A DNA stretch of 60,762 nucleotides, the filler included, from Candidatus Woesearchaeota archaeon (lineage in GTDB: Archaea; Nanobdellota; Nanobdellia; Woesearchaeales; GCA-2685855), in the NCBI GenBank assembly GCA_002685855.1. It is 4 parts of 4 records of this genome, joined end to end, with 100 filler letters (N's around TTAATTAATTAA, not from the genome) between each part and the next. Parts side by side here need not be neighbours in the genome. Positions count along the whole stretch, not along the records: positions 9,146 to 17,007 come from NYYS01000008.1; 3 more parts are not named here. One strand, 5' to 3'. A program made the translations under genes and the position numbers. Position 1 is the first letter of the stretch; every line of letters begins with the position of its first letter. This document shows, piece after piece, positions 1 through 60,762 of the stretch. The notes under the pieces were generated by a model that worked only from the letters and a program-made list of their open reading frames with translations, was not told the DNA's origin and made no database searches.

Positions 1-1
1 A

Positions 2-880
2 AAAAGAATCCTCGACCCCCTTCGATTCGCTGACAGACACAAAGAAGACATAGAACGAGTCATACTTCTCTCCTCTGCTGTCAACGCAGCCCTCACAAAA
101 CTCCCCTATCAGGGATGGTGGCCCTACCACGCAAACCTCTTCCAAGAACAAGAGCTCCCAGAAAGCTTTCTTGAAAGAGTAAGAAACGTATTCTCATCAG
201 AGGACCAATTCCGCAAACAAGCACACTCACTCATCCTCACAATAAAAAGCAACGATGTCGGCTACAACAACTTCGACCTTCCAAACCTCGTTCCAAATAA
301 AGATCCCCTAATCCCTCTCGACTCCCGAGCAGAATTCCAGTTCAAAGCAATCGTGCACTACGCATCAATTAAAGCTCACTCAACCCATCCTCAATTTCTC
401 CTTCTTCCTGAAGAACAACAGGAACTCATACAACAACTCGCAAAGACAGGAATAATCTTTGCAGCAAACCAACAAAACGCACTCCTAGACTACATCAAAA
501 TCACTCACGGCCTATCAAGAGAAGAACGAGAAACAGACAGAGAACTAAAAGAATATGATACTATTTATGGCGGCTATGAACGACCCACAATGAGACATAG
601 AAAACAAAAAAAATTCAAACAAAAACGTGCAATCTTCGAACAAAAATATGGCGGACAGTTCAGAGACATGAAACTACGCCTTGACGTAACCAGCCGAACA
701 AAACGAGCACGCGTAGAAAAAGGAGACCACTACATCCTCGACCTCAACAGCCCAGACACACTCCAAACACACTGTCTCTCCTTCCAACGACTCATCCACC
801 TCCTCCTCCAGGGATCACCAACATACGCAACACGATTCAGCTCATTCTACACACCACAATCAGCAAACGGACAAGTATAA
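2..880 (+). CDS. Hypothetical protein, 5'-truncated at the window edge
   Basis: The frame of the 353..880 ORF stays open back to position 2 (KRILDPLRFADRH...). Codon usage matches neighbours. No motif recognised. Confidence 0.75.
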   Translation, partial: KRILDPLRFADRHKEDIERVILLSSAVNAALTKLPYQGWWPYHANLFQEQELPESFLERVRNVFSSEDQFRKQAHSLILTIKSNDVGYNNFDLPNLVPNKDPLIPLDSRAEFQFKAIVHYASIKAHSTHPQFLLLPEEQQELIQQLAKTGIIFAANQQNALLDYIKITHGLSREERETDRELKEYDTIYGGYERPTMRHRKQKKFKQKRAIFEQKYGGQFRDMKLRLDVTSRTKRARVEKGDHYILDLNSPDTLQTHCLSFQRLIHLLLQGSPTYATRFSSFYTPQSANGQV

Positions 881-900
881 CAAAAAACCTCCCTCTCTAT

Positions 901-915
901 AAAAACCTTTAAATA
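901..915 (+). promoter_or_regulatory. Archaeal BRE/TATA promoter of proS, probably leaderless
   Basis: AAAAACC-TTTAAATA ends 22 nt before the proS ATG at 938. Confidence 0.6.
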
Positions 916-937
916 ACCCCCTCCACCTTCTTCCCCC

Positions 938-2389
938 ATGACAAAGGAATCAGGCAACAAATCCACACTAGGAATCACTGCAAATAAGAAAGACAACTTT
1001 AGCGACTGGTACACCCAGGTCATCCAAAAAGCAGAACTTATCGACTACAGCGACGTATCAGGCTGCATGGTATTAAGACCCTACAGCTATGAAATCTGGG
1101 AAACCATCGTAGCCTATCTCGATCCAAAATTCAAGGAAAAAGGAGTAAAAAACGCCTACTTTCCCCTCCTGATCCCGGAAAAACTCCTGAATAAAGAAAA
1201 AGACCATATCGAAGGATTTGCCCCAGAAGTCGCCTGGGTCACCCATGGAGGAAACAGTAAACTTCCTGAAAGGCTGGCAATCCGCCCAACATCTGAAACT
1301 ATCATGTACAACTCCTACGCAAAATGGATCAGAAGCTATCGCGATCTCCCATTGCTCATCAACCAATGGTGTAACGTTGTTAGATGGGAGTTCAAACATC
1401 CTGTCCCCTTCCTAAGAACACGAGAGTTCCTCTGGCAAGAAGGACACTGCGTCCACGCAACCCACGACGAATGCCACAAATTCGTACTAGAAATCCTGGA
1501 CATCTACGAAGAAATCTGCCATAACCTCCTCGCAATCCCTGTCTTCAAAGGAACAAAATCAGAAAAAGAAAAATTTGCAGGAGCACTCACAACAACAAGC
1601 ATAGAAACCTTCTTCCCAAACGGAAAAGCAATCCAGGTAGCAACCAGCCACAACCTCGGAGACCACTTTGCAAAAGCATTCAACGTCAAATTCATGGACA
1701 AAGACGAACAACTAAAACCTGCATGGCAAAACAGCTGGGGAATCACAACACGAAGCATCGGAATAATGATCGGAATGCACGGAGACAACAAAGGACTCAT
1801 CATCCCTCCAAAAATAGCCCCCATCCAGGCAGTCATCATCCCAATACACAACGACGAAAACAAAAAAGAAATACTAACAGCAGCAGAAAACCTAAAAAAA
1901 CAGCTCAAAGGAATACGCATCCATATTGACGACACAGACAACCGCCCTGGATGGAAATATAACCAATGGGAAATGAAAGGAGTCCCCATCCGCATAGAAC
2001 TCGGACCCAAAGACCTCGAAAAAAAATCAGCACTCGTGGTCAGAAGAGACACAGGAACAAAAGAACCCATCCCCCTCGAAAAGATCAAAGAACTCCTGGA
2101 ACAAAAACTCGAAGAAATCCAGGAAAACCTCTTCCAGATAGCAGACAAACGCATCAAAGAATCAGTACAGAACATAGAAACAAAAGAAGAATTCCTCCAA
2201 GTAATCAAAGAAAAAAAGATCGCATACGCACTCTGGTGCGGACAAAAAGACTGCGAAGAGATCCTAAAAGACGAATCAGGAGGAGCAAAAAGTTTAAACA
2301 TCCCCTTCAACCAGAAAAAACCAAACAAAAACTGCATCTTCTGCAACAAAGAAGCAGAATTCTACGCCTATTTTGCAAAAAGCTACTAG
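938..2389 (+). CDS. proS: Prolyl-tRNA synthetase, archaeal/eukaryotic type
   Basis: Motifs FSDWY, RPTSETIMY, NQWCNVVRWE, FLRTREFLWQEGH and SWGITTR; C-terminal Zn site WCG..C / CIFC; ends AKSY. Confidence 0.97.
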   Translation: MTKESGNKSTLGITANKKDNFSDWYTQVIQKAELIDYSDVSGCMVLRPYSYEIWETIVAYLDPKFKEKGVKNAYFPLLIPEKLLNKEKDHIEGFAPEVAWVTHGGNSKLPERLAIRPTSETIMYNSYAKWIRSYRDLPLLINQWCNVVRWEFKHPVPFLRTREFLWQEGHCVHATHDECHKFVLEILDIYEEICHNLLAIPVFKGTKSEKEKFAGALTTTSIETFFPNGKAIQVATSHNLGDHFAKAFNVKFMDKDEQLKPAWQNSWGITTRSIGIMIGMHGDNKGLIIPPKIAPIQAVIIPIHNDENKKEILTAAENLKKQLKGIRIHIDDTDNRPGWKYNQWEMKGVPIRIELGPKDLEKKSALVVRRDTGTKEPIPLEKIKELLEQKLEEIQENLFQIADKRIKESVQNIETKEEFLQVIKEKKIAYALWCGQKDCEEILKDESGGAKSLNIPFNQKKPNKNCIFCNKEAEFYAYFAKSY

Positions 2390-2396
2390 AAAACAA

Positions 2397-3431
2397 ATGC
2401 CCTCAACAAAACCCCTTCTTCACATAGACGGATCACAAGGAGAAGCAGGAGGACAAATCATCCGAACAGCGCTCGCACTTTCCGCAATAACAAACACCCC
2501 TTTCACAATAGAAAAAATAAGACACAACAGACCCAAACGCGGACTCAAAACACAACACCTTACCTGCGTTAGAGAACTCCAAAAACTCACAAATGCAACA
2601 GTAGAAGGAGCAACCCTTGGATCAGAAACACTCACATTCACCCCAACCCAAACAACCATTCCCAACGAACTAACAATCAACATCGGAACAGCAGGAAGCA
2701 TCACCCTCCTCCTCCAGGCACTTCTCCCTCTCATCATACACAAACAAAAACCCTGCACAATCCACATCAAAGGAGGAACAAACGTAGCCTGGAGCCCCCC
2801 CATCGACTACACAACCAACATCCTCTTCCCAACCCTAACTAATATCACAACAATCACAACTACCATCCGCAAACGAGGATGCTACCCTAAAGGAGGAGGC
2901 CACATAACCCTCACAACCCAACCCAAACAACCAAAACCCATCCTCCTCACAAAAAAAGGAAATCTCATCTCAATAACCGGACACAGCTTCGCCAGCAACC
3001 TCCTCAAAACAAAACACGTAGCAGAACGAACCGCAACAAAAGCAAAAAACACCCTAACAAAACAAGGACACAACACAATCATCAAAACAGAATACACAGA
3101 CACAGAAAGCCCCGGCAGCGGAATAACCCTCTGGGCAACCTACGAACACTGCATCATCGGAGCAGACACCATCGGAGAACGAGGAAAACCCGCAGAAAAA
3201 ATCGGAGAAGAAGCCGCAAACAAACTCATCACAACCATCAACACACACGCAACAACAGACCCCAACCTCACAGACCAACTCATCCCCTACCTCGCACTCT
3301 ACACAGGAACAATCACAACACCAAAACTAACAAACCACACAAAAACAAATATTGCCATAACAGAACAATTCCTCAAAAAAAAATTCATCATAAAAGAAGA
3401 AAACGAACTATACACTATTCTGATTCAATAA
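2397..3431 (+). CDS. rtcA: RNA 3'-terminal phosphate cyclase
   Basis: IDGSQGEAGGQIIRTAL, RGCYPKGGG, DQLIPY, and the catalytic His in TNHTKTN. Start moved to the ATG at 2397. Confidence 0.93.
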   Translation: MPSTKPLLHIDGSQGEAGGQIIRTALALSAITNTPFTIEKIRHNRPKRGLKTQHLTCVRELQKLTNATVEGATLGSETLTFTPTQTTIPNELTINIGTAGSITLLLQALLPLIIHKQKPCTIHIKGGTNVAWSPPIDYTTNILFPTLTNITTITTTIRKRGCYPKGGGHITLTTQPKQPKPILLTKKGNLISITGHSFASNLLKTKHVAERTATKAKNTLTKQGHNTIIKTEYTDTESPGSGITLWATYEHCIIGADTIGERGKPAEKIGEEAANKLITTINTHATTDPNLTDQLIPYLALYTGTITTPKLTNHTKTNIAITEQFLKKKFIIKEENELYTILIQ

Positions 3432-5138
3432 AGCCAAATGAATATCATCATACAACTCCCGAATACTATTATACACCACCGCCTTCTCTGTCGGATTCAA
3501 CTTTGAAGCATAAAACTTCTTCTTCAACTTCTGATAATCCTTTTTAGCACTATCCAACTTTCCATCCTGAACATGAGCATGACACTGGTCAATCAACTCA
3601 AAAAACTCAACATGCGGCTTACCCTCAGACTCATGAACCATAACAAATCCATCACCTTTCCTTGAAAGTTCTTTCAACTTCGCATCCAAATACACATGGA
3701 ATCCCGACTTTTCCAGCTCCTTCTTCTCCTTTTGAAGCAACTTCTCAGTCTTAGAAACATATGCAGAAAGTTTCTTCTCCTCAACTATCTCATCCCTAAT
3801 ACGTCGCTCCTGCGAATCCAAATCACGACGGAAATCAACAAGCTCATCCTCCCACTTCGAACTCTTTTCATCCCACTCCTTTAACTCATGCTCCTCCTCT
3901 TTCAAATGCAAACCTCTTTCTCTCAACGCATCCTTCTTTGCCTTAAAGTCCAGACGTAACTTTTCCTTTTCAACAGAAAACTTTTCCTTCTCCGCCTTCA
4001 CCTTCTCCTCCCAGCTCCTCTTCCTATTCTCAAAAGCAGCACGCTGTTTCTCAACACCCTTAACCTCACGCTCATACAAACTACGCAACCTTTTTGCGTC
4101 AGCATGATTCTTTTGCACAACACTTCTCTCAAGTGCAACAGCTGCCCGCTCCTTTTTCAATCCAAGCTTTCCTCGATCAACAGCCAACTCCTTTGCCTTC
4201 AACTTCTTCTCAAACTCTTCCAAACGTCTCCGCTCTTCATCAATCCACTTCCTCTCAAGACCAAACGCCTCCTTCCGCTTTTCCAATAGACCAATCAAAG
4301 CACGCTTATTTTTCACTATCTGCACATTCATCTTTTTCTTATGATCCTTCAATAGAAGAACAACACCCTTCTTATTCTTACCAAGTAAATCTAATAACTC
4401 CTTCTTCTTCACCCTGTTATCAGGACGAGAAATCTCCTTCTTCTTCTCCACCCGCAAATCCTCCTGCTTCTTACTCAGACTCGAAACAAACCTATCCATC
4501 TCTTCTCCCGCCTTCTCCCCTTCCTTTGCAACAAGCACCTTACCCTGTTCAACAACAGCATCCACATACGGCTTCTTTTTAGCAACAGGCACCTTTTTCA
4601 CAGTAACCTTCTTCTTAGCTACTTTTTTAACCAGAACGGCTTTCTTTGCAACAATCGCTTTCTCCTTCCTCACCACAACCTTCTTCTTGGCAGCCTTTTT
4701 TACAGAAACAGGTTTTTCCTTCTTTACATTCAGCAATCCTTCATCTTTAGAACCAACCACTCCCACAAGATCCTTACCTGCCTTCACCTTTGGAACCACA
4801 GGCTTTGCAACCTTCTTGACACCACTCTTCTTTTCCTTTGGTTTCTCAACCTCAACAACATCCTCAAACCGAGGTGGCGGAGGTGGAACATCATCAGGAA
4901 GCTCTTTAGCCTGTTCATACTTCTCCAAAACCTGCTTTATACTTCCAGAACCACCCTCGACAGAAGGCTCAAGCGGGACACTAATCTTAGGCTTATCAGA
5001 ACTATCCATATCATCCTTCAAACCAAGCTTTTTTCGAAGCTCCTGAATATCCAGATCCTTCTCTTCCTCTTTTTTAGGCTTTTTCCTGCTAAATAACCTA
5101 CTAAAAAAACCTTTTTTCTCTGGATTCTCCTCAGACAT
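3408..5138 (-). CDS. Lys/Glu-rich coiled-coil hypothetical protein
   Basis: 576-aa ORF: KKGFFSRLF start, K/A/V low-complexity tract, long heptad region, helical C-terminal domain. Confidence 0.8.
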   Translation of the reverse strand: MSEENPEKKGFFSRLFSRKKPKKEEEKDLDIQELRKKLGLKDDMDSSDKPKISVPLEPSVEGGSGSIKQVLEKYEQAKELPDDVPPPPPRFEDVVEVEKPKEKKSGVKKVAKPVVPKVKAGKDLVGVVGSKDEGLLNVKKEKPVSVKKAAKKKVVVRKEKAIVAKKAVLVKKVAKKKVTVKKVPVAKKKPYVDAVVEQGKVLVAKEGEKAGEEMDRFVSSLSKKQEDLRVEKKKEISRPDNRVKKKELLDLLGKNKKGVVLLLKDHKKKMNVQIVKNKRALIGLLEKRKEAFGLERKWIDEERRRLEEFEKKLKAKELAVDRGKLGLKKERAAVALERSVVQKNHADAKRLRSLYEREVKGVEKQRAAFENRKRSWEEKVKAEKEKFSVEKEKLRLDFKAKKDALRERGLHLKEEEHELKEWDEKSSKWEDELVDFRRDLDSQERRIRDEIVEEKKLSAYVSKTEKLLQKEKKELEKSGFHVYLDAKLKELSRKGDGFVMVHESEGKPHVEFFELIDQCHAHVQDGKLDSAKKDYQKLKKKFYASKLNPTEKAVVYNSIRELYDDIHLALLNQNSV

Positions 5139-5245
5139 TCCTCATCCTCTTTCCACTTACATCAATTTAAAGGTATAAAAAGCTTTTGTTTTCCCTCACC
5201 AATAAAAATCCAAAGAGTTAAAAACAGAAGCCACTAAAAAATCCC

Positions 5246-5635
5246 ATGAAAAAAAAGATCGTTTTCCCTGTCCAAGACCTTATCCAAACCCTGGACAGAC
5301 TCAATATCCGCATCAACAGAATAGAAAATCAATCAACAACCCAGGAACATGAAATCTATGAAAGAGATATGAACCTCCATGCCCTGAGAAACAAAAACAC
5401 CCAAAACCTCAACAGTCTCAAACACCAAATCACCTCAATAAACGACGAACTTCGCAACATCAACAGAACAATCCACGCAATAGGAATTCGTTTCAAAGAC
5501 AGTGCCAGAAAAGCACATGTAGACCGCGTCAGGGAAAGGATAGACTCCCTCAACTATGAATTCATAGAACAAAAAACTCCATACCCCCAACTCAGAGAAC
5601 AAACCACACCCAAACATTCAAAACAAAGAACCTAA
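5246..5635 (+). CDS. Hypothetical coiled-coil protein
   Basis: 129-aa ORF divergent from the 5138 gene across an AT-rich spacer with TATA-like boxes. Confidence 0.7.
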   Translation: MKKKIVFPVQDLIQTLDRLNIRINRIENQSTTQEHEIYERDMNLHALRNKNTQNLNSLKHQITSINDELRNINRTIHAIGIRFKDSARKAHVDRVRERIDSLNYEFIEQKTPYPQLREQTTPKHSKQRT

Positions 5636-6564
5636 TCAACAACCGCCTTCTTCTCAGGAGTCACAACAGCATTCAACGCAGCCAAAGCAACCTCAACCTG
5701 CTCATCCAAAGGCTCCCTTGTCGTCAACCTCTGCAAAGCAAGACCCGGAGCCATCAACGTCCGAACACTCCGCTTATGATAAAACCGCCCACCCAAACGA
5801 ATCAACTCATAAGAGATCCCAGCAATAAACGGCAAAAACAAGATCCGCAGCCCATACTTAGCCCAAAACCCAACATTCAACGGAATCACCATATACACCA
5901 CAGCACTTAACACCAAAACAAACAACAAAAAAGTCGTCCCACACCGAGGATGCAAAGTAGTAAACGACTGAGAATTCTCAACACTCAACGGCTTATCAGA
6001 CTCAAAATTATGTACTGCCTTATGCTCAGCCCCATGATACCCAAACAACCTCTTCACATCACTCATCCTCCCAATCAACCACAAATACAACACAAACAAC
6101 CCTACCTTAAAAAAACCATCAAAAAAATTAAACAGCGCATTAGAATCAGAAACCAACGGCTGAACCTTAGAAGCCAAAAACAAAGGAAGCAGCTTAAACA
6201 AAACCAACACCAACCCAATAGAAAGCAAGATAGTCAAAGCAAACTCCTTCCCACTCAACTTCTCCTCCTCCTTATCAATAGATTCATTCGCAGAATACTG
6301 CATCGTCTTAATACCCAGATGCAACATCTCCCCCATCATAATGATCCCACGTAAAAAAGGAATATTCAGCCACCTCTTCCTCTTTATCAAAGAAACATGC
6401 GCCTCCTTCTTCAAAGAAACAGACCCATCCTGCTTCCTAACTGCAGTAGCAATACTATCCTCAGACTTCATCATCACCCCTTCAATCACCGCCTGACCCC
6501 CCATCATAACCCGAGGACTATTAGCAAGAATCATAGGCAAGAGAACTTTCCATCTCATCATCAT
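5632..6564 (-). CDS. DUF1385 family membrane protein
   Basis: GGQAVIEGVMM, YHGAEHK, HPRCGTTF and LQRLTTREP. Start moved to the Met cluster near 6564 to avoid overlapping the next gene. Confidence 0.88.
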   Translation of the reverse strand: MMMRWKVLLPMILANSPRVMMGGQAVIEGVMMKSEDSIATAVRKQDGSVSLKKEAHVSLIKRKRWLNIPFLRGIIMMGEMLHLGIKTMQYSANESIDKEEEKLSGKEFALTILLSIGLVLVLFKLLPLFLASKVQPLVSDSNALFNFFDGFFKVGLFVLYLWLIGRMSDVKRLFGYHGAEHKAVHNFESDKPLSVENSQSFTTLHPRCGTTFLLFVLVLSAVVYMVIPLNVGFWAKYGLRILFLPFIAGISYELIRLGGRFYHKRSVRTLMAPGLALQRLTTREPLDEQVEVALAALNAVVTPEKKAVVD

Positions 6565-6607
6565 CGCAATACAAAAAGCATTTAAAAAGCTTTTCACCCA
6601 CAACCTC

Positions 6608-6898
6608 ATGAAACAGGAAATAACCAAAGAAAAACTCGAAAAATACTTCAACATCACAGAACAAGCACTCACCGAAGCAAAAAAAGCCCCTATCGTCGAC
6701 AAAGAAGCCCACGCAACAATCATAGACATGGCCATCCGCTATGTCAAAGATGCCCACTACTATAAAGAAAAAGAGGACTGGGTCACTGCCTTCGCAGCCC
6801 TCAACTATGCCCACGGATGGCTCGACTGCGGAGCAACCCTCCAACTCTTCAAAGTAACAAACAACAAGCTCTTCACCGTAGATGAGGCAGCCCCATGA
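6608..6898 (+). CDS. DUF357 family protein
   Basis: MAIRYVKDAHYY...AFAALNYAHGWLDCG signature. Confidence 0.85.
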   Translation: MKQEITKEKLEKYFNITEQALTEAKKAPIVDKEAHATIIDMAIRYVKDAHYYKEKEDWVTAFAALNYAHGWLDCGATLQLFKVTNNKLFTVDEAAP

Positions 6899-7377
6899 AA
6901 GAACTCTTCAAACAACTCCCACAAACACAAACTGCAGAAATCCTCCTCGACACCTGCGCATTCTACTACATCTTCCAACACCACCACGAAAAACAACTCC
7001 TCGAACTCCAAACAAAAAAAATAGTGGCCCTCACCTCCTTCAACATCGAAGAAATCCTCCACACCCTCCACCACATCGACAGCCACACCCGAAACAGAAT
7101 CAACCACCACCTCAAAAAAAACCCCCTCCCCATCCTCGAAATACCCATCCACCCCGGAAACAGAAAAGCAGAACAAACCTATGTAAACACAATAGACTCC
7201 CACCTCCTCAACCACATCCCCGACCCAAGCGACGCAGTCCTCATCGCAGCAGCACTCACCCTTTCAGCAAACGTCATCACCAAAGACAAACACCACCTCT
7301 TCACAGCAGAACTCAAAAACTACCTCTCCAACAAAAAAGTCCACATCTACAAAACTCTCCACGACCTTCAAACATAA
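6895..7377 (+). CDS. PIN-domain protein
   Basis: ILLDTC, FNIEE, DPSDAVLIAAA and ITKDKHH acidic PIN pattern; ATGA overlap with DUF357. Confidence 0.8.
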   Translation: MKELFKQLPQTQTAEILLDTCAFYYIFQHHHEKQLLELQTKKIVALTSFNIEEILHTLHHIDSHTRNRINHHLKKNPLPILEIPIHPGNRKAEQTYVNTIDSHLLNHIPDPSDAVLIAAALTLSANVITKDKHHLFTAELKNYLSNKKVHIYKTLHDLQT

Positions 7378-7405
7378 AAAAAATCACTCCCACAATCTCA
7401 AACCT

Positions 7406-8389
7406 TCATTTCCCAACTTTAGGATACGTACCACGCTTCATCAACACCTGATTCAAAGAAACAGCAACACCCTTCTCCTCCCCCACCATCTCCTCAGAAC
7501 TCATCCTCGAACTCCCAAGAGCGATCAACTCACCTTTCAACGTTAACAACGCAACCAGATCATCCTTCGCAATCCCTGACTCAACCTTCGCAATCCCAGG
7601 AACTTTCAACGAAGCCCCATGACAAACACTATCAACACCTGAATCCAAAACCCACACCTTCCCCAAATGCCCCACAGCCACCTCCACCGGCTGCACAATC
7701 CTCCTCAACGCATCCTCCTTCCCTTCCTTCTCAAACACAAATAAAGCATCCTTCAAATCATACAACGAAGCCAAACTCGATTCATCAAACGGACCTGCCT
7801 TTGTCCTCCGCAACTCAATCATATGTGCACCCACACCCAAATCCTCTCCTGCCTGATGCACCAACTTCCGAATATACGTCCCCCCCTGACACCCAACCCG
7901 AAACAACACATCCCTCTCCTGCATATCCAACACCTTCACATAATAAATCTGACGCATCCTCCACTGCCGCTTCACAGCACTTCGCACAGGCGGCAACTGC
8001 TTTAAACTTCCCACATATCCTGCTAAAACCCTCTCAACCCGCTCCCTTTCAACATCCTGATGAAGATGCATCACACACACATACTCCTTCCCTGCCGGCA
8101 GCAAAGCAGCAGCAATCCGCGTACCCCTCCCCAACGCCACAGGCAACACACCCGTAACCATCGGATCCAACGTCCCCGAATGCCCCGATTTCTTCAAACC
8201 CAGAACCTGCCGAACATAAGCCGATACCTGATGACTGCTCGGCCCAGCAGGTTTATCAATATTCACAATCCCAAAATCCAGAAGCTCAGGAATCCCTCTC
8301 TCAAACGGCCTTATTCCATACTCAGAAGAGCTCTCAGAATCCCTCTTTACCAAAACCTTCCTCTCTTTCAACTCAAACGGCAACTTCAT
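7406..8389 (-). CDS. cbf5: H/ACA RNA-guided pseudouridine synthase Cbf5 (TruB family)
   Basis: IDKPAGPSSHQV, GHSGTLDP with the catalytic Asp, QLPPVRSAVKR, GTYIRKL, C-terminal PUA domain. Confidence 0.95.
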   Translation of the reverse strand: MKLPFELKERKVLVKRDSESSSEYGIRPFERGIPELLDFGIVNIDKPAGPSSHQVSAYVRQVLGLKKSGHSGTLDPMVTGVLPVALGRGTRIAAALLPAGKEYVCVMHLHQDVERERVERVLAGYVGSLKQLPPVRSAVKRQWRMRQIYYVKVLDMQERDVLFRVGCQGGTYIRKLVHQAGEDLGVGAHMIELRRTKAGPFDESSLASLYDLKDALFVFEKEGKEDALRRIVQPVEVAVGHLGKVWVLDSGVDSVCHGASLKVPGIAKVESGIAKDDLVALLTLKGELIALGSSRMSSEEMVGEEKGVAVSLNQVLMKRGTYPKVGK

Positions 8390-8430
8390 CCAGCCAAGAA
8401 AACAAAACCACTTAAAAAGTTACTTCTCTC

Positions 8431-8829
8431 CTACAACCGCAACTGCTTATCAATCTCCCCTGCAATAACCTTCAAATCCCCAATCGCCCCCTTAATCTCA
8501 TCCTGCATATTCTGCACCAAATCCACCAAATTATTCACCTCAAGACGATACCTGTTCCCCTCACCCACCACCAACCCAAGCTCTCGCAACTTCTTCAAAT
8601 GATGTACCACTGTCCCACGCGACAGCCCAAGATCCTCAGCCAACTCATCACTCGTCATCCCACCCCGCTTCACACTCCGCAGCAACGTAATAAAAATCCG
8701 AAAACAGCTCTTATCCCGATCCCGCTGATTAAACAACCCAATACTCCCTCCAAACCACTGAAGTTTATCATTAATATTATCCCGTTCAGGTCGCTCCCTG
8801 CGAACAATCGTAATACGTGTAACTCTCAT
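8431..8829 (-). CDS. Winged-HTH (ArsR/TrmB-like) transcriptional regulator
   Basis: MTSDELAEDLGLSRGTVVHHLKKLRELGLV helix-turn-helix. Confidence 0.85.
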   Translation of the reverse strand: MRVTRITIVRRERPERDNINDKLQWFGGSIGLFNQRDRDKSCFRIFITLLRSVKRGGMTSDELAEDLGLSRGTVVHHLKKLRELGLVVGEGNRYRLEVNNLVDLVQNMQDEIKGAIGDLKVIAGEIDKQLRL

Positions 8830-9045
8830 ACATCAACAAAAAGTCTTCAACCTTAAAAAAGTTCTGCTTCACACACTATTTCCTCCCCTTTACATCTATT
8901 CTATTCTATCTTTTTCTCCTCCTTTCTTTTTAAAAAGCAATTACGAAACATTTAAATATGAGTTCAAATAGAATGATTCAGTATTCATAATTGTAAAAAG
9001 GGTGTGATAATAATTAAAATTCGTCTGGTAAGAGGTGTTATTCAT

Positions 9046-9145
9046 NNNNNNNNNNNNNNNNNNNNNNNNNNNNNNNNNNNNNNNNNNNNTTAATTAATTA
9101 ANNNNNNNNNNNNNNNNNNNNNNNNNNNNNNNNNNNNNNNNNNNN
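9046..9145. other. Artificial contig linker
   Basis: 44 N + TTAATTAATTAA (stops in all six frames) + 44 N. Confidence 0.98.
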
Positions 9146-9765
9146 AGATGAGCAGATAAGGGAATAAACTCTGCCTGCGAATAGTCTGATACAAACTGTG
9201 CAGTGGTCAGAAAGGGATCGGACTCACCAACATCCGAGAGCATATTGAGTGTTAACAGTGATTGAGAATTTGCAACCAACGTCGAGTTCTGTATTGTATA
9301 GGAATATTCTGTTGCCAGGTTCGCTGTTGGAAAGGCAGAGAGATAGTTTTTAAATATCTTATCAAGGAGGATCTTATAAGTATCTTTATGATCTTCTGGA
9401 AAACACTCTGTTTCATTCGTATTCCACAAAGGATAGATATACACCCCACACTGATAGATTCCTGTTCCATGTTCTGTTCCCTCTCCTTCAAGAAGACCTT
9501 GTTGAATCAATTCATCATATCCTTTATCTGCTGAAACCGCTAATGCGCTGTCAAGATAGGTATAGATCTGATGTTGATGCTCGAATACACGAAGGAGTGC
9601 ATCCTGCCGTTCCCCAAGCGGCCGTTCAAGCGCCTTCTTCTCCTGAGCATATTTCAGGCTGAACTGGACAAATGCAGCTACCAGAATGACAAAAGCTACT
9701 GCTACAATCCCTAAGGGAAGGATCGGAACATACCCTTTCTTATTTCTTTTTTTGGAACGGCGCAT
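9146..9765 (-). CDS. Pilin-like protein with class III signal peptide, 3'-truncated by contig end
   Basis: MRRSKKRNKKG|YVPILPLGIVAVAFVIL: basic leader, Gly, hydrophobic helix. Confidence 0.75.
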
Positions 9766-10306
9766 TTTCTTCTACTTTTTCTATACATACAACCAGGTTG
9801 ACAACATCCCCTGACAGGTACAAAGGTATCGGCTGGATGATAACAGTACTTGTTTCTAAATTATTCCTATCACACAAAGATTGTATTGCTCCTGCAAACC
9901 AGGGAATTGTTGATCCTGTTTTCCAGTGAGGACTTTGTTTTTCAAGCTCCTTTGTTGTAAAAAGGCTTGCCCAGTAATACTTACGACTACCCGGAAAATA
10001 AGTAGGGAAAAACTGGGTGTTGAACTTTTCTGAAAAAATCTGTCCATACTCAGGGTGGAGTTCTGCCTTGCTTATGACCTCTACAAGAGTTAGCTGTTCC
10101 CCCTTATGCATAAAGGGTTGATTGATGAATCCTTCAACTAAAAGGTGAGGAACATGATTATTAAATTTCTGTTCTATCATGTTCTGTTTTGATTTTCCTG
10201 TAAGAAAGAAGAGCATAAAGAAGATAAGAAAAACTCCCAGCCATAAAAACCAGATATAGAAGTCTATAAGAAATGACTGCCCTTTCCGGTTTTTTCTATG
10301 TTTCAT
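9740..10306 (-). CDS. Pilin-like protein with class III signal peptide
   Basis: MKHRKNRKG|QSFLIDFYIWFLWLGVFLIFF. Confidence 0.75.
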   Translation of the reverse strand: MKHRKNRKGQSFLIDFYIWFLWLGVFLIFFMLFFLTGKSKQNMIEQKFNNHVPHLLVEGFINQPFMHKGEQLTLVEVISKAELHPEYGQIFSEKFNTQFFPTYFPGSRKYYWASLFTTKELEKQSPHWKTGSTIPWFAGAIQSLCDRNNLETSTVIIQPIPLYLSGDVVNLVVCIEKVEENAPFQKKK

Positions 10307-10307
10307 C

Positions 10308-10811
10308 TTAATTTGGTGTAATCGCGCTCACTGTAAGCATCCCATTCCGTAATCCAGTTTCACTGCTGTAGCGTATGGGGATTTCCCATTCAGTTTTTTT
10401 AGCACTGCCCGATCCTCCTAGGCCTCCTGACGCAACCACATCCCATCGCTCATACCATTGTCCATTAATAAACCCCGCCTGTGTTCTGCCCTCGATCGGA
10501 AGAGAGAGCTTTGCTGCGATAATGCGGTCAAAATCAAAATGAAACACCTCATCCAGGTGCTCATTACTGATTCTCTCTGGATCTATAACACCGGGAGTTA
10601 CTCTCCCTGTCAGAGGATCCTTCCACAAAATACCGTGCGGATTATAGAGAATCTCTGTAATCAATAAATCCCGTTCCATACCCTGAGTGTTCAGGCTGTT
10701 TACGACAAAAAAAGAGAAGAGAAATGCTACACTTCCCAGCACAATTCCTGCAAAGAGAATACGCACTACTGTAATAAAGAAATATTTTGCATCTGCTCCT
10801 TTTCTGTTCAT
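10308..10811 (-). CDS. Pilin-like protein with class III signal peptide
   Basis: MNRKG|ADAKYFFITVVRILFAGIVL; 1-nt gaps to both neighbours. Confidence 0.72.
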   Translation of the reverse strand: MNRKGADAKYFFITVVRILFAGIVLGSVAFLFSFFVVNSLNTQGMERDLLITEILYNPHGILWKDPLTGRVTPGVIDPERISNEHLDEVFHFDFDRIIAAKLSLPIEGRTQAGFINGQWYERWDVVASGGLGGSGSAKKTEWEIPIRYSSETGLRNGMLTVSAITPN

Positions 10812-10812
10812 C

Positions 10813-11700
10813 TTAATCCCGTTTGGTAAATATCTTTACTGCCTCTGCAACAGCTTTTCCGACAGCATCTCTTTTTGATGAGTTGAGTGCATCATACTCT
10901 TCTTGTGTCCCCAGCTCTACATATATCGATATCTTGTCATTAGCATAGACATTTTTCATCTCATCTTCACCAGGTCTTAACTCTCCAACATAGATCTCCT
11001 CAAAGTATTCCTCATCAATCTCTCGCAACTCTAAAGCCAGGAGACATGCCAGGACCTGACTAGGTATGGGATTTTTCTTTGTGTAAAGGACAGTAATACC
11101 TTCTTCTTCTGAATAATCAAGATATGCTGCCAGGTCTGACCCCGCCACCATATTTCTTGTTTCGTGATCTGTTCGCTGCAAGTATTGCTCTGCTATTGTC
11201 GCCTCATTCTTCAAGTCGAGATCTTTGCCTATATGAACCTTCATTTCCTGATCCAGGCGGAGACCTGGACAACCTTCCTCTCCTTTTTCCTCAAACGTAA
11301 AACTGATCGAGTCTGCAATTTTTTGCATCTGAAAATAAATAGGTGTCATTGAGATATTTTCAACAGTAAAATCCTTATTATGCGGATAATAGACCTGGGA
11401 ACGTTCTGTCTTTGAATGAAAGGAACTATCTATTAAAGTGACAACACCCGGCTCAAAATCCACTCGAAAAAAGTGGTTTGTGCCTGTAAAGCCGTACTCA
11501 GTTGAAAAGTCTCCCTGTGCTGCCTCCATCAGGCCAAGCTGGTAGGCCAGATCCTTTGCATAGTAGGTTCTCCAATATGTCGTGTCCTCGATCTGGCCCT
11601 TCATATAGCCACCCATAGCTAGAAAGATAAGAACCACTGCCCCTATCTCAAAGAAGATACGTAGAATACCCTGTTCTTGGCCCTTTTTTCCTCGAAACAT
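10813..11700 (-). CDS. Pilin-like protein with class III signal peptide
   Basis: MFRGKKG|QEQGILRIFFEIGAVVLIFL; ATG at 11700 with TTTAAAA about 25 nt upstream. Confidence 0.72.
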   Translation of the reverse strand: MFRGKKGQEQGILRIFFEIGAVVLIFLAMGGYMKGQIEDTTYWRTYYAKDLAYQLGLMEAAQGDFSTEYGFTGTNHFFRVDFEPGVVTLIDSSFHSKTERSQVYYPHNKDFTVENISMTPIYFQMQKIADSISFTFEEKGEEGCPGLRLDQEMKVHIGKDLDLKNEATIAEQYLQRTDHETRNMVAGSDLAAYLDYSEEEGITVLYTKKNPIPSQVLACLLALELREIDEEYFEEIYVGELRPGEDEMKNVYANDKISIYVELGTQEEYDALNSSKRDAVGKAVAEAVKIFTKRD

Positions 11701-11741
11701 AGCCAATTTTAAGAGAACCTGTTTTAAATGTTTTGCGGGAA

Positions 11742-13160
11742 TCAGTCTTCTACCTGGCAGCCCTCTACAGGTTCGGTGTCAAATCCACAGGGATCGCGGT
11801 CCCAGATCCATTTCTTGATATAGTCCTTGCATTCGCACTTGTTACCATCACATTGCACACCAGACCAAAATTTCCACCAAGCTCCATCTCCTGCTTTAGG
11901 ACAGTCTCCACACACATAATCATCCCCATTATAGATAGGAACACACCTCTTCAAAACCTTATCATCTGACACTCCACAGCTATTCAGGACACAGTTGTTT
12001 TCATTATGATAAGCAGAACACTCATTCTTCTCTCTCACTCTAGCACAATCATCTATTTCAGTGTATGCATAGACCGGCTCAAACTCTTTAAATTCATTAT
12101 TTTCAGGTTTCGGCCCCTCACTATTGCAAAATCCTCTGCCATATTTCATTCCGCCGCAATTGCAGGGCTCATCCTCATAGAGAAGGTTTGCTCCTAATGG
12201 ACAATCCTCGATACGTCTTGGCTTGCAGATCTGTTCATCCTTAGTATAGACGCAGGCGATCTGGGTATCAACAGAATAGCCTTCACATTCCTCTTCCAAT
12301 GTAAGAACCGCATCATGATACTGGTCCGCACACCCACAGAGACTCGTATCAGGACATCGTTGAAGAAACTTCTTTCGTCTCTCTGTTTCATCAGAGACTT
12401 TATCAAAATAAATAAGATGCGTCTTTTTTCCTCCAATGTTTACAACCCTCTTATCAAGGTAAACATCCTGGAGTCCCCAATCACGTACGACGCTCAGAGT
12501 CCAATCTTTGCACCACTTATCTCCACCGATAATTGAAAGATAGCTATAAGGAAGAGCATCGATCACCGGATCAGGCTGATCAGGTGTGGTGTCTGTACGT
12601 TTTGCACCGGTGCTTCGGGCCTCTTCTGACAAATATATCTTTAACGTCCAGGTAAAATCTTTATCAACATCCCTATAATGACTTGCAAATTTTATTGATT
12701 CATCTTTAGCTATTGGAAACAGCTCACACAAAATGATATGCTTATCTCGTTCAGCCTCGTTTGAAAAAAAATCAGGGGATTCGTAGAGACAAAGACAGGC
12801 GACCTCTCCGCATTGTTTAGGCTTATATGCTTCTGAATTAATACATTGATCCATCTCAGGTTCTATCTTAAAATCTTTAAAAGGCCCTGAATCCCACCCT
12901 ACCACGATTCTATCGCCTGGAAGATGAAAGAGAAAATCAGTAGACACATAATCTTCATTCGACAGAAGAAGCAGCTCTACAGCATTTGCTAACAACTCCA
13001 TATTCACCCGGGAAGCATCATCAACACTATCCTCTGTGATTGTTTTAAACAGCTTGTTCCATACTGCAAAGGTTACGACAAGAATAATGGCTACGAGTAC
13101 AAGTCCGATCACAGCCTGAATGATTAAACTCTGTGCCCGTTTATTCAGGGAGAACCTCAT
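11742..13160 (-). CDS. Large Cys-rich pilin-like/adhesin protein
   Basis: MRFSLNKRA|QSLIIQAVIGLVLVAIIL; C-terminal half very Cys-rich. Confidence 0.75.
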   Translation of the reverse strand: MRFSLNKRAQSLIIQAVIGLVLVAIILVVTFAVWNKLFKTITEDSVDDASRVNMELLANAVELLLLSNEDYVSTDFLFHLPGDRIVVGWDSGPFKDFKIEPEMDQCINSEAYKPKQCGEVACLCLYESPDFFSNEAERDKHIILCELFPIAKDESIKFASHYRDVDKDFTWTLKIYLSEEARSTGAKRTDTTPDQPDPVIDALPYSYLSIIGGDKWCKDWTLSVVRDWGLQDVYLDKRVVNIGGKKTHLIYFDKVSDETERRKKFLQRCPDTSLCGCADQYHDAVLTLEEECEGYSVDTQIACVYTKDEQICKPRRIEDCPLGANLLYEDEPCNCGGMKYGRGFCNSEGPKPENNEFKEFEPVYAYTEIDDCARVREKNECSAYHNENNCVLNSCGVSDDKVLKRCVPIYNGDDYVCGDCPKAGDGAWWKFWSGVQCDGNKCECKDYIKKWIWDRDPCGFDTEPVEGCQVED

Positions 13161-13166
13161 GCATAT

Positions 13167-13784
13167 TTACTCCATTTTAACAGTAATATATTCTGCTTTG
13201 ACAATGCCCTGTGTATCCTGTCCCCAGAAGGAAACCTGGTAGAGTTTATTATCCTCGTGAAACGTGAACGATAGGTCGTTAAACTCTTCACCACAACCAT
13301 AAATCTCATAATCCTCTTTCATCTTGTGCTTTCCTTTGAGAAGTTCTATTTTGAGATTACAGTCAAAAAACTCATCTATTCCTTCAACCCGGATGCCATA
13401 CTCTCCCCCCTCCAGCTCTACTGTATCTTTTTCATCCTTCATAGTAAGAAGATTTTTTTCATCACCATCTCCTTTTATCAGTATCTCGATGCTTTCATCA
13501 GATTTTGAGGGACAACAGACCCCATCTATCGGATCCCCCCGATCAGAGGTACAAGCCGATTTTGCTCCGGGCACATCTTTTCCTCTTTCCTTGCAGAACT
13601 CTGAATTTGGCACACACGTTCCTCCTTTTGACTCACACTCACCAACAGAACTGGTTGTTCCTCTTACGAGGTCCATCACGTCAGTCTGCCAGAAGATAAC
13701 GGCTAATGCTGCTGCTATTCCAATAATAATAAGTATCATCATGTCGATTGCTATACCCTTTTTTGATCCTATGAGTTTTTTCAT
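13167..13784 (-). CDS. Pilin-like protein with six-Cys module and C-terminal beta-rich domain
   Basis: SKKG|IAIDMMILIII; C-x6-C-x6-C-x13-C-x11-CC. Confidence 0.78.
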   Translation of the reverse strand: MKKLIGSKKGIAIDMMILIIIGIAAALAVIFWQTDVMDLVRGTTSSVGECESKGGTCVPNSEFCKERGKDVPGAKSACTSDRGDPIDGVCCPSKSDESIEILIKGDGDEKNLLTMKDEKDTVELEGGEYGIRVEGIDEFFDCNLKIELLKGKHKMKEDYEIYGCGEEFNDLSFTFHEDNKLYQVSFWGQDTQGIVKAEYITVKME

Positions 13785-13807
13785 CCTATCACATCTTTTT
13801 ACATTGA

Positions 13808-14104
13808 CTATACCATTACCTCTTCAGGAACCACGCAGCAATAGGGTTCTTCCTTTGGACAGCTCCGATGTTTTCGCTCGCCGGTTTTTGGGTCTTTTAT
13901 CAGGATCTCTCCCAGCTTTGTATCACAACTTGATACACAGTCGCTTCCTAACACACCCTGACTGCAGTTCTCAATATATCCTTTGATGTCCTCTTCGATC
14001 GGGTCTTTAGTGTCGAAAAACAGGGCAAGCGCTGCCCAGACAAGTGCTACGGCAATAATAATTGCAATGAGTATTCCAATACTTACCTCTGCTTTTCTTA
14101 CCAT
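13808..14104 (-). CDS. Small pilin-like protein with six-Cys module
   Basis: MVRKA|EVSIGILIAIII; C-x8-C-x3-C-x21-C-x6-CC. Confidence 0.78.
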   Translation of the reverse strand: MVRKAEVSIGILIAIIIAVALVWAALALFFDTKDPIEEDIKGYIENCSQGVLGSDCVSSCDTKLGEILIKDPKTGERKHRSCPKEEPYCCVVPEEVMV

Positions 14105-14109
14105 TCATC

Positions 14110-16200
14110 TTACCTAATATTATTTCGAATACACTCGCAAGCATTACAATCATATCCTGATCCGCCGCATTCTCTGTTGCTCCAGTAGCCATTCTCTTTT
14201 TCACACTCTTCTTCATCCTCTAAATACTCATTTCCGCATACTGCAGAGGGCAAATTCTGTTCTTCAGGCACTCCATTTCCAAAGACGTCCTGGGGAAGTG
14301 CGCAGAGTTTCTGCCCGGATTCATAGTTGATTACTACATCTGCCATAAATGTTCCACGGGTTACATCTGAATAGCCTGCTGTTGAGTTAGGACAATCTCT
14401 GTCTGAATCAAATACACCATAATAGATGTCCATGCAAGCAAGCGTTCCTAAATAACAGTCAAGCGTAACAATATGATTATTTAGCCACCGATCAAAGGTG
14501 CCGAGTATTTTTACTGTGGGCGGGTCTATCTTCAGACTGGTTGAATCATGCTTCATACCATCATCAACATCGAGACAGAGATAGCTTGCTTTCTGTCCAT
14601 CACGTGATTTGAGCGTGCCAACACGTTCCTGTTCTCGTTCCCGTTCTTCATCGGCAATAAGAATCCAGGGAATTTGCACATTTGGGCATCCGGCCTTGTT
14701 GTCAAATTTGTAGGAAAGAAAATTATCACAGCCGCAGGGATCAAAATTGTTGCTGTCCTTGCAGACAAGTTCCACAGTTGTCTTAGTTCTTCCGAGTCGA
14801 ATAATTGCCTCAGGATCTCCGGTGTTGTCCTTTGCTGTGCAGGTAAGCGGCTTACACTTATCACGTTTAAAATAGCCATGATCCCAGTAGCAATCCATGC
14901 CCTGGCAGGTGCTGCTTGCTGCTTCACAGCTTTCTCCATCCTTAAAGTCGCTGCAACTCTCACAGGCCTGGCATTTTTTCTCTTTGTAGTTATAAGTACA
15001 CGTTCCTATGAGCTGATCACAGGGTGAAGGATAGGCACATTCCTCCATATTTCTGATCTGACTGCATTGGTCATACAAACAGAGATCTTCCGGAATCTCA
15101 GGAGGTGTCCAGCGAAGATAGGTACAGGAAGAAAAATCATCCGGGCTTCTGAACTGTTCAACAGAGGATTCCTTTCCAAAGCCTGTTCCTTTAAAGCAGA
15201 GTTTCGCTGTGTCTTCAGCAAGGGGAACAGGAGCATCAATCTTCAGATTCGGTTCGCAAGCATGCATGCTGTCTGCAACGCCATAGAAGAGCGTTCCACA
15301 CTCCTCTGTTCCATAGCTACACGAAACATCGCAGAACTCGCCACTTGTACTGAGAAGAATCTCAAATTCATCAAATCCGGGTCCACCGGGCCTGCCCGGC
15401 GGTGCAATCGAAAGAAAATTGGTTGTGCTTTCCAGGGCGGTTTCTCCTTTTTCATCCCAGACACGAAGATCGAGCTTGAAGAGTTCGCTATCTTTTGATC
15501 CATCTGTAACATGTTCCACACGAGGCACATAGTAGAGGATTTGTGCTTTCTCCTCACCCTCGCAGGGTTCGCGTGCAATCTGCACCTTTGCATTATCCTC
15601 GATCGTTTTTCGGGGTTGTTGATTGTCTAGAATATAGACACTACATTTCTTTCCCTCTCTTCCCTCTTCTACCCAGGCACGAAAGGCATAGAGCTGCCCA
15701 TAGGCCAAGGGAAGTTGAGCTGAGAGCGACAATTGTTTTACTTCATCGATCTTGTCCGGATCAGTATGAGGAGGAGTTCCTACAAACTTCCCATCCTTTG
15801 CATCATACCCGGGTTCCAGATCCCGAAAGGTGAGCATCTCAAAGTGCATCCCACCTTTCAAAAGGGGAGGACTATCTCCATCCCCCTCATCACCTGAATC
15901 ATCTCCCACATAGCCCGCACAGCAGACCAGATTTTCATCGTCATTATTGCACGTTGCTCCCGGAATCACATATTTCCCGCGAAGCTTGCAATCATCCTCT
16001 AGTTTACATACACCACTCCCCATAGGAAGCCCCAGGGTTGAACAGCTCGAGCCCACCTCTTTTAGGAGAACAAACTTGTCGCGAAGCGCAATTCCTATAA
16101 TAAAAAGAACTAACAATCCAATCACAAGCAAAACCATGGACCGTACAGCCACCCCCTTCTTTCCCCTTCCTCCTCTAAGAATCCTTTGATAGATGTTCAT
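14110..16200 (-). CDS. Large multi-domain Cys-rich pilin-like/adhesin protein
   Basis: Start moved to MNIYQR at 16200. RGKKG|VAVRSMVLLVIGLL, six-Cys module C-x11-C-x5-C-x12-C-x8-CC, further Cys-rich repeats, terminal VCGNEYLEDEEECE (DUF4215-like). Confidence 0.78.
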   Translation of the reverse strand: MNIYQRILRGGRGKKGVAVRSMVLLVIGLLVLFIIGIALRDKFVLLKEVGSSCSTLGLPMGSGVCKLEDDCKLRGKYVIPGATCNNDDENLVCCAGYVGDDSGDEGDGDSPPLLKGGMHFEMLTFRDLEPGYDAKDGKFVGTPPHTDPDKIDEVKQLSLSAQLPLAYGQLYAFRAWVEEGREGKKCSVYILDNQQPRKTIEDNAKVQIAREPCEGEEKAQILYYVPRVEHVTDGSKDSELFKLDLRVWDEKGETALESTTNFLSIAPPGRPGGPGFDEFEILLSTSGEFCDVSCSYGTEECGTLFYGVADSMHACEPNLKIDAPVPLAEDTAKLCFKGTGFGKESSVEQFRSPDDFSSCTYLRWTPPEIPEDLCLYDQCSQIRNMEECAYPSPCDQLIGTCTYNYKEKKCQACESCSDFKDGESCEAASSTCQGMDCYWDHGYFKRDKCKPLTCTAKDNTGDPEAIIRLGRTKTTVELVCKDSNNFDPCGCDNFLSYKFDNKAGCPNVQIPWILIADEEREREQERVGTLKSRDGQKASYLCLDVDDGMKHDSTSLKIDPPTVKILGTFDRWLNNHIVTLDCYLGTLACMDIYYGVFDSDRDCPNSTAGYSDVTRGTFMADVVINYESGQKLCALPQDVFGNGVPEEQNLPSAVCGNEYLEDEEECEKENGYWSNRECGGSGYDCNACECIRNNIR

Positions 16201-16208
16201 TCTAAAAC

Positions 16209-16466
16209 TCACGTAGTTGAGAGGAGCGGACAACAGACATCTTTGCTATTCTTACCGCAGATATCTTCCCCCTCAATGCCTTTGTCTTTACAATCACCGC
16301 TTGGAACACACTTCCCTCCTTTTGAGGGGCATTTTGTGCCTTCATTAAAGTTTGAAGCTCCGCCTGAAACCAAATAGATGATCACGACCAACACAAGAAT
16401 CCCTATAACAGCAATAATCAGAAAGTTCATGCCGATTTCTACGCCTTTTTTTGAGGAGGGAACCAT
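16209..16466 (-). CDS. Small pilin-like protein with six-Cys module
   Basis: SSKKG|VEIGMNFLIIAVIGILVLVVII; C-x6-C-x5-C-x10-C-x7-CC; GAGGT RBS. Confidence 0.82.
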   Translation of the reverse strand: MVPSSKKGVEIGMNFLIIAVIGILVLVVIIYLVSGGASNFNEGTKCPSKGGKCVPSGDCKDKGIEGEDICGKNSKDVCCPLLSTT

Positions 16467-16476
16467 ATTTCCGACC

Positions 16477-16728
16477 TCAATCCTTTGCTCCTAAAGGAAT
16501 GCAACAAGGATTCTCATTTTCACAGCCCTTTGTAATATCTTTGATATATCCAGAATCACACGTATCACCTTGGTCACAATCACCGCCTACACCCTGACAG
16601 TTGGTTCCTGTTGCAACATTTCCTCCTGCTCGAAGCAAAAGCACTGCTAAAATTACCAATACTAAGAGCGCAATCGCTGCAATAATAATTACATTCATAG
16701 AAATTCCTTGACCTTTCTTGTTCATCAT
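16477..16728 (-). CDS. Small pilin-like protein with six-Cys module; first gene, candidate major pilin
   Basis: MMNKKG|QGISMNVIIIAAIALLVLVIL; C-x6-C-x5-C-x11-C-x5-CC; GAGGTG RBS at 16737-16732. Confidence 0.85.
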   Translation of the reverse strand: MMNKKGQGISMNVIIIAAIALLVLVILAVLLLRAGGNVATGTNCQGVGGDCDQGDTCDSGYIKDITKGCENENPCCIPLGAKD

Positions 16729-16777
16729 CAGCACCTCACAAAGTATACTACCAATATGTTTTTTCTATTTAGCTTCC

Positions 16778-16785
16778 TATTTAAA
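16778..16785 (-). promoter_or_regulatory. TATA box of the pilin-like array
   Basis: Minus strand AAACC-TTTAAATA, same form as the proS promoter, about 50 nt upstream of the first gene. Confidence 0.55.
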
Positions 16786-16804
16786 GGTTTCTGTCGCCAG
16801 CCAC

Positions 16805-17007
16805 CTATTCTTCCAGAACAAGGGTATAAAGCTCTCTTTTCTCCCTTTTTTCATCAAAATCAATACATTCCACCTTCAGATCCTGCTTTCCCTCACTTCC
16901 CCTGATTTCTTCTGATTTATAGCTTCTCTGGACTGTTCTGCAGCGTTTCAAGCAGGGAGAGGACTTCATCTTCTCATCAGGTTCCCAGATTCCTGCTACC
17001 TCATTCC
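16805..17007 (-). CDS. C-terminal fragment of a hypothetical protein, truncated by the contig end
   Basis: Open minus frame NEVAGIWEPDEK...ELYTLVLEE* runs from the linker to the TAG at 16807-16805. Confidence 0.6.
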
Positions 17008-17107
17008 NNNNNNNNNNNNNNNNNNNNNNNNNNNNNNNNNNNNNNNNNNNNTTAATTAATTAANNNNNNNNNNNNNNNNNNNNNNNNNNNNNNNNNNNNN
17101 NNNNNNN
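17008..17107. other. Artificial contig linker
   Basis: N44-TTAATTAATTAA-N44. Confidence 0.98.
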
Positions 17108-17108
17108 T

Positions 17109-18671
17109 GAGTTCAATTTTAGTGTTGATAATACTGCTCCTCCGAACGCGACCTTTTTTAACGTGAGTGATGCGGCATCGTCTGGTAATGCGGAGCTTGT
17201 ATGGGTCGATTCAGTAGGAGAAGCCAATGAAGTCTACAGGGTCTACAGAGGTACAGGTGTTGGCGGAGACTTTAATGGCAGTAATTTCAGTACTCAGGCC
17301 TTCCTTGTAGCAACAGTGGGTCAGGGCGTGACTAATTGGACTGATAATAGTACTGTTGCAGGTCAGACCTACTGGTATGGTTTGTTGACAATCGATTCAA
17401 CAGGCAACTTTGATAACACAAGCTTTACAGGAACAAGAAGTGTTGTTGCCAACGATACACGTGCTCCGACGCTTCTTACCATTACTGTAACAAACAGGAG
17501 TGATGGAGCGAATCAGGTGAACTGGAGTGCAAGTGCGCGAGCCATGAAGGATGTAATAGGGTATGCTGATTGGAATCATAGTAATGTCACCTATATGGTG
17601 TGGAGAAGCACGACTAATTGGTCTCAGCTCAATTCGACTGTGGGTGACACTTCAAACTTTAGTGTGAACATTGGGAATGTGACAGGCAACACGCTCTGGT
17701 ATGTGGATGCCAGTCCGGGTCTTGCGAATGTTGTGAAGTATTATGCAGTCACCATGATAGATGATTCCAACAGAAGTAATCATAGTTTGAACCATAGTAA
17801 TACGATTGCTGCAACAAACAGGAACTGTAGTAATGTGTTCAACTACGGAAGCTATGGTGCGTGTTCAAACAGTTTGCAGTCTCAGACAGGAACTAGAACC
17901 TGTTACACAGACTCTACAACCTTGACAAACACAAGAAGTTGTACTTCAACATCCGTTGCAACCTCATCATCAGGCGGTGGTGGCGGAGGCGTCACTATTG
18001 AAGGAAGTGCAGGTCATGGGTGGAGTTCGGTCGCTGCTGGTGAGCCTGTGACATGGGCTATTTCAAACAGTAAACTTGACATAACTCAGATTGACTTTAC
18101 CTTAGCGACTGACTCGAGTGATGTTGACTTAACTGTTTCCAGTTACACAGGGAAGCCCGCTGCTGTTGTGAGTGAGCCGGTAAGCTTAGTATCGCAATAC
18201 CTACAGATTGAAACAGAGAATGTAGATGATCTTGAATCTGCTACACTAACGTTTACTGTTGCAGATAGTTGGCTAACAGAGAATAGTGTTACAAAGGACG
18301 ATATTACCTTGTGGCATTATGATGATGTGGCTGATACCTGGAGTGCAGAAGATACAAATCTGGTAAGTAGTGATGAAACGCTCCATTACTATGAAGCAAC
18401 TACTGATTCGTTTAGCTATTTCGCTATCGGTGTAAAGGCAGAAGAAGAGGCAGAGGCTGAAGAAGGAGAAGAAGCCGAAGAAGCCGAAGAGGCAGACGAT
18501 GTAGCCCCTGCAGAAACTCCCTCAACTCCGCCGACTACGCCAACGCCTGCTCCAGAAGGTGCGAGTAGCGCATGGGTATGGATCTTAGTGTTGGTTATCG
18601 TAGTGATCGGAGGCCTTGTCTACTACTTTGTTTACATGCGCCCAGGCGACAAGGGACCTGTTAAGTTTTAG
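17109..18671 (+). CDS. PGF-pre-PGF domain cell-surface glycoprotein, 5'-truncated
   Basis: Frame open from the contig start; many NxS/T sequons; FnIII-like segments; SSSGGGGGG linker; YYEATTDSFSYFAIG; acidic and Pro/Thr spacer; C-terminal TM. Confidence 0.85.
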   Translation, partial: EFNFSVDNTAPPNATFFNVSDAASSGNAELVWVDSVGEANEVYRVYRGTGVGGDFNGSNFSTQAFLVATVGQGVTNWTDNSTVAGQTYWYGLLTIDSTGNFDNTSFTGTRSVVANDTRAPTLLTITVTNRSDGANQVNWSASARAMKDVIGYADWNHSNVTYMVWRSTTNWSQLNSTVGDTSNFSVNIGNVTGNTLWYVDASPGLANVVKYYAVTMIDDSNRSNHSLNHSNTIAATNRNCSNVFNYGSYGACSNSLQSQTGTRTCYTDSTTLTNTRSCTSTSVATSSSGGGGGGVTIEGSAGHGWSSVAAGEPVTWAISNSKLDITQIDFTLATDSSDVDLTVSSYTGKPAAVVSEPVSLVSQYLQIETENVDDLESATLTFTVADSWLTENSVTKDDITLWHYDDVADTWSAEDTNLVSSDETLHYYEATTDSFSYFAIGVKAEEEAEAEEGEEAEEAEEADDVAPAETPSTPPTTPTPAPEGASSAWVWILVLVIVVIGGLVYYFVYMRPGDKGPVKF

Positions 18672-18695
18672 GGTTGAACCTAAAACCTTTTTTTT
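18665..18695 (+). terminator. Hairpin plus oligo-T terminator
   Basis: GTTTTAGG-GTTGAA-CCTAAAAC followed by a T run at the stop codon. Confidence 0.6.
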
Positions 18696-18836
18696 CTTTT
18701 ATTATCTTTTATTTTTAATATTTAGAAAGGACAATACAAATTTGATCTAGACATAAAGGTAGGAGTCTACTAAGCCCGGGATTCGTTCAGAAACGTATTT
18801 CAGAGAATTAAGAGAACAATGTGTTGCTCATACAAC

Positions 18837-19028
18837 TCAACAGGATTTCTTCTGAAAGAAATAAAGATACACAATAGGCAGTATGCCTGCCGAATTTATC
18901 ACAAACATTGCAATAAACCACTTTAACTGATTATTTCTTCCCGACTTCCACAATCCAATTCCCTTCCAGATAGCTGCCCAGATAATCAAGGGAATCAACC
19001 AAAGTAAGAGAGTAGTATCAGATGACAT
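18837..19028 (-). CDS. DUF5652-like small membrane protein
   Basis: IWKGIGLWKSGRNNQLKWFI...INSAGILPIVY; ATG at 19028. Confidence 0.8.
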   Translation of the reverse strand: MSSDTTLLLWLIPLIIWAAIWKGIGLWKSGRNNQLKWFIAMFVINSAGILPIVYLYFFQKKSC

Positions 19029-19131
19029 ACCTTTTTTAAAAGCCCTCAATTTATAAATATTCTGGTGAGATTCCTAAAAAACCCTGTGTAATCCGCAAAA
19101 AGTTCATTCTTTATAAACAAAAACCAGAACA

Positions 19132-19179
19132 TTTAAATACTGGTCGATGTTACGTCAACCATGTTGATCTAAAGTCAAC
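19132..19179 (+). promoter_or_regulatory. TATA box plus tandem palindromic operator of the grpE-dnaK-dnaJ operon
   Basis: TTTAAATA at 19132-19139, then GTCGAT-N5-GTCAAC (19143-19159) and GTTGAT-N5-GTCAAC (19163-19179). Confidence 0.65.
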
Positions 19180-19188
19180 GAAAAGAAG

Positions 19189-19719
19189 ATGAAAGAATCA
19201 CATAAACACCCCACACCTCCTTCCTCAAAGGAAGGCTCGAAAAAGCCTTCCAAAGAGGAATCCAAGCAGAAAAAGAGCAAAGAAGAGATCCTTAAAGAGC
19301 AAAATAAGGAGCTTACAGACCACCTTCAGCGACTCCAAGCAGAATTTGAAAACTCAAAAAAGAGAGCAGAAAAAGAAAAAGAAGGAGCTATCATCAAAGA
19401 AAAACACACCCTCCTCCTTCGATTCCTGCCTTTCCTGGACTCATTCGAAGAAGCGCTTAAAGCGCATCCAGATGAGATACCAGAAATACAACTCCTCTAC
19501 AAACAGATCAAACTCATCTTTGAGGAACTAGGTATTACATCCATCGAAGCCAAAGGAAAACACTTTAACCTACACTACCATGACGCTGTCCTCCAACAGC
19601 CATCAGACAAAGAACCAAACACAATAATTGAAGAGATCCAAAAAGGATATCTCCACCACAACATTGTATTGCGACACAGTAAGGTGATTGTTGCCAAACC
19701 ACAAGAACCAACAGAATGA
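19189..19719 (+). CDS. grpE: Nucleotide exchange factor GrpE
   Basis: LQRLQAEFENSKKR, FLPFLDSFE, HDAV, EEIQKGY...LRHSKVIV; lies upstream of dnaK. Confidence 0.93.
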   Translation: MKESHKHPTPPSSKEGSKKPSKEESKQKKSKEEILKEQNKELTDHLQRLQAEFENSKKRAEKEKEGAIIKEKHTLLLRFLPFLDSFEEALKAHPDEIPEIQLLYKQIKLIFEELGITSIEAKGKHFNLHYHDAVLQQPSDKEPNTIIEEIQKGYLHHNIVLRHSKVIVAKPQEPTE

Positions 19720-20270
19720 AGATCACAATTCACACAACGCCTGAAGAGGCAAAAGAACTAGGAAAAACATGCAATAAATCAGGACACTGCTGCAAATACA
19801 GCGGAGGCATCGTACTCAATGAAGATATCCCCCGCATCAGTACACACCTTGAAATGACAGAAGAGGGATTCAAAAAACACTACCTTAACCAACATACACG
19901 GTTCAACACCACACACTGGATCCTCAACACAAAAAAAACAAACAAACCTTACGGGCCCTGCATCTTCCTTGACAAAAACCTGTGCAGCATCCATGAAGTA
20001 AAACCCCTCTATTGCAAAGTGGGCACCTGCTGCGATGAAGAAGTCGGAGATCAACTCATCCAATGGTTCAACATACACCATTTTGTCAACATCGATGATC
20101 CTGTATCACTCAGAGAATGGGCACTCAGCACAGAAAACAAAAAACTCATACAAGGAGCGCATATCAAAGAACTCCTCACAGAAGAGGAATATAACGCCAT
20201 CATGACATACCAGGAACTTCAACATAACACAAAACAAGAACAGCACCAAAAATCACATCAAGAAAAATAA
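19716..20270 (+). CDS. YkgJ/CxxCxxCC family cysteine-cluster protein
   Basis: CNKSGHCC, PCIFL, CSIHEVKPLYCK; ATGA overlap with grpE. Confidence 0.85.
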   Translation: MKITIHTTPEEAKELGKTCNKSGHCCKYSGGIVLNEDIPRISTHLEMTEEGFKKHYLNQHTRFNTTHWILNTKKTNKPYGPCIFLDKNLCSIHEVKPLYCKVGTCCDEEVGDQLIQWFNIHHFVNIDDPVSLREWALSTENKKLIQGAHIKELLTEEEYNAIMTYQELQHNTKQEQHQKSHQEK

Positions 20271-20284
20271 AACTGGAGAAAAAA

Positions 20285-20647
20285 ATGAAAACACCCCCAA
20301 CAAAAACACCCCCCAAACAAAGTAAAGTCTACTATCTCAAAGCAGGAGCAATCCTCCGTTATCTCATAGCAGAAGATGAACAACTTACCACTTTCATCAC
20401 CTGCAAAGCATCCCATCTTCCACTCATCACAACTGAAAAAGACCTCTATGAAGCACTAGGAAGCATTCAATCAGAGGACAACTTTCAACTCAACAAATTG
20501 GTAAAACTCCTGGAAGTCGTAGAAGTAACCAGCTACAGAAGAGAAACAGGAAAACCAAAACCCCTACTTAAAGAAGAGATCGTAAAACAACTACGATCAT
20601 TCGCACTACAACCAAAAAAAGAAACACGAGGTACAAAAAATGAGTAA
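20285..20647 (+). CDS. Hypothetical protein, possibly a degenerate PIN-like fold
   Basis: 120-aa ORF overlapping the dnaK start by 8 nt. Confidence 0.7.
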
Positions 20648-22517
20648 AATAATCGGAATAGATCTTGGAACTAGCAATTCAGCAGCCGCGTTTTTAGATG
20701 CAGCAAAACCAAAAATAATCCCTTCAGCAGAAGGAGCAACACAATACGGAAAAGCATTCCCCTCAGTCGTAGCCTTTGCAGAAGGCGACCAAATACTTGT
20801 AGGAGAACCGGCCCGAAGACAGGCAGTAACAAACCCAAACAACACAATAGTAGCCGCAAAACGAAAAATAGGAACAAAACACACCTGGAAAATAAATGGC
20901 AAAGACTACACCCCACAACAGATCTCTGCCTACGTACTCCAAAAAATCAAACGAGACGCAGAAGAATTCCTCGGAGAACCCGTAGAAAAAGCAGTCATCA
21001 CCGTACCCGCATACTTCGACGACGACCAACGCCAAGCAACAAAAGACGCAGGAACCATAGCAGGCCTCGAAGTAATCAGAATCGTCAACGAACCAACAGC
21101 AGCAGCACTCGCATACGGACTCGACAAATCAGAAAAAGAACACACGGTCCTCGTCTTTGACTTCGGAGGAGGAACCCTCGACGTAACAACCATGGAATTC
21201 GGAGAAGGAGTATTCGAAGTAAAATCAACATCAGGAGACACCCAACTCGGAGGAACAGACATGGACAACGTCATCCTCGACTATCTCGCCGACGAATTCA
21301 AAAAACAAAGCGGAATCGACATAAAAAAAGATCCCGCAGGTTTGCAAAGGCTCAGAGAAGCAGCAGAAAAAGCAAAGATTGAACTCAGCACAACTCTAGA
21401 AACAGAGATCAACCTGCCCTACCTCTCTGCAAACAACAACGGCCCTCAACACCTCAACCTAAAGCTAAACAGAGCAAAAATAGATGAACTTGTACAACCC
21501 ATTGTAGAAAGATGCAGACACCCTATAGAACAAGCACTAAAAGACGCAAACCTTACAGCAGAAAAAGTAGACAAGATCATCATGGTAGGCGGTCCAACAC
21601 GAATGCCTATCGTCCAAAGCTTTGTAGAAGAGATCATCGGAAAGAAAACAGAACGTGGAATTGACCCGATGGAATGCGTAGCAATGGGAGCAGCAGTCCA
21701 GGCAGGCGTACTCGCAGGAGACATCAAAGATGTATTACTCCTCGATGTAACCCCTCTCAGCCTCGGCATCGAAACACTTGGCGGCGTCTTCACCAAACTC
21801 CTCGAACGAAACACCACTGTACCCACAAAAAAAGCACAGGTCTTCAGCACAGCAGCAGATAACCAACCTGCAGTAACAATACGCGTATTCCAGGGAGAAC
21901 GACCCATGGCAGGAGACAACAAACTCCTCGGACAGTTCGATCTTGTAGGAATACTCCCTGCACCACGAGGAATCCCCCAGATCGAAGTCACCTTTGACAT
22001 AGACGCAAACGGAATCATTCATGTAACAGCAATAGACAAAGCAACAAACAAAGAACAAAGCATCCGAATAAGCTCAAGCCAAAAACTCTCAGATGATGAC
22101 ATCGAACGCATGAAAAAAGAAGCAGAAGAAAATGCAGAAACAGACAAAAAAAGAAAGGATGAAGCCGAAATCATCAACCAGGCAGACACCTTAGTCTACA
22201 CAACCGACAACCTCTTCAAAGAGATGAAAGACAAAATCGACAAAAAAGAAGTAGAACCCATCAAAAAAGAGATCGAAGAGCTTAAAAAGCTCCTCCAAGA
22301 AGAGAAAAAAGACACAACAGCCATAAAGAAAAAAACAGACGAAATACAGGAAAAAGTCCAAAAGATGAGCACTGAGCTCTACCAAAAGGTCGCTGAAGAA
22401 CAGGCAAAACAGCAACAACAAAAACAAGAACAACCAAAACAACAAACAAAAGATGGCAAGGAAACAGTAGACGCAGACTTTCAGGAAGTCAAAAAAGAGA
22501 AACCAAAGAAGAAGTAA
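20640..22517 (+). CDS. dnaK: Chaperone DnaK (Hsp70)
   Basis: [54 protein letters not shown]. Confidence 0.98.
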
Positions 22518-22548
22518 TCCCTTCTTCTTTACATCTCTTACCAAAGAA

Positions 22549-23643
22549 ATGACAAAAGACTATTACCAAACCCTAGGAGTGGACAAAAACGCCACAAAAG
22601 AAGAGATCAAACGAGCCTACAAACGCCTCGCAAAAAAACACCATCCCGACCTCAACAAAAAAGAAGGATCCACAGAAACCTTCAAAGAGATCAACGAAGC
22701 CTTCTCAGTACTAGGCGACGAAAAGAAAAAACAGCACTACGACCAGTTCGGAACAGCAGACGCACAAGGATTCGACCAGGGATTCGACTTCTCAGGATTT
22801 GGCGGAGGAGGATTCGAAGACATCTTCAGCCAATTCTTCGGAGGCGGAGGAAGAGGAGGAAGACAACGCGCAACAGGCAGCGACCTTCTCTACCAACTCG
22901 AAATCACCCTCGAAGAAGCATCCACCGGCATCCAAAAAACCATACAGATCGTAAAAAACGACACCTGCGAAAGCTGCGAAGGAGAAGGAGGAAAAGGAAT
23001 CCAAACCTGCTCAACCTGCAAAGGAGCCGGCAGAGTCACACAAACCAAACGAAGCCCCTTCGGCATCTTCCAAACAACAACCACCTGCCCTCATTGTAAA
23101 GGAGAAGGAAAAGATATCCAACATCCCTGCTCAGACTGTAACGGAATAGGCGTCTCCCGCCAAAAAAAAGAGCTCGAAGTAGACCTCCCCGCCGGCGTAG
23201 ACAACGGCAACAGACTCAGAATATCCGGAGAAGGAGAAGCAGGATCCCGAAACGCAGGAAAAGGAGACCTCTTCGTCGAAATCAGAATAAAACAACACCC
23301 CTACTTCAAACGAGACGAAACTGAACTCATCCTGGAAACACCCATCAGCTTTATCCAGGCAGCCATCGGAACCACCATAGAAGTACCCACAATCGACGGA
23401 AAAGCAAAACTAAAAATTCCTCCAGGAACACAAACAGGAACAACCTTCTCCATGAAAAACAAAGGTATGCCCTCCCTCAGAGGCTATGGAAAAGGAAACC
23501 AGCACGTCATCGTCAACATAGTAGTACCAAAAAAACTCAACAAAAAACAGGAAGAATCCCTCAAAGAATTCGGAAAACTCATTGGAGAAAAGGTAACCCC
23601 CCAAAAAGGCTTCTTCGACAAGTTGAAAGAGAGTCTTACTTAG
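22549..23643 (+). CDS. dnaJ: Chaperone DnaJ
   Basis: J domain with HPD, G/F region, four CxxCxGxG repeats. Confidence 0.98.
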   Translation: MTKDYYQTLGVDKNATKEEIKRAYKRLAKKHHPDLNKKEGSTETFKEINEAFSVLGDEKKKQHYDQFGTADAQGFDQGFDFSGFGGGGFEDIFSQFFGGGGRGGRQRATGSDLLYQLEITLEEASTGIQKTIQIVKNDTCESCEGEGGKGIQTCSTCKGAGRVTQTKRSPFGIFQTTTTCPHCKGEGKDIQHPCSDCNGIGVSRQKKELEVDLPAGVDNGNRLRISGEGEAGSRNAGKGDLFVEIRIKQHPYFKRDETELILETPISFIQAAIGTTIEVPTIDGKAKLKIPPGTQTGTTFSMKNKGMPSLRGYGKGNQHVIVNIVVPKKLNKKQEESLKEFGKLIGEKVTPQKGFFDKLKESLT

Positions 23644-23680
23644 AGGAAACAATCCGTTCTAATGCTTTATAAGTCAGAAT

Positions 23681-23703
23681 AGTAATATTTATATAGTATT
23701 ACT
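23681..23703 (+). promoter_or_regulatory. TA promoter with inverted repeat around the TATA box
   Basis: AGTAATA-TTTATATAG-TATTACT directly upstream of the AbrB gene. Confidence 0.55.
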
Positions 23704-23707
23704 CTTT

Positions 23708-23923
23708 ATGTATTACATGGTAACCCTCACACAAAAATCTCAGGTAACCATTCCTAAGAACATAAGAACCGTTTTAGGCGTGCATCCCGGTGATGAAGTA
23801 GAATTTGTCCTCCACCAAAAAAAGGTGGTTGTACACAAAAAACCAAAAAAACTCCCTCTTGAAAAATGGAGAGGTCACCTTGGCAAATTTAGCTCTGATA
23901 CAGCAATGGAAGAGTTGAGATGA
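23708..23923 (+). CDS. AbrB/MazE family antitoxin
   Basis: LTQKSQVTIPKNIRTVLGVHPGDEVEF; ATGA overlap with the PIN gene. Confidence 0.9.
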   Translation: MYYMVTLTQKSQVTIPKNIRTVLGVHPGDEVEFVLHQKKVVVHKKPKKLPLEKWRGHLGKFSSDTAMEELR

Positions 23924-24402
23924 TAACCTCGATTGATACCAACGTCCTCCTAGACATTCTTGGAAACGATCCAGTCCATGCACAAAAAAGTGCAGAACTC
24001 CTTGAAGAACAGAACAACAAAGGACAACTTATTATCTGTCCTGTTGTCTACTCTGAACTATTAGTCTTCTTTTTAAGAAAATATGATGCACAATTCGCAA
24101 CTAAAAAACTCGATGAGTTTCTATCAGATATAGACATCCAGCTCATCAACTTTTCTAAAAAAGACTTTGAATCAGCAGCACAAAGCTGGAACACCTTCTC
24201 AAAAATAAAAGAGGTAACCTGTCCAGCTTGTGGAACAACAAATATCTTTTACTGTAAGAGCTGCAAGAAAAAAGTAGTATGGAGAAATCACCTGATCACA
24301 GATTTTCTTATTGGGGCACATGCCCAAAACCAGGCATCAATCATGCTTACAAGAGACAGAGGCTACTACAAAAACTATTTCAAAATAGAACTCTTAGGAT
24401 GA
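23920..24402 (+). CDS. VapC/PIN toxin with Zn-ribbon insertion
   Basis: IDTNVLLD, VYSEL, DFLIGAHA, LTRD; inserted CPAC...CKSC. Confidence 0.88.
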   Translation: MITSIDTNVLLDILGNDPVHAQKSAELLEEQNNKGQLIICPVVYSELLVFFLRKYDAQFATKKLDEFLSDIDIQLINFSKKDFESAAQSWNTFSKIKEVTCPACGTTNIFYCKSCKKKVVWRNHLITDFLIGAHAQNQASIMLTRDRGYYKNYFKIELLG

Positions 24403-24442
24403 ACATTGACCAAAGTCCATCCCAAAAAAAATAAAAAAGGGC

Positions 24443-25405
24443 CTATTTAGCCCGACTCATCACATAATCGCCCTGCTGTTCACCGCCACCAAGACCCTGA
24501 ACAATCCGTAAACTTCCAATATTCTTTGAACCCAGATTCTCCACCATCTCAGCAACCGTTTGTGCATTCAGATAGATCGCAGCAGCATCATTATCACCAA
24601 TATTATCAACAATGTTCTGCAAGGAGTTAAGCTTCGATCGCCTCCGGTCAGCATCAGCCTGAGCAGACTCAAACTCTCCTTGGGCCTTTTTCACAATAGC
24701 CTCGCCCTCAGGTATCGCACTCAACACATAGGAAGGAGGACGAATTCTTCGAGCAGTAACCTCTGTAATCTCAATCCCCCACTCCTCTTCAATTGAGTAG
24801 GATCCTTTAAACCCAACTAACTCTCCACCCTCAAACTGAGGAATACCACCTGCTCTAAAAGTTCCAATATATCTTTTTATATCATTTCCCAGAGTGTCCT
24901 GATTTGCTTCGATAAAACTACGAGGCTTGGTCTGTAAATAGGTGCGGACAACACCCTCAAGATTCTGATCCAGCCACGGACGATCCTCTTCCCGATGATC
25001 CACAAAATAACTCCGCACAGCTTCCTCTGAAGGAACAAGATTATATGCAATAATGATCTCCTGAATCATAATCTCATTAATCTCCTGCCCTTTCTCTTTT
25101 GCAGTCACAATACACTGTTCAGTCTCAAGTGCTAACTGTCCCCTTCCTGTAAGTTGGGAATCTGCAGGTGCCTGTTGCAAAGGAAAGTTCATTACCTGCC
25201 TTCGATGAGAGATCTTATCTATTGAATGAAATGGTCCATGCCACCGCATCCCCGGTCCCACTCCCTGCCAACTAATCTCATTCTCCAAATTTGTCTTATA
25301 GGTCGACTCATGCTTTGTTGGCCGAGAACAACCTCCTGCAGTTGCTGCTAAAAGAGCTAACCCTGCAACCGCCGTTATGATCCTGTTTGTTTTTGCTTTC
25401 TTCAT
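24443..25405 (-). CDS. SPFH/band-7-like putative lipoprotein
   Basis: Start MKKAKTNR at 25405; signal peptide ending AGGC; GPGMRWHGPF, EEWGIEITEVTARRIRPP and a C-terminal coiled coil resemble SPFH. Confidence 0.6.
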   Translation of the reverse strand: MKKAKTNRIITAVAGLALLAATAGGCSRPTKHESTYKTNLENEISWQGVGPGMRWHGPFHSIDKISHRRQVMNFPLQQAPADSQLTGRGQLALETEQCIVTAKEKGQEINEIMIQEIIIAYNLVPSEEAVRSYFVDHREEDRPWLDQNLEGVVRTYLQTKPRSFIEANQDTLGNDIKRYIGTFRAGGIPQFEGGELVGFKGSYSIEEEWGIEITEVTARRIRPPSYVLSAIPEGEAIVKKAQGEFESAQADADRRRSKLNSLQNIVDNIGDNDAAAIYLNAQTVAEMVENLGSKNIGSLRIVQGLGGGEQQGDYVMSRAK

Positions 25406-25415
25406 TTTTTCAACC

Positions 25416-26234
25416 TCATCGTACAAAGAGCTGAATATCCAGATCCTGCCCTTCCTCTTTTGCAACTGCAGTAATTGCCCCTGTCAGCTCTAGCGTTTGC
25501 AGATAGTTCTGTTGTGCGCGACTAAGATCTCCGATGAACTCTGCATATTCACCATCAACCTCTGCCTTTAACTCCAATGCCTGTTCCTTAAAATGCTGAG
25601 CCCTGGCCATTGCACGCCTTCGAATAATATTCCTCTGACGCTCAAGGTCTGCTTGAACAGATTTTGCCAAAGGAGAGGTATTTCCTGGCCAGACAGCCCA
25701 CTTAGTATGGTCTGTACCATAATCACCATTAATACTTGATTGAGCAAGATCTACATGAGCTTGCTGATAGAAAGGAAGCTTCCCCTGTTCCTGAGCAACC
25801 TCCTCATTGAGGATCTCTGAGTTCGTATATCCGCTAACAGTAGAACGAACAACACCTTCAACTGCACGGGGAAACTCATCCTCATAATTCTGTATCTTTA
25901 CAAACCGCTTCTCTCTTGCCTCAGGTGTTCTACTCAGTTGAGAATACACAGTGAGATCAATTGTAAGATACCCATCAAGAGTCTTATAGTTTTGCTGCTG
26001 TTCACTCCCTCTCTGTAACGGAAGATCTATTACCTCTCTTCCCTGCCATTCCCTATTTTTGGTTCCTTTTCCTACATACTCCCTGAGGGGTCCATCATGG
26101 AAAAAAACCTCTCCACCACACGTCTTACGTGTCAAAACTTCATTCTCTTTCACATCAGAACAACCCATACTAAAAACTAAAGGTGCAGCAGCCATTACAA
26201 TAGTTGCCAATCTTCCAGCTCTCTTTCCTTTCAT
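25416..26234 (-). CDS. Divergent SPFH-like putative lipoprotein, paralogue of the downstream gene
   Basis: Signal peptide ending SMGC; AVEGVVRS matches NLEGVVRT in the neighbour; coiled coil; GGAGG RBS. Confidence 0.5.
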   Translation of the reverse strand: MKGKRAGRLATIVMAAAPLVFSMGCSDVKENEVLTRKTCGGEVFFHDGPLREYVGKGTKNREWQGREVIDLPLQRGSEQQQNYKTLDGYLTIDLTVYSQLSRTPEAREKRFVKIQNYEDEFPRAVEGVVRSTVSGYTNSEILNEEVAQEQGKLPFYQQAHVDLAQSSINGDYGTDHTKWAVWPGNTSPLAKSVQADLERQRNIIRRRAMARAQHFKEQALELKAEVDGEYAEFIGDLSRAQQNYLQTLELTGAITAVAKEEGQDLDIQLFVR

Positions 26235-26290
26235 CTTCTATCCTCCAACTCTTTTAATACATATCCAGATCTATCCTGCTCATCGACGAA

Positions 26291-27049
26291 ATGGACAAAG
26301 AGGAACAGGAAAAACTCATCGCCTACCTAAAAAACCACGAAAACATCATCAGCCTCATCGAATACAGCGATCGATGGGACCTCGAAATCGTACTCATAGC
26401 AAAAAACCTTCTCGAATTCGACAAGATCGTCCTCAATATCTGCGAAAGCTTTCCTGACATCATCCTCGAAAAAGACAAACTCGAAATCATCAGAAGATAC
26501 AACTCCAACCACCTTCCCGCCCTCATAAAAGAAAAAGGACACGACATGATCCCCATCACCCATGAACAGGAAGTCCCTGTCAAACTCGACGAAACAGACA
26601 TCAACATCCTAAAAATACTCACACAAGACGCACGAACATCCACCTATGAAATAGGAAAACAGATCGGTATCAGCCCCGACACCGTAAGCTACCGCATAAA
26701 ACAACTCCAAAAAGAAAAAGTCATTCACGATTTCACCATACAGGTAAATCTTTCGCTCCTCAACTATATCTGGTACACCTTCAGCATGGAACTCAAAATG
26801 TTCGACCACAAAAACGAAAAAAAATTTGAAGAATTCCTCTCCCAAAACCAAAACGTCCTCAGATCAGCAAAAACACTCGGCGGATGGGATCTTCTGCTCT
26901 ACATGGTAGTAGAAAACCCCCTTGAATTCCACGGTATTATTAAGAGGTTAAAAAACGTATTCTCGAATGTCATCAGAAACTACCAAACCTGGGTTGCCTA
27001 CAAAGAACACATGTTCAACCCCATGCCAAAAACACTCTATAAATTATAA
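26291..27049 (+). CDS. Lrp/AsnC family regulator (RAM-HTH-RAM; first HTH apparently missing)
   Basis: LDETDINILKILTQDARTSTYEIGKQIGISPDTVSYRIKQL; RAM motifs DRWDL and GGWDL. Confidence 0.85.
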   Translation: MDKEEQEKLIAYLKNHENIISLIEYSDRWDLEIVLIAKNLLEFDKIVLNICESFPDIILEKDKLEIIRRYNSNHLPALIKEKGHDMIPITHEQEVPVKLDETDINILKILTQDARTSTYEIGKQIGISPDTVSYRIKQLQKEKVIHDFTIQVNLSLLNYIWYTFSMELKMFDHKNEKKFEEFLSQNQNVLRSAKTLGGWDLLLYMVVENPLEFHGIIKRLKNVFSNVIRNYQTWVAYKEHMFNPMPKTLYKL

Positions 27050-27060
27050 ATAAAAAATCC

Positions 27061-27146
27061 ACCGGAGCAGAGCTCAGGCGTATTTTTTAAGCATCCTCTT
27101 GAAAAGCATACCGTAGCAGAGCTGCGGGGTATCAACCCAAGAGGAT
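27061..27146. repeat. REP/MITE-like element with two related hairpins
   Basis: CCGGAGC-AGA-GCTCAGG and CCGTAGC-AGA-GCTGCGG; the second is enclosed by ATCCTCTTG/CAAGAGGAT. Confidence 0.6.
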
Positions 27147-27160
27147 CAATCCACAAAGAA

Positions 27161-28804
27161 TTATTTACTTCTATTCTCTTCATACTGTTTGATGCCTGCA
27201 AGAGCCTTTTCAAAATCCCACATTTCAATACTCACATCCTTCATCCGATCTCCACGAATATCTTTTATAGAACAATCATGCGTTTCAGAATATCTTTCAA
27301 CACCGTTAAACGTAGCAGCATCACACAAATCTTTTAACATTGCTCCTGAAAACCCATCGCTCCGTTGAACAAGACTATTAACATCCACACTATCCGCAAG
27401 AGGCTTTTTAACTGTATACAACCCAAGAATTTCTCCTCTCCCTTCCTGATCAGGATTCCCAATATAAATTTGTCTAGGAAAACGTCTCACCAACGCAGGA
27501 TCAAGTTGATCATCCCTGTTTGTAGCCCCCAAAATAACAACCCCATTTAAATCTGAAATACCATCCACCTCCTGACAGAACTGCCCAAAAGATTTTCTCG
27601 AATGTTTATCCATCTCATCACGATTTGTATAAAACCCGTCTATCTCATCAATAAAAACAATTGCAGTTTTTCCATCCCGAACATCTTTTCTAGTCTTGCC
27701 AAAAAGCCAACCCCAATTCTTCTCTGAATTACCCAACCACATTGAATAAATATCCTTCGGCGAAACCGAATAAAATGCAGACTGCGACTCATTCGCAATA
27801 ATCTTTGCAATCGTAGTCTTCCCATTACCAGGAGGACCAATTAAGAGAATTCCTTTTGGTAATGTAGTATCCAAATAATCAAACAACTCAGGATTCTCTA
27901 GAGGCCACTCAAGATACTGCTGTAATTCTCTACGAGCATCACCAAGACCGCCAACAAGCCCCCAATGGTAATTTGCCACAGAAATAGAAAAATCCACACT
28001 TTTTACTTCAATCTCCCCTTCTTTTGCTTTATCTTCAGCCATTGAAAGAATGTCTTGAACATAATCAACCTTATCAACAGAACACGTTACATCCACACCA
28101 TGTATTCCGTATTGATCTGAAAATTTAAAGAGATAACTATCCTCTCCCAGAACAACTCTCATCTTTGCATCTACAGGAACAATTCTCTGTTCAGAATCCA
28201 CACTCATCTTAGGTGAAGAAGAATTTCCTTGTCGTAAAAATTTTACACTTCTTGCCTCTTCCTGTAAAATCTCGTACAACCTCCCTAATGATTCGCTCTC
28301 CATATAAGAACGAGAGATACAAACAACCTTCTGTTGCGCCTTTTTTAATATATCTTCAACTAATGAAAGATTTCTGCTATCAAATTCAATCGTAACCTCC
28401 AACCCTGAATCCATTTTTTCTTTCAATACGAGAGAATAGTGAGCACCATAAATCTTCGCCTCAACTACCCCTTCAATAGGATACAACACACCTTCATCAG
28501 AACGACGCATCAAAGCAGGTTTTTCCTCCTTATCAGAAAAATAACTAGCTTCACACATCGTCTCTATTGTGCCAAGTCTATTCAATTCCTCCCATATCCT
28601 CAGAGCGGAATAATCTCTATCAGAGAACTGCTCTGAAATCTTTATTCTTTCTAAGAGTTTAGTCTCTTTTCTACTCTTAGGAGGCTTTTCAGAAACAGAG
28701 TCAGCTTCTACAGGTCTATCTTGACTTGTATCAGCCAATTCACCAACAACATTTTTCATTCTATCTTCTAAAACAGCATTATTTTTCTTTCGATTCCAAA
28801 ACAT
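27161..28804 (-). CDS. AAA+ ATPase (single CDC48/FtsH-type module) with unknown N-terminal region
   Basis: Walker A GPPGNGKT, Walker B VFIDEID, SRH GATNRDDQLDPALVRRF, GFSGA. Confidence 0.9.
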   Translation of the reverse strand: MFWNRKKNNAVLEDRMKNVVGELADTSQDRPVEADSVSEKPPKSRKETKLLERIKISEQFSDRDYSALRIWEELNRLGTIETMCEASYFSDKEEKPALMRRSDEGVLYPIEGVVEAKIYGAHYSLVLKEKMDSGLEVTIEFDSRNLSLVEDILKKAQQKVVCISRSYMESESLGRLYEILQEEARSVKFLRQGNSSSPKMSVDSEQRIVPVDAKMRVVLGEDSYLFKFSDQYGIHGVDVTCSVDKVDYVQDILSMAEDKAKEGEIEVKSVDFSISVANYHWGLVGGLGDARRELQQYLEWPLENPELFDYLDTTLPKGILLIGPPGNGKTTIAKIIANESQSAFYSVSPKDIYSMWLGNSEKNWGWLFGKTRKDVRDGKTAIVFIDEIDGFYTNRDEMDKHSRKSFGQFCQEVDGISDLNGVVILGATNRDDQLDPALVRRFPRQIYIGNPDQEGRGEILGLYTVKKPLADSVDVNSLVQRSDGFSGAMLKDLCDAATFNGVERYSETHDCSIKDIRGDRMKDVSIEMWDFEKALAGIKQYEENRSK

Positions 28805-29033
28805 AAACAAAGGTGAAAAGAACTCCTATATAAACATTGGTTTTGTTGTTTACTCGGAAGTGGTGTTTTTACTATCTTTGTTAAACAACCAACACGTGCT
28901 TTTTCACCACCAAAAAAGACGACAACCCTTTCTTTTTAAGTGTATTCACTTTTGAATAGAAATGTTTATATACTACTTTGCGTTTAGACATCTAACATCT
29001 TTTTCCCAAAAAAATAGGTGTGAGGGTATAACT

Positions 29034-30329
29034 ATGAAACTTTTGAATGTAAATGAAAAAGGTTTGAAAACTATGTTTTCAAAAAAAGCCGCAATAATTT
29101 TGCCACTACTCTTATTCTTAATCACTGCATGCACCGGTACAGATCCAACAGGAGCAGCAATTGGTGACATTACCTGTGTAGAAGGAGCTGTCCTCATCAA
29201 CGGAACATGCGTCTTCCTTGACGATACAAGCTTTCCAACAGGGGAGGAAACTCCAACAGAAACACCGATGGAGCCAACAGATGAACTCCCTACAGAAGAA
29301 CCCTCTGAACAAGACTATGAAGATGCAGACGTTGTCTACGAAGTCATCGAAGGAGAACTCGTTGACATCAAACCAAAAGTAAGAGACCCTGACGGAGACA
29401 GACTCGAATATACCTACAGCACACCATTTTCCACAAACGGAAAATGGCAAACAAAAGACGGCGATGCAGGAAGACACCTCGCCACCATCACTGTATCAGA
29501 TAACGAATTCAGCGTAACCCAGGACGTCCTCATCATCATAAACCCTGCAAACAAAGCACCTGTAGTAGAATGCGAAGAAGAAATATTTGTCAAAGAAGGG
29601 GAACTCGTAGACCTCAACTGTAACATCTATGACCCTGAAGGAGACAACGTAATCGTAAGCTACGGCGGATGGATGAGCAAAAGCACAAAACAAACAACCT
29701 TTGACGACGAAGGAGTATACACCGTCCTTGTAAAGGCATCAGACCCAGAACGATCAACAAGCAAAGAGATCATCATAACCGTAAGCGATGAAAACAGAGC
29801 TCCAGAGATCGATCCACTTGAAGACCTCACACTAATGGAAACAGAAAAAGTAGTAATCAAGCCAATAGTGTCAGATCCAGACGGAGACATCGTTGAAACA
29901 ACCTTTTCAGAACCACTTGACGAAAACGGCATCTGGATCACAGAAGATGGCGACTCAGGAAGCTACGACATCCTCATCACAGCAACAGACGGAACAGCAA
30001 CATCCACAACAACCTTCAAACTAATCGTAACAGACATCAACACCGCTCCAGTCATGGAACGCATCCAGGACATCACTGTAGACGAAGGCGACACTGTAAC
30101 CATCTCGCCAAAAGTTGAAGATCCAGAAGGAGACGAAGTAACAATAAAATACACGGGCTGGATGACAGTAGAACAAAAAACAACCGACTACGATGACGAA
30201 GGAGAATACACAGTAACCGTAACTGCAAGTGACGGAGAACTCGAAACAAGCCAGGTTGTCAAGATCACAGTCCAAGACAAGAACAGGCCACCCTGCTTCT
30301 GTCTCGACCCAATCTGTAGCAACTGTTAA
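29034..30329 (+). CDS. Surface lipoprotein with four tandem Ig/cadherin-like repeats
   Basis: LITAC lipobox-like motif; four repeats of about 82 aa with DP[DE]GD and N[KRT][AP]P; GGTGTGAGG RBS before the ATG at 29034. Confidence 0.85.
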   Translation: MKLLNVNEKGLKTMFSKKAAIILPLLLFLITACTGTDPTGAAIGDITCVEGAVLINGTCVFLDDTSFPTGEETPTETPMEPTDELPTEEPSEQDYEDADVVYEVIEGELVDIKPKVRDPDGDRLEYTYSTPFSTNGKWQTKDGDAGRHLATITVSDNEFSVTQDVLIIINPANKAPVVECEEEIFVKEGELVDLNCNIYDPEGDNVIVSYGGWMSKSTKQTTFDDEGVYTVLVKASDPERSTSKEIIITVSDENRAPEIDPLEDLTLMETEKVVIKPIVSDPDGDIVETTFSEPLDENGIWITEDGDSGSYDILITATDGTATSTTTFKLIVTDINTAPVMERIQDITVDEGDTVTISPKVEDPEGDEVTIKYTGWMTVEQKTTDYDDEGEYTVTVTASDGELETSQVVKITVQDKNRPPCFCLDPICSNC

Positions 30330-30384
30330 ACAATTTTTTTTATTTTTTTTTTTAAATTAACTTAAACACCAAGGGGGTAGAACA

Positions 30385-30891
30385 ATGAAATCAAAACAGA
30401 TCATATTTACACTAAGCATAAGTATCATCATCCTCTTACTCGTAGCCCTGGCAATGGCACACCAAGAGGAACCTGTAGTAAAAATAGAATCAACAACACC
30501 AATGATAACAGTAACAATGACACATACACAAACAGAAACAACAACACAAACAACAAAACCAAAAACAAATATAGTCAGAAGCTTTGAAATACGACTGCCA
30601 GACCAAACAAGAAACGGCCTTCCAAGAGATCGTACACAAACAAGATCACAAGCAGAACACCGCTACACAGGAAAAAGCTTCCAGCCAGACACCATCTACG
30701 TCAACCAGGGAGACACAGTAAACCTCTTCCTTGCCAACCAAAACAACATCTACTTCACCATACCAAGTCTTGGCATAGAAGAACGACTCAACCACGGACT
30801 CATCACATTCAAAGCAGAACACAAAGGATCATTTGAATACATCTGCCTAGACTGCGATCCGCACATTAGAGGACTTATCTACGTTTATTAG
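30385..30891 (+). CDS. Membrane-anchored cupredoxin-like protein
   Basis: FQPDTIYVNQGDTVNL...FKAEHKGSFEYICLDCDPHIRGLIYV. Confidence 0.7.
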   Translation: MKSKQIIFTLSISIIILLLVALAMAHQEEPVVKIESTTPMITVTMTHTQTETTTQTTKPKTNIVRSFEIRLPDQTRNGLPRDRTQTRSQAEHRYTGKSFQPDTIYVNQGDTVNLFLANQNNIYFTIPSLGIEERLNHGLITFKAEHKGSFEYICLDCDPHIRGLIYVY

Positions 30892-30908
30892 TCCCTTTTT
30901 TTTCTTTC

Positions 30909-32162
30909 TTAAAAAAACTCCCCCAACCCCTTCTGAGCACCCTTCTGCAAGACAGGCTCATCCACTCTTCTCCCAAGAAGCGGAACACCATACACTCCAT
31001 CATAACCCGGCCTAACCTCAATCTCCTGCCGCCTGTTTTTAAGAATCACATCCACCATCTTCTCATCACACACACGAACCAACTCTTCCTGAGAAGCATT
31101 CAACAACACATTCAACTCAGAACCAAACTCCTTTAACAACCCATTGAAAATATTCCACACAAAACCTGTATTCAACCCCTTTCCGTACAACCCAGAAATC
31201 AACTCATGCAACGGAATCAACTTCAAAAAAGGCTTTGTAAGATGCTTTTCAGCTTCCTCCACTGAACGATCAGCCAACTCCTCCACACGATACTCAACAC
31301 CAATCGTCAACGCCTTCTTACACACAGGACAAATACCCTTTGCCTTCCGCGTCTCCTCAGGAAGCATCACAACACCACACGCACGATGCCCATCAACATG
31401 ATACTTCCCATACCCCGGATCAACCTCGATCGTAGAATGCAACCCCTCACCCGTTCGAATCGCCTTCAACAAACCTGCATACGACTCCTCACCATCAAAC
31501 AATGTAGCCTCTCTCCCAAGACGCCACGGCCACATCGAATGCGAATCAGAAAAACTCACCATCTGAAACCGATCATTCCGAGAAACCCGACGATTCATCA
31601 ACGGATCACTACTCATTCCAGTCTCCAACGCATGAATATGCTTCGCCTGATCCTTAAAACAATCTGTAACACTATCAAAACCCGACTTACTCCCAAACAC
31701 ACTAAACCACGGCGTCCACACATGCGCAGGAACAACCTCAATATCCTTGCTAATAGAACGCATCAGCTCCACAAGCTCCACACAACTAAACCCAAAAATA
31801 GGCCTCCCATCATAATCCAGCCGCCCACGGTTCCCCAACTCCTCATTAATCTGATCCACAACACCAAAATCAGGTGCAAGCAACACACTATGAACCCGCC
31901 TCCCCTTCTCCTGGGTATAAATATTACTCACCTCAGTCGCCAACACAAAACCCTGACCCGTCTTACTCCGTAGTATTCCGCTTCCATCATCAGAAAGAGA
32001 ATCCTTCAACTCCTTTAACCAGACAGCATGCGTAAAATCCCCAGTCCCCAGAACATCCACCCCCTTAATCCGCGCCCACTTCTCCAAATTCTCAACACTA
32101 ATATCCTTACTACACGCCCTACTAAACCGAGAATGAATATGAAAATCCCCAACAAACACCAT
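30909..32162 (-). CDS. Endonuclease Q / TIGR00375 family PHP-domain protein
   Basis: DFHIHSRFSRACS, GTGDFTH, PAHVWTPWF, ETGMSSD, SDSHS, GKYHVDGHRAC...CPVC. Confidence 0.9.
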   Translation of the reverse strand: MVFVGDFHIHSRFSRACSKDISVENLEKWARIKGVDVLGTGDFTHAVWLKELKDSLSDDGSGILRSKTGQGFVLATEVSNIYTQEKGRRVHSVLLAPDFGVVDQINEELGNRGRLDYDGRPIFGFSCVELVELMRSISKDIEVVPAHVWTPWFSVFGSKSGFDSVTDCFKDQAKHIHALETGMSSDPLMNRRVSRNDRFQMVSFSDSHSMWPWRLGREATLFDGEESYAGLLKAIRTGEGLHSTIEVDPGYGKYHVDGHRACGVVMLPEETRKAKGICPVCKKALTIGVEYRVEELADRSVEEAEKHLTKPFLKLIPLHELISGLYGKGLNTGFVWNIFNGLLKEFGSELNVLLNASQEELVRVCDEKMVDVILKNRRQEIEVRPGYDGVYGVPLLGRRVDEPVLQKGAQKGLGEFF

Positions 32163-32212
32163 ACAAAAAAAGGAACACAAAGCATATAAAAACCTTCCCC
32201 TTCCCTCCCAAC

Positions 32213-32530
32213 ATGATCCTCAATATCCTTATTCTTGCACTCATCCTTTTTATCTCTGCACTCCCCCTCTACCTAGCCGTCACACTCCTCGGAGGAAAAG
32301 CAACCATCATCAAAGTCCTCATCGTAGAATTCATCACCACCATCGCCCTCATCATCCTCCAATTCATCCTCCCCAAATGGGGCTTCATTGTAGGATTCCT
32401 GCTCCTACTCTACATCTACAGAGAGATGTTCAGACTCAAATGGTGGAAAACAATACTGGCATGGCTGCTCAAAGGAGTTATTGTGTTCCTTCTTATCCTC
32501 CTCCTTCTTGGAGCAACATTCCTCTTGTAA
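32213..32530 (+). CDS. Small integral membrane protein
   Basis: 105 aa, almost entirely hydrophobic. Confidence 0.75.
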   Translation: MILNILILALILFISALPLYLAVTLLGGKATIIKVLIVEFITTIALIILQFILPKWGFIVGFLLLLYIYREMFRLKWWKTILAWLLKGVIVFLLILLLLGATFLL

Positions 32531-32866
32531 TCAGAAATTTTTTAACACGTTCTCCTTCATCTTTTTAAATGATTTTTGATTCATACACCCAATCTTTTTT
32601 CTAATCAATTTTTTCTCAACAGTAAAAATCTTATCCGTTCTGATTTTGCTTGGTTTCAGAAGGTTACCCGAACTAAGATTCGTATTGTCTACCTCAAAAT
32701 AAAAAGGGTTTTCTTTAGATGAACTAGTAATAGGTAACAGAATACAATCAGCAGATCGTTGATTGAATCTTTTATTTGAAAATGCTATCGCAGGTCGTAC
32801 CTTATACTCTTTTAAGTTAGTATAAACAAAAGGGACAATAAGAATATCTCTCTGACTAATTTTCAT
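32531..32866 (-). CDS. PemK/MazF family toxin
   Basis: QRDILIVPF...KVRPAI...LPITS...SKIRTDKIFT. Confidence 0.88.
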   Translation of the reverse strand: MKISQRDILIVPFVYTNLKEYKVRPAIAFSNKRFNQRSADCILLPITSSSKENPFYFEVDNTNLSSGNLLKPSKIRTDKIFTVEKKLIRKKIGCMNQKSFKKMKENVLKNF

Positions 32867-32996
32867 TTTCTAGATAATAATCCCAGATAGCATCCTCTTC
32901 ATTATCCCACACATCTTTCATTGCATGCGCGCTGAGATTTACAACTTTATTAGATGGAACACTTTTTTTTGAATTCTGATCAGGTTTTTGTTTCAT
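32856..32996 (-). CDS. 46-aa putative antitoxin, not in the ORF track
   Basis: MKQKPDQNSKKSVPSNKVVNLSAHAMKDVWDNEEDAIWDYYLENEN*; overlaps the mazF start by 11 nt; acidic W-D-N-E-E-D-x-x-W tail. Confidence 0.7.
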   Translation of the reverse strand: MKQKPDQNSKKSVPSNKVVNLSAHAMKDVWDNEEDAIWDYYLENEN

Positions 32997-33092
32997 ACCT
33001 ATGTTAATACCTTCTTTCTAATAAATCTTTTCCTTCTTTTTCCGAAAATACTAACAAAAGATGGAATAATTCCAATTAGTTGGGAATAATAT

Positions 33093-34127
33093 CTAATACA
33101 ACCCCGGAATAAACCGATAAGGAACCTTCTTCACATACTCACGATAATCAGGATCAGCCATCAGATGCCTCTCCTCAGTAATCGCCCGAAGAAAATAGAT
33201 AAAACTCCAGCCCAGCATCGAAAAAAAGAACACTCCTGTCATCGTCGGAACCAACATAATCCACCACGCAGCCACTTTGCAGATATACGCAGGATGACGC
33301 ACATACCGATACGCACCATTTGAAATAATACCTCTGTTCGTCAAATTACTACACTTCGAACCCAACGAAATAGTCGCCCACAAATAAATCAAAAACAACA
33401 CCAACACAAACCCAATCCCAACCAACGTTGCAGTATAACTCCCATACATAAACTGCTCCTTCGGACCCCACGGAAGATAGGCGCTGCCAACATTATTAAA
33501 CGGAGGATAACAGATCAATGCTACAAACCACCCAAGAAACGTTGGCTCCACAGATCGAATTGTGTTTTTCATAGACTTAAAATCCAACGAATACCCCACA
33601 ACAAAATAGCCTGTATCAACTAAAAAAATCAGCGCAATCAAACCCGGATAGACAACCTTGATAAAAGAATACTGCGTCAACACTAAAAACTCTGAATTCC
33701 TAAAAAAATTAATAGTCGTACCCAGATTATTAAAAAAGAAATTCAGCATAATCGGAAGAAAAAAAGCCTTTACCATTAAAAACAACAAAGACACCTTCTC
33801 CTTCTTCGTAATGTGCGGAGCAGAAACATCACGATCAACCGTAAACCGTTCAACATACCTCCACCCCTCCCTCACAGTTCTAACAAACAAACGCAAAACA
33901 ACAAAAAGATGATTATCATCAAGATCCTTCTCCCTCTTCCACAAATAATACGGAAACGCAGAAAGCAGATAAAAAATAAAAATTATTAATAAAGCCAGCT
34001 TTGTAGAAGCATTCAAAAAATCAGAATAATAACTACTCGAAAAATAAATAACCAATAACAACCCATATACAAGAAGACCACAAAAATAGTTCTTCAGCGC
34101 CAGCACCACGTTCTCCCGACGAAACAT
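33093..34127 (-). CDS. ICMT/PEMT-family membrane methyltransferase
   Basis: SNLTNRGIISNGAYRYVRHPAY, RAITEERHL, YREYVKKVPYRFIPG; several TMs. Confidence 0.85.
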   Translation of the reverse strand: MFRRENVVLALKNYFCGLLVYGLLLVIYFSSSYYSDFLNASTKLALLIIFIFYLLSAFPYYLWKREKDLDDNHLFVVLRLFVRTVREGWRYVERFTVDRDVSAPHITKKEKVSLLFLMVKAFFLPIMLNFFFNNLGTTINFFRNSEFLVLTQYSFIKVVYPGLIALIFLVDTGYFVVGYSLDFKSMKNTIRSVEPTFLGWFVALICYPPFNNVGSAYLPWGPKEQFMYGSYTATLVGIGFVLVLFLIYLWATISLGSKCSNLTNRGIISNGAYRYVRHPAYICKVAAWWIMLVPTMTGVFFFSMLGWSFIYFLRAITEERHLMADPDYREYVKKVPYRFIPGLY

Positions 34128-34177
34128 CAGAAAAGCGAACCCTCAACCCTTATAAAACTTCTCATCTACACACTACC

Positions 34178-35875
34178 CTACATCTCATCCAACGCAACAA
34201 TCCCCAACAAAGACAACCCATTACAAAGCACCTGAGCCGTCGCCCACACCAACAACAGACGAGCCTCCATCAGCTTCTTTTCAGCCTTCAACACAGGAAC
34301 CCTATGATAAAAATCATTCGCCTTCTGAGCAACATCCAAACAATACCGCGCAATCAACGAAGGCCGACGCGAAGAAGCAGCCTCATCCACCTTAGAAGGA
34401 AATAACTCAAGAAGCTTTACTAACTCCAACTCAACACCTTCAGACAATAAGGAAAAATCCACCCCTGCCCCAACCTTCTTCTTCGCCTTGCGCAACACAC
34501 TGCGCAACCGCGCATGCGCATACTGAACATAGGGCCCGGTTTCACCCTCAAAGTTCAGCCACTCCTTCAAATCAAAAACAATACTCTTCTGATGATCCTG
34601 ACACAACATCCCAAACATCAAAGCACCAACAGCAATATCCTTTGCAACAGAATCAACACGCTTCGCTGGCCAATCATGCCTCTTCTCAACCTCACCTTTC
34701 AAAGAATCCATCAACTCATTCTTCAAATCCGAAAACAAGACAACATTACCCAACCGTGAAGACATCTTCCCCTCAGGCAACATCACAAGATCATAACTCA
34801 GATGAAAACACCTCTTCGCATTCTTAAACCCAAACAACTCCAAAATCTTAAACAACTGCCGAAAATGCAACTCCTGCTCACTCCCCACAACATAAACATT
34901 CTCCTCAATCATAAACTTCTCAAACTTAATACTTGCCAATGCAAAATCCTTACTAATATATGGAATCGTCCCATCAGACTTCCCAACAACAAGCGTATGC
35001 AACCCCTCATTCTCTAAATCAACAATAATCGCCCCCTCACTCTCCTTTGCAATCCCCTTCTTCTCAAGCTTTTCCACAAACTTTTTTGCTCCCTCAATCA
35101 TCTCATGATCATAAAACCAAACATCAAACTCAACACCTAACCAACCATATACATCATTAAACGCATCCAAACTCCACTGCCGCGTCTCCTTCCACAATGC
35201 ATCCATCTCCTTCTCATGCGCCTCCAATCGCTGCAACACATCAGAAACCTCCCCCTTAAACGAATCATCCTTCTCCAACTCCTGCGTTGCCTCCACATAC
35301 ACCTTCCCCAACCACTCCCCCTTATTCCCAACCGGTTTCGTCCCCTTCTTCATCAGATACCACAAACACTTCGCAACATGAGCACCCGTATCATTAATAT
35401 AGTTCGCAGCAATAACTTCCTTCCCATCAAACCGCATAATCTTAATCAACGAAGAACCTAACGCAACATTCCGTAAATGCCCAACATGAAACTCCTTATG
35501 CGTATTCGGCTGAGAATACTCTACCATTACCTTCCCCTTCTTCTTTCCCCCTGCACCATACCTCTCCTTCTTCTTCCACACATCCTTCAACACAGATTCA
35601 GAAACAAGATCAACCTCTAAAAAAAAGTTCACATACGGCCCAACAGCTTTCACCTCCCGAACACCCTTCCCCACCTTCAACTTCCCCGCAAGCTCAGATG
35701 CAATCTCCTGCGGACTCTTCTTCCACTCCTTTGACAATACAAAACAAGGAAACCCAAAATCACCCAAAGAACTATCTGGCGGCACCTCTAACACAGACTC
35801 AACAAGCTTCCCATCCACCCCCTCCTTTTTCAAAAGTCCAACAACAAGCTCTTTACCAGCCATACCCATCAACAT
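34178..35875 (-). CDS. argS: Arginyl-tRNA synthetase
   Basis: VEYSQPNTHKEFHVGHLRN (HIGH), KMSSRLGN, GPYVQYAHAR; ends DEM. Confidence 0.96.
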   Translation of the reverse strand: MLMGMAGKELVVGLLKKEGVDGKLVESVLEVPPDSSLGDFGFPCFVLSKEWKKSPQEIASELAGKLKVGKGVREVKAVGPYVNFFLEVDLVSESVLKDVWKKKERYGAGGKKKGKVMVEYSQPNTHKEFHVGHLRNVALGSSLIKIMRFDGKEVIAANYINDTGAHVAKCLWYLMKKGTKPVGNKGEWLGKVYVEATQELEKDDSFKGEVSDVLQRLEAHEKEMDALWKETRQWSLDAFNDVYGWLGVEFDVWFYDHEMIEGAKKFVEKLEKKGIAKESEGAIIVDLENEGLHTLVVGKSDGTIPYISKDFALASIKFEKFMIEENVYVVGSEQELHFRQLFKILELFGFKNAKRCFHLSYDLVMLPEGKMSSRLGNVVLFSDLKNELMDSLKGEVEKRHDWPAKRVDSVAKDIAVGALMFGMLCQDHQKSIVFDLKEWLNFEGETGPYVQYAHARLRSVLRKAKKKVGAGVDFSLLSEGVELELVKLLELFPSKVDEAASSRRPSLIARYCLDVAQKANDFYHRVPVLKAEKKLMEARLLLVWATAQVLCNGLSLLGIVALDEM

Positions 35876-35904
35876 TTAAAGAAACCATATAAAAGTATCG
35901 AAAA

Positions 35905-37332
35905 TTACCCTTTTTTCTCAAGAATCATCCCATACCCAATCAACCGGAACCGCGTCCCAACTCTCCGAGAAATAGTAACCCTGCTCCCTAACTCAGCACA
36001 AACCGGAAGCTTCAACCTGCAATGAATACGATTCTTAGAAATCTGCTGAACAAAACCAACAGTAGCAGCAGCATTCACATTCAGCATTAACACTTCATTC
36101 ATCTTAATCGGATCCACCTTCACCTCATCCTGACTCCCAACAACCCGCTCCAGCAAATGCGTTTCCAGACTCATCTCATACCACACAGGCGGCAGATCAC
36201 CCTGTTTCCCAACAATATTCCCTCCCATACTATCCGCCTTCACAATACTAGGATCCAGAGTAGTCAAAACCGCAACACTCCCGCCAGGCCCAACACTATC
36301 AACCTTCTTGCCACCTGTCATCGCACCTGTAACAGCAGAAAATAGAGGCTTAGCCACAACCTGATTCTGTTCCTGAACAACTCGTCCCGGACGAATCTCA
36401 ATCTTATCACCAACCGAAATCCTTCCCTGCGTCAAACTCCCGCCCAACACCCCACCCTGAATAGCATCAATACTCGCACCCGGCTTATTAATATCAAAAC
36501 TCCGTGCAACAAACATCCGCGCACTCGCCTTCTCATCCCGCTTAGGTGTAGGAATCTTCTCCTGAATAGCAGCAATCGCAACCTCAACATTCACCCCATG
36601 CGCAGCACTCGAAGGAATAACAGGAGCATCCTCAAACTCTGTCCCCTTCAAAAACTCCTTAATCTGCTTATAATTAGCCATGGCCCGTTCCTTAGGAACA
36701 AGATCGATCTTGTTCTGAATAACAATAATATTCTTAATACCCGAAATCTGCAACGCCATCAAATGCTCCCGCGTCTGCGGCTGAGGACAACTCTCATTCG
36801 CAGCAACCAAAAGCAACGCACCATCCATAATCGTAGCACCCGAAAGCATCGTCGCCATCAAACTCTCATGCCCAGGAGCATCCACAAAACTCACCTTACG
36901 AACAAAATCCGCCTTCCCCTTACACAGATCACACTCCTCCTGCACAACATACTTCTTATCCTTCTTACAATAATAAAAACTCGAATCAGCATACCCCAAA
37001 CGAATCGTAATCCCCCGCTTCATCTCCTCACTATGCGTATCTGTCCACTTCCCAGAAAACCGCTCAGTCAACGTCGTCTTCCCATGATCAACATGACCAA
37101 CCAAACCAATATTAACTTCCGGCTGAACAGCCACATCCTCTTTTCCCGAAGAAGCCTTCCTTCCTACTCCTTTCTTCTCCCCCTCCTTTTTCCCAGCAGT
37201 TTTCGACTCAGAAGCCTTCTTTCCTGTTCCCTTCTTAGCTGAAGAAGCCTTCTTTTCCGCAGGTTTCTTCACAGAAGCCTTCTTTCCCTCTTTCTTAACC
37301 TTTGTAGTCTTTGAAACAACCTTTTTTGGCAT
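35905..37332 (-). CDS. eif2g: Translation initiation factor aIF2 gamma subunit with Lys-rich N-terminal extension
   Basis: QPEVNIGLVGHVDHGKTT, RGITIRLGYA, DAPGHE, PQPQTREH, NKID, RFRLIGYG. Confidence 0.96.
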   Translation of the reverse strand: MPKKVVSKTTKVKKEGKKASVKKPAEKKASSAKKGTGKKASESKTAGKKEGEKKGVGRKASSGKEDVAVQPEVNIGLVGHVDHGKTTLTERFSGKWTDTHSEEMKRGITIRLGYADSSFYYCKKDKKYVVQEECDLCKGKADFVRKVSFVDAPGHESLMATMLSGATIMDGALLLVAANESCPQPQTREHLMALQISGIKNIIVIQNKIDLVPKERAMANYKQIKEFLKGTEFEDAPVIPSSAAHGVNVEVAIAAIQEKIPTPKRDEKASARMFVARSFDINKPGASIDAIQGGVLGGSLTQGRISVGDKIEIRPGRVVQEQNQVVAKPLFSAVTGAMTGGKKVDSVGPGGSVAVLTTLDPSIVKADSMGGNIVGKQGDLPPVWYEMSLETHLLERVVGSQDEVKVDPIKMNEVLMLNVNAAATVGFVQQISKNRIHCRLKLPVCAELGSRVTISRRVGTRFRLIGYGMILEKKG

Positions 37333-37427
37333 GCTCAGGGAAATAAGAACCCTTTTATAAATCTTCTCTCCCCTCTAAGACGAAAAGAAGCACAAACTAT
37401 AAAAAGAGCCCGTTGTTTCGACAATTC

Positions 37428-38024
37428 ATGAGCATACTCTTATTCAACCAATGGGACACCTCACAGATCAAAGTAGAAGATCTGGGACTCCAAAAATATG
37501 TCTCTCTAGACCCCATTATCGTACCCAAAACAGGTGCCAGATACGCAGGAATGCGCTTCCACAAATCCAAAGCCAATATCGTTGAAAGACTCATCAACCG
37601 CGTCATGGTAACCGGCCACAAAGGAAAAAAACACAAAATATCCAGCGGTCACCAAACAGGAAAAGCATCCACAGCATTTGACATTGTACAAAAAGCATTC
37701 AAAATCATCGAACAAAAACTCAAAAAAAACCCGGTTGAAGTCTTTGTAAAAGCAGTCGAAAACGCCGCCCCCCGCGAAGAAATCATCACAATCGAATACG
37801 GCGGAGCACGCTACCCTAAACCCGTAGACATCTCTCCCCAACGAAGAATCGACTTCGTCCTCAAAATGATGACACAAGGAGCCTACCAAAAAACATTCAG
37901 CAGCAAACGCACAGCAGAAGACTGCCTTGCAGATGAAATCATGAACGCATACGGCCTCAGCCCAAACTCAGCAGCACTCGCAAAAAAACTAGAACTCGAA
38001 CGCCAAGGCGACGCAAGCAGATAA
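37428..38024 (+). CDS. rps7: 30S ribosomal protein uS7, archaeal type
   Basis: IVERLIN, AVENAAPREE, VDISPQRRID, KKLELERQGDASR. Confidence 0.95.
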   Translation: MSILLFNQWDTSQIKVEDLGLQKYVSLDPIIVPKTGARYAGMRFHKSKANIVERLINRVMVTGHKGKKHKISSGHQTGKASTAFDIVQKAFKIIEQKLKKNPVEVFVKAVENAAPREEIITIEYGGARYPKPVDISPQRRIDFVLKMMTQGAYQKTFSSKRTAEDCLADEIMNAYGLSPNSAALAKKLELERQGDASR

Positions 38025-38048
38025 ACTTCTTCCCTACACACTTACAGA

Positions 38049-38918
38049 TTACAAAAATCTTCTATAGGCACGCAAATACCTACGCGAAAAATACTGGAAA
38101 AAATGATCTTCATCCTTTCCCAATGCACGGTAATACGACGACCGTTTCTTATACTCAATGATGAGAATAGGATATCCTGTACACCACAAAATAAAATTCA
38201 TAAGCAACCTTCCAACCCTTCCATTTCCATCTCCAAAGGGATGAATCTTCTCAAAACGGTAATGGACTCGTGCAGCAAGCTCAACAGGATTCATCCTCGT
38301 ACTCTGATTAAAAAACAAAACAAGTTCCTTCATCAAATGATCAACGTCCTGCCAGTCAGGAGCACGATAACGTCCAACCCGAACCAGATACTCTCGAAAT
38401 TTGCCCGCAAGATCTGCTTTTGTCTCCCGAAACAACTCCTTATGCCAACCCAAAATCAACCCCTTATCCAATACCTGTGGCTCTTCTATCATCGCAAGAA
38501 AAACCCGTACATGTGCCTCGGTCTCTTTAACATCACCTAATGGCCTCTGTGGAGAAACTCTATCCTCTACAATCCCGCGCGTCTCCTCCCAACTAATCGT
38601 TGAACCCTCGATAGCATTTGTATTATAGGTAAAATCAACAGCCAATTGTCTTTTAATCTTCTCCTGCATTCCTTTTGGATAACGCTTCCATTCCCTTTGA
38701 AAACCCGTCCGAATTTTCTCAAAAAGCACAAACAGCCCTTCCCTGTTGCATTCATCACGCAACCGCTCCATTAATACAGGAATATCCACAGGAATTCTTT
38801 TTCCAAGATATTTCTCCTTGGTTTTCACTATCCTTCCTGTTCTAAACGAATGTTGCAAATAGAAATAATCAGCATTACTCTTCCTCCTTTTCAAAACTCT
38901 CATACCACTTGTTACCAT
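38049..38918 (-). CDS. Fic family protein with N-terminal inhibitory motif
   Basis: Catalytic HPFGDGNGRVGR; inhibitory TNAIEG; N-terminal YFYLQHSFR...KEKYLGK domain. Confidence 0.92.
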   Translation of the reverse strand: MVTSGMRVLKRRKSNADYFYLQHSFRTGRIVKTKEKYLGKRIPVDIPVLMERLRDECNREGLFVLFEKIRTGFQREWKRYPKGMQEKIKRQLAVDFTYNTNAIEGSTISWEETRGIVEDRVSPQRPLGDVKETEAHVRVFLAMIEEPQVLDKGLILGWHKELFRETKADLAGKFREYLVRVGRYRAPDWQDVDHLMKELVLFFNQSTRMNPVELAARVHYRFEKIHPFGDGNGRVGRLLMNFILWCTGYPILIIEYKKRSSYYRALGKDEDHFFQYFSRRYLRAYRRFL

Positions 38919-39038
38919 TACAAACTATATAAATTTATTGTTTTTCTTCAATTTGTAATGGCAAATATTAAAACTCTCCATAACCCAGTATAACCTTCTG
39001 CCACACAAAAATTTCTCACGAAATTTTTGGCCAACAAC

Positions 39039-39710
39039 TCACTCAGAAAGAGCATCCAGCTCCCACACATCCACAACAGGCTTCACAAACTTATTCGTAT
39101 CATCATATGCAATCCGCGGACACGCAGTATTCACCCAACACTCAACAAAGGGAAAATCCTCCAACCCCCCAAAATTAATAGAATTACACACAACAAAATA
39201 AAACTTCTTCTTAGGAAAACGCTTCTTCAACTCCAACCCCTTCTTCAAAAACTGCTGACCTGGCTTGGTACTAACCAACACACCAATCACAGAAGCAGAA
39301 ATAAACCCTCCTAGAGCAGCACGTTGCTTACGAACAAGACCAGCAACATCCTTCTTTCCCAGCACACTACTTTTCCCACTAAACGGATTAAACACAAACA
39401 CATCCTTCTCATTATGCAGCAACAACGCCTTAGGATGAAACAACCCATCCCCCACATACACAAACCCATCAAACCCACCAGCAAAACGCTGAATGTTGCA
39501 CCCATACAACTGCCCCTTTTTCCGCGTATGCGCTGTCTTCAACAACCGAACCAAAAGACCAACATCCTCCAACTGCTGCTTCAATGAATCAATCTGATCC
39601 ACAAACTGAATCGTGGTAAACAACGCAACCTTCTTCGGAACCTTTTTTAGAAAACTCTTAGAAAACACAACTCTCTTCTCATACCGTGTCTCAATATAGG
39701 CAAACTTCAT
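39039..39710 (-). CDS. dph2: Diphthamide biosynthesis protein Dph2, short form
   Basis: TTIQF, GQLYGC, YVGDGLFHP, GVLVSTKPGQ, VNTACPRI. Confidence 0.85.
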   Translation of the reverse strand: MKFAYIETRYEKRVVFSKSFLKKVPKKVALFTTIQFVDQIDSLKQQLEDVGLLVRLLKTAHTRKKGQLYGCNIQRFAGGFDGFVYVGDGLFHPKALLLHNEKDVFVFNPFSGKSSVLGKKDVAGLVRKQRAALGGFISASVIGVLVSTKPGQQFLKKGLELKKRFPKKKFYFVVCNSINFGGLEDFPFVECWVNTACPRIAYDDTNKFVKPVVDVWELDALSE

Positions 39711-39720
39711 CAGAAAATTC

Positions 39721-40140
39721 CTAAATAGTACTTCTCATTACCGCATACACAAAAAATATAATCACAATCAACCACAACAATACCCGCATCAGATGAAGAT
39801 GAGCATCCTTAACATCCTTTCGAGTCCTAAACGAATGAATCTTATGATCAATCGTTCTCCGAATAACCATCTCTTGCATTCGCTTCAAACTATGTGAAGG
39901 CACAACCATCTGCCGATCATTATGACACTCCCCGCAAATATCCTTTCCATCAATATGCGTAAGCTGTGTGCTTCCACAATTTCCACAGATCAAGACAAAC
40001 CTCTCTCCTTTTGCATTACTCTTCTTCGGAACACCTTTTTTTGCAGCTTTCTTCTTAACAGATTTCACTCTAGCTCTTTTCTTCACTGCCTTCTTTGTGC
40101 CTTTCCCCTTCACCGACTTTTTCGCTACCTTCTTTGCCAA
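39721..40140 (-). CDS. Hypothetical protein: Lys-rich N-terminus, Zn ribbon, C-terminal TM
   Basis: KKVAKK tract; CGNC...CGEC; hydrophobic tail; TTG start after GGTGA. Confidence 0.7.
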   Translation of the reverse strand: MAKKVAKKSVKGKGTKKAVKKRARVKSVKKKAAKKGVPKKSNAKGERFVLICGNCGSTQLTHIDGKDICGECHNDRQMVVPSHSLKRMQEMVIRRTIDHKIHSFRTRKDVKDAHLHLMRVLLWLIVIIFFVYAVMRSTI

Positions 40141-40197
40141 ACAATCACCTATCCCTATTCAAACCAATACGCATTTATAAATATTATCATTTAGCTA

Positions 40198-41115
40198 TCA
40201 CAACTCAAAACCATGCCTTGCCTGCAAAAAACTACTTCCAAAACCCCGTCCCATCCAGAACCCAACTCCATTCACCAACCCTGTCAAACTCTCAAGAAAA
40301 CCCCTTTCTGGTTCAAAACTCACCAAACCCACATCACTCTCCAACACCTCCTCCAACAATGCAATAGCCTCCTCCTTTCCACCCAGCTCATCAACAAGCC
40401 CATTATCTACTGCTTCTACCCCTAAAAAGAAAATCCCTGTCCCAATCTCCTCAACCTGTTCAGAACTAAGATTTCTGTTCTGGGCAACATCTCTAAGAAA
40501 GATCCCATGAATCAAATCCACCTTCTGCTGAACCAAAGCAGCCTCATCCTCACCAATAACCCGCATCGGATTCATAATATCCTTATACACACCTCCTGTA
40601 AACTTCCGATACGTCACATTATAATCCTCAAGCAAACGAGCATACTCCAAATAACTACTCAACACACCCACACTCCCTGTCACCGACATCGGACTCGCCA
40701 CAACATAATCCGTAGCACTCGCAACCCAATACGCTCCCGAAGCACCCGACTCCCGAATCCAACTCACCGTAGGAAGCTCACTCGCCTTCACAGCCCGAAC
40801 AATCTCCTCAGACGCAACCGCATTCCCTCCCGGACTATTAATTTCAAACAAGATAGCATCAATCGTAGGATCCTCATTCGCTGCCTCAATAAAACCAACA
40901 ACAGTCATTGAATCAACACCCCCGCCCCCAAACAACGATCCATCACCCGAAGAACTAATAGTGCCAACAATCCGAATCAATGCAACATTCCCAAACACAG
41001 GACTACTCCCGCCCCACCCTGATAATGCCAAAGCCAGCACCCAACTTAGAACAAACAAACACCCCAGCACTATCAGAACAACCTTCATCATACTCCTCTG
41101 TTTCTTCTTCGCCAT
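40198..41115 (-). CDS. sppA: Signal peptide peptidase SppA (S49)
   Basis: INSPGG, GASGAYWVA, TGSVGV, YKD, GLVDELGG. Confidence 0.93.
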   Translation of the reverse strand: MAKKKQRSMMKVVLIVLGCLFVLSWVLALALSGWGGSSPVFGNVALIRIVGTISSSGDGSLFGGGGVDSMTVVGFIEAANEDPTIDAILFEINSPGGNAVASEEIVRAVKASELPTVSWIRESGASGAYWVASATDYVVASPMSVTGSVGVLSSYLEYARLLEDYNVTYRKFTGGVYKDIMNPMRVIGEDEAALVQQKVDLIHGIFLRDVAQNRNLSSEQVEEIGTGIFFLGVEAVDNGLVDELGGKEEAIALLEEVLESDVGLVSFEPERGFLESLTGLVNGVGFWMGRGFGSSFLQARHGFEL

Positions 41116-41158
41116 CAGAGCATCACCCTCCTTCCCACGCTCAACATAGTATCTATCA

Positions 41159-41617
41159 TCAAATCATCACCCTCTCAACCATACGAAGACCCATCCACTT
41201 GTCCAACAACCGATTCCTATAAAAAATCAGATGCAACGGCTCAATAACCCACAAAAGATAAAACGGAAAAAAAGGAATGACAAACACATTCCGCAACAAA
41301 CACTTCCAAAAACCCGGTTTCCCATCAACAGAAATCTTCATAAAATGATCCCCAATACTCTTCCCCACAAAATACTGCAACAAAGTAAAATAAAACAAAC
41401 TCAACAAAGAGATCATCCCAATCGCAACTAAAAGCTGTGGAGGAAGTTGAACAGACTCCAACTCAGCAAACGAATAGGACAACCCTTCAAACAAACCAGA
41501 AAACGGCAAAACAATCACAACATTAATCACCAAAAGATCGATCAACAACGCAATAAATCTCTTAGAAAAAGAGGCATCCCTCTTCATACTCCTAGGTGCA
41601 GGCAACCGAATTCCCAT
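41159..41617 (-). CDS. RDD family membrane protein
   Basis: ASFSKRFIALLIDL, GKSIG, LLRN, RLLDK; ATG at 41617 after GGAGG. Confidence 0.85.
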   Translation of the reverse strand: MGIRLPAPRSMKRDASFSKRFIALLIDLLVINVVIVLPFSGLFEGLSYSFAELESVQLPPQLLVAIGMISLLSLFYFTLLQYFVGKSIGDHFMKISVDGKPGFWKCLLRNVFVIPFFPFYLLWVIEPLHLIFYRNRLLDKWMGLRMVERVMI

Positions 41618-41712
41618 ACCTCCACCAATGCTCCCCTTCTTTATAAAGTTATTGTCTAACTCTCCTCCTAAAAATACACAACACATATAAACCCTATGTC
41701 GTCTCTCATTAG

Positions 41713-41817
41713 TATGGAGAACCCGAAACCAGCACAAACACCGCCTGCATCAACGAGTACGCCAAAGCTCTCCAAAAAACAACTCGAAGCCTCAAAAGCA
41801 GAACAAGACGCAATCCA
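41713..41817 (+). CDS. N-terminal fragment of a hypothetical protein, cut by the contig end
   Basis: MENPKPAQTPPASTSTPKLSKKQLE... open into the linker; TATAAA about 25 nt upstream. Confidence 0.5.
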
Positions 41818-41917
41818 NNNNNNNNNNNNNNNNNNNNNNNNNNNNNNNNNNNNNNNNNNNNTTAATTAATTAANNNNNNNNNNNNNNNNNNNNNNNNNNN
41901 NNNNNNNNNNNNNNNNN
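41818..41917. other. Artificial contig linker
   Basis: N44-TTAATTAATTAA-N44. Confidence 0.98.
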
Positions 41918-41918
41918 A

Positions 41919-42080
41919 TTAAAAGGACATGTGCAGGAGCATTTGAAAGATATTCTGAAAAAGCCAGAGGGAAAGATTGCCTATCTGTGCGGACTTCCTG
42001 CCATGGTGTTAGATACAAGAAAGGTGTTGCTTGAATGGGGATTTGACCGGAAAATGATCAAGCAGGAGCTATATACCTAG
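41919..42080 (+). CDS. C-terminal fragment of an FNR-family FAD/NAD(P) oxidoreductase
   Basis: LKGHVQ...AYLCGLPAMV...GFDRKMIKQELYT* fits the YxCGxxxM...E-x-F/Y terminus. Confidence 0.8.
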   Translation, partial: LKGHVQEHLKDILKKPEGKIAYLCGLPAMVLDTRKVLLEWGFDRKMIKQELYT

Positions 42081-42282
42081 CAAAAGATCCAGCTAAAAAA
42101 CCCAACTTGTCAATAGACAGGCAGTAAAGCCCACTACGCGTGGTGATTGAGCACATTTCCTTACCACCCTTAAATACAGAGTCACTAACGTTCCTAGGTT
42201 AGACCCGGTCTAACCACGGGCAGAAAACAAATGTTTTTATAGAGATAACACATTCGAGGAGGATACAATGGAGGTTATTTGA

Positions 42283-43740
42283 ATGGTTACCCTTTCTACC
42301 TATACAAAGTCAGCAAAAGAGACAGATTGTGATGCAGTTGTTTTTGGTATCTTTGATGATGGAGTTCTTCCGCAGCCATTAAAGGAGATCGATGAAGCTC
42401 TGGGAAATAGTGTTACACAGGCATTTAAGAAAAAGGCATTCAAAGCAGAGTGGAAAGAGCTCTTTGTTGCTCGATCCCTTGGAAAGTATGCCTGGAATCA
42501 GCTTATTGTGGTGGGCTTAGGCAAAAAGAAAGAGCTCACACCTGAAAAAGAACGATTACTGGGCGGTTTTGTTGCAAAGGTTGCCCGGGAGGAGGGCATA
42601 AAACGGCTTTTGGTCTCTCTTGATATGGATTCAGGAAATCTTGCTGAAGGTGCGGCTTTAGGACTCTATCGGTATGATGAGTATGTAAAAAAGGAGAAGG
42701 AGAAATTGAAAGTTCTGGACGAATTCCTCATTCTTAATGGCGACCAAAAAAAGATCGATAAAGCAACTATTCTTGCAGAAGGCGTGAACTATGTAAGGGA
42801 TCTTGTGAATCGGCCGGCAAATCTCGTTACTCCCGAGTATTTAGCAAATGAAGCAAAACAGATGAGTAAGAAAGCAGCTGTGAAGACAGAGGTATTCCTT
42901 CCTGATCAGCTTGAAAAGAAGGGGTTTGGAGCGCTTCTTGCTGTTGGTCAGGGTTCTGTACATACTCCTCGGTTTGTAGTGCTGCAGTATAAGCCCTCTG
43001 CAAAGACCAAGATTGCCTTAGTGGGAAAAGGAATTACCTTTGATAGTGGAGGTCTTAATCTTAAACCCACAAGGTACATTGAGGATATGAAGATGGATAT
43101 GGCAGGAGCTGCTACTATTTTAGCTCTTATGAAAATTGTTGACCGGTTAGGAATTGATGTTGGAGTTGTTGGCATCGTACCTACAGCAGAAAACATGACC
43201 GGAAGCAATGCCTATCGTCCTGGAGATATAATCACTGCATACAATGGCATAACTATCGAGGTGGGAAATACTGATGCTGAAGGAAGGCTTATCCTGGCAG
43301 ATGCCTTAAGCTATGCCTCCGAGCTAAAACCTACCGCCATCATCGACGTTGCCACGCTTACTGGTGCAGTTATTGTTGCCCTTGGCTATGAATTTACCGG
43401 GTTGGTCTCAAATGATGATCCTCTGTCTGCTCAGCTTGAAAAGGCGAGTAAATCTACTGCAGATAAGGTCTGGCGTCTTCCTCTTACTGATGGCTTTCGG
43501 GATGTTATGAAGGGTGATATCTCCGATCTTAGCAATGTAGGGAAAAAGGGAAAGGGGTATGAAGGCGGCACAATCACAGCAGGAGCCTTTCTTGAGAACT
43601 TTGTGGGAAAGGATATTCCCTGGGCCCATCTTGATATTGGAGGGAGCGCATTTCTCCTTGAAGATACAGATATCTGCCCAAAGGGAGCCACAGGTGCAAC
43701 AGTACGGCTTCTTGCAGATCTTCTTCAGAACTGGAAGTAG
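42283..43740 (+). CDS. pepA: Leucyl aminopeptidase (M17)
   Basis: VGKGITFDSGG, MKMDMAGA, NTDAEGRL, WAHLDIGG. Confidence 0.96.
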   Translation: MVTLSTYTKSAKETDCDAVVFGIFDDGVLPQPLKEIDEALGNSVTQAFKKKAFKAEWKELFVARSLGKYAWNQLIVVGLGKKKELTPEKERLLGGFVAKVAREEGIKRLLVSLDMDSGNLAEGAALGLYRYDEYVKKEKEKLKVLDEFLILNGDQKKIDKATILAEGVNYVRDLVNRPANLVTPEYLANEAKQMSKKAAVKTEVFLPDQLEKKGFGALLAVGQGSVHTPRFVVLQYKPSAKTKIALVGKGITFDSGGLNLKPTRYIEDMKMDMAGAATILALMKIVDRLGIDVGVVGIVPTAENMTGSNAYRPGDIITAYNGITIEVGNTDAEGRLILADALSYASELKPTAIIDVATLTGAVIVALGYEFTGLVSNDDPLSAQLEKASKSTADKVWRLPLTDGFRDVMKGDISDLSNVGKKGKGYEGGTITAGAFLENFVGKDIPWAHLDIGGSAFLLEDTDICPKGATGATVRLLADLLQNWK

Positions 43741-43780
43741 CTACAACAAGCTTTTTATAGGATGATTTCTTCTTCAAACT

Positions 43781-44008
43781 ATGTCCAAAACCAAGGCATG
43801 GGAATGCGAACATTGCGGAGCTCAAAGCAAGGATCTCCCTTTGGAGTGCTCGTTTTGCAAAAAAAAGGGAAAATTTATTGAGATCAAGGTAGAATCAGCA
43901 TCAGATGATCCTGTTATTTCTAAAAAGTATGATGCAGCCATGGAAGAACTTGAACGCTATAATGAAGGATGTGAACCTGAAACCTTAAAGTATAGTACTG
44001 AAGAATAA
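43781..44008 (+). CDS. Small rubredoxin-like metal-binding protein
   Basis: WECEHCG...ECSFCK; TTTTATA about 25 nt upstream. Confidence 0.7.
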   Translation: MSKTKAWECEHCGAQSKDLPLECSFCKKKGKFIEIKVESASDDPVISKKYDAAMEELERYNEGCEPETLKYSTEE

Positions 44009-44009
44009 T

Positions 44010-44189
44010 CTATTTCTTTGATGTGAACAGCATCTTTAGTCCTAAAAGGAGAAACACAACAGTAAACCAGCTCAGACGCCACCAGTCAATATAGGTGAGA
44101 TCTTGAAGAAGGTAGAGCACACCCAGAATAAGGATAATAGTCCCCCATTGGGCCGAACAACAACAATTTTTTCTTCTATTTTTTGCCAT
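44010..44189 (-). CDS. 59-aa two-TM membrane protein (DUF5668/LiaI-like), not in the ORF track
   Basis: MAKNRRKNCCCSAQWGTIILILGVLYLLQDLTYIDWWRLSWFTVVFLLLGLKMLFTSKK*. Confidence 0.7.
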   Translation of the reverse strand: MAKNRRKNCCCSAQWGTIILILGVLYLLQDLTYIDWWRLSWFTVVFLLLGLKMLFTSKK

Positions 44190-44251
44190 GGTTTGGATTA
44201 AATAGGACAGATATACCTATTTAATTCTTTCTATTCGAGAAGAGACGGCAA

Positions 44252-44437
44252 TCATTCAAGGAGGAGCATATCGATGTTTCTGAACTGATCATAGTTATGC
44301 GCTTCATTCACTTTACGTGCCTCGATAAATTCGTCATCAGAGGGAAGCTTATTAAATCCCTGTATAAATCCACACCCGTTGCACTGTCCTTTTTTTGGCA
44401 CGTCTGTTTTGCATTTGTGACAATTTGTAAGGGCCAT
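44252..44437 (-). CDS. Small Zn-ribbon protein
   Basis: CHKC...CNGCG; TATA-like box about 25 nt upstream. Confidence 0.7.
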   Translation of the reverse strand: MALTNCHKCKTDVPKKGQCNGCGFIQGFNKLPSDDEFIEARKVNEAHNYDQFRNIDMLLLE

Positions 44438-44601
44438 TGTAAGAACAACATAATAAAAGGTTGTTTATATAGTTTTCCCTGAGAGTTACGCATTGATCAT
44501 TGAGCTTTCTTTTCAAACAGAGAAGATGAGTAAAATATAACTTTTTTAACTTTAAAAGCAGAAGGAAAAACCTATAAAGTACCCATGGATCGCTAGCTCC
44601 T

Positions 44602-46198
44602 ACGAGAAAGGGTGTTGTACACGGTTTGGGACTAGTACTTTTAGTAGCAAGTTTAGGCTCAATTCTTCCTTTTGTGGCTTTTGATCAAGACTCACCTAAA
44701 CATATTAGGACTGAAGATAGTGTGTGAACCCATTATGGATGGAATGGTGATTCGTGAGGACTTTGTGATTTGTAAAGGAAGCTATAAAATTCCGGGAGGT
44801 ATTCTCATCAAAGGGAATAATGTGAGCTTTATAGGCAGAGGGAAACACACGATGATAGATGTCTACCGTCCACCACAACCTGATAATTGCTCCTATCTTG
44901 AAGATGCAATGATTATAGAAGAGGACATTCTTGTTTGTGGGAATACCACCTACGACCTTCCAAACGGCGTCATTATTAGTGCTGATGATGTCCATTTTGC
45001 CTGTCAGCCAGGGGCTGTAATTAAAGGGTCAAATATTGGAATTCTGATCACACCTCTGAATGCATATAATATTCATATTTCGAATTGCACCATACAAGAT
45101 GCAAATAGAGGCATTCTTATTGTGGAAAGCCTGACAAAAGGATCGATCACGCAAAACACCTTTGACACAGTGGATATCCCTCTTTTTGTAGGCGGAATAT
45201 ACTCAGGTTTTGTCGAAGGAAGCCTGGCTGAAAACCAGTTTATTCAGAATGCTATCCCTTCACCTACTTCTGTTGTAGCAAATTTTAGAAATAGCAGTGT
45301 TCATAACAATAGCTTTCACGGTATCTTTTTAGGTTTAAGTAGTGGCTGTTTTAACAGTAGCTATATTTCAAATACTTTTATTGGAAGATTGGAAGGGGGA
45401 GCAGGAATTGCCGGTCCATTAAAGAACTGCTCTGTGACTAATAATAGGTTTATTAATACCTCTTTCATTGCAGAAGAGATAGATGGAACAAAGATCATGC
45501 AGAATAGTTTTTTGGGTGGACACAGCACACCTGTTGCTTTTGAAGGTTCAAGAGGAAGAAATTCCATCATTTCAGGAAATGAATTTGTTGGGTATGAGAG
45601 TTCTGTTCGTCTTTCAGATCCCTCAAATATTACGTTAGAAAGAAACAAAGTTAGAGGATGCCTGGGAACCGCTTTTGAGGCGCTATTATCCTCTGAGATC
45701 GGGATTGTTGAAAACAAGATAGAGAACTGTGGTAAAGGAATTAGTATTAGTTTTGAAGGTAAAGGTTCTGAAAATAGGAATAGCATTGTAAACAACACAC
45801 TTTTTAATCTTCATCAAAAAGGATTGGTGCTCCATGCATACAATCCGTTTTTACAACAAAATCGAACAGAGCACATTATTGTTTCTAATAATAGTTTTAC
45901 CACTATTAGCGGAGATGCAGTAACTATTGTGTTCACCGACGCATCCCATCAATACAAGAAATTGTTCTTTTCAAATAATAGAATTTTAAATAATAGAAGA
46001 GGGCTCGTCATTGAGCAGATGAAACAGCACGAATCAGCATTTGTAAATAACACGCTCTGTTTTAATTCAGAGTTTGACATCTTCTGTCAAAATGCAAAAG
46101 GAATTCATTGGAAGAACAATGTGTGTGGATATGTTCAAAACAACAATTGTGTACCCTTTGCCCGGTGTGATCAGGTCTGCTCCCTTGTAAAATCATAA
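44602..46198 (+). pseudogene. Right-handed parallel beta-helix (NosD-like) surface protein with a disrupted 5' end
   Basis: Repeated xNNxF/I beta-helix turns. The signal peptide (T)RKGVVHGLGLVLLVASLG is in another frame, begins at ACG 44602 and stops at TGA 44725. The main frame is intact from about 44720. Confidence 0.6.
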
Positions 46199-46252
46199 AA
46201 AAATCAGTTTTTCCGAAAGTTTTTAATAGTAAATGGTATTTTGTAGTCAAGT

Positions 46253-46357
46253 ATGGCTGAACCTCTAGTGAATAAGGTAGTGAAATTTAAGCAACTATTC
46301 TTTCTAAGAGTTACACGACTATTCGGACACGTTATTATGTGTTCCGTCATCTATTAA
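46253..46357 (+). CDS. Putative 34-aa leader/small protein
   Basis: MAEPLVNKVVKFKQLFFLRVTRLFGHVIMCSVIY*; ATG about 26 nt after TTTTTAAT. Confidence 0.35.
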   Translation: MAEPLVNKVVKFKQLFFLRVTRLFGHVIMCSVIY

Positions 46358-46391
46358 AGCCGTTGGCTGACTGATTTTTTGGTGAACCCCA

Positions 46392-47393
46392 ATGGCAACA
46401 AAAACATCACTTGAGGAACGTGTAGACAAGGACCCTTATCCTGTTGAACAAGTTAGAAAGCTCATACTGCGTTTGAATAGGAATATATACCAGAATGGCA
46501 TGTATTTAGGGCCCTCTCTGGTCTATCTCCTTCAGGAAAGTCCATTAATGCCTTTACTTCTAGCACCTGAAAGTGAGGATATCCTAAAAAGAAGGTCTGA
46601 TGAGATTGAAAGCCTTTATCGGAGGTTTATCTTTCCAAAAATCCCCCAATTGGTGGCCACTATTACAAGTGGAAGTGCTACATTCCCGGGTTTTGGAGGA
46701 GGTAAATATCGTATGCGTGTTCGGGCTTTTCGTGAAGTTAGAGCTAAAGGAAGAGCTGCGTACAAAGGCCAGTTCCCCCTGGATCCCGGAACTCGTGCAG
46801 CTTTGTTTGATAAAAACCCCCTCCCACCAAATGATTATGTAGAAGTTGGCTTTGATAATCATAGTTATATTTTCTGCCTTCGCGTCAAACAATCTCCAAG
46901 CAGAAAGAACAAATACAGGCAACTCTGGGAGAAACTTTCCCCAGAAGAGGAACGCCAGGCTATTGAACTTGTAGCGGATGTTTCCCAAGATCCCTACGAT
47001 TATTGGTCAGAGAATAGCCAGGAATTCTATAGAGAATGTTATGGAAAGAAGGCTACAGACCTTATGATTAATGATTGTGTAGGTTTTAAAATTATAGACC
47101 TTAACCAAGAACGGGCAGAACAGACAATTGAACGCCTTGCAAACAGGCAGCACAATTTACATATTCCAGGATTTAATAATATTGCTGTAGAATATAACAA
47201 CCACCTCCACCGTGCAAAAAAAGTCCGCCCCTACTCAATTGATAACACCTTTGTGGATACCACTTTTAGTAACTTCCCTATTGAGGTGAAGTTTGCAGAT
47301 TTGAGAAGTATGATCCTGGAATACTGTGGTCCTCACAATACCTGGGCGTATGAACAAAACGGGAAGAAATCTAATCCGTTCTATGACAATTAA
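46392..47393 (+). CDS. Divergent RelA/SpoT synthetase-like nucleotidyltransferase
   Basis: RVKxxxSxxxK, DCVGFKII, PYSID, IEVKFAD and EYCGPHNTWAYE occur in the order of RSH synthetase motifs; GGTGA RBS. Confidence 0.55.
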   Translation: MATKTSLEERVDKDPYPVEQVRKLILRLNRNIYQNGMYLGPSLVYLLQESPLMPLLLAPESEDILKRRSDEIESLYRRFIFPKIPQLVATITSGSATFPGFGGGKYRMRVRAFREVRAKGRAAYKGQFPLDPGTRAALFDKNPLPPNDYVEVGFDNHSYIFCLRVKQSPSRKNKYRQLWEKLSPEEERQAIELVADVSQDPYDYWSENSQEFYRECYGKKATDLMINDCVGFKIIDLNQERAEQTIERLANRQHNLHIPGFNNIAVEYNNHLHRAKKVRPYSIDNTFVDTTFSNFPIEVKFADLRSMILEYCGPHNTWAYEQNGKKSNPFYDN

Positions 47394-47425
47394 CTCATCA
47401 AGGGCGAATAGATTACAATCACTCC

Positions 47426-47761
47426 TTACCTTCGTCTTGAAGGAGAGGAATAACCGCCATTAAAGCTTCTTCCATGACCGCTTCCTGCAAAGACGCCACC
47501 GCCATACGTACCGGAATAGCTCTTGCCCCGGTAATGCATAACAAAGAGCCCCTGGCCATATTCTCCTCTAAAGTCTTTTCCCTGGTTTGTTGAGCCATGC
47601 ACATACCCCTTTCCATAATGGCCATTGCCTGATACTGTAGGCTGTTTTCCATCTTGAGTATTTCCCCAAACAGAACCTCTATTTCGATGTGCTTCTACAA
47701 TAGGAGCTAAAAAACCAACCATGCTTAAAAGAACAACTAATAATACAACAACCTTTTTCAT
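47426..47761 (-). CDS. Secreted Gly/aromatic repeat protein
   Basis: Signal peptide ending VEA; repeats G[KR]x[FY]xGxYGxG; GGAGG RBS. Confidence 0.75.
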   Translation of the reverse strand: MKKVVVLLVVLLSMVGFLAPIVEAHRNRGSVWGNTQDGKQPTVSGNGHYGKGYVHGSTNQGKDFRGEYGQGLFVMHYRGKSYSGTYGGGVFAGSGHGRSFNGGYSSPSRRR

Positions 47762-47878
47762 ATGTTCACACCTCCTTAAAGAAGAGATGTGAAGCTCATT
47801 TTTAATACTTTTCTTTAATCCAGAAACAATATGTTTTTATATGGCCTCTGTATACTTGAAAAATGGAGTGCAAGAGGT

Positions 47879-48838
47879 ATGATAATGACGGATTCCTATG
47901 ATTTAATCATTGTTGGAGGCGGCTGCGTCGGGTTTGCAGCAGCTATGTATGCAGGGAGAATGCAGTTAAGAACTGCGATCTTTGCAGAACAGCGTGGAGG
48001 CACCATTATCCTCACAGATGTTGTAGAGAACTATCCGGGTTTTAAGAAGTTGACAGGTACAGAGCTTGCTGAGAAGATCATTGAGCATGCTAAAGAGTAT
48101 GACATTGAGATCTTTGATGAGAAGGTTGCAAGTGTTGAAAAAGTAGGAAATTGCTATCGGGTGTCCTCAAGAAATCAAAGTCTTATTGCAAAAACCGTCC
48201 TGTTTGCCACAGGAACGATCTGGAGGAAGTTAGGCGTCCCGGGAGAGGAGGAGTATGCAAATAAAGGCGTGCATTATTGTGCTTTATGTGATGGTGCATT
48301 CTATAAAGACAAGGTTGTGGGTGTTGTTGGGGGAAGTGATTCTGCTGCTAAAGAGGCTCTCCTTCTGACCCAATGGGCTAAAAAAGTCTATATTATCTAC
48401 CGAAAAGAAAATATCCGTGCTGAACCAATCAATACAAAACGGGTTGCTGAAAATAAAAAGATTGAGATTATACCCAACACTAACGTTGTTGAAATAAAAG
48501 GGGGAAAATTTATGAACAGGGCTATTCTTGATAAGCCCTATAACGGCTCTACAGAGTTTTCTCTTGATGCCTTGTTTATTGAGATAGGCCACATTGCTTT
48601 AAGCGACCTTGCAAAAAATCTTGGGGTTGCCTGCAATCAGAAAGGAGAAATCGTTACAAACAGGGCGGCTGAAACAAATCTGCCAGGAATCTATGCAGCA
48701 GGAGATGTGGGAGATGCTCCTTTCAAACAGGCAATTACCGGCGTGGGCGAAGGTGTTGCAGCAGTATTTAGTGCATTTGAATATGTTAACAACAACACAT
48801 TTGATTGCCCAAAGGATGAAAAGGAGGAACAAGAATGA
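47879..48838 (+). CDS. trxB: Thioredoxin reductase
   Basis: YDLIIVGGG, VENYPG, GVHYCALCDG, VVGGSDSA, GIYAAGD. Confidence 0.92.
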   Translation: MIMTDSYDLIIVGGGCVGFAAAMYAGRMQLRTAIFAEQRGGTIILTDVVENYPGFKKLTGTELAEKIIEHAKEYDIEIFDEKVASVEKVGNCYRVSSRNQSLIAKTVLFATGTIWRKLGVPGEEEYANKGVHYCALCDGAFYKDKVVGVVGGSDSAAKEALLLTQWAKKVYIIYRKENIRAEPINTKRVAENKKIEIIPNTNVVEIKGGKFMNRAILDKPYNGSTEFSLDALFIEIGHIALSDLAKNLGVACNQKGEIVTNRAAETNLPGIYAAGDVGDAPFKQAITGVGEGVAAVFSAFEYVNNNTFDCPKDEKEEQE

Positions 48839-49671
48839 ATCATAAGATAACATTTATTCTTTTGCTTCTGATAAGCAGCTTTTTCCTTATTGGTTGTACA
48901 CAGCCTGACCAAAAAGAGGTAACACCTGAACCAACTCCTAATTCACATATACTTCGTGGACACACCTATCTTTCAGAAATCACATTCACACCATTTTCAA
49001 CAGTGGGAAACCAAGGTCAGCTCTATATGACTTTAAAAGATCCTAAAGGAAATCCTATTCAGGGATTTGTTGAAGGTGACAATCGTAATTTTGAAATATT
49101 CATCTTTAGCATGGACCTTTCCTATTTTTTTCATATTGGAATTGATGATTTTTCAGGTATTGGAGAGGAGGATTTGAAAAAAACCTTTTTTAGAATGGGT
49201 GTTGAATTTCCTAAAGATGGAAAGTACAAAATATATCTCGACCACACAAACAATTCAGACAGAATTATTGAACAGTTTGATGTAGATTCAGGAGGATTAA
49301 ATATTCCTCAGGATGGAACTCCCCAGAAGAATTTTTCTGTTGAACAGAACATTGATGGTTATACCGTACTTCTTAAGAAGGCCCCTGTTCTGAAAAGTGG
49401 AACGCCCCTTACTCTAACATTTGATATTGAAAAAGAGGGAGTCAAAGTAACAGATCTTGGATCTTTACGAGGGGAAAAGATCTTTGTAACAGTTGTTGAT
49501 GAAGAGGTTGGGAGTTTTGGACGTGCAACAAAACAACTAGAAATCAACTCATTCACTCATACATTTCCTGCACCAGGAGATTATAAGATATTTGTTGAAT
49601 TCAGACACCAGGGAGCTACAAAAACAGTCTCCTTTTGGGTGAATGTGGAGTCTTTGATTACGATTAATTAG
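48835..49671 (+). CDS. Putative lipoprotein with two Ig-like domains
   Basis: LIGC lipobox; duplicated motif FPKDGKYKIY / FPAPGDYKIF; ATGA overlap with trxB. Confidence 0.75.
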   Translation: MNHKITFILLLLISSFFLIGCTQPDQKEVTPEPTPNSHILRGHTYLSEITFTPFSTVGNQGQLYMTLKDPKGNPIQGFVEGDNRNFEIFIFSMDLSYFFHIGIDDFSGIGEEDLKKTFFRMGVEFPKDGKYKIYLDHTNNSDRIIEQFDVDSGGLNIPQDGTPQKNFSVEQNIDGYTVLLKKAPVLKSGTPLTLTFDIEKEGVKVTDLGSLRGEKIFVTVVDEEVGSFGRATKQLEINSFTHTFPAPGDYKIFVEFRHQGATKTVSFWVNVESLITIN

Positions 49672-49682
49672 AGCAGCAGACT

Positions 49683-50663
49683 TCAGGACTTCACTTTTTT
49701 TACGAGTTTTTCTACTGTCTTTACAATATTGATTGCTTTTAATCCTGATTCAGCCAAGAGTTCTCCTCCCGATCCGGATTGGCCAAATCCCTTCATACCT
49801 ATACGGATCAGAGGCACAGGATGTTGTTCAGAAAGGACCTCCCCCACTGCACTCCCCAAGCCACCATTAATCTGATGTTCTTCTGCTGTTACAATACAGC
49901 CTGTTTTTTTAACAGAGTTTACAAGGGCAGCACTATCTAAGGGTTGAAGCGTGTGAACATTGATTACTTCTGCAGATATACCTTGTTTTTCTAATTCCTG
50001 AGCTGCAAGAACAGCTTCATAGACCAGTACGCCACAGGCTGCAATAGTGACATCGGTTCCCTCAACAAAGATTTCTGCTTTTCCTAGTTCAAAAGGTGTT
50101 TCTTTTGTTGTCAGAGTAGGTACTTTCAGTCTTCCTCCTCTGAGATAGCAGGGCCCTTCTTTTTGTGCAATTGCAAGAGTGGCTTTTCGCGCTTCTTCTG
50201 CATCAGAAGGTATCACAACGATAAGACCTGGAAGCGATCTTGTAAGTGCAAGATCTACCAGCATCTGGTGGGTTGCTCCATCTTCGCCAACAGTTACTCC
50301 TGCGTGTCCACCGTAGACTTTTACATTCGCATCTGACATAACAACACTTACTCTAAGCTGATCAAAGTTTCTTCCAGGATTAAATGCCGCAAAGCTGTTT
50401 ACAAAAGGGATCTTTCCTGTAAAACTTAATCCTGCTGCAACCCCCATCATGTTCTGTTCTGCCACGCCAAGTAAAAAGAAGCGGTCTGGATACTTTTTTT
50501 GAAAGGCATCGACTTTACAGCTTTCTGTGAGATCTGCACTCAGGACAACCACCTGTTTGTTTTTTCCTGCTTCAATAACTCCTCTTCCATAGCCTGATCG
50601 TGTTGCATCAGAGGGGAGTCCTTCTAGAGACTCTGCTAGTTTAAGTAAGGGATTTAGTTTCAT
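49683..50663 (-). CDS. tkt: Transketolase, C-terminal subunit
   Basis: GVAEQNM, GEDGATHQ, TAEEHQINGGLG. Confidence 0.93.
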   Translation of the reverse strand: MKLNPLLKLAESLEGLPSDATRSGYGRGVIEAGKNKQVVVLSADLTESCKVDAFQKKYPDRFFLLGVAEQNMMGVAAGLSFTGKIPFVNSFAAFNPGRNFDQLRVSVVMSDANVKVYGGHAGVTVGEDGATHQMLVDLALTRSLPGLIVVIPSDAEEARKATLAIAQKEGPCYLRGGRLKVPTLTTKETPFELGKAEIFVEGTDVTIAACGVLVYEAVLAAQELEKQGISAEVINVHTLQPLDSAALVNSVKKTGCIVTAEEHQINGGLGSAVGEVLSEQHPVPLIRIGMKGFGQSGSGGELLAESGLKAINIVKTVEKLVKKVKS

Positions 50664-51508
50664 TTTTTTAAACCTTCTTCGATCTTTGTAAGTTCATTGA
50701 GGGCTTCTTTGGCTTGTTCTGGATTCGGGGCTCGTCCGTGCCAACTTGCATCATGTTCCATAAAGCTCACCCCTTTTCCAGGAACAGTGTTTGCAATAAT
50801 TGCTACAGGCCCTTTAGATTGAAAAGCCTTTGTTAGTCCTTCCACTATTTCCTCCATCTTATTTCCGTCAATTTCGAGGGTGTTCCAGCCAAATGAATCA
50901 TATTTCTCTTTAAGTGATCCTAATGCAACACTGTCCTCAGTATTTCCACCAATCTGTATATAGTTTCGATCGATTATGTTGATAATATCCAGCTTTTGAT
51001 GTGCTATGAAGAGTGCAGCTTCCCAGACCTGTCCTTCCTGGTGTTCACCATCAGATGTTATGCATACAACTTTGTTCTTTTTTTTATCCAGTCGTAATCC
51101 AAGCGCTATTCCTGCTGCCTGACTAATACCCTGACCAAGAGGTCCTGACGTTGTTTCAATTCCTGGAATACAATTACGTTCAGGATGACCTTGTAATCTG
51201 CTTCCTAATTTTCTGAGTGTTAAGAGTTCCTTTTCAGGGAAAAAACCAGATGAAGAAAGGGTTGCATAGAGAACTGGACAGATGTGTCCACAGCTCAGGA
51301 TAAGATAGTCACGGTCGTCTGCAGTGGGTTTTTTTGGGTTATAATGCAAAAAGGTTCCATAGAGTGCAGTGAAGATATCTGCCATTCCAAGAGACCCTGC
51401 AGTATGTCCACTTTTTGCTTCTGCAAGCATTTGAATGACTGATTTACGGATCATGTTTGCCCGTAGCTCTAACTCCTTAATTGAGGTTTTTTTTTTCATT
51501 ATTCTCAT
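50660..51508 (-). CDS. tkt: Transketolase, N-terminal subunit
   Basis: SGHTAGSL, LSCGH, LQGHP, SGPLGQG, SDGEHQEG, PGKGVSFME, WHG. Confidence 0.94.
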   Translation of the reverse strand: MRIMKKKTSIKELELRANMIRKSVIQMLAEAKSGHTAGSLGMADIFTALYGTFLHYNPKKPTADDRDYLILSCGHICPVLYATLSSSGFFPEKELLTLRKLGSRLQGHPERNCIPGIETTSGPLGQGISQAAGIALGLRLDKKKNKVVCITSDGEHQEGQVWEAALFIAHQKLDIINIIDRNYIQIGGNTEDSVALGSLKEKYDSFGWNTLEIDGNKMEEIVEGLTKAFQSKGPVAIIANTVPGKGVSFMEHDASWHGRAPNPEQAKEALNELTKIEEGLKK

Positions 51509-51542
51509 ATATGTTTTTCTCGATTCTATGTTGTTCTTCTGT

Positions 51543-52223
51543 TTATGGTGGGGTGTTTTCTAGAACAATTCTACTAAGTTCCTTGTATGCCTTTTTAGGA
51601 TCTTCTGCACCACTTATATAACTCCCTGAATTTATCTGAGTTACTCCTGCTTTTACGAGTCTACCAAGGTTTTCATTATTTACTCCGCCATCAAGATGGA
51701 TTATTATCTTTGGATCATGTCTTCTCATCAATTTAATTTTTGCGTATACTTCTGGAATAAATTGTTGATGTTCTTTTCCTGGATAGATTCCCATGAAGAG
51801 CATGTGTTCGAGATGTTCTGCAAAGAAATAGGAGGTCTCGACAGGGGTGTCGGGATTAAAGGCTAAGCAAGGAGTCATACCCTCCTTCTTTATCTGATCA
51901 ATTGTGTGGAGTACAGAAGATCGATCATCATTTGACTCATAATGAAATATGATCATCGAAATTCCTTTTTGTTTGAGTTGAGAGAGATATTCATCAGGAT
52001 TCTGGACCATGAGATGGGCTTCATAGGTGTGTCCCTCCTGGTCAAGCAAGGGTATTTCTTCAATTGGCATAGATTTTGCTCCTACAAACGTTCCATCCAT
52101 GATGTCGAGATGAAGAATACTGCTTACAGGAAGAAGGCGCGTCAGTCTTTCTGTAAATTCATCTCTATCTGTAGCAAAGACTGTAGGAATAATTCGAGGC
52201 TGATTAGAGAATGTAGTACTCAC
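51543..52223 (-). CDS. rpe: Ribulose-phosphate 3-epimerase
   Basis: HLDIMDGTFV, EAHLMV, FHYE, MGIYPG, DGGVN. Confidence 0.92.
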   Translation of the reverse strand: MSTTFSNQPRIIPTVFATDRDEFTERLTRLLPVSSILHLDIMDGTFVGAKSMPIEEIPLLDQEGHTYEAHLMVQNPDEYLSQLKQKGISMIIFHYESNDDRSSVLHTIDQIKKEGMTPCLAFNPDTPVETSYFFAEHLEHMLFMGIYPGKEHQQFIPEVYAKIKLMRRHDPKIIIHLDGGVNNENLGRLVKAGVTQINSGSYISGAEDPKKAYKELSRIVLENTPP

Positions 52224-52678
52224 AGGGCATCCCTTTCAAGCTGCGCTATCTTTTTTATGCGTCGTTTGTGTCTTAGACCATCACTAAATGGTTCTTTTAG
52301 CCAGGCGTCAACAATTTTGAGATTGTTTTTAAGCGGCATCTTTCTACCTTTCAAGGTAAGAATATTTGCGTTGTTATGTTGTCTTGACATCTTTGCACTG
52401 TAGGTATCGTAGGCCATGGCTGCTCGAATACCTTTTACTTTGTTGGCTGCAATCGTCATGCCAATTCCGGTACCACAGATAAGGATTCCCTTTGCTGTTT
52501 TCTTTTCTGCTACCTCTTTTGCGACAAGAGATGCCTGATCTGGATAATCAGATGATTTCTCAGAGGAAGATACACCTTTATCGATGATTGCATGGCCTTT
52601 TTTCTTTAGGTGGGCTATGATTTTTTGCTTGTGGGTGTAGCCGCCATGATCTGAACCGATGTAGACAAGGGTTTTCAT
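52220..52678 (-). CDS. rpiB: Ribose-5-phosphate isomerase B
   Basis: IGSDHGG, DYPD, ICGTGIGM, ANKVKGIRAA, HNNAN, RHKRRI. Confidence 0.95.
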   Translation of the reverse strand: MKTLVYIGSDHGGYTHKQKIIAHLKKKGHAIIDKGVSSSEKSSDYPDQASLVAKEVAEKKTAKGILICGTGIGMTIAANKVKGIRAAMAYDTYSAKMSRQHNNANILTLKGRKMPLKNNLKIVDAWLKEPFSDGLRHKRRIKKIAQLERDAL

Positions 52679-53988
52679 AGGTTTCTTCCCTTGAGTATCT
52701 TTTTGGTTTCTCTTTTGTACAATTCTACATTTGGCTGGTCAAAGGGATTTACATCCAGTAAAAAGGCAAGATAGATCATCTCAATCATCTTAAGCTGAAG
52801 CAAACCTCCAAGATTATAGCTGTCTCTTTTTTCTAGTTCGATCTTGGTATGGGGAAGTTTAAGCTTTTTATAGGTGGTATGAACTCCTTTCTCGATTGCG
52901 TTCATTACATCTGTTACTGTTTTTCCTTGTACATCTTCAACAATATCTGCAAAAATCTTTTCTTTAGGAATTTTAATTTTATCAGCATGGTCATGGAGTG
53001 TGATGAACTGGGTATATTTATCACGGGGTCCTCCAAAGTAGAGCTGTGCCATTGAATGAAGATCTGTAGAACCAATGGAAACGATTGGTGTAATTCCTGT
53101 GTGTACACGTTTTTTCCCGGTTCGGTTGAACTCTTTCCCTACAGATTCACCCATGAGCTGACGATACCATTTGCCAACATGCTCAAGGTTTGGGTTGAAT
53201 AAAAAGAGGTTGAATATGTTTAATCCCTTTCTGTTATGATGGAATTGGATTGCTGCACCTAGTGCTGCAGGATTTTTTGATGTCTTTTTTGAAAGACAAT
53301 CCTGTTGAACATCCCGAGCACCTTTTAGAAGTGCTCTAACATCCACTCCCAGAACTGCTAGTGGAAAAAGGCCAACTGCTGAAAACACAGAGTATCTTCC
53401 ACCCACTAATGGAGGTATTTCTAGTTGAGGACAGTCTAGCTTATCCGCTGCTTGAGATAGCTTGCTTCCTTTTCCTGTGATGAACACAGTATGTGATTTC
53501 CAATTCTTTTGGTTTTTGTGTGTTTTCAGAAGTACTTGAAAGTTTACAAGAGGTTCTGTTGTTCCTCCTGATTTACTGATAATGATAAGAACCACTTTTT
53601 CCTTCTTTTTTTGGTGTTCTTTCATTTTGCTCTGTATTTGTTCTATTGAGAATGGATCTACGGTTTCTGCAAAATAGATCTCCTTTTTGTCCATCACATT
53701 ATGTTCTTTTCCGCGTAATGCTTCCACAATAGCTATTATACCAAGATCACTTCCGCCAATTCCTACTACAACAAGTGCACCTGCCTTTTTGTATTTTTTT
53801 GCAAGCGTTTCCACGGCACGAAGTTGTTTTGTATCATGGGGTAGAGAAAGACTGGCATACGCTGTTTCATACTTTTTTTTCAATGCTTTTTTTACTTTGT
53901 CTATTTCAGGAGATAGCTTTTTAAGAAGTGTCGAGAGGAGTCTCTTTGGTATTCCTGCATGTTCCCAATGGAATTGGTCATGTTTCAT
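52675..53988 (-). CDS. pgi: Glucose-6-phosphate isomerase, bacterial type
   Basis: GIGGSDLG, ISKSGGTTE, VGGRYSV, QLMGESVGK, DLHS, NPFDQPNVELYK. Confidence 0.93.
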   Translation of the reverse strand: MKHDQFHWEHAGIPKRLLSTLLKKLSPEIDKVKKALKKKYETAYASLSLPHDTKQLRAVETLAKKYKKAGALVVVGIGGSDLGIIAIVEALRGKEHNVMDKKEIYFAETVDPFSIEQIQSKMKEHQKKKEKVVLIIISKSGGTTEPLVNFQVLLKTHKNQKNWKSHTVFITGKGSKLSQAADKLDCPQLEIPPLVGGRYSVFSAVGLFPLAVLGVDVRALLKGARDVQQDCLSKKTSKNPAALGAAIQFHHNRKGLNIFNLFLFNPNLEHVGKWYRQLMGESVGKEFNRTGKKRVHTGITPIVSIGSTDLHSMAQLYFGGPRDKYTQFITLHDHADKIKIPKEKIFADIVEDVQGKTVTDVMNAIEKGVHTTYKKLKLPHTKIELEKRDSYNLGGLLQLKMIEMIYLAFLLDVNPFDQPNVELYKRETKKILKGRNL

Positions 53989-54004
53989 TTAAGGTGGTTT
54001 CGCA

Positions 54005-54673
54005 TTATTTTTGCTTCTTCTGATATGCTTCCCAGTCTGCTAAAAACTTCTGTAATCCTGTATCTGTAAGGGGATGTTTAAATAGTTGGTGATAGATCTT
54101 TGTAGGTAGGGTACAGATGTCAGCTCCAACCAGGGCCGCATCTGTTATCTGTCTGGGACTGCGTACACTCGCTACAAGGATCTCTGTTGGGTATCCATAA
54201 TTATCATAGATCTGCCTGATCTCACCTACAACCTCCATTCCTTCACTCGTGATATCATCGAGGCGCCCGATAAAGGGGCTGATATAGGTTGCGCCTGCCT
54301 TTGCAGCAAGCAGAGCCTGGGCAGCAGTAAAGCAGAGTGTAACATTTGTTCCTATCTTCTTTTTGTGAAGTGCGTATACTGCTTTTAGTCCATCTGGAAT
54401 AAGGGGGATTTTGATTATCATGTTCGGGGTAAGCCGTACAAGGCGCAGAGCTTCTTTCATCATTCCTGAAAAGTCAGTACTGACTACCTCCCCATTGATC
54501 ACAGCTCTTTTATTGTGTTTTTGTACAATTTTTGCTATCTTTTTTAGTGTGGGGACAAAGGGTTTTCCCTCTTTTGCAATAAGACTGGGATTTGTTGTAA
54601 CCCCGTCTACCAAGCCTGTTTCTGCGGCAATACGAATATCTTCAATATTTCCTGTATCTAAAAAGAGTTTCAT
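54005..54673 (-). CDS. tal: Transaldolase, short TalC/Fsa family
   Basis: FLDTG, GVTTNPSL, IKIP (Schiff-base Lys), NVTLCF, YISPFIGRLDD, ASVR, HPLTD. Confidence 0.92.
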   Translation of the reverse strand: MKLFLDTGNIEDIRIAAETGLVDGVTTNPSLIAKEGKPFVPTLKKIAKIVQKHNKRAVINGEVVSTDFSGMMKEALRLVRLTPNMIIKIPLIPDGLKAVYALHKKKIGTNVTLCFTAAQALLAAKAGATYISPFIGRLDDITSEGMEVVGEIRQIYDNYGYPTEILVASVRSPRQITDAALVGADICTLPTKIYHQLFKHPLTDTGLQKFLADWEAYQKKQK

Positions 54674-54746
54674 GCATGTTCACCTTTCTCGACAATAATC
54701 TGGACATTTTATATAATTTACGTTTACACGTGTTCATGATTTATAA

Positions 54747-55382
54747 TTAAAACCCTATCCTAAAATACTGTGTAATTCCGTTTAGAATATACTGGACCCC
54801 AAGAGTTAGGATAAGAAGTCCTAAAATCTTTTCCACTGCCTTAATTCCTGAGTTACCTAAGAAGTGTTGGATTGTCTCTGTCCTTCTTAGGATAATATTG
54901 GATAATGCACAGACGAGGATTATTGAGAGTAGAAGAATAGGGATTGCTCCGTCAAAAGTCGCCTCTGCTGTAAGTAAGGTTGTTGTGGCTATTGCTCCTG
55001 GACCAGACATAAGGGGAATTGCAAGAGGAACCAGCGAGATATCTTCCCGCATCTTAAGATCTTTTGCACTTTCAGGATGGAGCTCTTTTTGGAGACGTTG
55101 AGGGTCAAGCATGCGTATTCCCACCATCATAATAATAATTCCTCCACCTATCTGGAGTGCTTCAATACTTACTTTGTATACATTGAAGAGTGTTGTGCCA
55201 AAAAAGACAAAGAGAATAAAAACAAGGGCGGCTGTCAGGGTTGCTCTCTGCGCCATTTTGTGCTTCCACTTCTTTGTATTTCCAGCAGAAAGCATAGTAA
55301 ATACCAGGGTTACAGAGATAGGATTAACTACAGCAAACAGGCTTCCAAAACAGAGTAAAAAAAATGCTATATGCTCGGACAT
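54747..55382 (-). CDS. marC: MarC family membrane protein
   Basis: LFAVVNP, IGGGIII, VPLAIPLMSGPGAI, KILGLLI. Confidence 0.92.
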   Translation of the reverse strand: MSEHIAFFLLCFGSLFAVVNPISVTLVFTMLSAGNTKKWKHKMAQRATLTAALVFILFVFFGTTLFNVYKVSIEALQIGGGIIIMMVGIRMLDPQRLQKELHPESAKDLKMREDISLVPLAIPLMSGPGAIATTTLLTAEATFDGAIPILLLSIILVCALSNIILRRTETIQHFLGNSGIKAVEKILGLLILTLGVQYILNGITQYFRIGF

Positions 55383-55448
55383 AGGCAGAATAGGAAAACA
55401 GATATTTAAATGGTTTGCGGTCGGAAAAGAGGTGAAGGATCTTTGTGT

Positions 55449-56218
55449 TTAGAGCTCCTTTGCCATATCCTGGAGAACCTCGTAGGCTCCTTGTTGGCGT
55501 GCTTCGGGTGTTGGGTGGTTCGGATAGCCCGTCCCACAACAAGGTAGCTCGATCCCCACCGGATTGCATTTCCTGGTGTGGCTATACGTTCACGTGCCTG
55601 GTCAGATCCTGCCTCTGCATGCGGACCCTTAATTCCAGGAGTTACATAGACAAAGTCATCAGGTAGTTCAGGCCGAAGCCCTTCAAGTTCATTTGCTGAA
55701 CAGACAACGCCATCAAGGCCTGCTTCTGCAGCCATCAGTCCACGTTCTAAGACTCGATCAGGTACGGTTCCTGGAATACCTACTTCGTTATTCATTATGT
55801 TTTCATTAATACTTGTCAGAATTGTTACACCAATAACAAGCGGCCGTTTTGAGCGATGGATTTCTGCTCCTTCCTGCGTTCCGTGAACTGCATGCCGCAG
55901 CATCTCACTTCCCCCACCCGTGTGGACAGTAAACATGTATACATTGTTTCTTGCTGCGGCTGTTGCTGCTCCTTCTACCTGTTTGGGAATATCATGATAT
56001 TTTAGATCTAAAAAGAGGTCAAGACCTACTGTCTGAACAAGTTCGATTGTATTATGGCCCAGGGCGGTGAAGGTTGTTATTCCCACCTTTGCTATTCCTG
56101 CATAGCCTTTGAATTCGTCAAGACGGTTAGAAACTTCTTTTCGTGTATACATGCCGTCTAACGGCAACACCAATCGTGTTCGTGCTTCTTTTTCTTTTTC
56201 AGATAGTTTGTGGTTCAT
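55449..56218 (-). CDS. pyrF: Orotidine-5'-phosphate decarboxylase with a 1-nt frameshift near the 3' end
   Basis: DLKYHDIP, VTILTS, DGVVCS, VTPGI, VVGRAI. A plausible C-terminus NHPTPEARQQGAYEVLQDMAKEL* continues in a shifted frame to the TAA at 55451-55449. Confidence 0.88.
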
Positions 56219-57014
56219 AGTCTTCACCTGGTTTGTTCATTATAAGATGTCCTCGTTTATTCATTGTTTCTACAAGTTCTTTTGCAATCTCGGGATAGCC
56301 GATATTTATTATTTTTAATGCTTTGGCTCGTTTTCCGCGATCGAGGAGCATATTTTCAAGTTGTTCAATGTTGCCTCTTAATGCGCGATGAGCCCATGCA
56401 CGTTTGTCTTCCATTCGTTCTTGTAAGGAGTCGTAGAGTTCTGGGGTGATATAGCTTTGTTCACGAAGAATATCCCATGCATGACTATCAAGAGGAACAA
56501 CACTTGACGAAGGGACTCCCCGATTCTCAAGGACCTGAACTCCGTCCTCTCTTCTGTCTACATAGAAGAAGGCTTCGACGATTTCACCGCCTGCCTTTCG
56601 TATGGTTGGAACCCATTTATCTCTGAATGAACTGCCCTCATTGTTGAGATCTGCAACATGGAGCACCCGCTTCCCTTCAAGGGAAGCGTCTACCACCTTC
56701 CCTGAGTTATAGATCATGGCATGGGGTTTTCCCAGAGCATATGCCACAGGAAAGGAGAAGGCCCAGTCTCTTGTTTCACCACCTGTGATGATATCATAAC
56801 CGTCGAGTGTGTGCGAAGAGCTGATTAAAGTGCAAAGGGCTTCGACTGCCTGTGCAAAGTGGTCCCCGTTTCGTGTTACTGCAACGCTTTGGACATAGTA
56901 GGGTCCTACTTCTCCAGATGTATAGGGAAACCAGGTGTTTGTAAACTGGGGCTGGCCATGTGATGCAAGAATGGTGAGATGCTGTTTTTGGAGTTCTCTA
57001 TCAACGCTGTCCAT
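56199..57014 (-). CDS. pyrE: Orotate phosphoribosyltransferase-like protein, divergent
   Basis: FPYTSGEVGPYYV, GGETRD, PRPP loop VLHVADLNNEGSS, YVDR; overlaps pyrF. Confidence 0.72.
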   Translation of the reverse strand: MDSVDRELQKQHLTILASHGQPQFTNTWFPYTSGEVGPYYVQSVAVTRNGDHFAQAVEALCTLISSSHTLDGYDIITGGETRDWAFSFPVAYALGKPHAMIYNSGKVVDASLEGKRVLHVADLNNEGSSFRDKWVPTIRKAGGEIVEAFFYVDRREDGVQVLENRGVPSSSVVPLDSHAWDILREQSYITPELYDSLQERMEDKRAWAHRALRGNIEQLENMLLDRGKRAKALKIINIGYPEIAKELVETMNKRGHLIMNKPGEDYEPQTI

Positions 57015-57027
57015 TTTTTGTGTTCTG

Positions 57028-57765
57028 TTAGTCGTTGTCTACTCTCGGTGCAAGAATAAAACTTAATTGAAGTTGGTTGAGTGATGTGTATTCAAGTTTT
57101 AGCGGGTAATCTTTGCTGAACCTGATGGTGATAGTGTCTGCGAGTTTGGATCCCTGGATGATTTTTTTGAGGTATTCAACAGAGTATTTTGCATTGACTT
57201 TGTCTGCAGTTTTTATGTCTGTTTCCTCTGTCTTCTTGATCTCTACTGAAGCGTTTGTCATGTCACCTGATGAGCTGATCACAAAGGTTTCCGGATCAAC
57301 GATCAGTTTTACTGATTCTCCGACGATGTCTACATCTTCTACTGCTTCGCTGAATACTTTTGAAAGCATCTGGACCTGGACATCAAAGACCAGTTCGGGA
57401 ACTTTTTGTTCTTTTTCTTCATAGTCTATGAGTGGCATGGCAAAGGTTCTCTTTGTTGTGCTTTTGAGTGTGATTACTAATTTACCTTCTTCTAATTCGA
57501 GGGTGAGGGTGTCGTTCGGTTTTACTCTTCGCAGAACTTGTTTAAGGTCGTTGAGGTTTAATGCGATTGTGGTTGTTTCTTTGACATCATATTCCACAAA
57601 GCTGCTGCTGAGGAGTTTGAACATGACCATGGCCACATTTGCCGGATCCATGGCGATCATCTCAATAGCCTCTTTGGTGATATTGAACTTTGCTTCGTTC
57701 ACTAGGTCAGAAATAATTCCTATGCTATCCTTAAAAAGTCGAGTTTCAGCTAAGGTTAGTTTCAT
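57028..57765 (-). CDS. pcn: DNA sliding clamp PCNA
   Basis: AMDPANVAMV, KYSVEYL, DYPLKL, FILAPRV. Confidence 0.96.
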   Translation of the reverse strand: MKLTLAETRLFKDSIGIISDLVNEAKFNITKEAIEMIAMDPANVAMVMFKLLSSSFVEYDVKETTTIALNLNDLKQVLRRVKPNDTLTLELEEGKLVITLKSTTKRTFAMPLIDYEEKEQKVPELVFDVQVQMLSKVFSEAVEDVDIVGESVKLIVDPETFVISSSGDMTNASVEIKKTEETDIKTADKVNAKYSVEYLKKIIQGSKLADTITIRFSKDYPLKLEYTSLNQLQLSFILAPRVDND

Positions 57766-57835
57766 ACGTACACCCCTGAAAGTGGTAATAGCGGTTGCTA
57801 TTTAAGCTTTGCTATCGTTTAAAAATGAATACGGT

Positions 57836-59152
57836 CTAACTGAGTTTAAGAAGATCCCCATTCTTCAAAAGAGGTGTTTTCTCTTTAGAAAAGCCGATCT
57901 CCTGGGCGAGTTCGCTGCTTGCCTGGTTTTTTTCAGGGGTGCCATGAGAGGGGATGACCTGTTCTGTATTGAGTAGGTGTAATAACTCCCGAATATCTTC
58001 TCTTCCTGCGTGTCCAGAAACATGGATGTCTTTGAAGATTCTGATGTGTTCTGATTTGAGTTCGGATTCAAGTCGTTCACGATTTTCTAAATTGACAGGC
58101 GTGGGTATAGTTTTGCAGCTGAAGATGACAATATCTTCTGGTTTGAAATTAAAGAGTTTCTTGTTCAGCATCTTTGATAGGGTTGCCTTGGGTTCTCCCT
58201 GGTGGCCTGTTACTACAAAGATATATTCATCAGGTTTTTTGATCTTTGCAAGCTCGCGCTTGATTTTGGATCCGTACTGCACCATCTCAACCTCTTTGGA
58301 AAACTGTACCAGTCCAATATCTTCTGCTGCAGTAGCATACTTTGCCAGACTGCGTCCCAGGAAGACTATCTTTCTTCCGAGCTTTGTGCCGATCTCGATG
58401 ATGGACTTCAAACGTGCAATATGAGAGCTGAACGTAGTAACAATAATTGCCTTTCCTTTTGTATCGATGCCGTACAAGGTATCTTTCAGCATCTCTTTTG
58501 CGATTGCTTCGCTTGGCGTGTGGCGGGGATCGTCTGCATAGAGACTGTCAACAATTACTGCTTTTAGTTTGAGTTCCTTTAATCGTTTTAGGTTGGGCTT
58601 TTTTCCTATTACAGGTGTGAAGTCGAGTTTGAAATCATTGGTGTAGAGAATGTTCCCTTCAGGCGTATGGACACAGATCATGACTGCCTGGGGGATGCTG
58701 TGCGTTGCTGAGATGAACTCAAGTTTAATATGCTTACTCACTGGAAAGATGCTGTTTTCTGAATGAGGAAGAAGATCATTTCTTACAGTTATTCCATCAT
58801 CTTTGAGTAATGCTTTTAGAACAGAGATTGTGTACGGCGATCCATGAATCGGGCAGGGAAACTTATCTCCAAGAAAAGGAATAGCTCCCAGATGATCAAG
58901 ATGTGCATGAGAAATCGCAATTGCTTTTATCTTGGGTATCCATTCTTTTATCTTTCGAATATCTGGAACTGCATTATGATCCATAAGAAGTTGAGGATTC
59001 ATCTTTACAACATCTTCATCCTCTGTCAATGCAACATAGTGTTCCATGTGCAGACCAAGATCCAGAAGAACTGCTTCATCGTTATAACGAATCAGTGTGG
59101 AGTTTCTTCCAATTTCACCATAGCCGCCAACAGGGATGATCTCAAGAACCAT
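57836..59152 (-). CDS. rnj: Ribonuclease J (beta-CASP)
   Basis: GGYGEIGRN, SHAHLDHLG, THSIP, TFSSHIAR, TGHQGEP, HVSGHA, PSHG. Confidence 0.94.
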   Translation of the reverse strand: MVLEIIPVGGYGEIGRNSTLIRYNDEAVLLDLGLHMEHYVALTEDEDVVKMNPQLLMDHNAVPDIRKIKEWIPKIKAIAISHAHLDHLGAIPFLGDKFPCPIHGSPYTISVLKALLKDDGITVRNDLLPHSENSIFPVSKHIKLEFISATHSIPQAVMICVHTPEGNILYTNDFKLDFTPVIGKKPNLKRLKELKLKAVIVDSLYADDPRHTPSEAIAKEMLKDTLYGIDTKGKAIIVTTFSSHIARLKSIIEIGTKLGRKIVFLGRSLAKYATAAEDIGLVQFSKEVEMVQYGSKIKRELAKIKKPDEYIFVVTGHQGEPKATLSKMLNKKLFNFKPEDIVIFSCKTIPTPVNLENRERLESELKSEHIRIFKDIHVSGHAGREDIRELLHLLNTEQVIPSHGTPEKNQASSELAQEIGFSKEKTPLLKNGDLLKLS

Positions 59153-59187
59153 TATAGAACAGATTGAGAGGGAATATTTAAATGTTC

Positions 59188-59586
59188 TTACTCTAGAAAA
59201 TAATTTCTTACTTCTTCAGGCCAAACAGAAACTGATTCTGGACTGCAAAAGACGGAAACTTCTTCTTTTTTTACCCAGCACACATCTATTAGATCGCTTC
59301 CGGGTGTGCAGGTTATTGAAGAAGGGAGGCATTCATACCAGCGCACTTCAACATCCTCTTTTGGGTGTGATGTAGCTAGATAGCGGACGGCCTGCAGATC
59401 TATCCCTGCCTCTTCTCGTATTCCCCGTATCAATGCATCGAGATCCGACTCCTTTCCCTCTATTGTTTCTCCCGGAAGATGCCAGCGTCCTTTTAGAAAA
59501 CTTTCAGAGGCTTCGGTTTTTTTTCCAACAAGAACATATTCATTATTCACTACAATAGCAACAACTGCGGTAATCCCTTCCCCCAT
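59188..59586 (-). CDS. NUDIX hydrolase with a degenerate box
   Basis: WHLPGETIEGKESDLDALIRGIREEAGI. Confidence 0.8.
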   Translation of the reverse strand: MGEGITAVVAIVVNNEYVLVGKKTEASESFLKGRWHLPGETIEGKESDLDALIRGIREEAGIDLQAVRYLATSHPKEDVEVRWYECLPSSITCTPGSDLIDVCWVKKEEVSVFCSPESVSVWPEEVRNYFLE

Positions 59587-59686
59587 AGAATAAGAAATAG
59601 TGCTATCTATTTAATAATTTCGAAAGAAGTTGAGAACTGTCTTTTTTAATAGGAAGAACGATTAATAGTTCTTAATTTGCGCTTAC

Positions 59687-60049
59687 CTATCTCACAATCT
59701 CCACATTCTTCATTCCTTTAAATGCGCGGTCTCCTGTTACAAAGGCAAGATCGTGTTCAAGCGCATAGGTGTATCCAAAAGAATCTATGTAGGATAACTT
59801 TTTCTTTTTGTTTGCATATCGAAACAGCATTGCTTTTGAAATTGCAGATAAGGGAAAGTCTACAACGATTCGTGAAAACTTTTCACAATAGAATAATGCC
59901 TTTTTTTCACCATAGGTTTTTAACAGAAAATAGTACATCTCTGCTAGATTATCTCTTAAAGTAATCACGGTTTCTGAAAAATATTTTTTGTACTGTTCAT
60001 TTCCCTCTATCAATTCAATTAATGCATAGGTATCAAAAAAATAGTTCAT
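59687..60049 (-). CDS. VapC/PIN toxin
   Basis: FFDTYALIE, NLAE, LSYIDS, VTGD. Confidence 0.88.
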   Translation of the reverse strand: MNYFFDTYALIELIEGNEQYKKYFSETVITLRDNLAEMYYFLLKTYGEKKALFYCEKFSRIVVDFPLSAISKAMLFRYANKKKKLSYIDSFGYTYALEHDLAFVTGDRAFKGMKNVEIVR

Positions 60050-60050
60050 T

Positions 60051-60287
60051 TTAATTCGGGTCCAATTCTTCGTCTATCTCCTTTAAGAGTTCGTCTGTTG
60101 TCTTGTCTGTTTTTCGTTTCACTCCTTTCAGGGTTCCAAAGACCTCTCTGAGCACATTCGTCTTCTTCTTGATCGTGATCTCTACCTCATCATCTATCTC
60201 CAATCCCTCTTCCTGGAGCTCTTTTTTCGGAAGAACAATACCAACAGAGTTCCCCCACGCCTTGAGTTTTGTATCTGTAGCAATCAT
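60051..60287 (-). CDS. AbrB/MazE family antitoxin
   Basis: KLKAWGNSVGIVLPK; 1 nt upstream of the PIN gene. Confidence 0.9.
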   Translation of the reverse strand: MIATDTKLKAWGNSVGIVLPKKELQEEGLEIDDEVEITIKKKTNVLREVFGTLKGVKRKTDKTTDELLKEIDEELDPN

Positions 60288-60394
60288 ATTAATTAGATGT
60301 ATAATTAACTATTTAAATCTTTCCCTGCCCTTTTAAATAAAACCACAAAGTATTTAAACTACTGATCAGTAATGAAAACACACTATTTAATCCC

Positions 60395-60762
60395 ATGATA
60401 CAAGATAGAATTCCGGAACCTGAAAGCCCCCTTGTGCAGGAGCGCTGGATAGAGTGCTGGCTTGCTGCTCGAGAGCACCTTACCCCCCAGTATCAAACAG
60501 CTGTTAAAAAGATGCTGGCCACCAACCGCATCCCTGTAGAGGGTTCAGGGCTAGAGGTCCCGATGAGCGGTTTTGGAACCAGTGCAGCGATTCTCGGCCA
60601 AACCAGCACCACAATCACTGCAATAGATTGTGATCCCGCAGCCGTTGCTCTGGGCAGACAGCTTTATTCAGGTTTACCCACTCTAACCATAGAAGAAGCT
60701 AACGCATATGACCTTTCCCAACACAGGTTTTTAGACTTTGTGTACTCCCTGGGAGGATTGCA
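60395..60762 (+). CDS. Class I SAM-dependent methyltransferase-like protein, 3'-truncated at the window edge
   Basis: Open frame MIQDRIPE...GLEVPMSGFGTS...ITAIDCDP...EANAYDL...DFVYS matches motif I, II and IV order. Confidence 0.65.
   Translation, partial: MIQDRIPEPESPLVQERWIECWLAAREHLTPQYQTAVKKMLATNRIPVEGSGLEVPMSGFGTSAAILGQTSTTITAIDCDPAAVALGRQLYSGLPTLTIEEANAYDLSQHRFLDFVYSLGGL

Follow-up and report, generated by a model that had tools for sequence, protein, structure and literature searches.

The described systems closest to the locus considered here are archaeal system 2 and subsystems 4C and 4F, which combine a VirB11/FlaI-type ATPase with a long N-terminus, a single platform gene adjoining the ATPase, many class III proteins and large adhesin-like genes (PMC4858521; PMC13705601). 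Makarova 2016 reported that nanoarchaea have a 4F ATPase, the pilins of which were not identifiable (PMC4858521), and a 2026 census found that Nanobdellati seldom have ordered T4F loci, their pilins being scattered (PMC13705601). The Epd pilus (system 1) of Methanococcus maripaludis likewise has a long pilin operon, together with two platform genes and substrates that require Gln at +1 and Glu at +5. In type II secretion, GspH-I-J-K (XcpU-V-W-X) are encoded by four coupled, conserved genes, the last of which is large and has an insertion in its beta-sheet; the analogy of gene order that we draw with it comes from general knowledge of these systems. PilB and PilC of Streptococcus sanguinis, in the accounts drawn on here, join a pilin module to a functional domain of the adhesin or glycan-binding kind. 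Murein transglycosylases of Module 98/fam00969 occur in Woesearchaeota and Pacearchaeota (PMC8204110). From the same lineages come described peptidoglycan hydrolases of archaea (PMC12352652), and in both cases contact with bacterial walls was proposed. In the portions of these two sources used here, the enzymes are giant or secreted ones and are not connected with pilins, an operon or a motor.

We analysed a window of 60,762 nt, made of parts of four records joined by N spacers, from the genome of a Candidatus Woesearchaeota archaeon (GCA_002685855.1). Coordinates refer to this whole stretch. One of its contigs, C8 (NYYS01000008.1), carries an array of ten genes, g1 to g10. From their sequences, we judge it reasonably probable that they encode a lineage-specific type IV filament with a divergent motor, the last subunit of which displays peptidoglycan hydrolases. 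The array resembles system 2 and 4C/4F in the features given above, and a single platform with an N-terminally extended ATPase, as found here, is what system 2 or subsystem 4F would have, so that the array may belong to one of them. The nearest named clusters are DUF7287 and DUF7288 (scores 0.81 and 0.77), which are a lead only. It differs from those systems in that none of the ten proteins has a Pfam or NCBIfam match over the cut-off (pilins and archaellins included), in a platform of 700–755 aa that mostly escapes PF00482, and in having 10–20 unrelated subunits and murein hydrolase inserts. Nor is the array an Epd pilus: Gln is found at +1 in 4/10 genes, but Glu at +5 in 0/10, and the platform linked to such arrays is one gene. 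The literature searched held no description of the operon.

Organisation of the array

Contig C8 is a whole 7.9-kb record at 9146–17007, bounded by N spacers. The sequence-only reading had described ten adjacent genes with class III leaders here, and all ten open reading frames were recovered, each on the minus strand and starting with the leader that it quoted, separated from g1 to g10 by 10, 8, 5, 23, 6, 41, 1, 1 and −26 nt. They are not a complete unit, since g10 is truncated at 9146 and an upstream open frame ends at 16805. Of this frame (16805–17007, minus strand) the 3′ end of 66 codons is present, cut by the contig start, and its best match is weak (E 0.19). At the same end of the contig, one external record extends 65 letters further. 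C8 is the downstream portion of a longer cluster that is conserved in Woesearchaeota and relatives, keeps its gene order across related loci and terminates in g7-g8-g9-g10-RPA. A search of the assembly, which is 94% complete, did not recover the genes from the middle of the cluster (the QIKM- and QMEI- families and a Cys6 family of 260–330 aa); they are probably located in the gap between contigs C37 and C8. Slots were defined by position because iterated family labels drift at the shared N-terminus.

TATA boxes had been noted near 16780 and 11725, and both were located. The first, TTTAAATA (16778–16785, minus strand), stands about 50 nt before g1 and is the sole strict site on the contig; the inner, TATA-like box TTTAAAA (11722–11728, minus strand) stands before g7 and is one of nine loose sites. 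Among 50 related loci, a TTTAWA motif was found upstream of g7 in 25 and upstream of g8–g10 in 5–8. As the motif is enriched before g7, and g7–g10 overlap (median −4 nt across related loci), an inner promoter is supported, and with it two transcription units where one or two operons had been envisaged. A scan for sigma-70 promoters, which gave 11 sites where 15.0 were expected, is not informative for an archaeon.

Upstream of the inner promoter, g1 (16477–16728; 83 aa, KKG/QGIS, with the slash after the −1 residue) has six Cys and is a probable major pilin, g2 (16209–16466; 85 aa, KKG/VEIG) is its paralogue, and g4 (13808–14104; 98 aa, RKA/EVSI) belongs to the Cys6 family. A g1-like Cys6 head is followed by a long tail in g3 (14110–16200; 696 aa, KKG/VAVR, 42 Cys), a Cys6 head by a 110-aa tail in g5 (13167–13784; 205 aa, KKG/IAID), and a conserved N-terminal part of ~130 aa by a variable Cys-rich tail in g6 (11742–13160; 472 aa, KRA/QSLI). 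Homologues of the Cys-rich tails of g3, g5 and g6 were not found in the loci fetched; when 12 loci from other orders were scanned, the g6 slot of 3 carried SLT, M23 or amidase domains. The g1 family has 1–5 copies at each locus and gave matches in 20/20 genomes tested, several of them restricted to the N-terminus. That such small Cys6 proteins occur in several copies points to a polymer; they are probably the small major pilins proposed earlier, and those of the g1/g2 type may polymerise into the shaft.

The conserved g7–g10 block

The Cys-poor g7–g10 block is the most conserved core of the array. The first of its genes, g7 (10813–11700; 295 aa, KKG/QEQG), ends in a degenerate Amidase_3-like domain, recognised by an orthologue-built HMM (E 7e-9) and by PF01520 in orthologues; in the alignment of this domain Glu is kept and the Zn histidines were not seen. 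The most conserved core subunit is g8 (10308–10811; 167 aa, RKG/ADAK), whose family comprises 1,579 clusters at 50% identity and is present in 41/50 same-order genomes. Its model (pLDDT 94.9) gave weak matches to sensor domains (best Z 5.7), with no pilin among the 50 structural matches listed. A further core subunit is g9 (9740–10306; 188 aa, RKG/QSFL), for which a profile comparison with g8 aligned just 14 columns, too short to use.

Of g10 (9146–9765; KKG/YVPI), the contig end leaves the first 206 aa, including the N-terminal half of a pilin-like domain. The model of an insert-free orthologue (pLDDT 92.4) has a 73-residue N-helix, then three antiparallel strands. Its top three matches in 48,161 chains were XcpV, GspK and PilV (Z 4.4–4.6), and type IV pilins were 10 of the best 50, all Z-scores for this model being below 5, a range where common arrangements also match. 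Foldseek gave no match at E 0.001 for this model or that of g8. The likeness to GspH-I-J-K lies in four coupled conserved genes, in a large last gene with an insertion in the beta-sheet and in the XcpV and GspK matches, the structural Z-scores of which are low. We infer that g7–g10, with their own promoter and translational coupling, may form a priming/tip complex like GspH-I-J-K, in which g10 would be the K-like cap. The tip subunit is likely g10, the last gene of the block.

Predicted peptidoglycan hydrolases in the last subunit

The g10 slot is above the Pfam cut-off for a hydrolase in 25 of 46 Woesearchaeota-type loci, with weak matches in 3 and none in 18. The families are SLT, M23, NlpC/P60, Amidase_2, Amidase_3, M15, 3D and glucosaminidase, and in these relatives the domains are flanked by the N- and C-terminal halves of the g10 core. 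Catalytic-type wall hydrolases inside the pilin core set g10 apart from PilB/PilC as those accounts describe them. Catalytic residues are mostly kept in the inserts (SLT Glu 11/11; M23 HxxxD 5/5 and HxH 4/5). SLT domains were found also outside the operon. A hydrolase domain was found in 0/17 other-order g10 orthologues, and these, together with the 18 of 46 slots, indicate that not every carrier requires hydrolysis.

In the present genome g10 may run on into contig C20, where its missing half most likely lies, judging by sequence, after two enzyme domains, an amidase and what is probably a lytic transglycosylase. The former is an Amidase_2 domain (PF01510, 87 bits against a cut-off of 26); aligned to AmpDh2 it has the Zn ligands His, His and Asp, and Ser at the catalytic Glu position, where two orthologues have Glu. 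T7 lysozyme/PGRP-type members of Amidase_2 function without the AmpD-type catalytic Glu. The transglycosylase is proposed from a language-model (Atlas) match of 0.96, with SLT in 25 of 30 hits, and from motifs, the catalytic Glu being aligned; the stretch was not significant by Pfam, PDB sequence search or a purpose-built SLT profile.

The same machine might instead make no attack on living bacteria. It would then be either a short surface scaffold, bindosome- or pseudopilus-like, with hydrolases that harvest the peptidoglycan of vesicles or dead cells, or a fibre for adhesion in which the enzyme domains act only as wall-binders. The degenerate g7 amidase, the Glu-to-Ser change on C20 and the many carriers without a hydrolase in the g10 slot would suit such a role, as would the substrate-binding proteins on T4F machines that are included among archaeal class III proteins (PMC13705601), but most inserts keep their catalytic residues and the Cys6 proteins, being multi-copy, point to a polymer. 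Occupation of one site by eight or more hydrolase families, unrelated to one another, would fit target switching, and we consider this alternative unlikely, though it survives better than the others. Under the filament reading that we prefer, the last subunit likely displays hydrolases that would open or grip bacterial walls, and the cassette may be exchanged between lineages to fit different bacterial walls.

A probable link to contig C20

The best match of a profile of the N-terminal half of g10 was g10 of the window (E 9e-8; next ORF 0.09), and the C20 frame was the sole match at E<0.01 to a profile of the C-terminal half (E 5e-8). RPA comes immediately after the g10 slot in 41/60 loci, and the C20 frame likewise precedes RPA, with YdjM and RadA following. 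No read or contig was found spanning the C8–C20 junction, and the contig ends do not overlap. An array beside RPA and RadA could belong to a DNA-uptake pilus whose hydrolases open the donor wall; RPA, however, has its own TATA-like motif in 24/40 loci (median gap 68 nt), and ComEC (PF03772) was found in 0/5 genomes, three of them single-contig relatives, which makes this function improbable, although a channel of another kind might take the place of ComEC.

A probable divergent assembly motor

No assembly ATPase or TadC-like gene had been seen on C8, and a search elsewhere in the genome found a long ATPase on contig C56 and an ATPase with two TadC proteins on C28. The C56 protein (773 aa) has a Walker A motif (GTRSAGKT), an Asp box and a Walker B motif. 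It matches the FlaI model (E 3e-35) and scores 122 bits with the FlaI equivalog, below the cut-off of 550 that marks an archaellum. Next comes an 8-TM protein, its halves on C56 and C36, which matches an annotated haloarchaeal secretion-system protein adjoining its own ATPase (E 1e-16). This platform is one gene of 686–755 aa, for which PF00482 gave E 0.016 at best, in 1/4, and a PDB sequence search with the platform profile gave no match. It is present in 200/201 genomes of the class and 50/50 within the order. In 16/20 other-order loci the ATPase–platform pair immediately precedes the array and shares its strand, and in 3/20 the peptidase comes in line after the pilins; the pair is beside the array in none of the Woesearchaeota-type stretches fetched. 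It is likely that the cognate motor is this pair, not the canonical PilB/TadC pair, which is the first to turn up in a Pfam search, and that the two proteins, encoded elsewhere in this genome, would assemble the filament.

Assembly of the ten proteins by the canonical C28 motor was dropped as largely refuted and very improbable. This genome has the whole C28 locus, with its 531-aa ATPase and two TadC proteins, but C28 has Gln+1/Glu+5 pilins of its own and is, unlike the array, the Epd-like locus here. TadC (PF00482) was not found in 10/41 same-order g8 carriers, one of which is a single-contig genome of 774 kb with a full array. In five genomes checked in which TadC was not found, no ~530-aa ATPase was found either, the long ATPase was present and three had a weak ~620-aa ATPase match. 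Loci of other orders, besides, have the long-ATPase pair in line with their arrays. Of the sequence-only reading as a whole, the leaders, the type IV filament and the two transcription units are supported; the tip is more likely to be g10 than the large Cys-rich proteins, which remain putative adhesins.

Class III leaders and their likely peptidase

A [KR][KR][GA] leader followed by a hydrophobic stretch is present in 10/10 genes of C8. This is more than chance would give. Genome-wide, 35 ORFs were picked up by a screen for [KR][KR][GA] plus a hydrophobic helix, and 10 of these lie on C8, which is 0.8% of the 953-kb assembly; as background, of 3,159 internal basic pairs just 16% stand before G or A. 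The −1 residue is G/A/S in 123 of the 126 rows that are ungapped at this position among 134 g8 homologues, picked by whole-protein profile. PibD is lax at +1 but requires G/A/S at −1 and a charged residue at −2 (PMC4371748), and all ten proteins have these residues and a hydrophobic helix. The FlaFind check proposed earlier was borne out in part, as 4/10 genes pass its strict +1/+2 pattern and the remaining six do not. The prepilin peptidase looked for elsewhere in the genome is encoded on contig C64 as a single 289-aa A24 protein (PF01478 above cut-off, both Asp motifs, seven helices by crude hydropathy); the Epd system has for comparison a large peptidase of its own, EppA. Such a peptidase is present in 55/56 genomes, and that of C64 likely cuts the ten leaders. 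A membrane-bound coat of proteins that have ordinary Sec signals or type II anchors in place of class III leaders is highly improbable, for the limited FlaFind passes, a loose A-x-A downstream of the helix in 3/10 proteins and the lack of a pilin match are outweighed by the −1 conservation, the tolerance of PibD at +1, the peptidase and motor genes in line with the array, and the absence of a lipobox among the ten proteins.

Implications for partners of Woesearchaeota

Set against the census statement on Nanobdellati (PMC13705601), an ordered ATPase–platform–pilin(–peptidase) locus does exist, made of families that standard profiles missed. The array filament may serve host attachment, as was first supposed, and through it the cell may attach to and feed on living bacteria. 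More tentatively, and with rather less confidence than in the filament itself, nearly all Nanoarchaeia could share one core type IV machine (a long ATPase, an 8-TM platform and 10–20 pilin-like subunits, so far unannotated), which Woesearchaeota and sister orders would have made into a contact weapon against bacteria, tipped with an exchangeable hydrolase. Such archaea would dock on and breach living bacteria, and the cassette would record the walls attacked.

To our knowledge, no host of Woesearchaeota or Pacearchaeota has been identified, and we know of no demonstrated archaeal episymbiont of bacteria. Wall-cutting enzymes at the tip, if true, would suggest that bacteria are the hosts, the prey or the food of these archaea. 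A pilus subunit with interchangeable murein hydrolases would then be a concrete handle on partner identity, and the type of cassette may predict the partner.

The pilin-like array on contig C8

Contig C8 (window 9146-17007) is taken up entirely by the array. It belongs to a 953 kb assembly in 66 contigs, 94% complete, and is one of four of its contigs that N spacers join in the window. The best-matching sequencing run is recorded as a marine metagenome and may be the sample of origin. The spacers (9046-9145, 17008-17107 and 41818-41917) are artificial, with a TTAATTAATTAA core, and genes across them are not true neighbours. A sequence-only reading had given all ten of its genes (g1 to g10, minus strand) class III, type IV pilin-like leaders, and every one of these is borne out on reading the sequence. 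Searches of the ten proteins against Pfam and NCBIfam gave no match over the cut-off (0/10). One six-cysteine pattern ending in CC is common to g1, g2, g4 and the heads of g3 and g5, while the tails of g3, g5 and g6 have no match among the fetched loci. Further class III leader genes lie outside the array, at C11:1023-1, C14:11350-13662, C38:1400-1942, C52:8466-6787 and C30:4004-3447; that on C11 is a paralogue of a core gene on C37 and has a PKD domain, and that on C14 is like the N-half of g10 and is surrounded by giant Cys-rich genes.

Elsewhere in the window, a bacterial-type sugar phosphate cluster was read from the sequence at 49683-54673 (split transketolase, epimerase, RpiB, glucose-6-phosphate isomerase and transaldolase). 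A grpE-dnaK-dnaJ cluster of the kind that PMC8204110 reports for DPANN lies at 19189-23643. Two secreted or surface proteins (17163-18671 and 28962-30329) were also seen, one having many N-glycosylation sites and a C-terminal anchor, the other built with repeated Ig-like units.

Conservation and gene order

A profile of g8, the most conserved core subunit, found matches in 41 of 50 same-order genomes and, in many cases weakly, in 66 of 150 genomes of the class that belong to other orders; all nine same-order genomes that it missed have gene-1-like matches. Gene maps compared over 13, 24 and 40 fetched stretches revealed a fixed order across Woesearchaeota and relatives, a point on which the sequence-only reading had suggested a check: first come giant secreted proteins rich in Cys, next four class III genes that are conserved, then six-cysteine genes, and last g6 to g10 and RPA. 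RPA directly follows the array in 41 of 60 loci. In the source genome the upstream part of this cluster sits at the end of contig C37, and none of the middle genes was found in the 94% complete assembly. Among named records with gene-1 relatives, 16/24 are labelled Ca. Woesearchaeota, Nanoarchaeia or Nanoarchaeota; the remaining eight are titled 'Methanosarcinales', but one of them shares its gene map with the same-order genome G021, so these titles are taken here as mislabels.

Motor, platform and peptidase

On C28 the source genome has a canonical ATPase, two TadC genes and pilins of the Gln+1/Glu+5 type; a single A24 peptidase is encoded on C64. At C17:8250-9465, groEL is directly followed by the C-terminal 216 codons of a secretion ATPase and then by a Gln+1/Glu+5 pilin, either a remnant of another type IV filament locus or a misassembly. 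The peptidase was found in 55 of 56 genomes. Among 50 same-order genomes, 14 gave no TadC match; ten of these 14 carry g8, among them a single-contig genome with the full array. The five such genomes checked have a 717-775-codon ATPase frame instead. In three of the four that were opened, the fetched stretch shows an 8-TM protein after this frame, and in the fourth that protein lies nearby on the same contig. The source genome has the pair too, on C56 and C36.

The platform profile matched 200 of 201 class genomes, so the presence of a platform says little by itself; those of its database homologues that bear a name are called 'hypothetical protein'. The evidence linking motor and array is adjacency. 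In 16 of 20 other-order loci, which span eight families and were picked for good g8 matches on long contigs rather than randomly, the ATPase-platform pair sits immediately upstream of the pilins and on one strand with them, and in three a peptidase follows the pilins. The motor is absent from every Woesearchaeota-type stretch fetched. The most fitting reading of the array is therefore as the subunit half of an operon of ATPase, platform, pilins and peptidase, from which the motor would have moved away in the Woesearchaeota-type order.

At C56:5141-8206 (L126), next to the long ATPase, and likewise in other genomes (L127-L129), lie a tandem of three paralogues with 4-5 TM and two divergent coiled-coil genes, all with no Pfam match over the cut-off and possibly further motor parts; similar-sized genes precede the long ATPase in other orders. 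The long ATPase reaches 1,241 aa in L098:13965-17687 and RadA frames 806-815 aa in L099 and L106, probably through inteins.

Gene 10 and its hydrolase domains

Gene 10 is truncated by the end of C8. Contig C20 begins in an open frame of 873 codons, after which come RPA, YdjM and RadA. Using N-half and C-half g10 profiles built from 19 insert-free orthologues, the former matched the window g10 at E 9e-8 (next ORF 0.09), and the latter, after one iteration, had the C20 frame as its sole match at E<0.01 (E 5e-8). We infer that the two are parts of one gene, although their ends do not overlap and no bridging contig was found. Between the g10 halves, C20 encodes an Amidase_2 domain (87 bits) with its Zn ligands kept and Ser in place of the catalytic Glu, and probably also an SLT domain, a stretch with an Atlas score of 0.96 and no significant match with Pfam, PDB or our own profile. 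A second Amidase_2-like match lies at C12:1082-2329 (E 1e-6). Between YdjM and RadA is an unannotated, conserved protein of ~90 aa (C20:2696-2406, L048) with no Pfam or NCBIfam match, which we take to resemble PC4-like ssDNA-binding proteins.

Among relatives, 25 of 46 loci have a peptidoglycan hydrolase at Pfam level in the g10 slot, three have a weak one and 18 have none; one set was scanned at E 0.001 and the other at E 0.01. Seventeen of these loci came via likeness to gene 1 and supply 14 of the 25 positives, and some named records may duplicate genomes already counted; the count leaves out five stretches without g10, one G021 duplicate, two short or split g10 genes and three loci without g10 beside g9. 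Wherever both halves were located the enzyme domain lies between them, and in several genomes g10 is broken in two at the insertion point. Catalytic residues are mostly kept (the NlpC Cys in 4/6). None of 17 g10 orthologues from other orders has an insert, but in 3 of the 12 loci that were scanned there the gene before g7 carries SLT, M23 or Amidase_2. The g7 orthologues of some genomes carry Amidase_3 or M23, and the Amidase-type domain in g7 of the source genome is degenerate. Of 201 genomes, 77 have SLT domains, and many of these domains are distant from the array, so hydrolases are not confined to this locus. Some g10-slot proteins also have a VgrG3-like C-terminal domain, NAGPA with GDSL esterase, or TPM domains (L072:16285-18030, L081:13961-17539, L062:9717-13142).

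Predicted folds

The g8 model (pLDDT 94.9) combines an N-helix with a sheet of four strands, with no clear match in the structure search. For g10, an orthologue from another order that lacks the insert was modelled (pLDDT 92.4) as a 73-residue N-helix with three strands, the insertion point falling roughly where strand 2 turns into strand 3. Its best matches were XcpV (Z 4.6, rmsd 3.7, 65 aligned), GspK (Z 4.5, rmsd 3.1, 84 aligned) and PilV (Z 4.4, rmsd 2.2, 63 aligned). Type IV pilins make up ten of the best 50 matches, and this enrichment, every single Z being weak, is what suggests kinship of g10 with pilins.

Discussion

The array and its cluster are real and conserved, and apparently no publication describes them. 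A literature search covering few subscription journals returned no report of the array, of its link to the motor or of murein hydrolases carried on pilins. The main text of PMC13705601 has no 'Woese', 'Pacearch' or 'peptidoglycan', its tables hold thousands of Woesearchaeota hits, among which the long ATPase or platform may figure, and the array's families may fall within the module 98 table of PMC8204110. A preprint (10.64898/2026.05.13.725050) gave no term matches.

The array fails the tests for the Epd pilus of Methanococcus maripaludis. It very probably belongs to the type IV filament superfamily. Its most striking feature, with good support from sequence, would be the swappable wall-hydrolase cassette. 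That the last subunit displays active hydrolases against living bacteria is a leaning at most; the array would then function as a type IV filament whose tip is armed, GspK-like.
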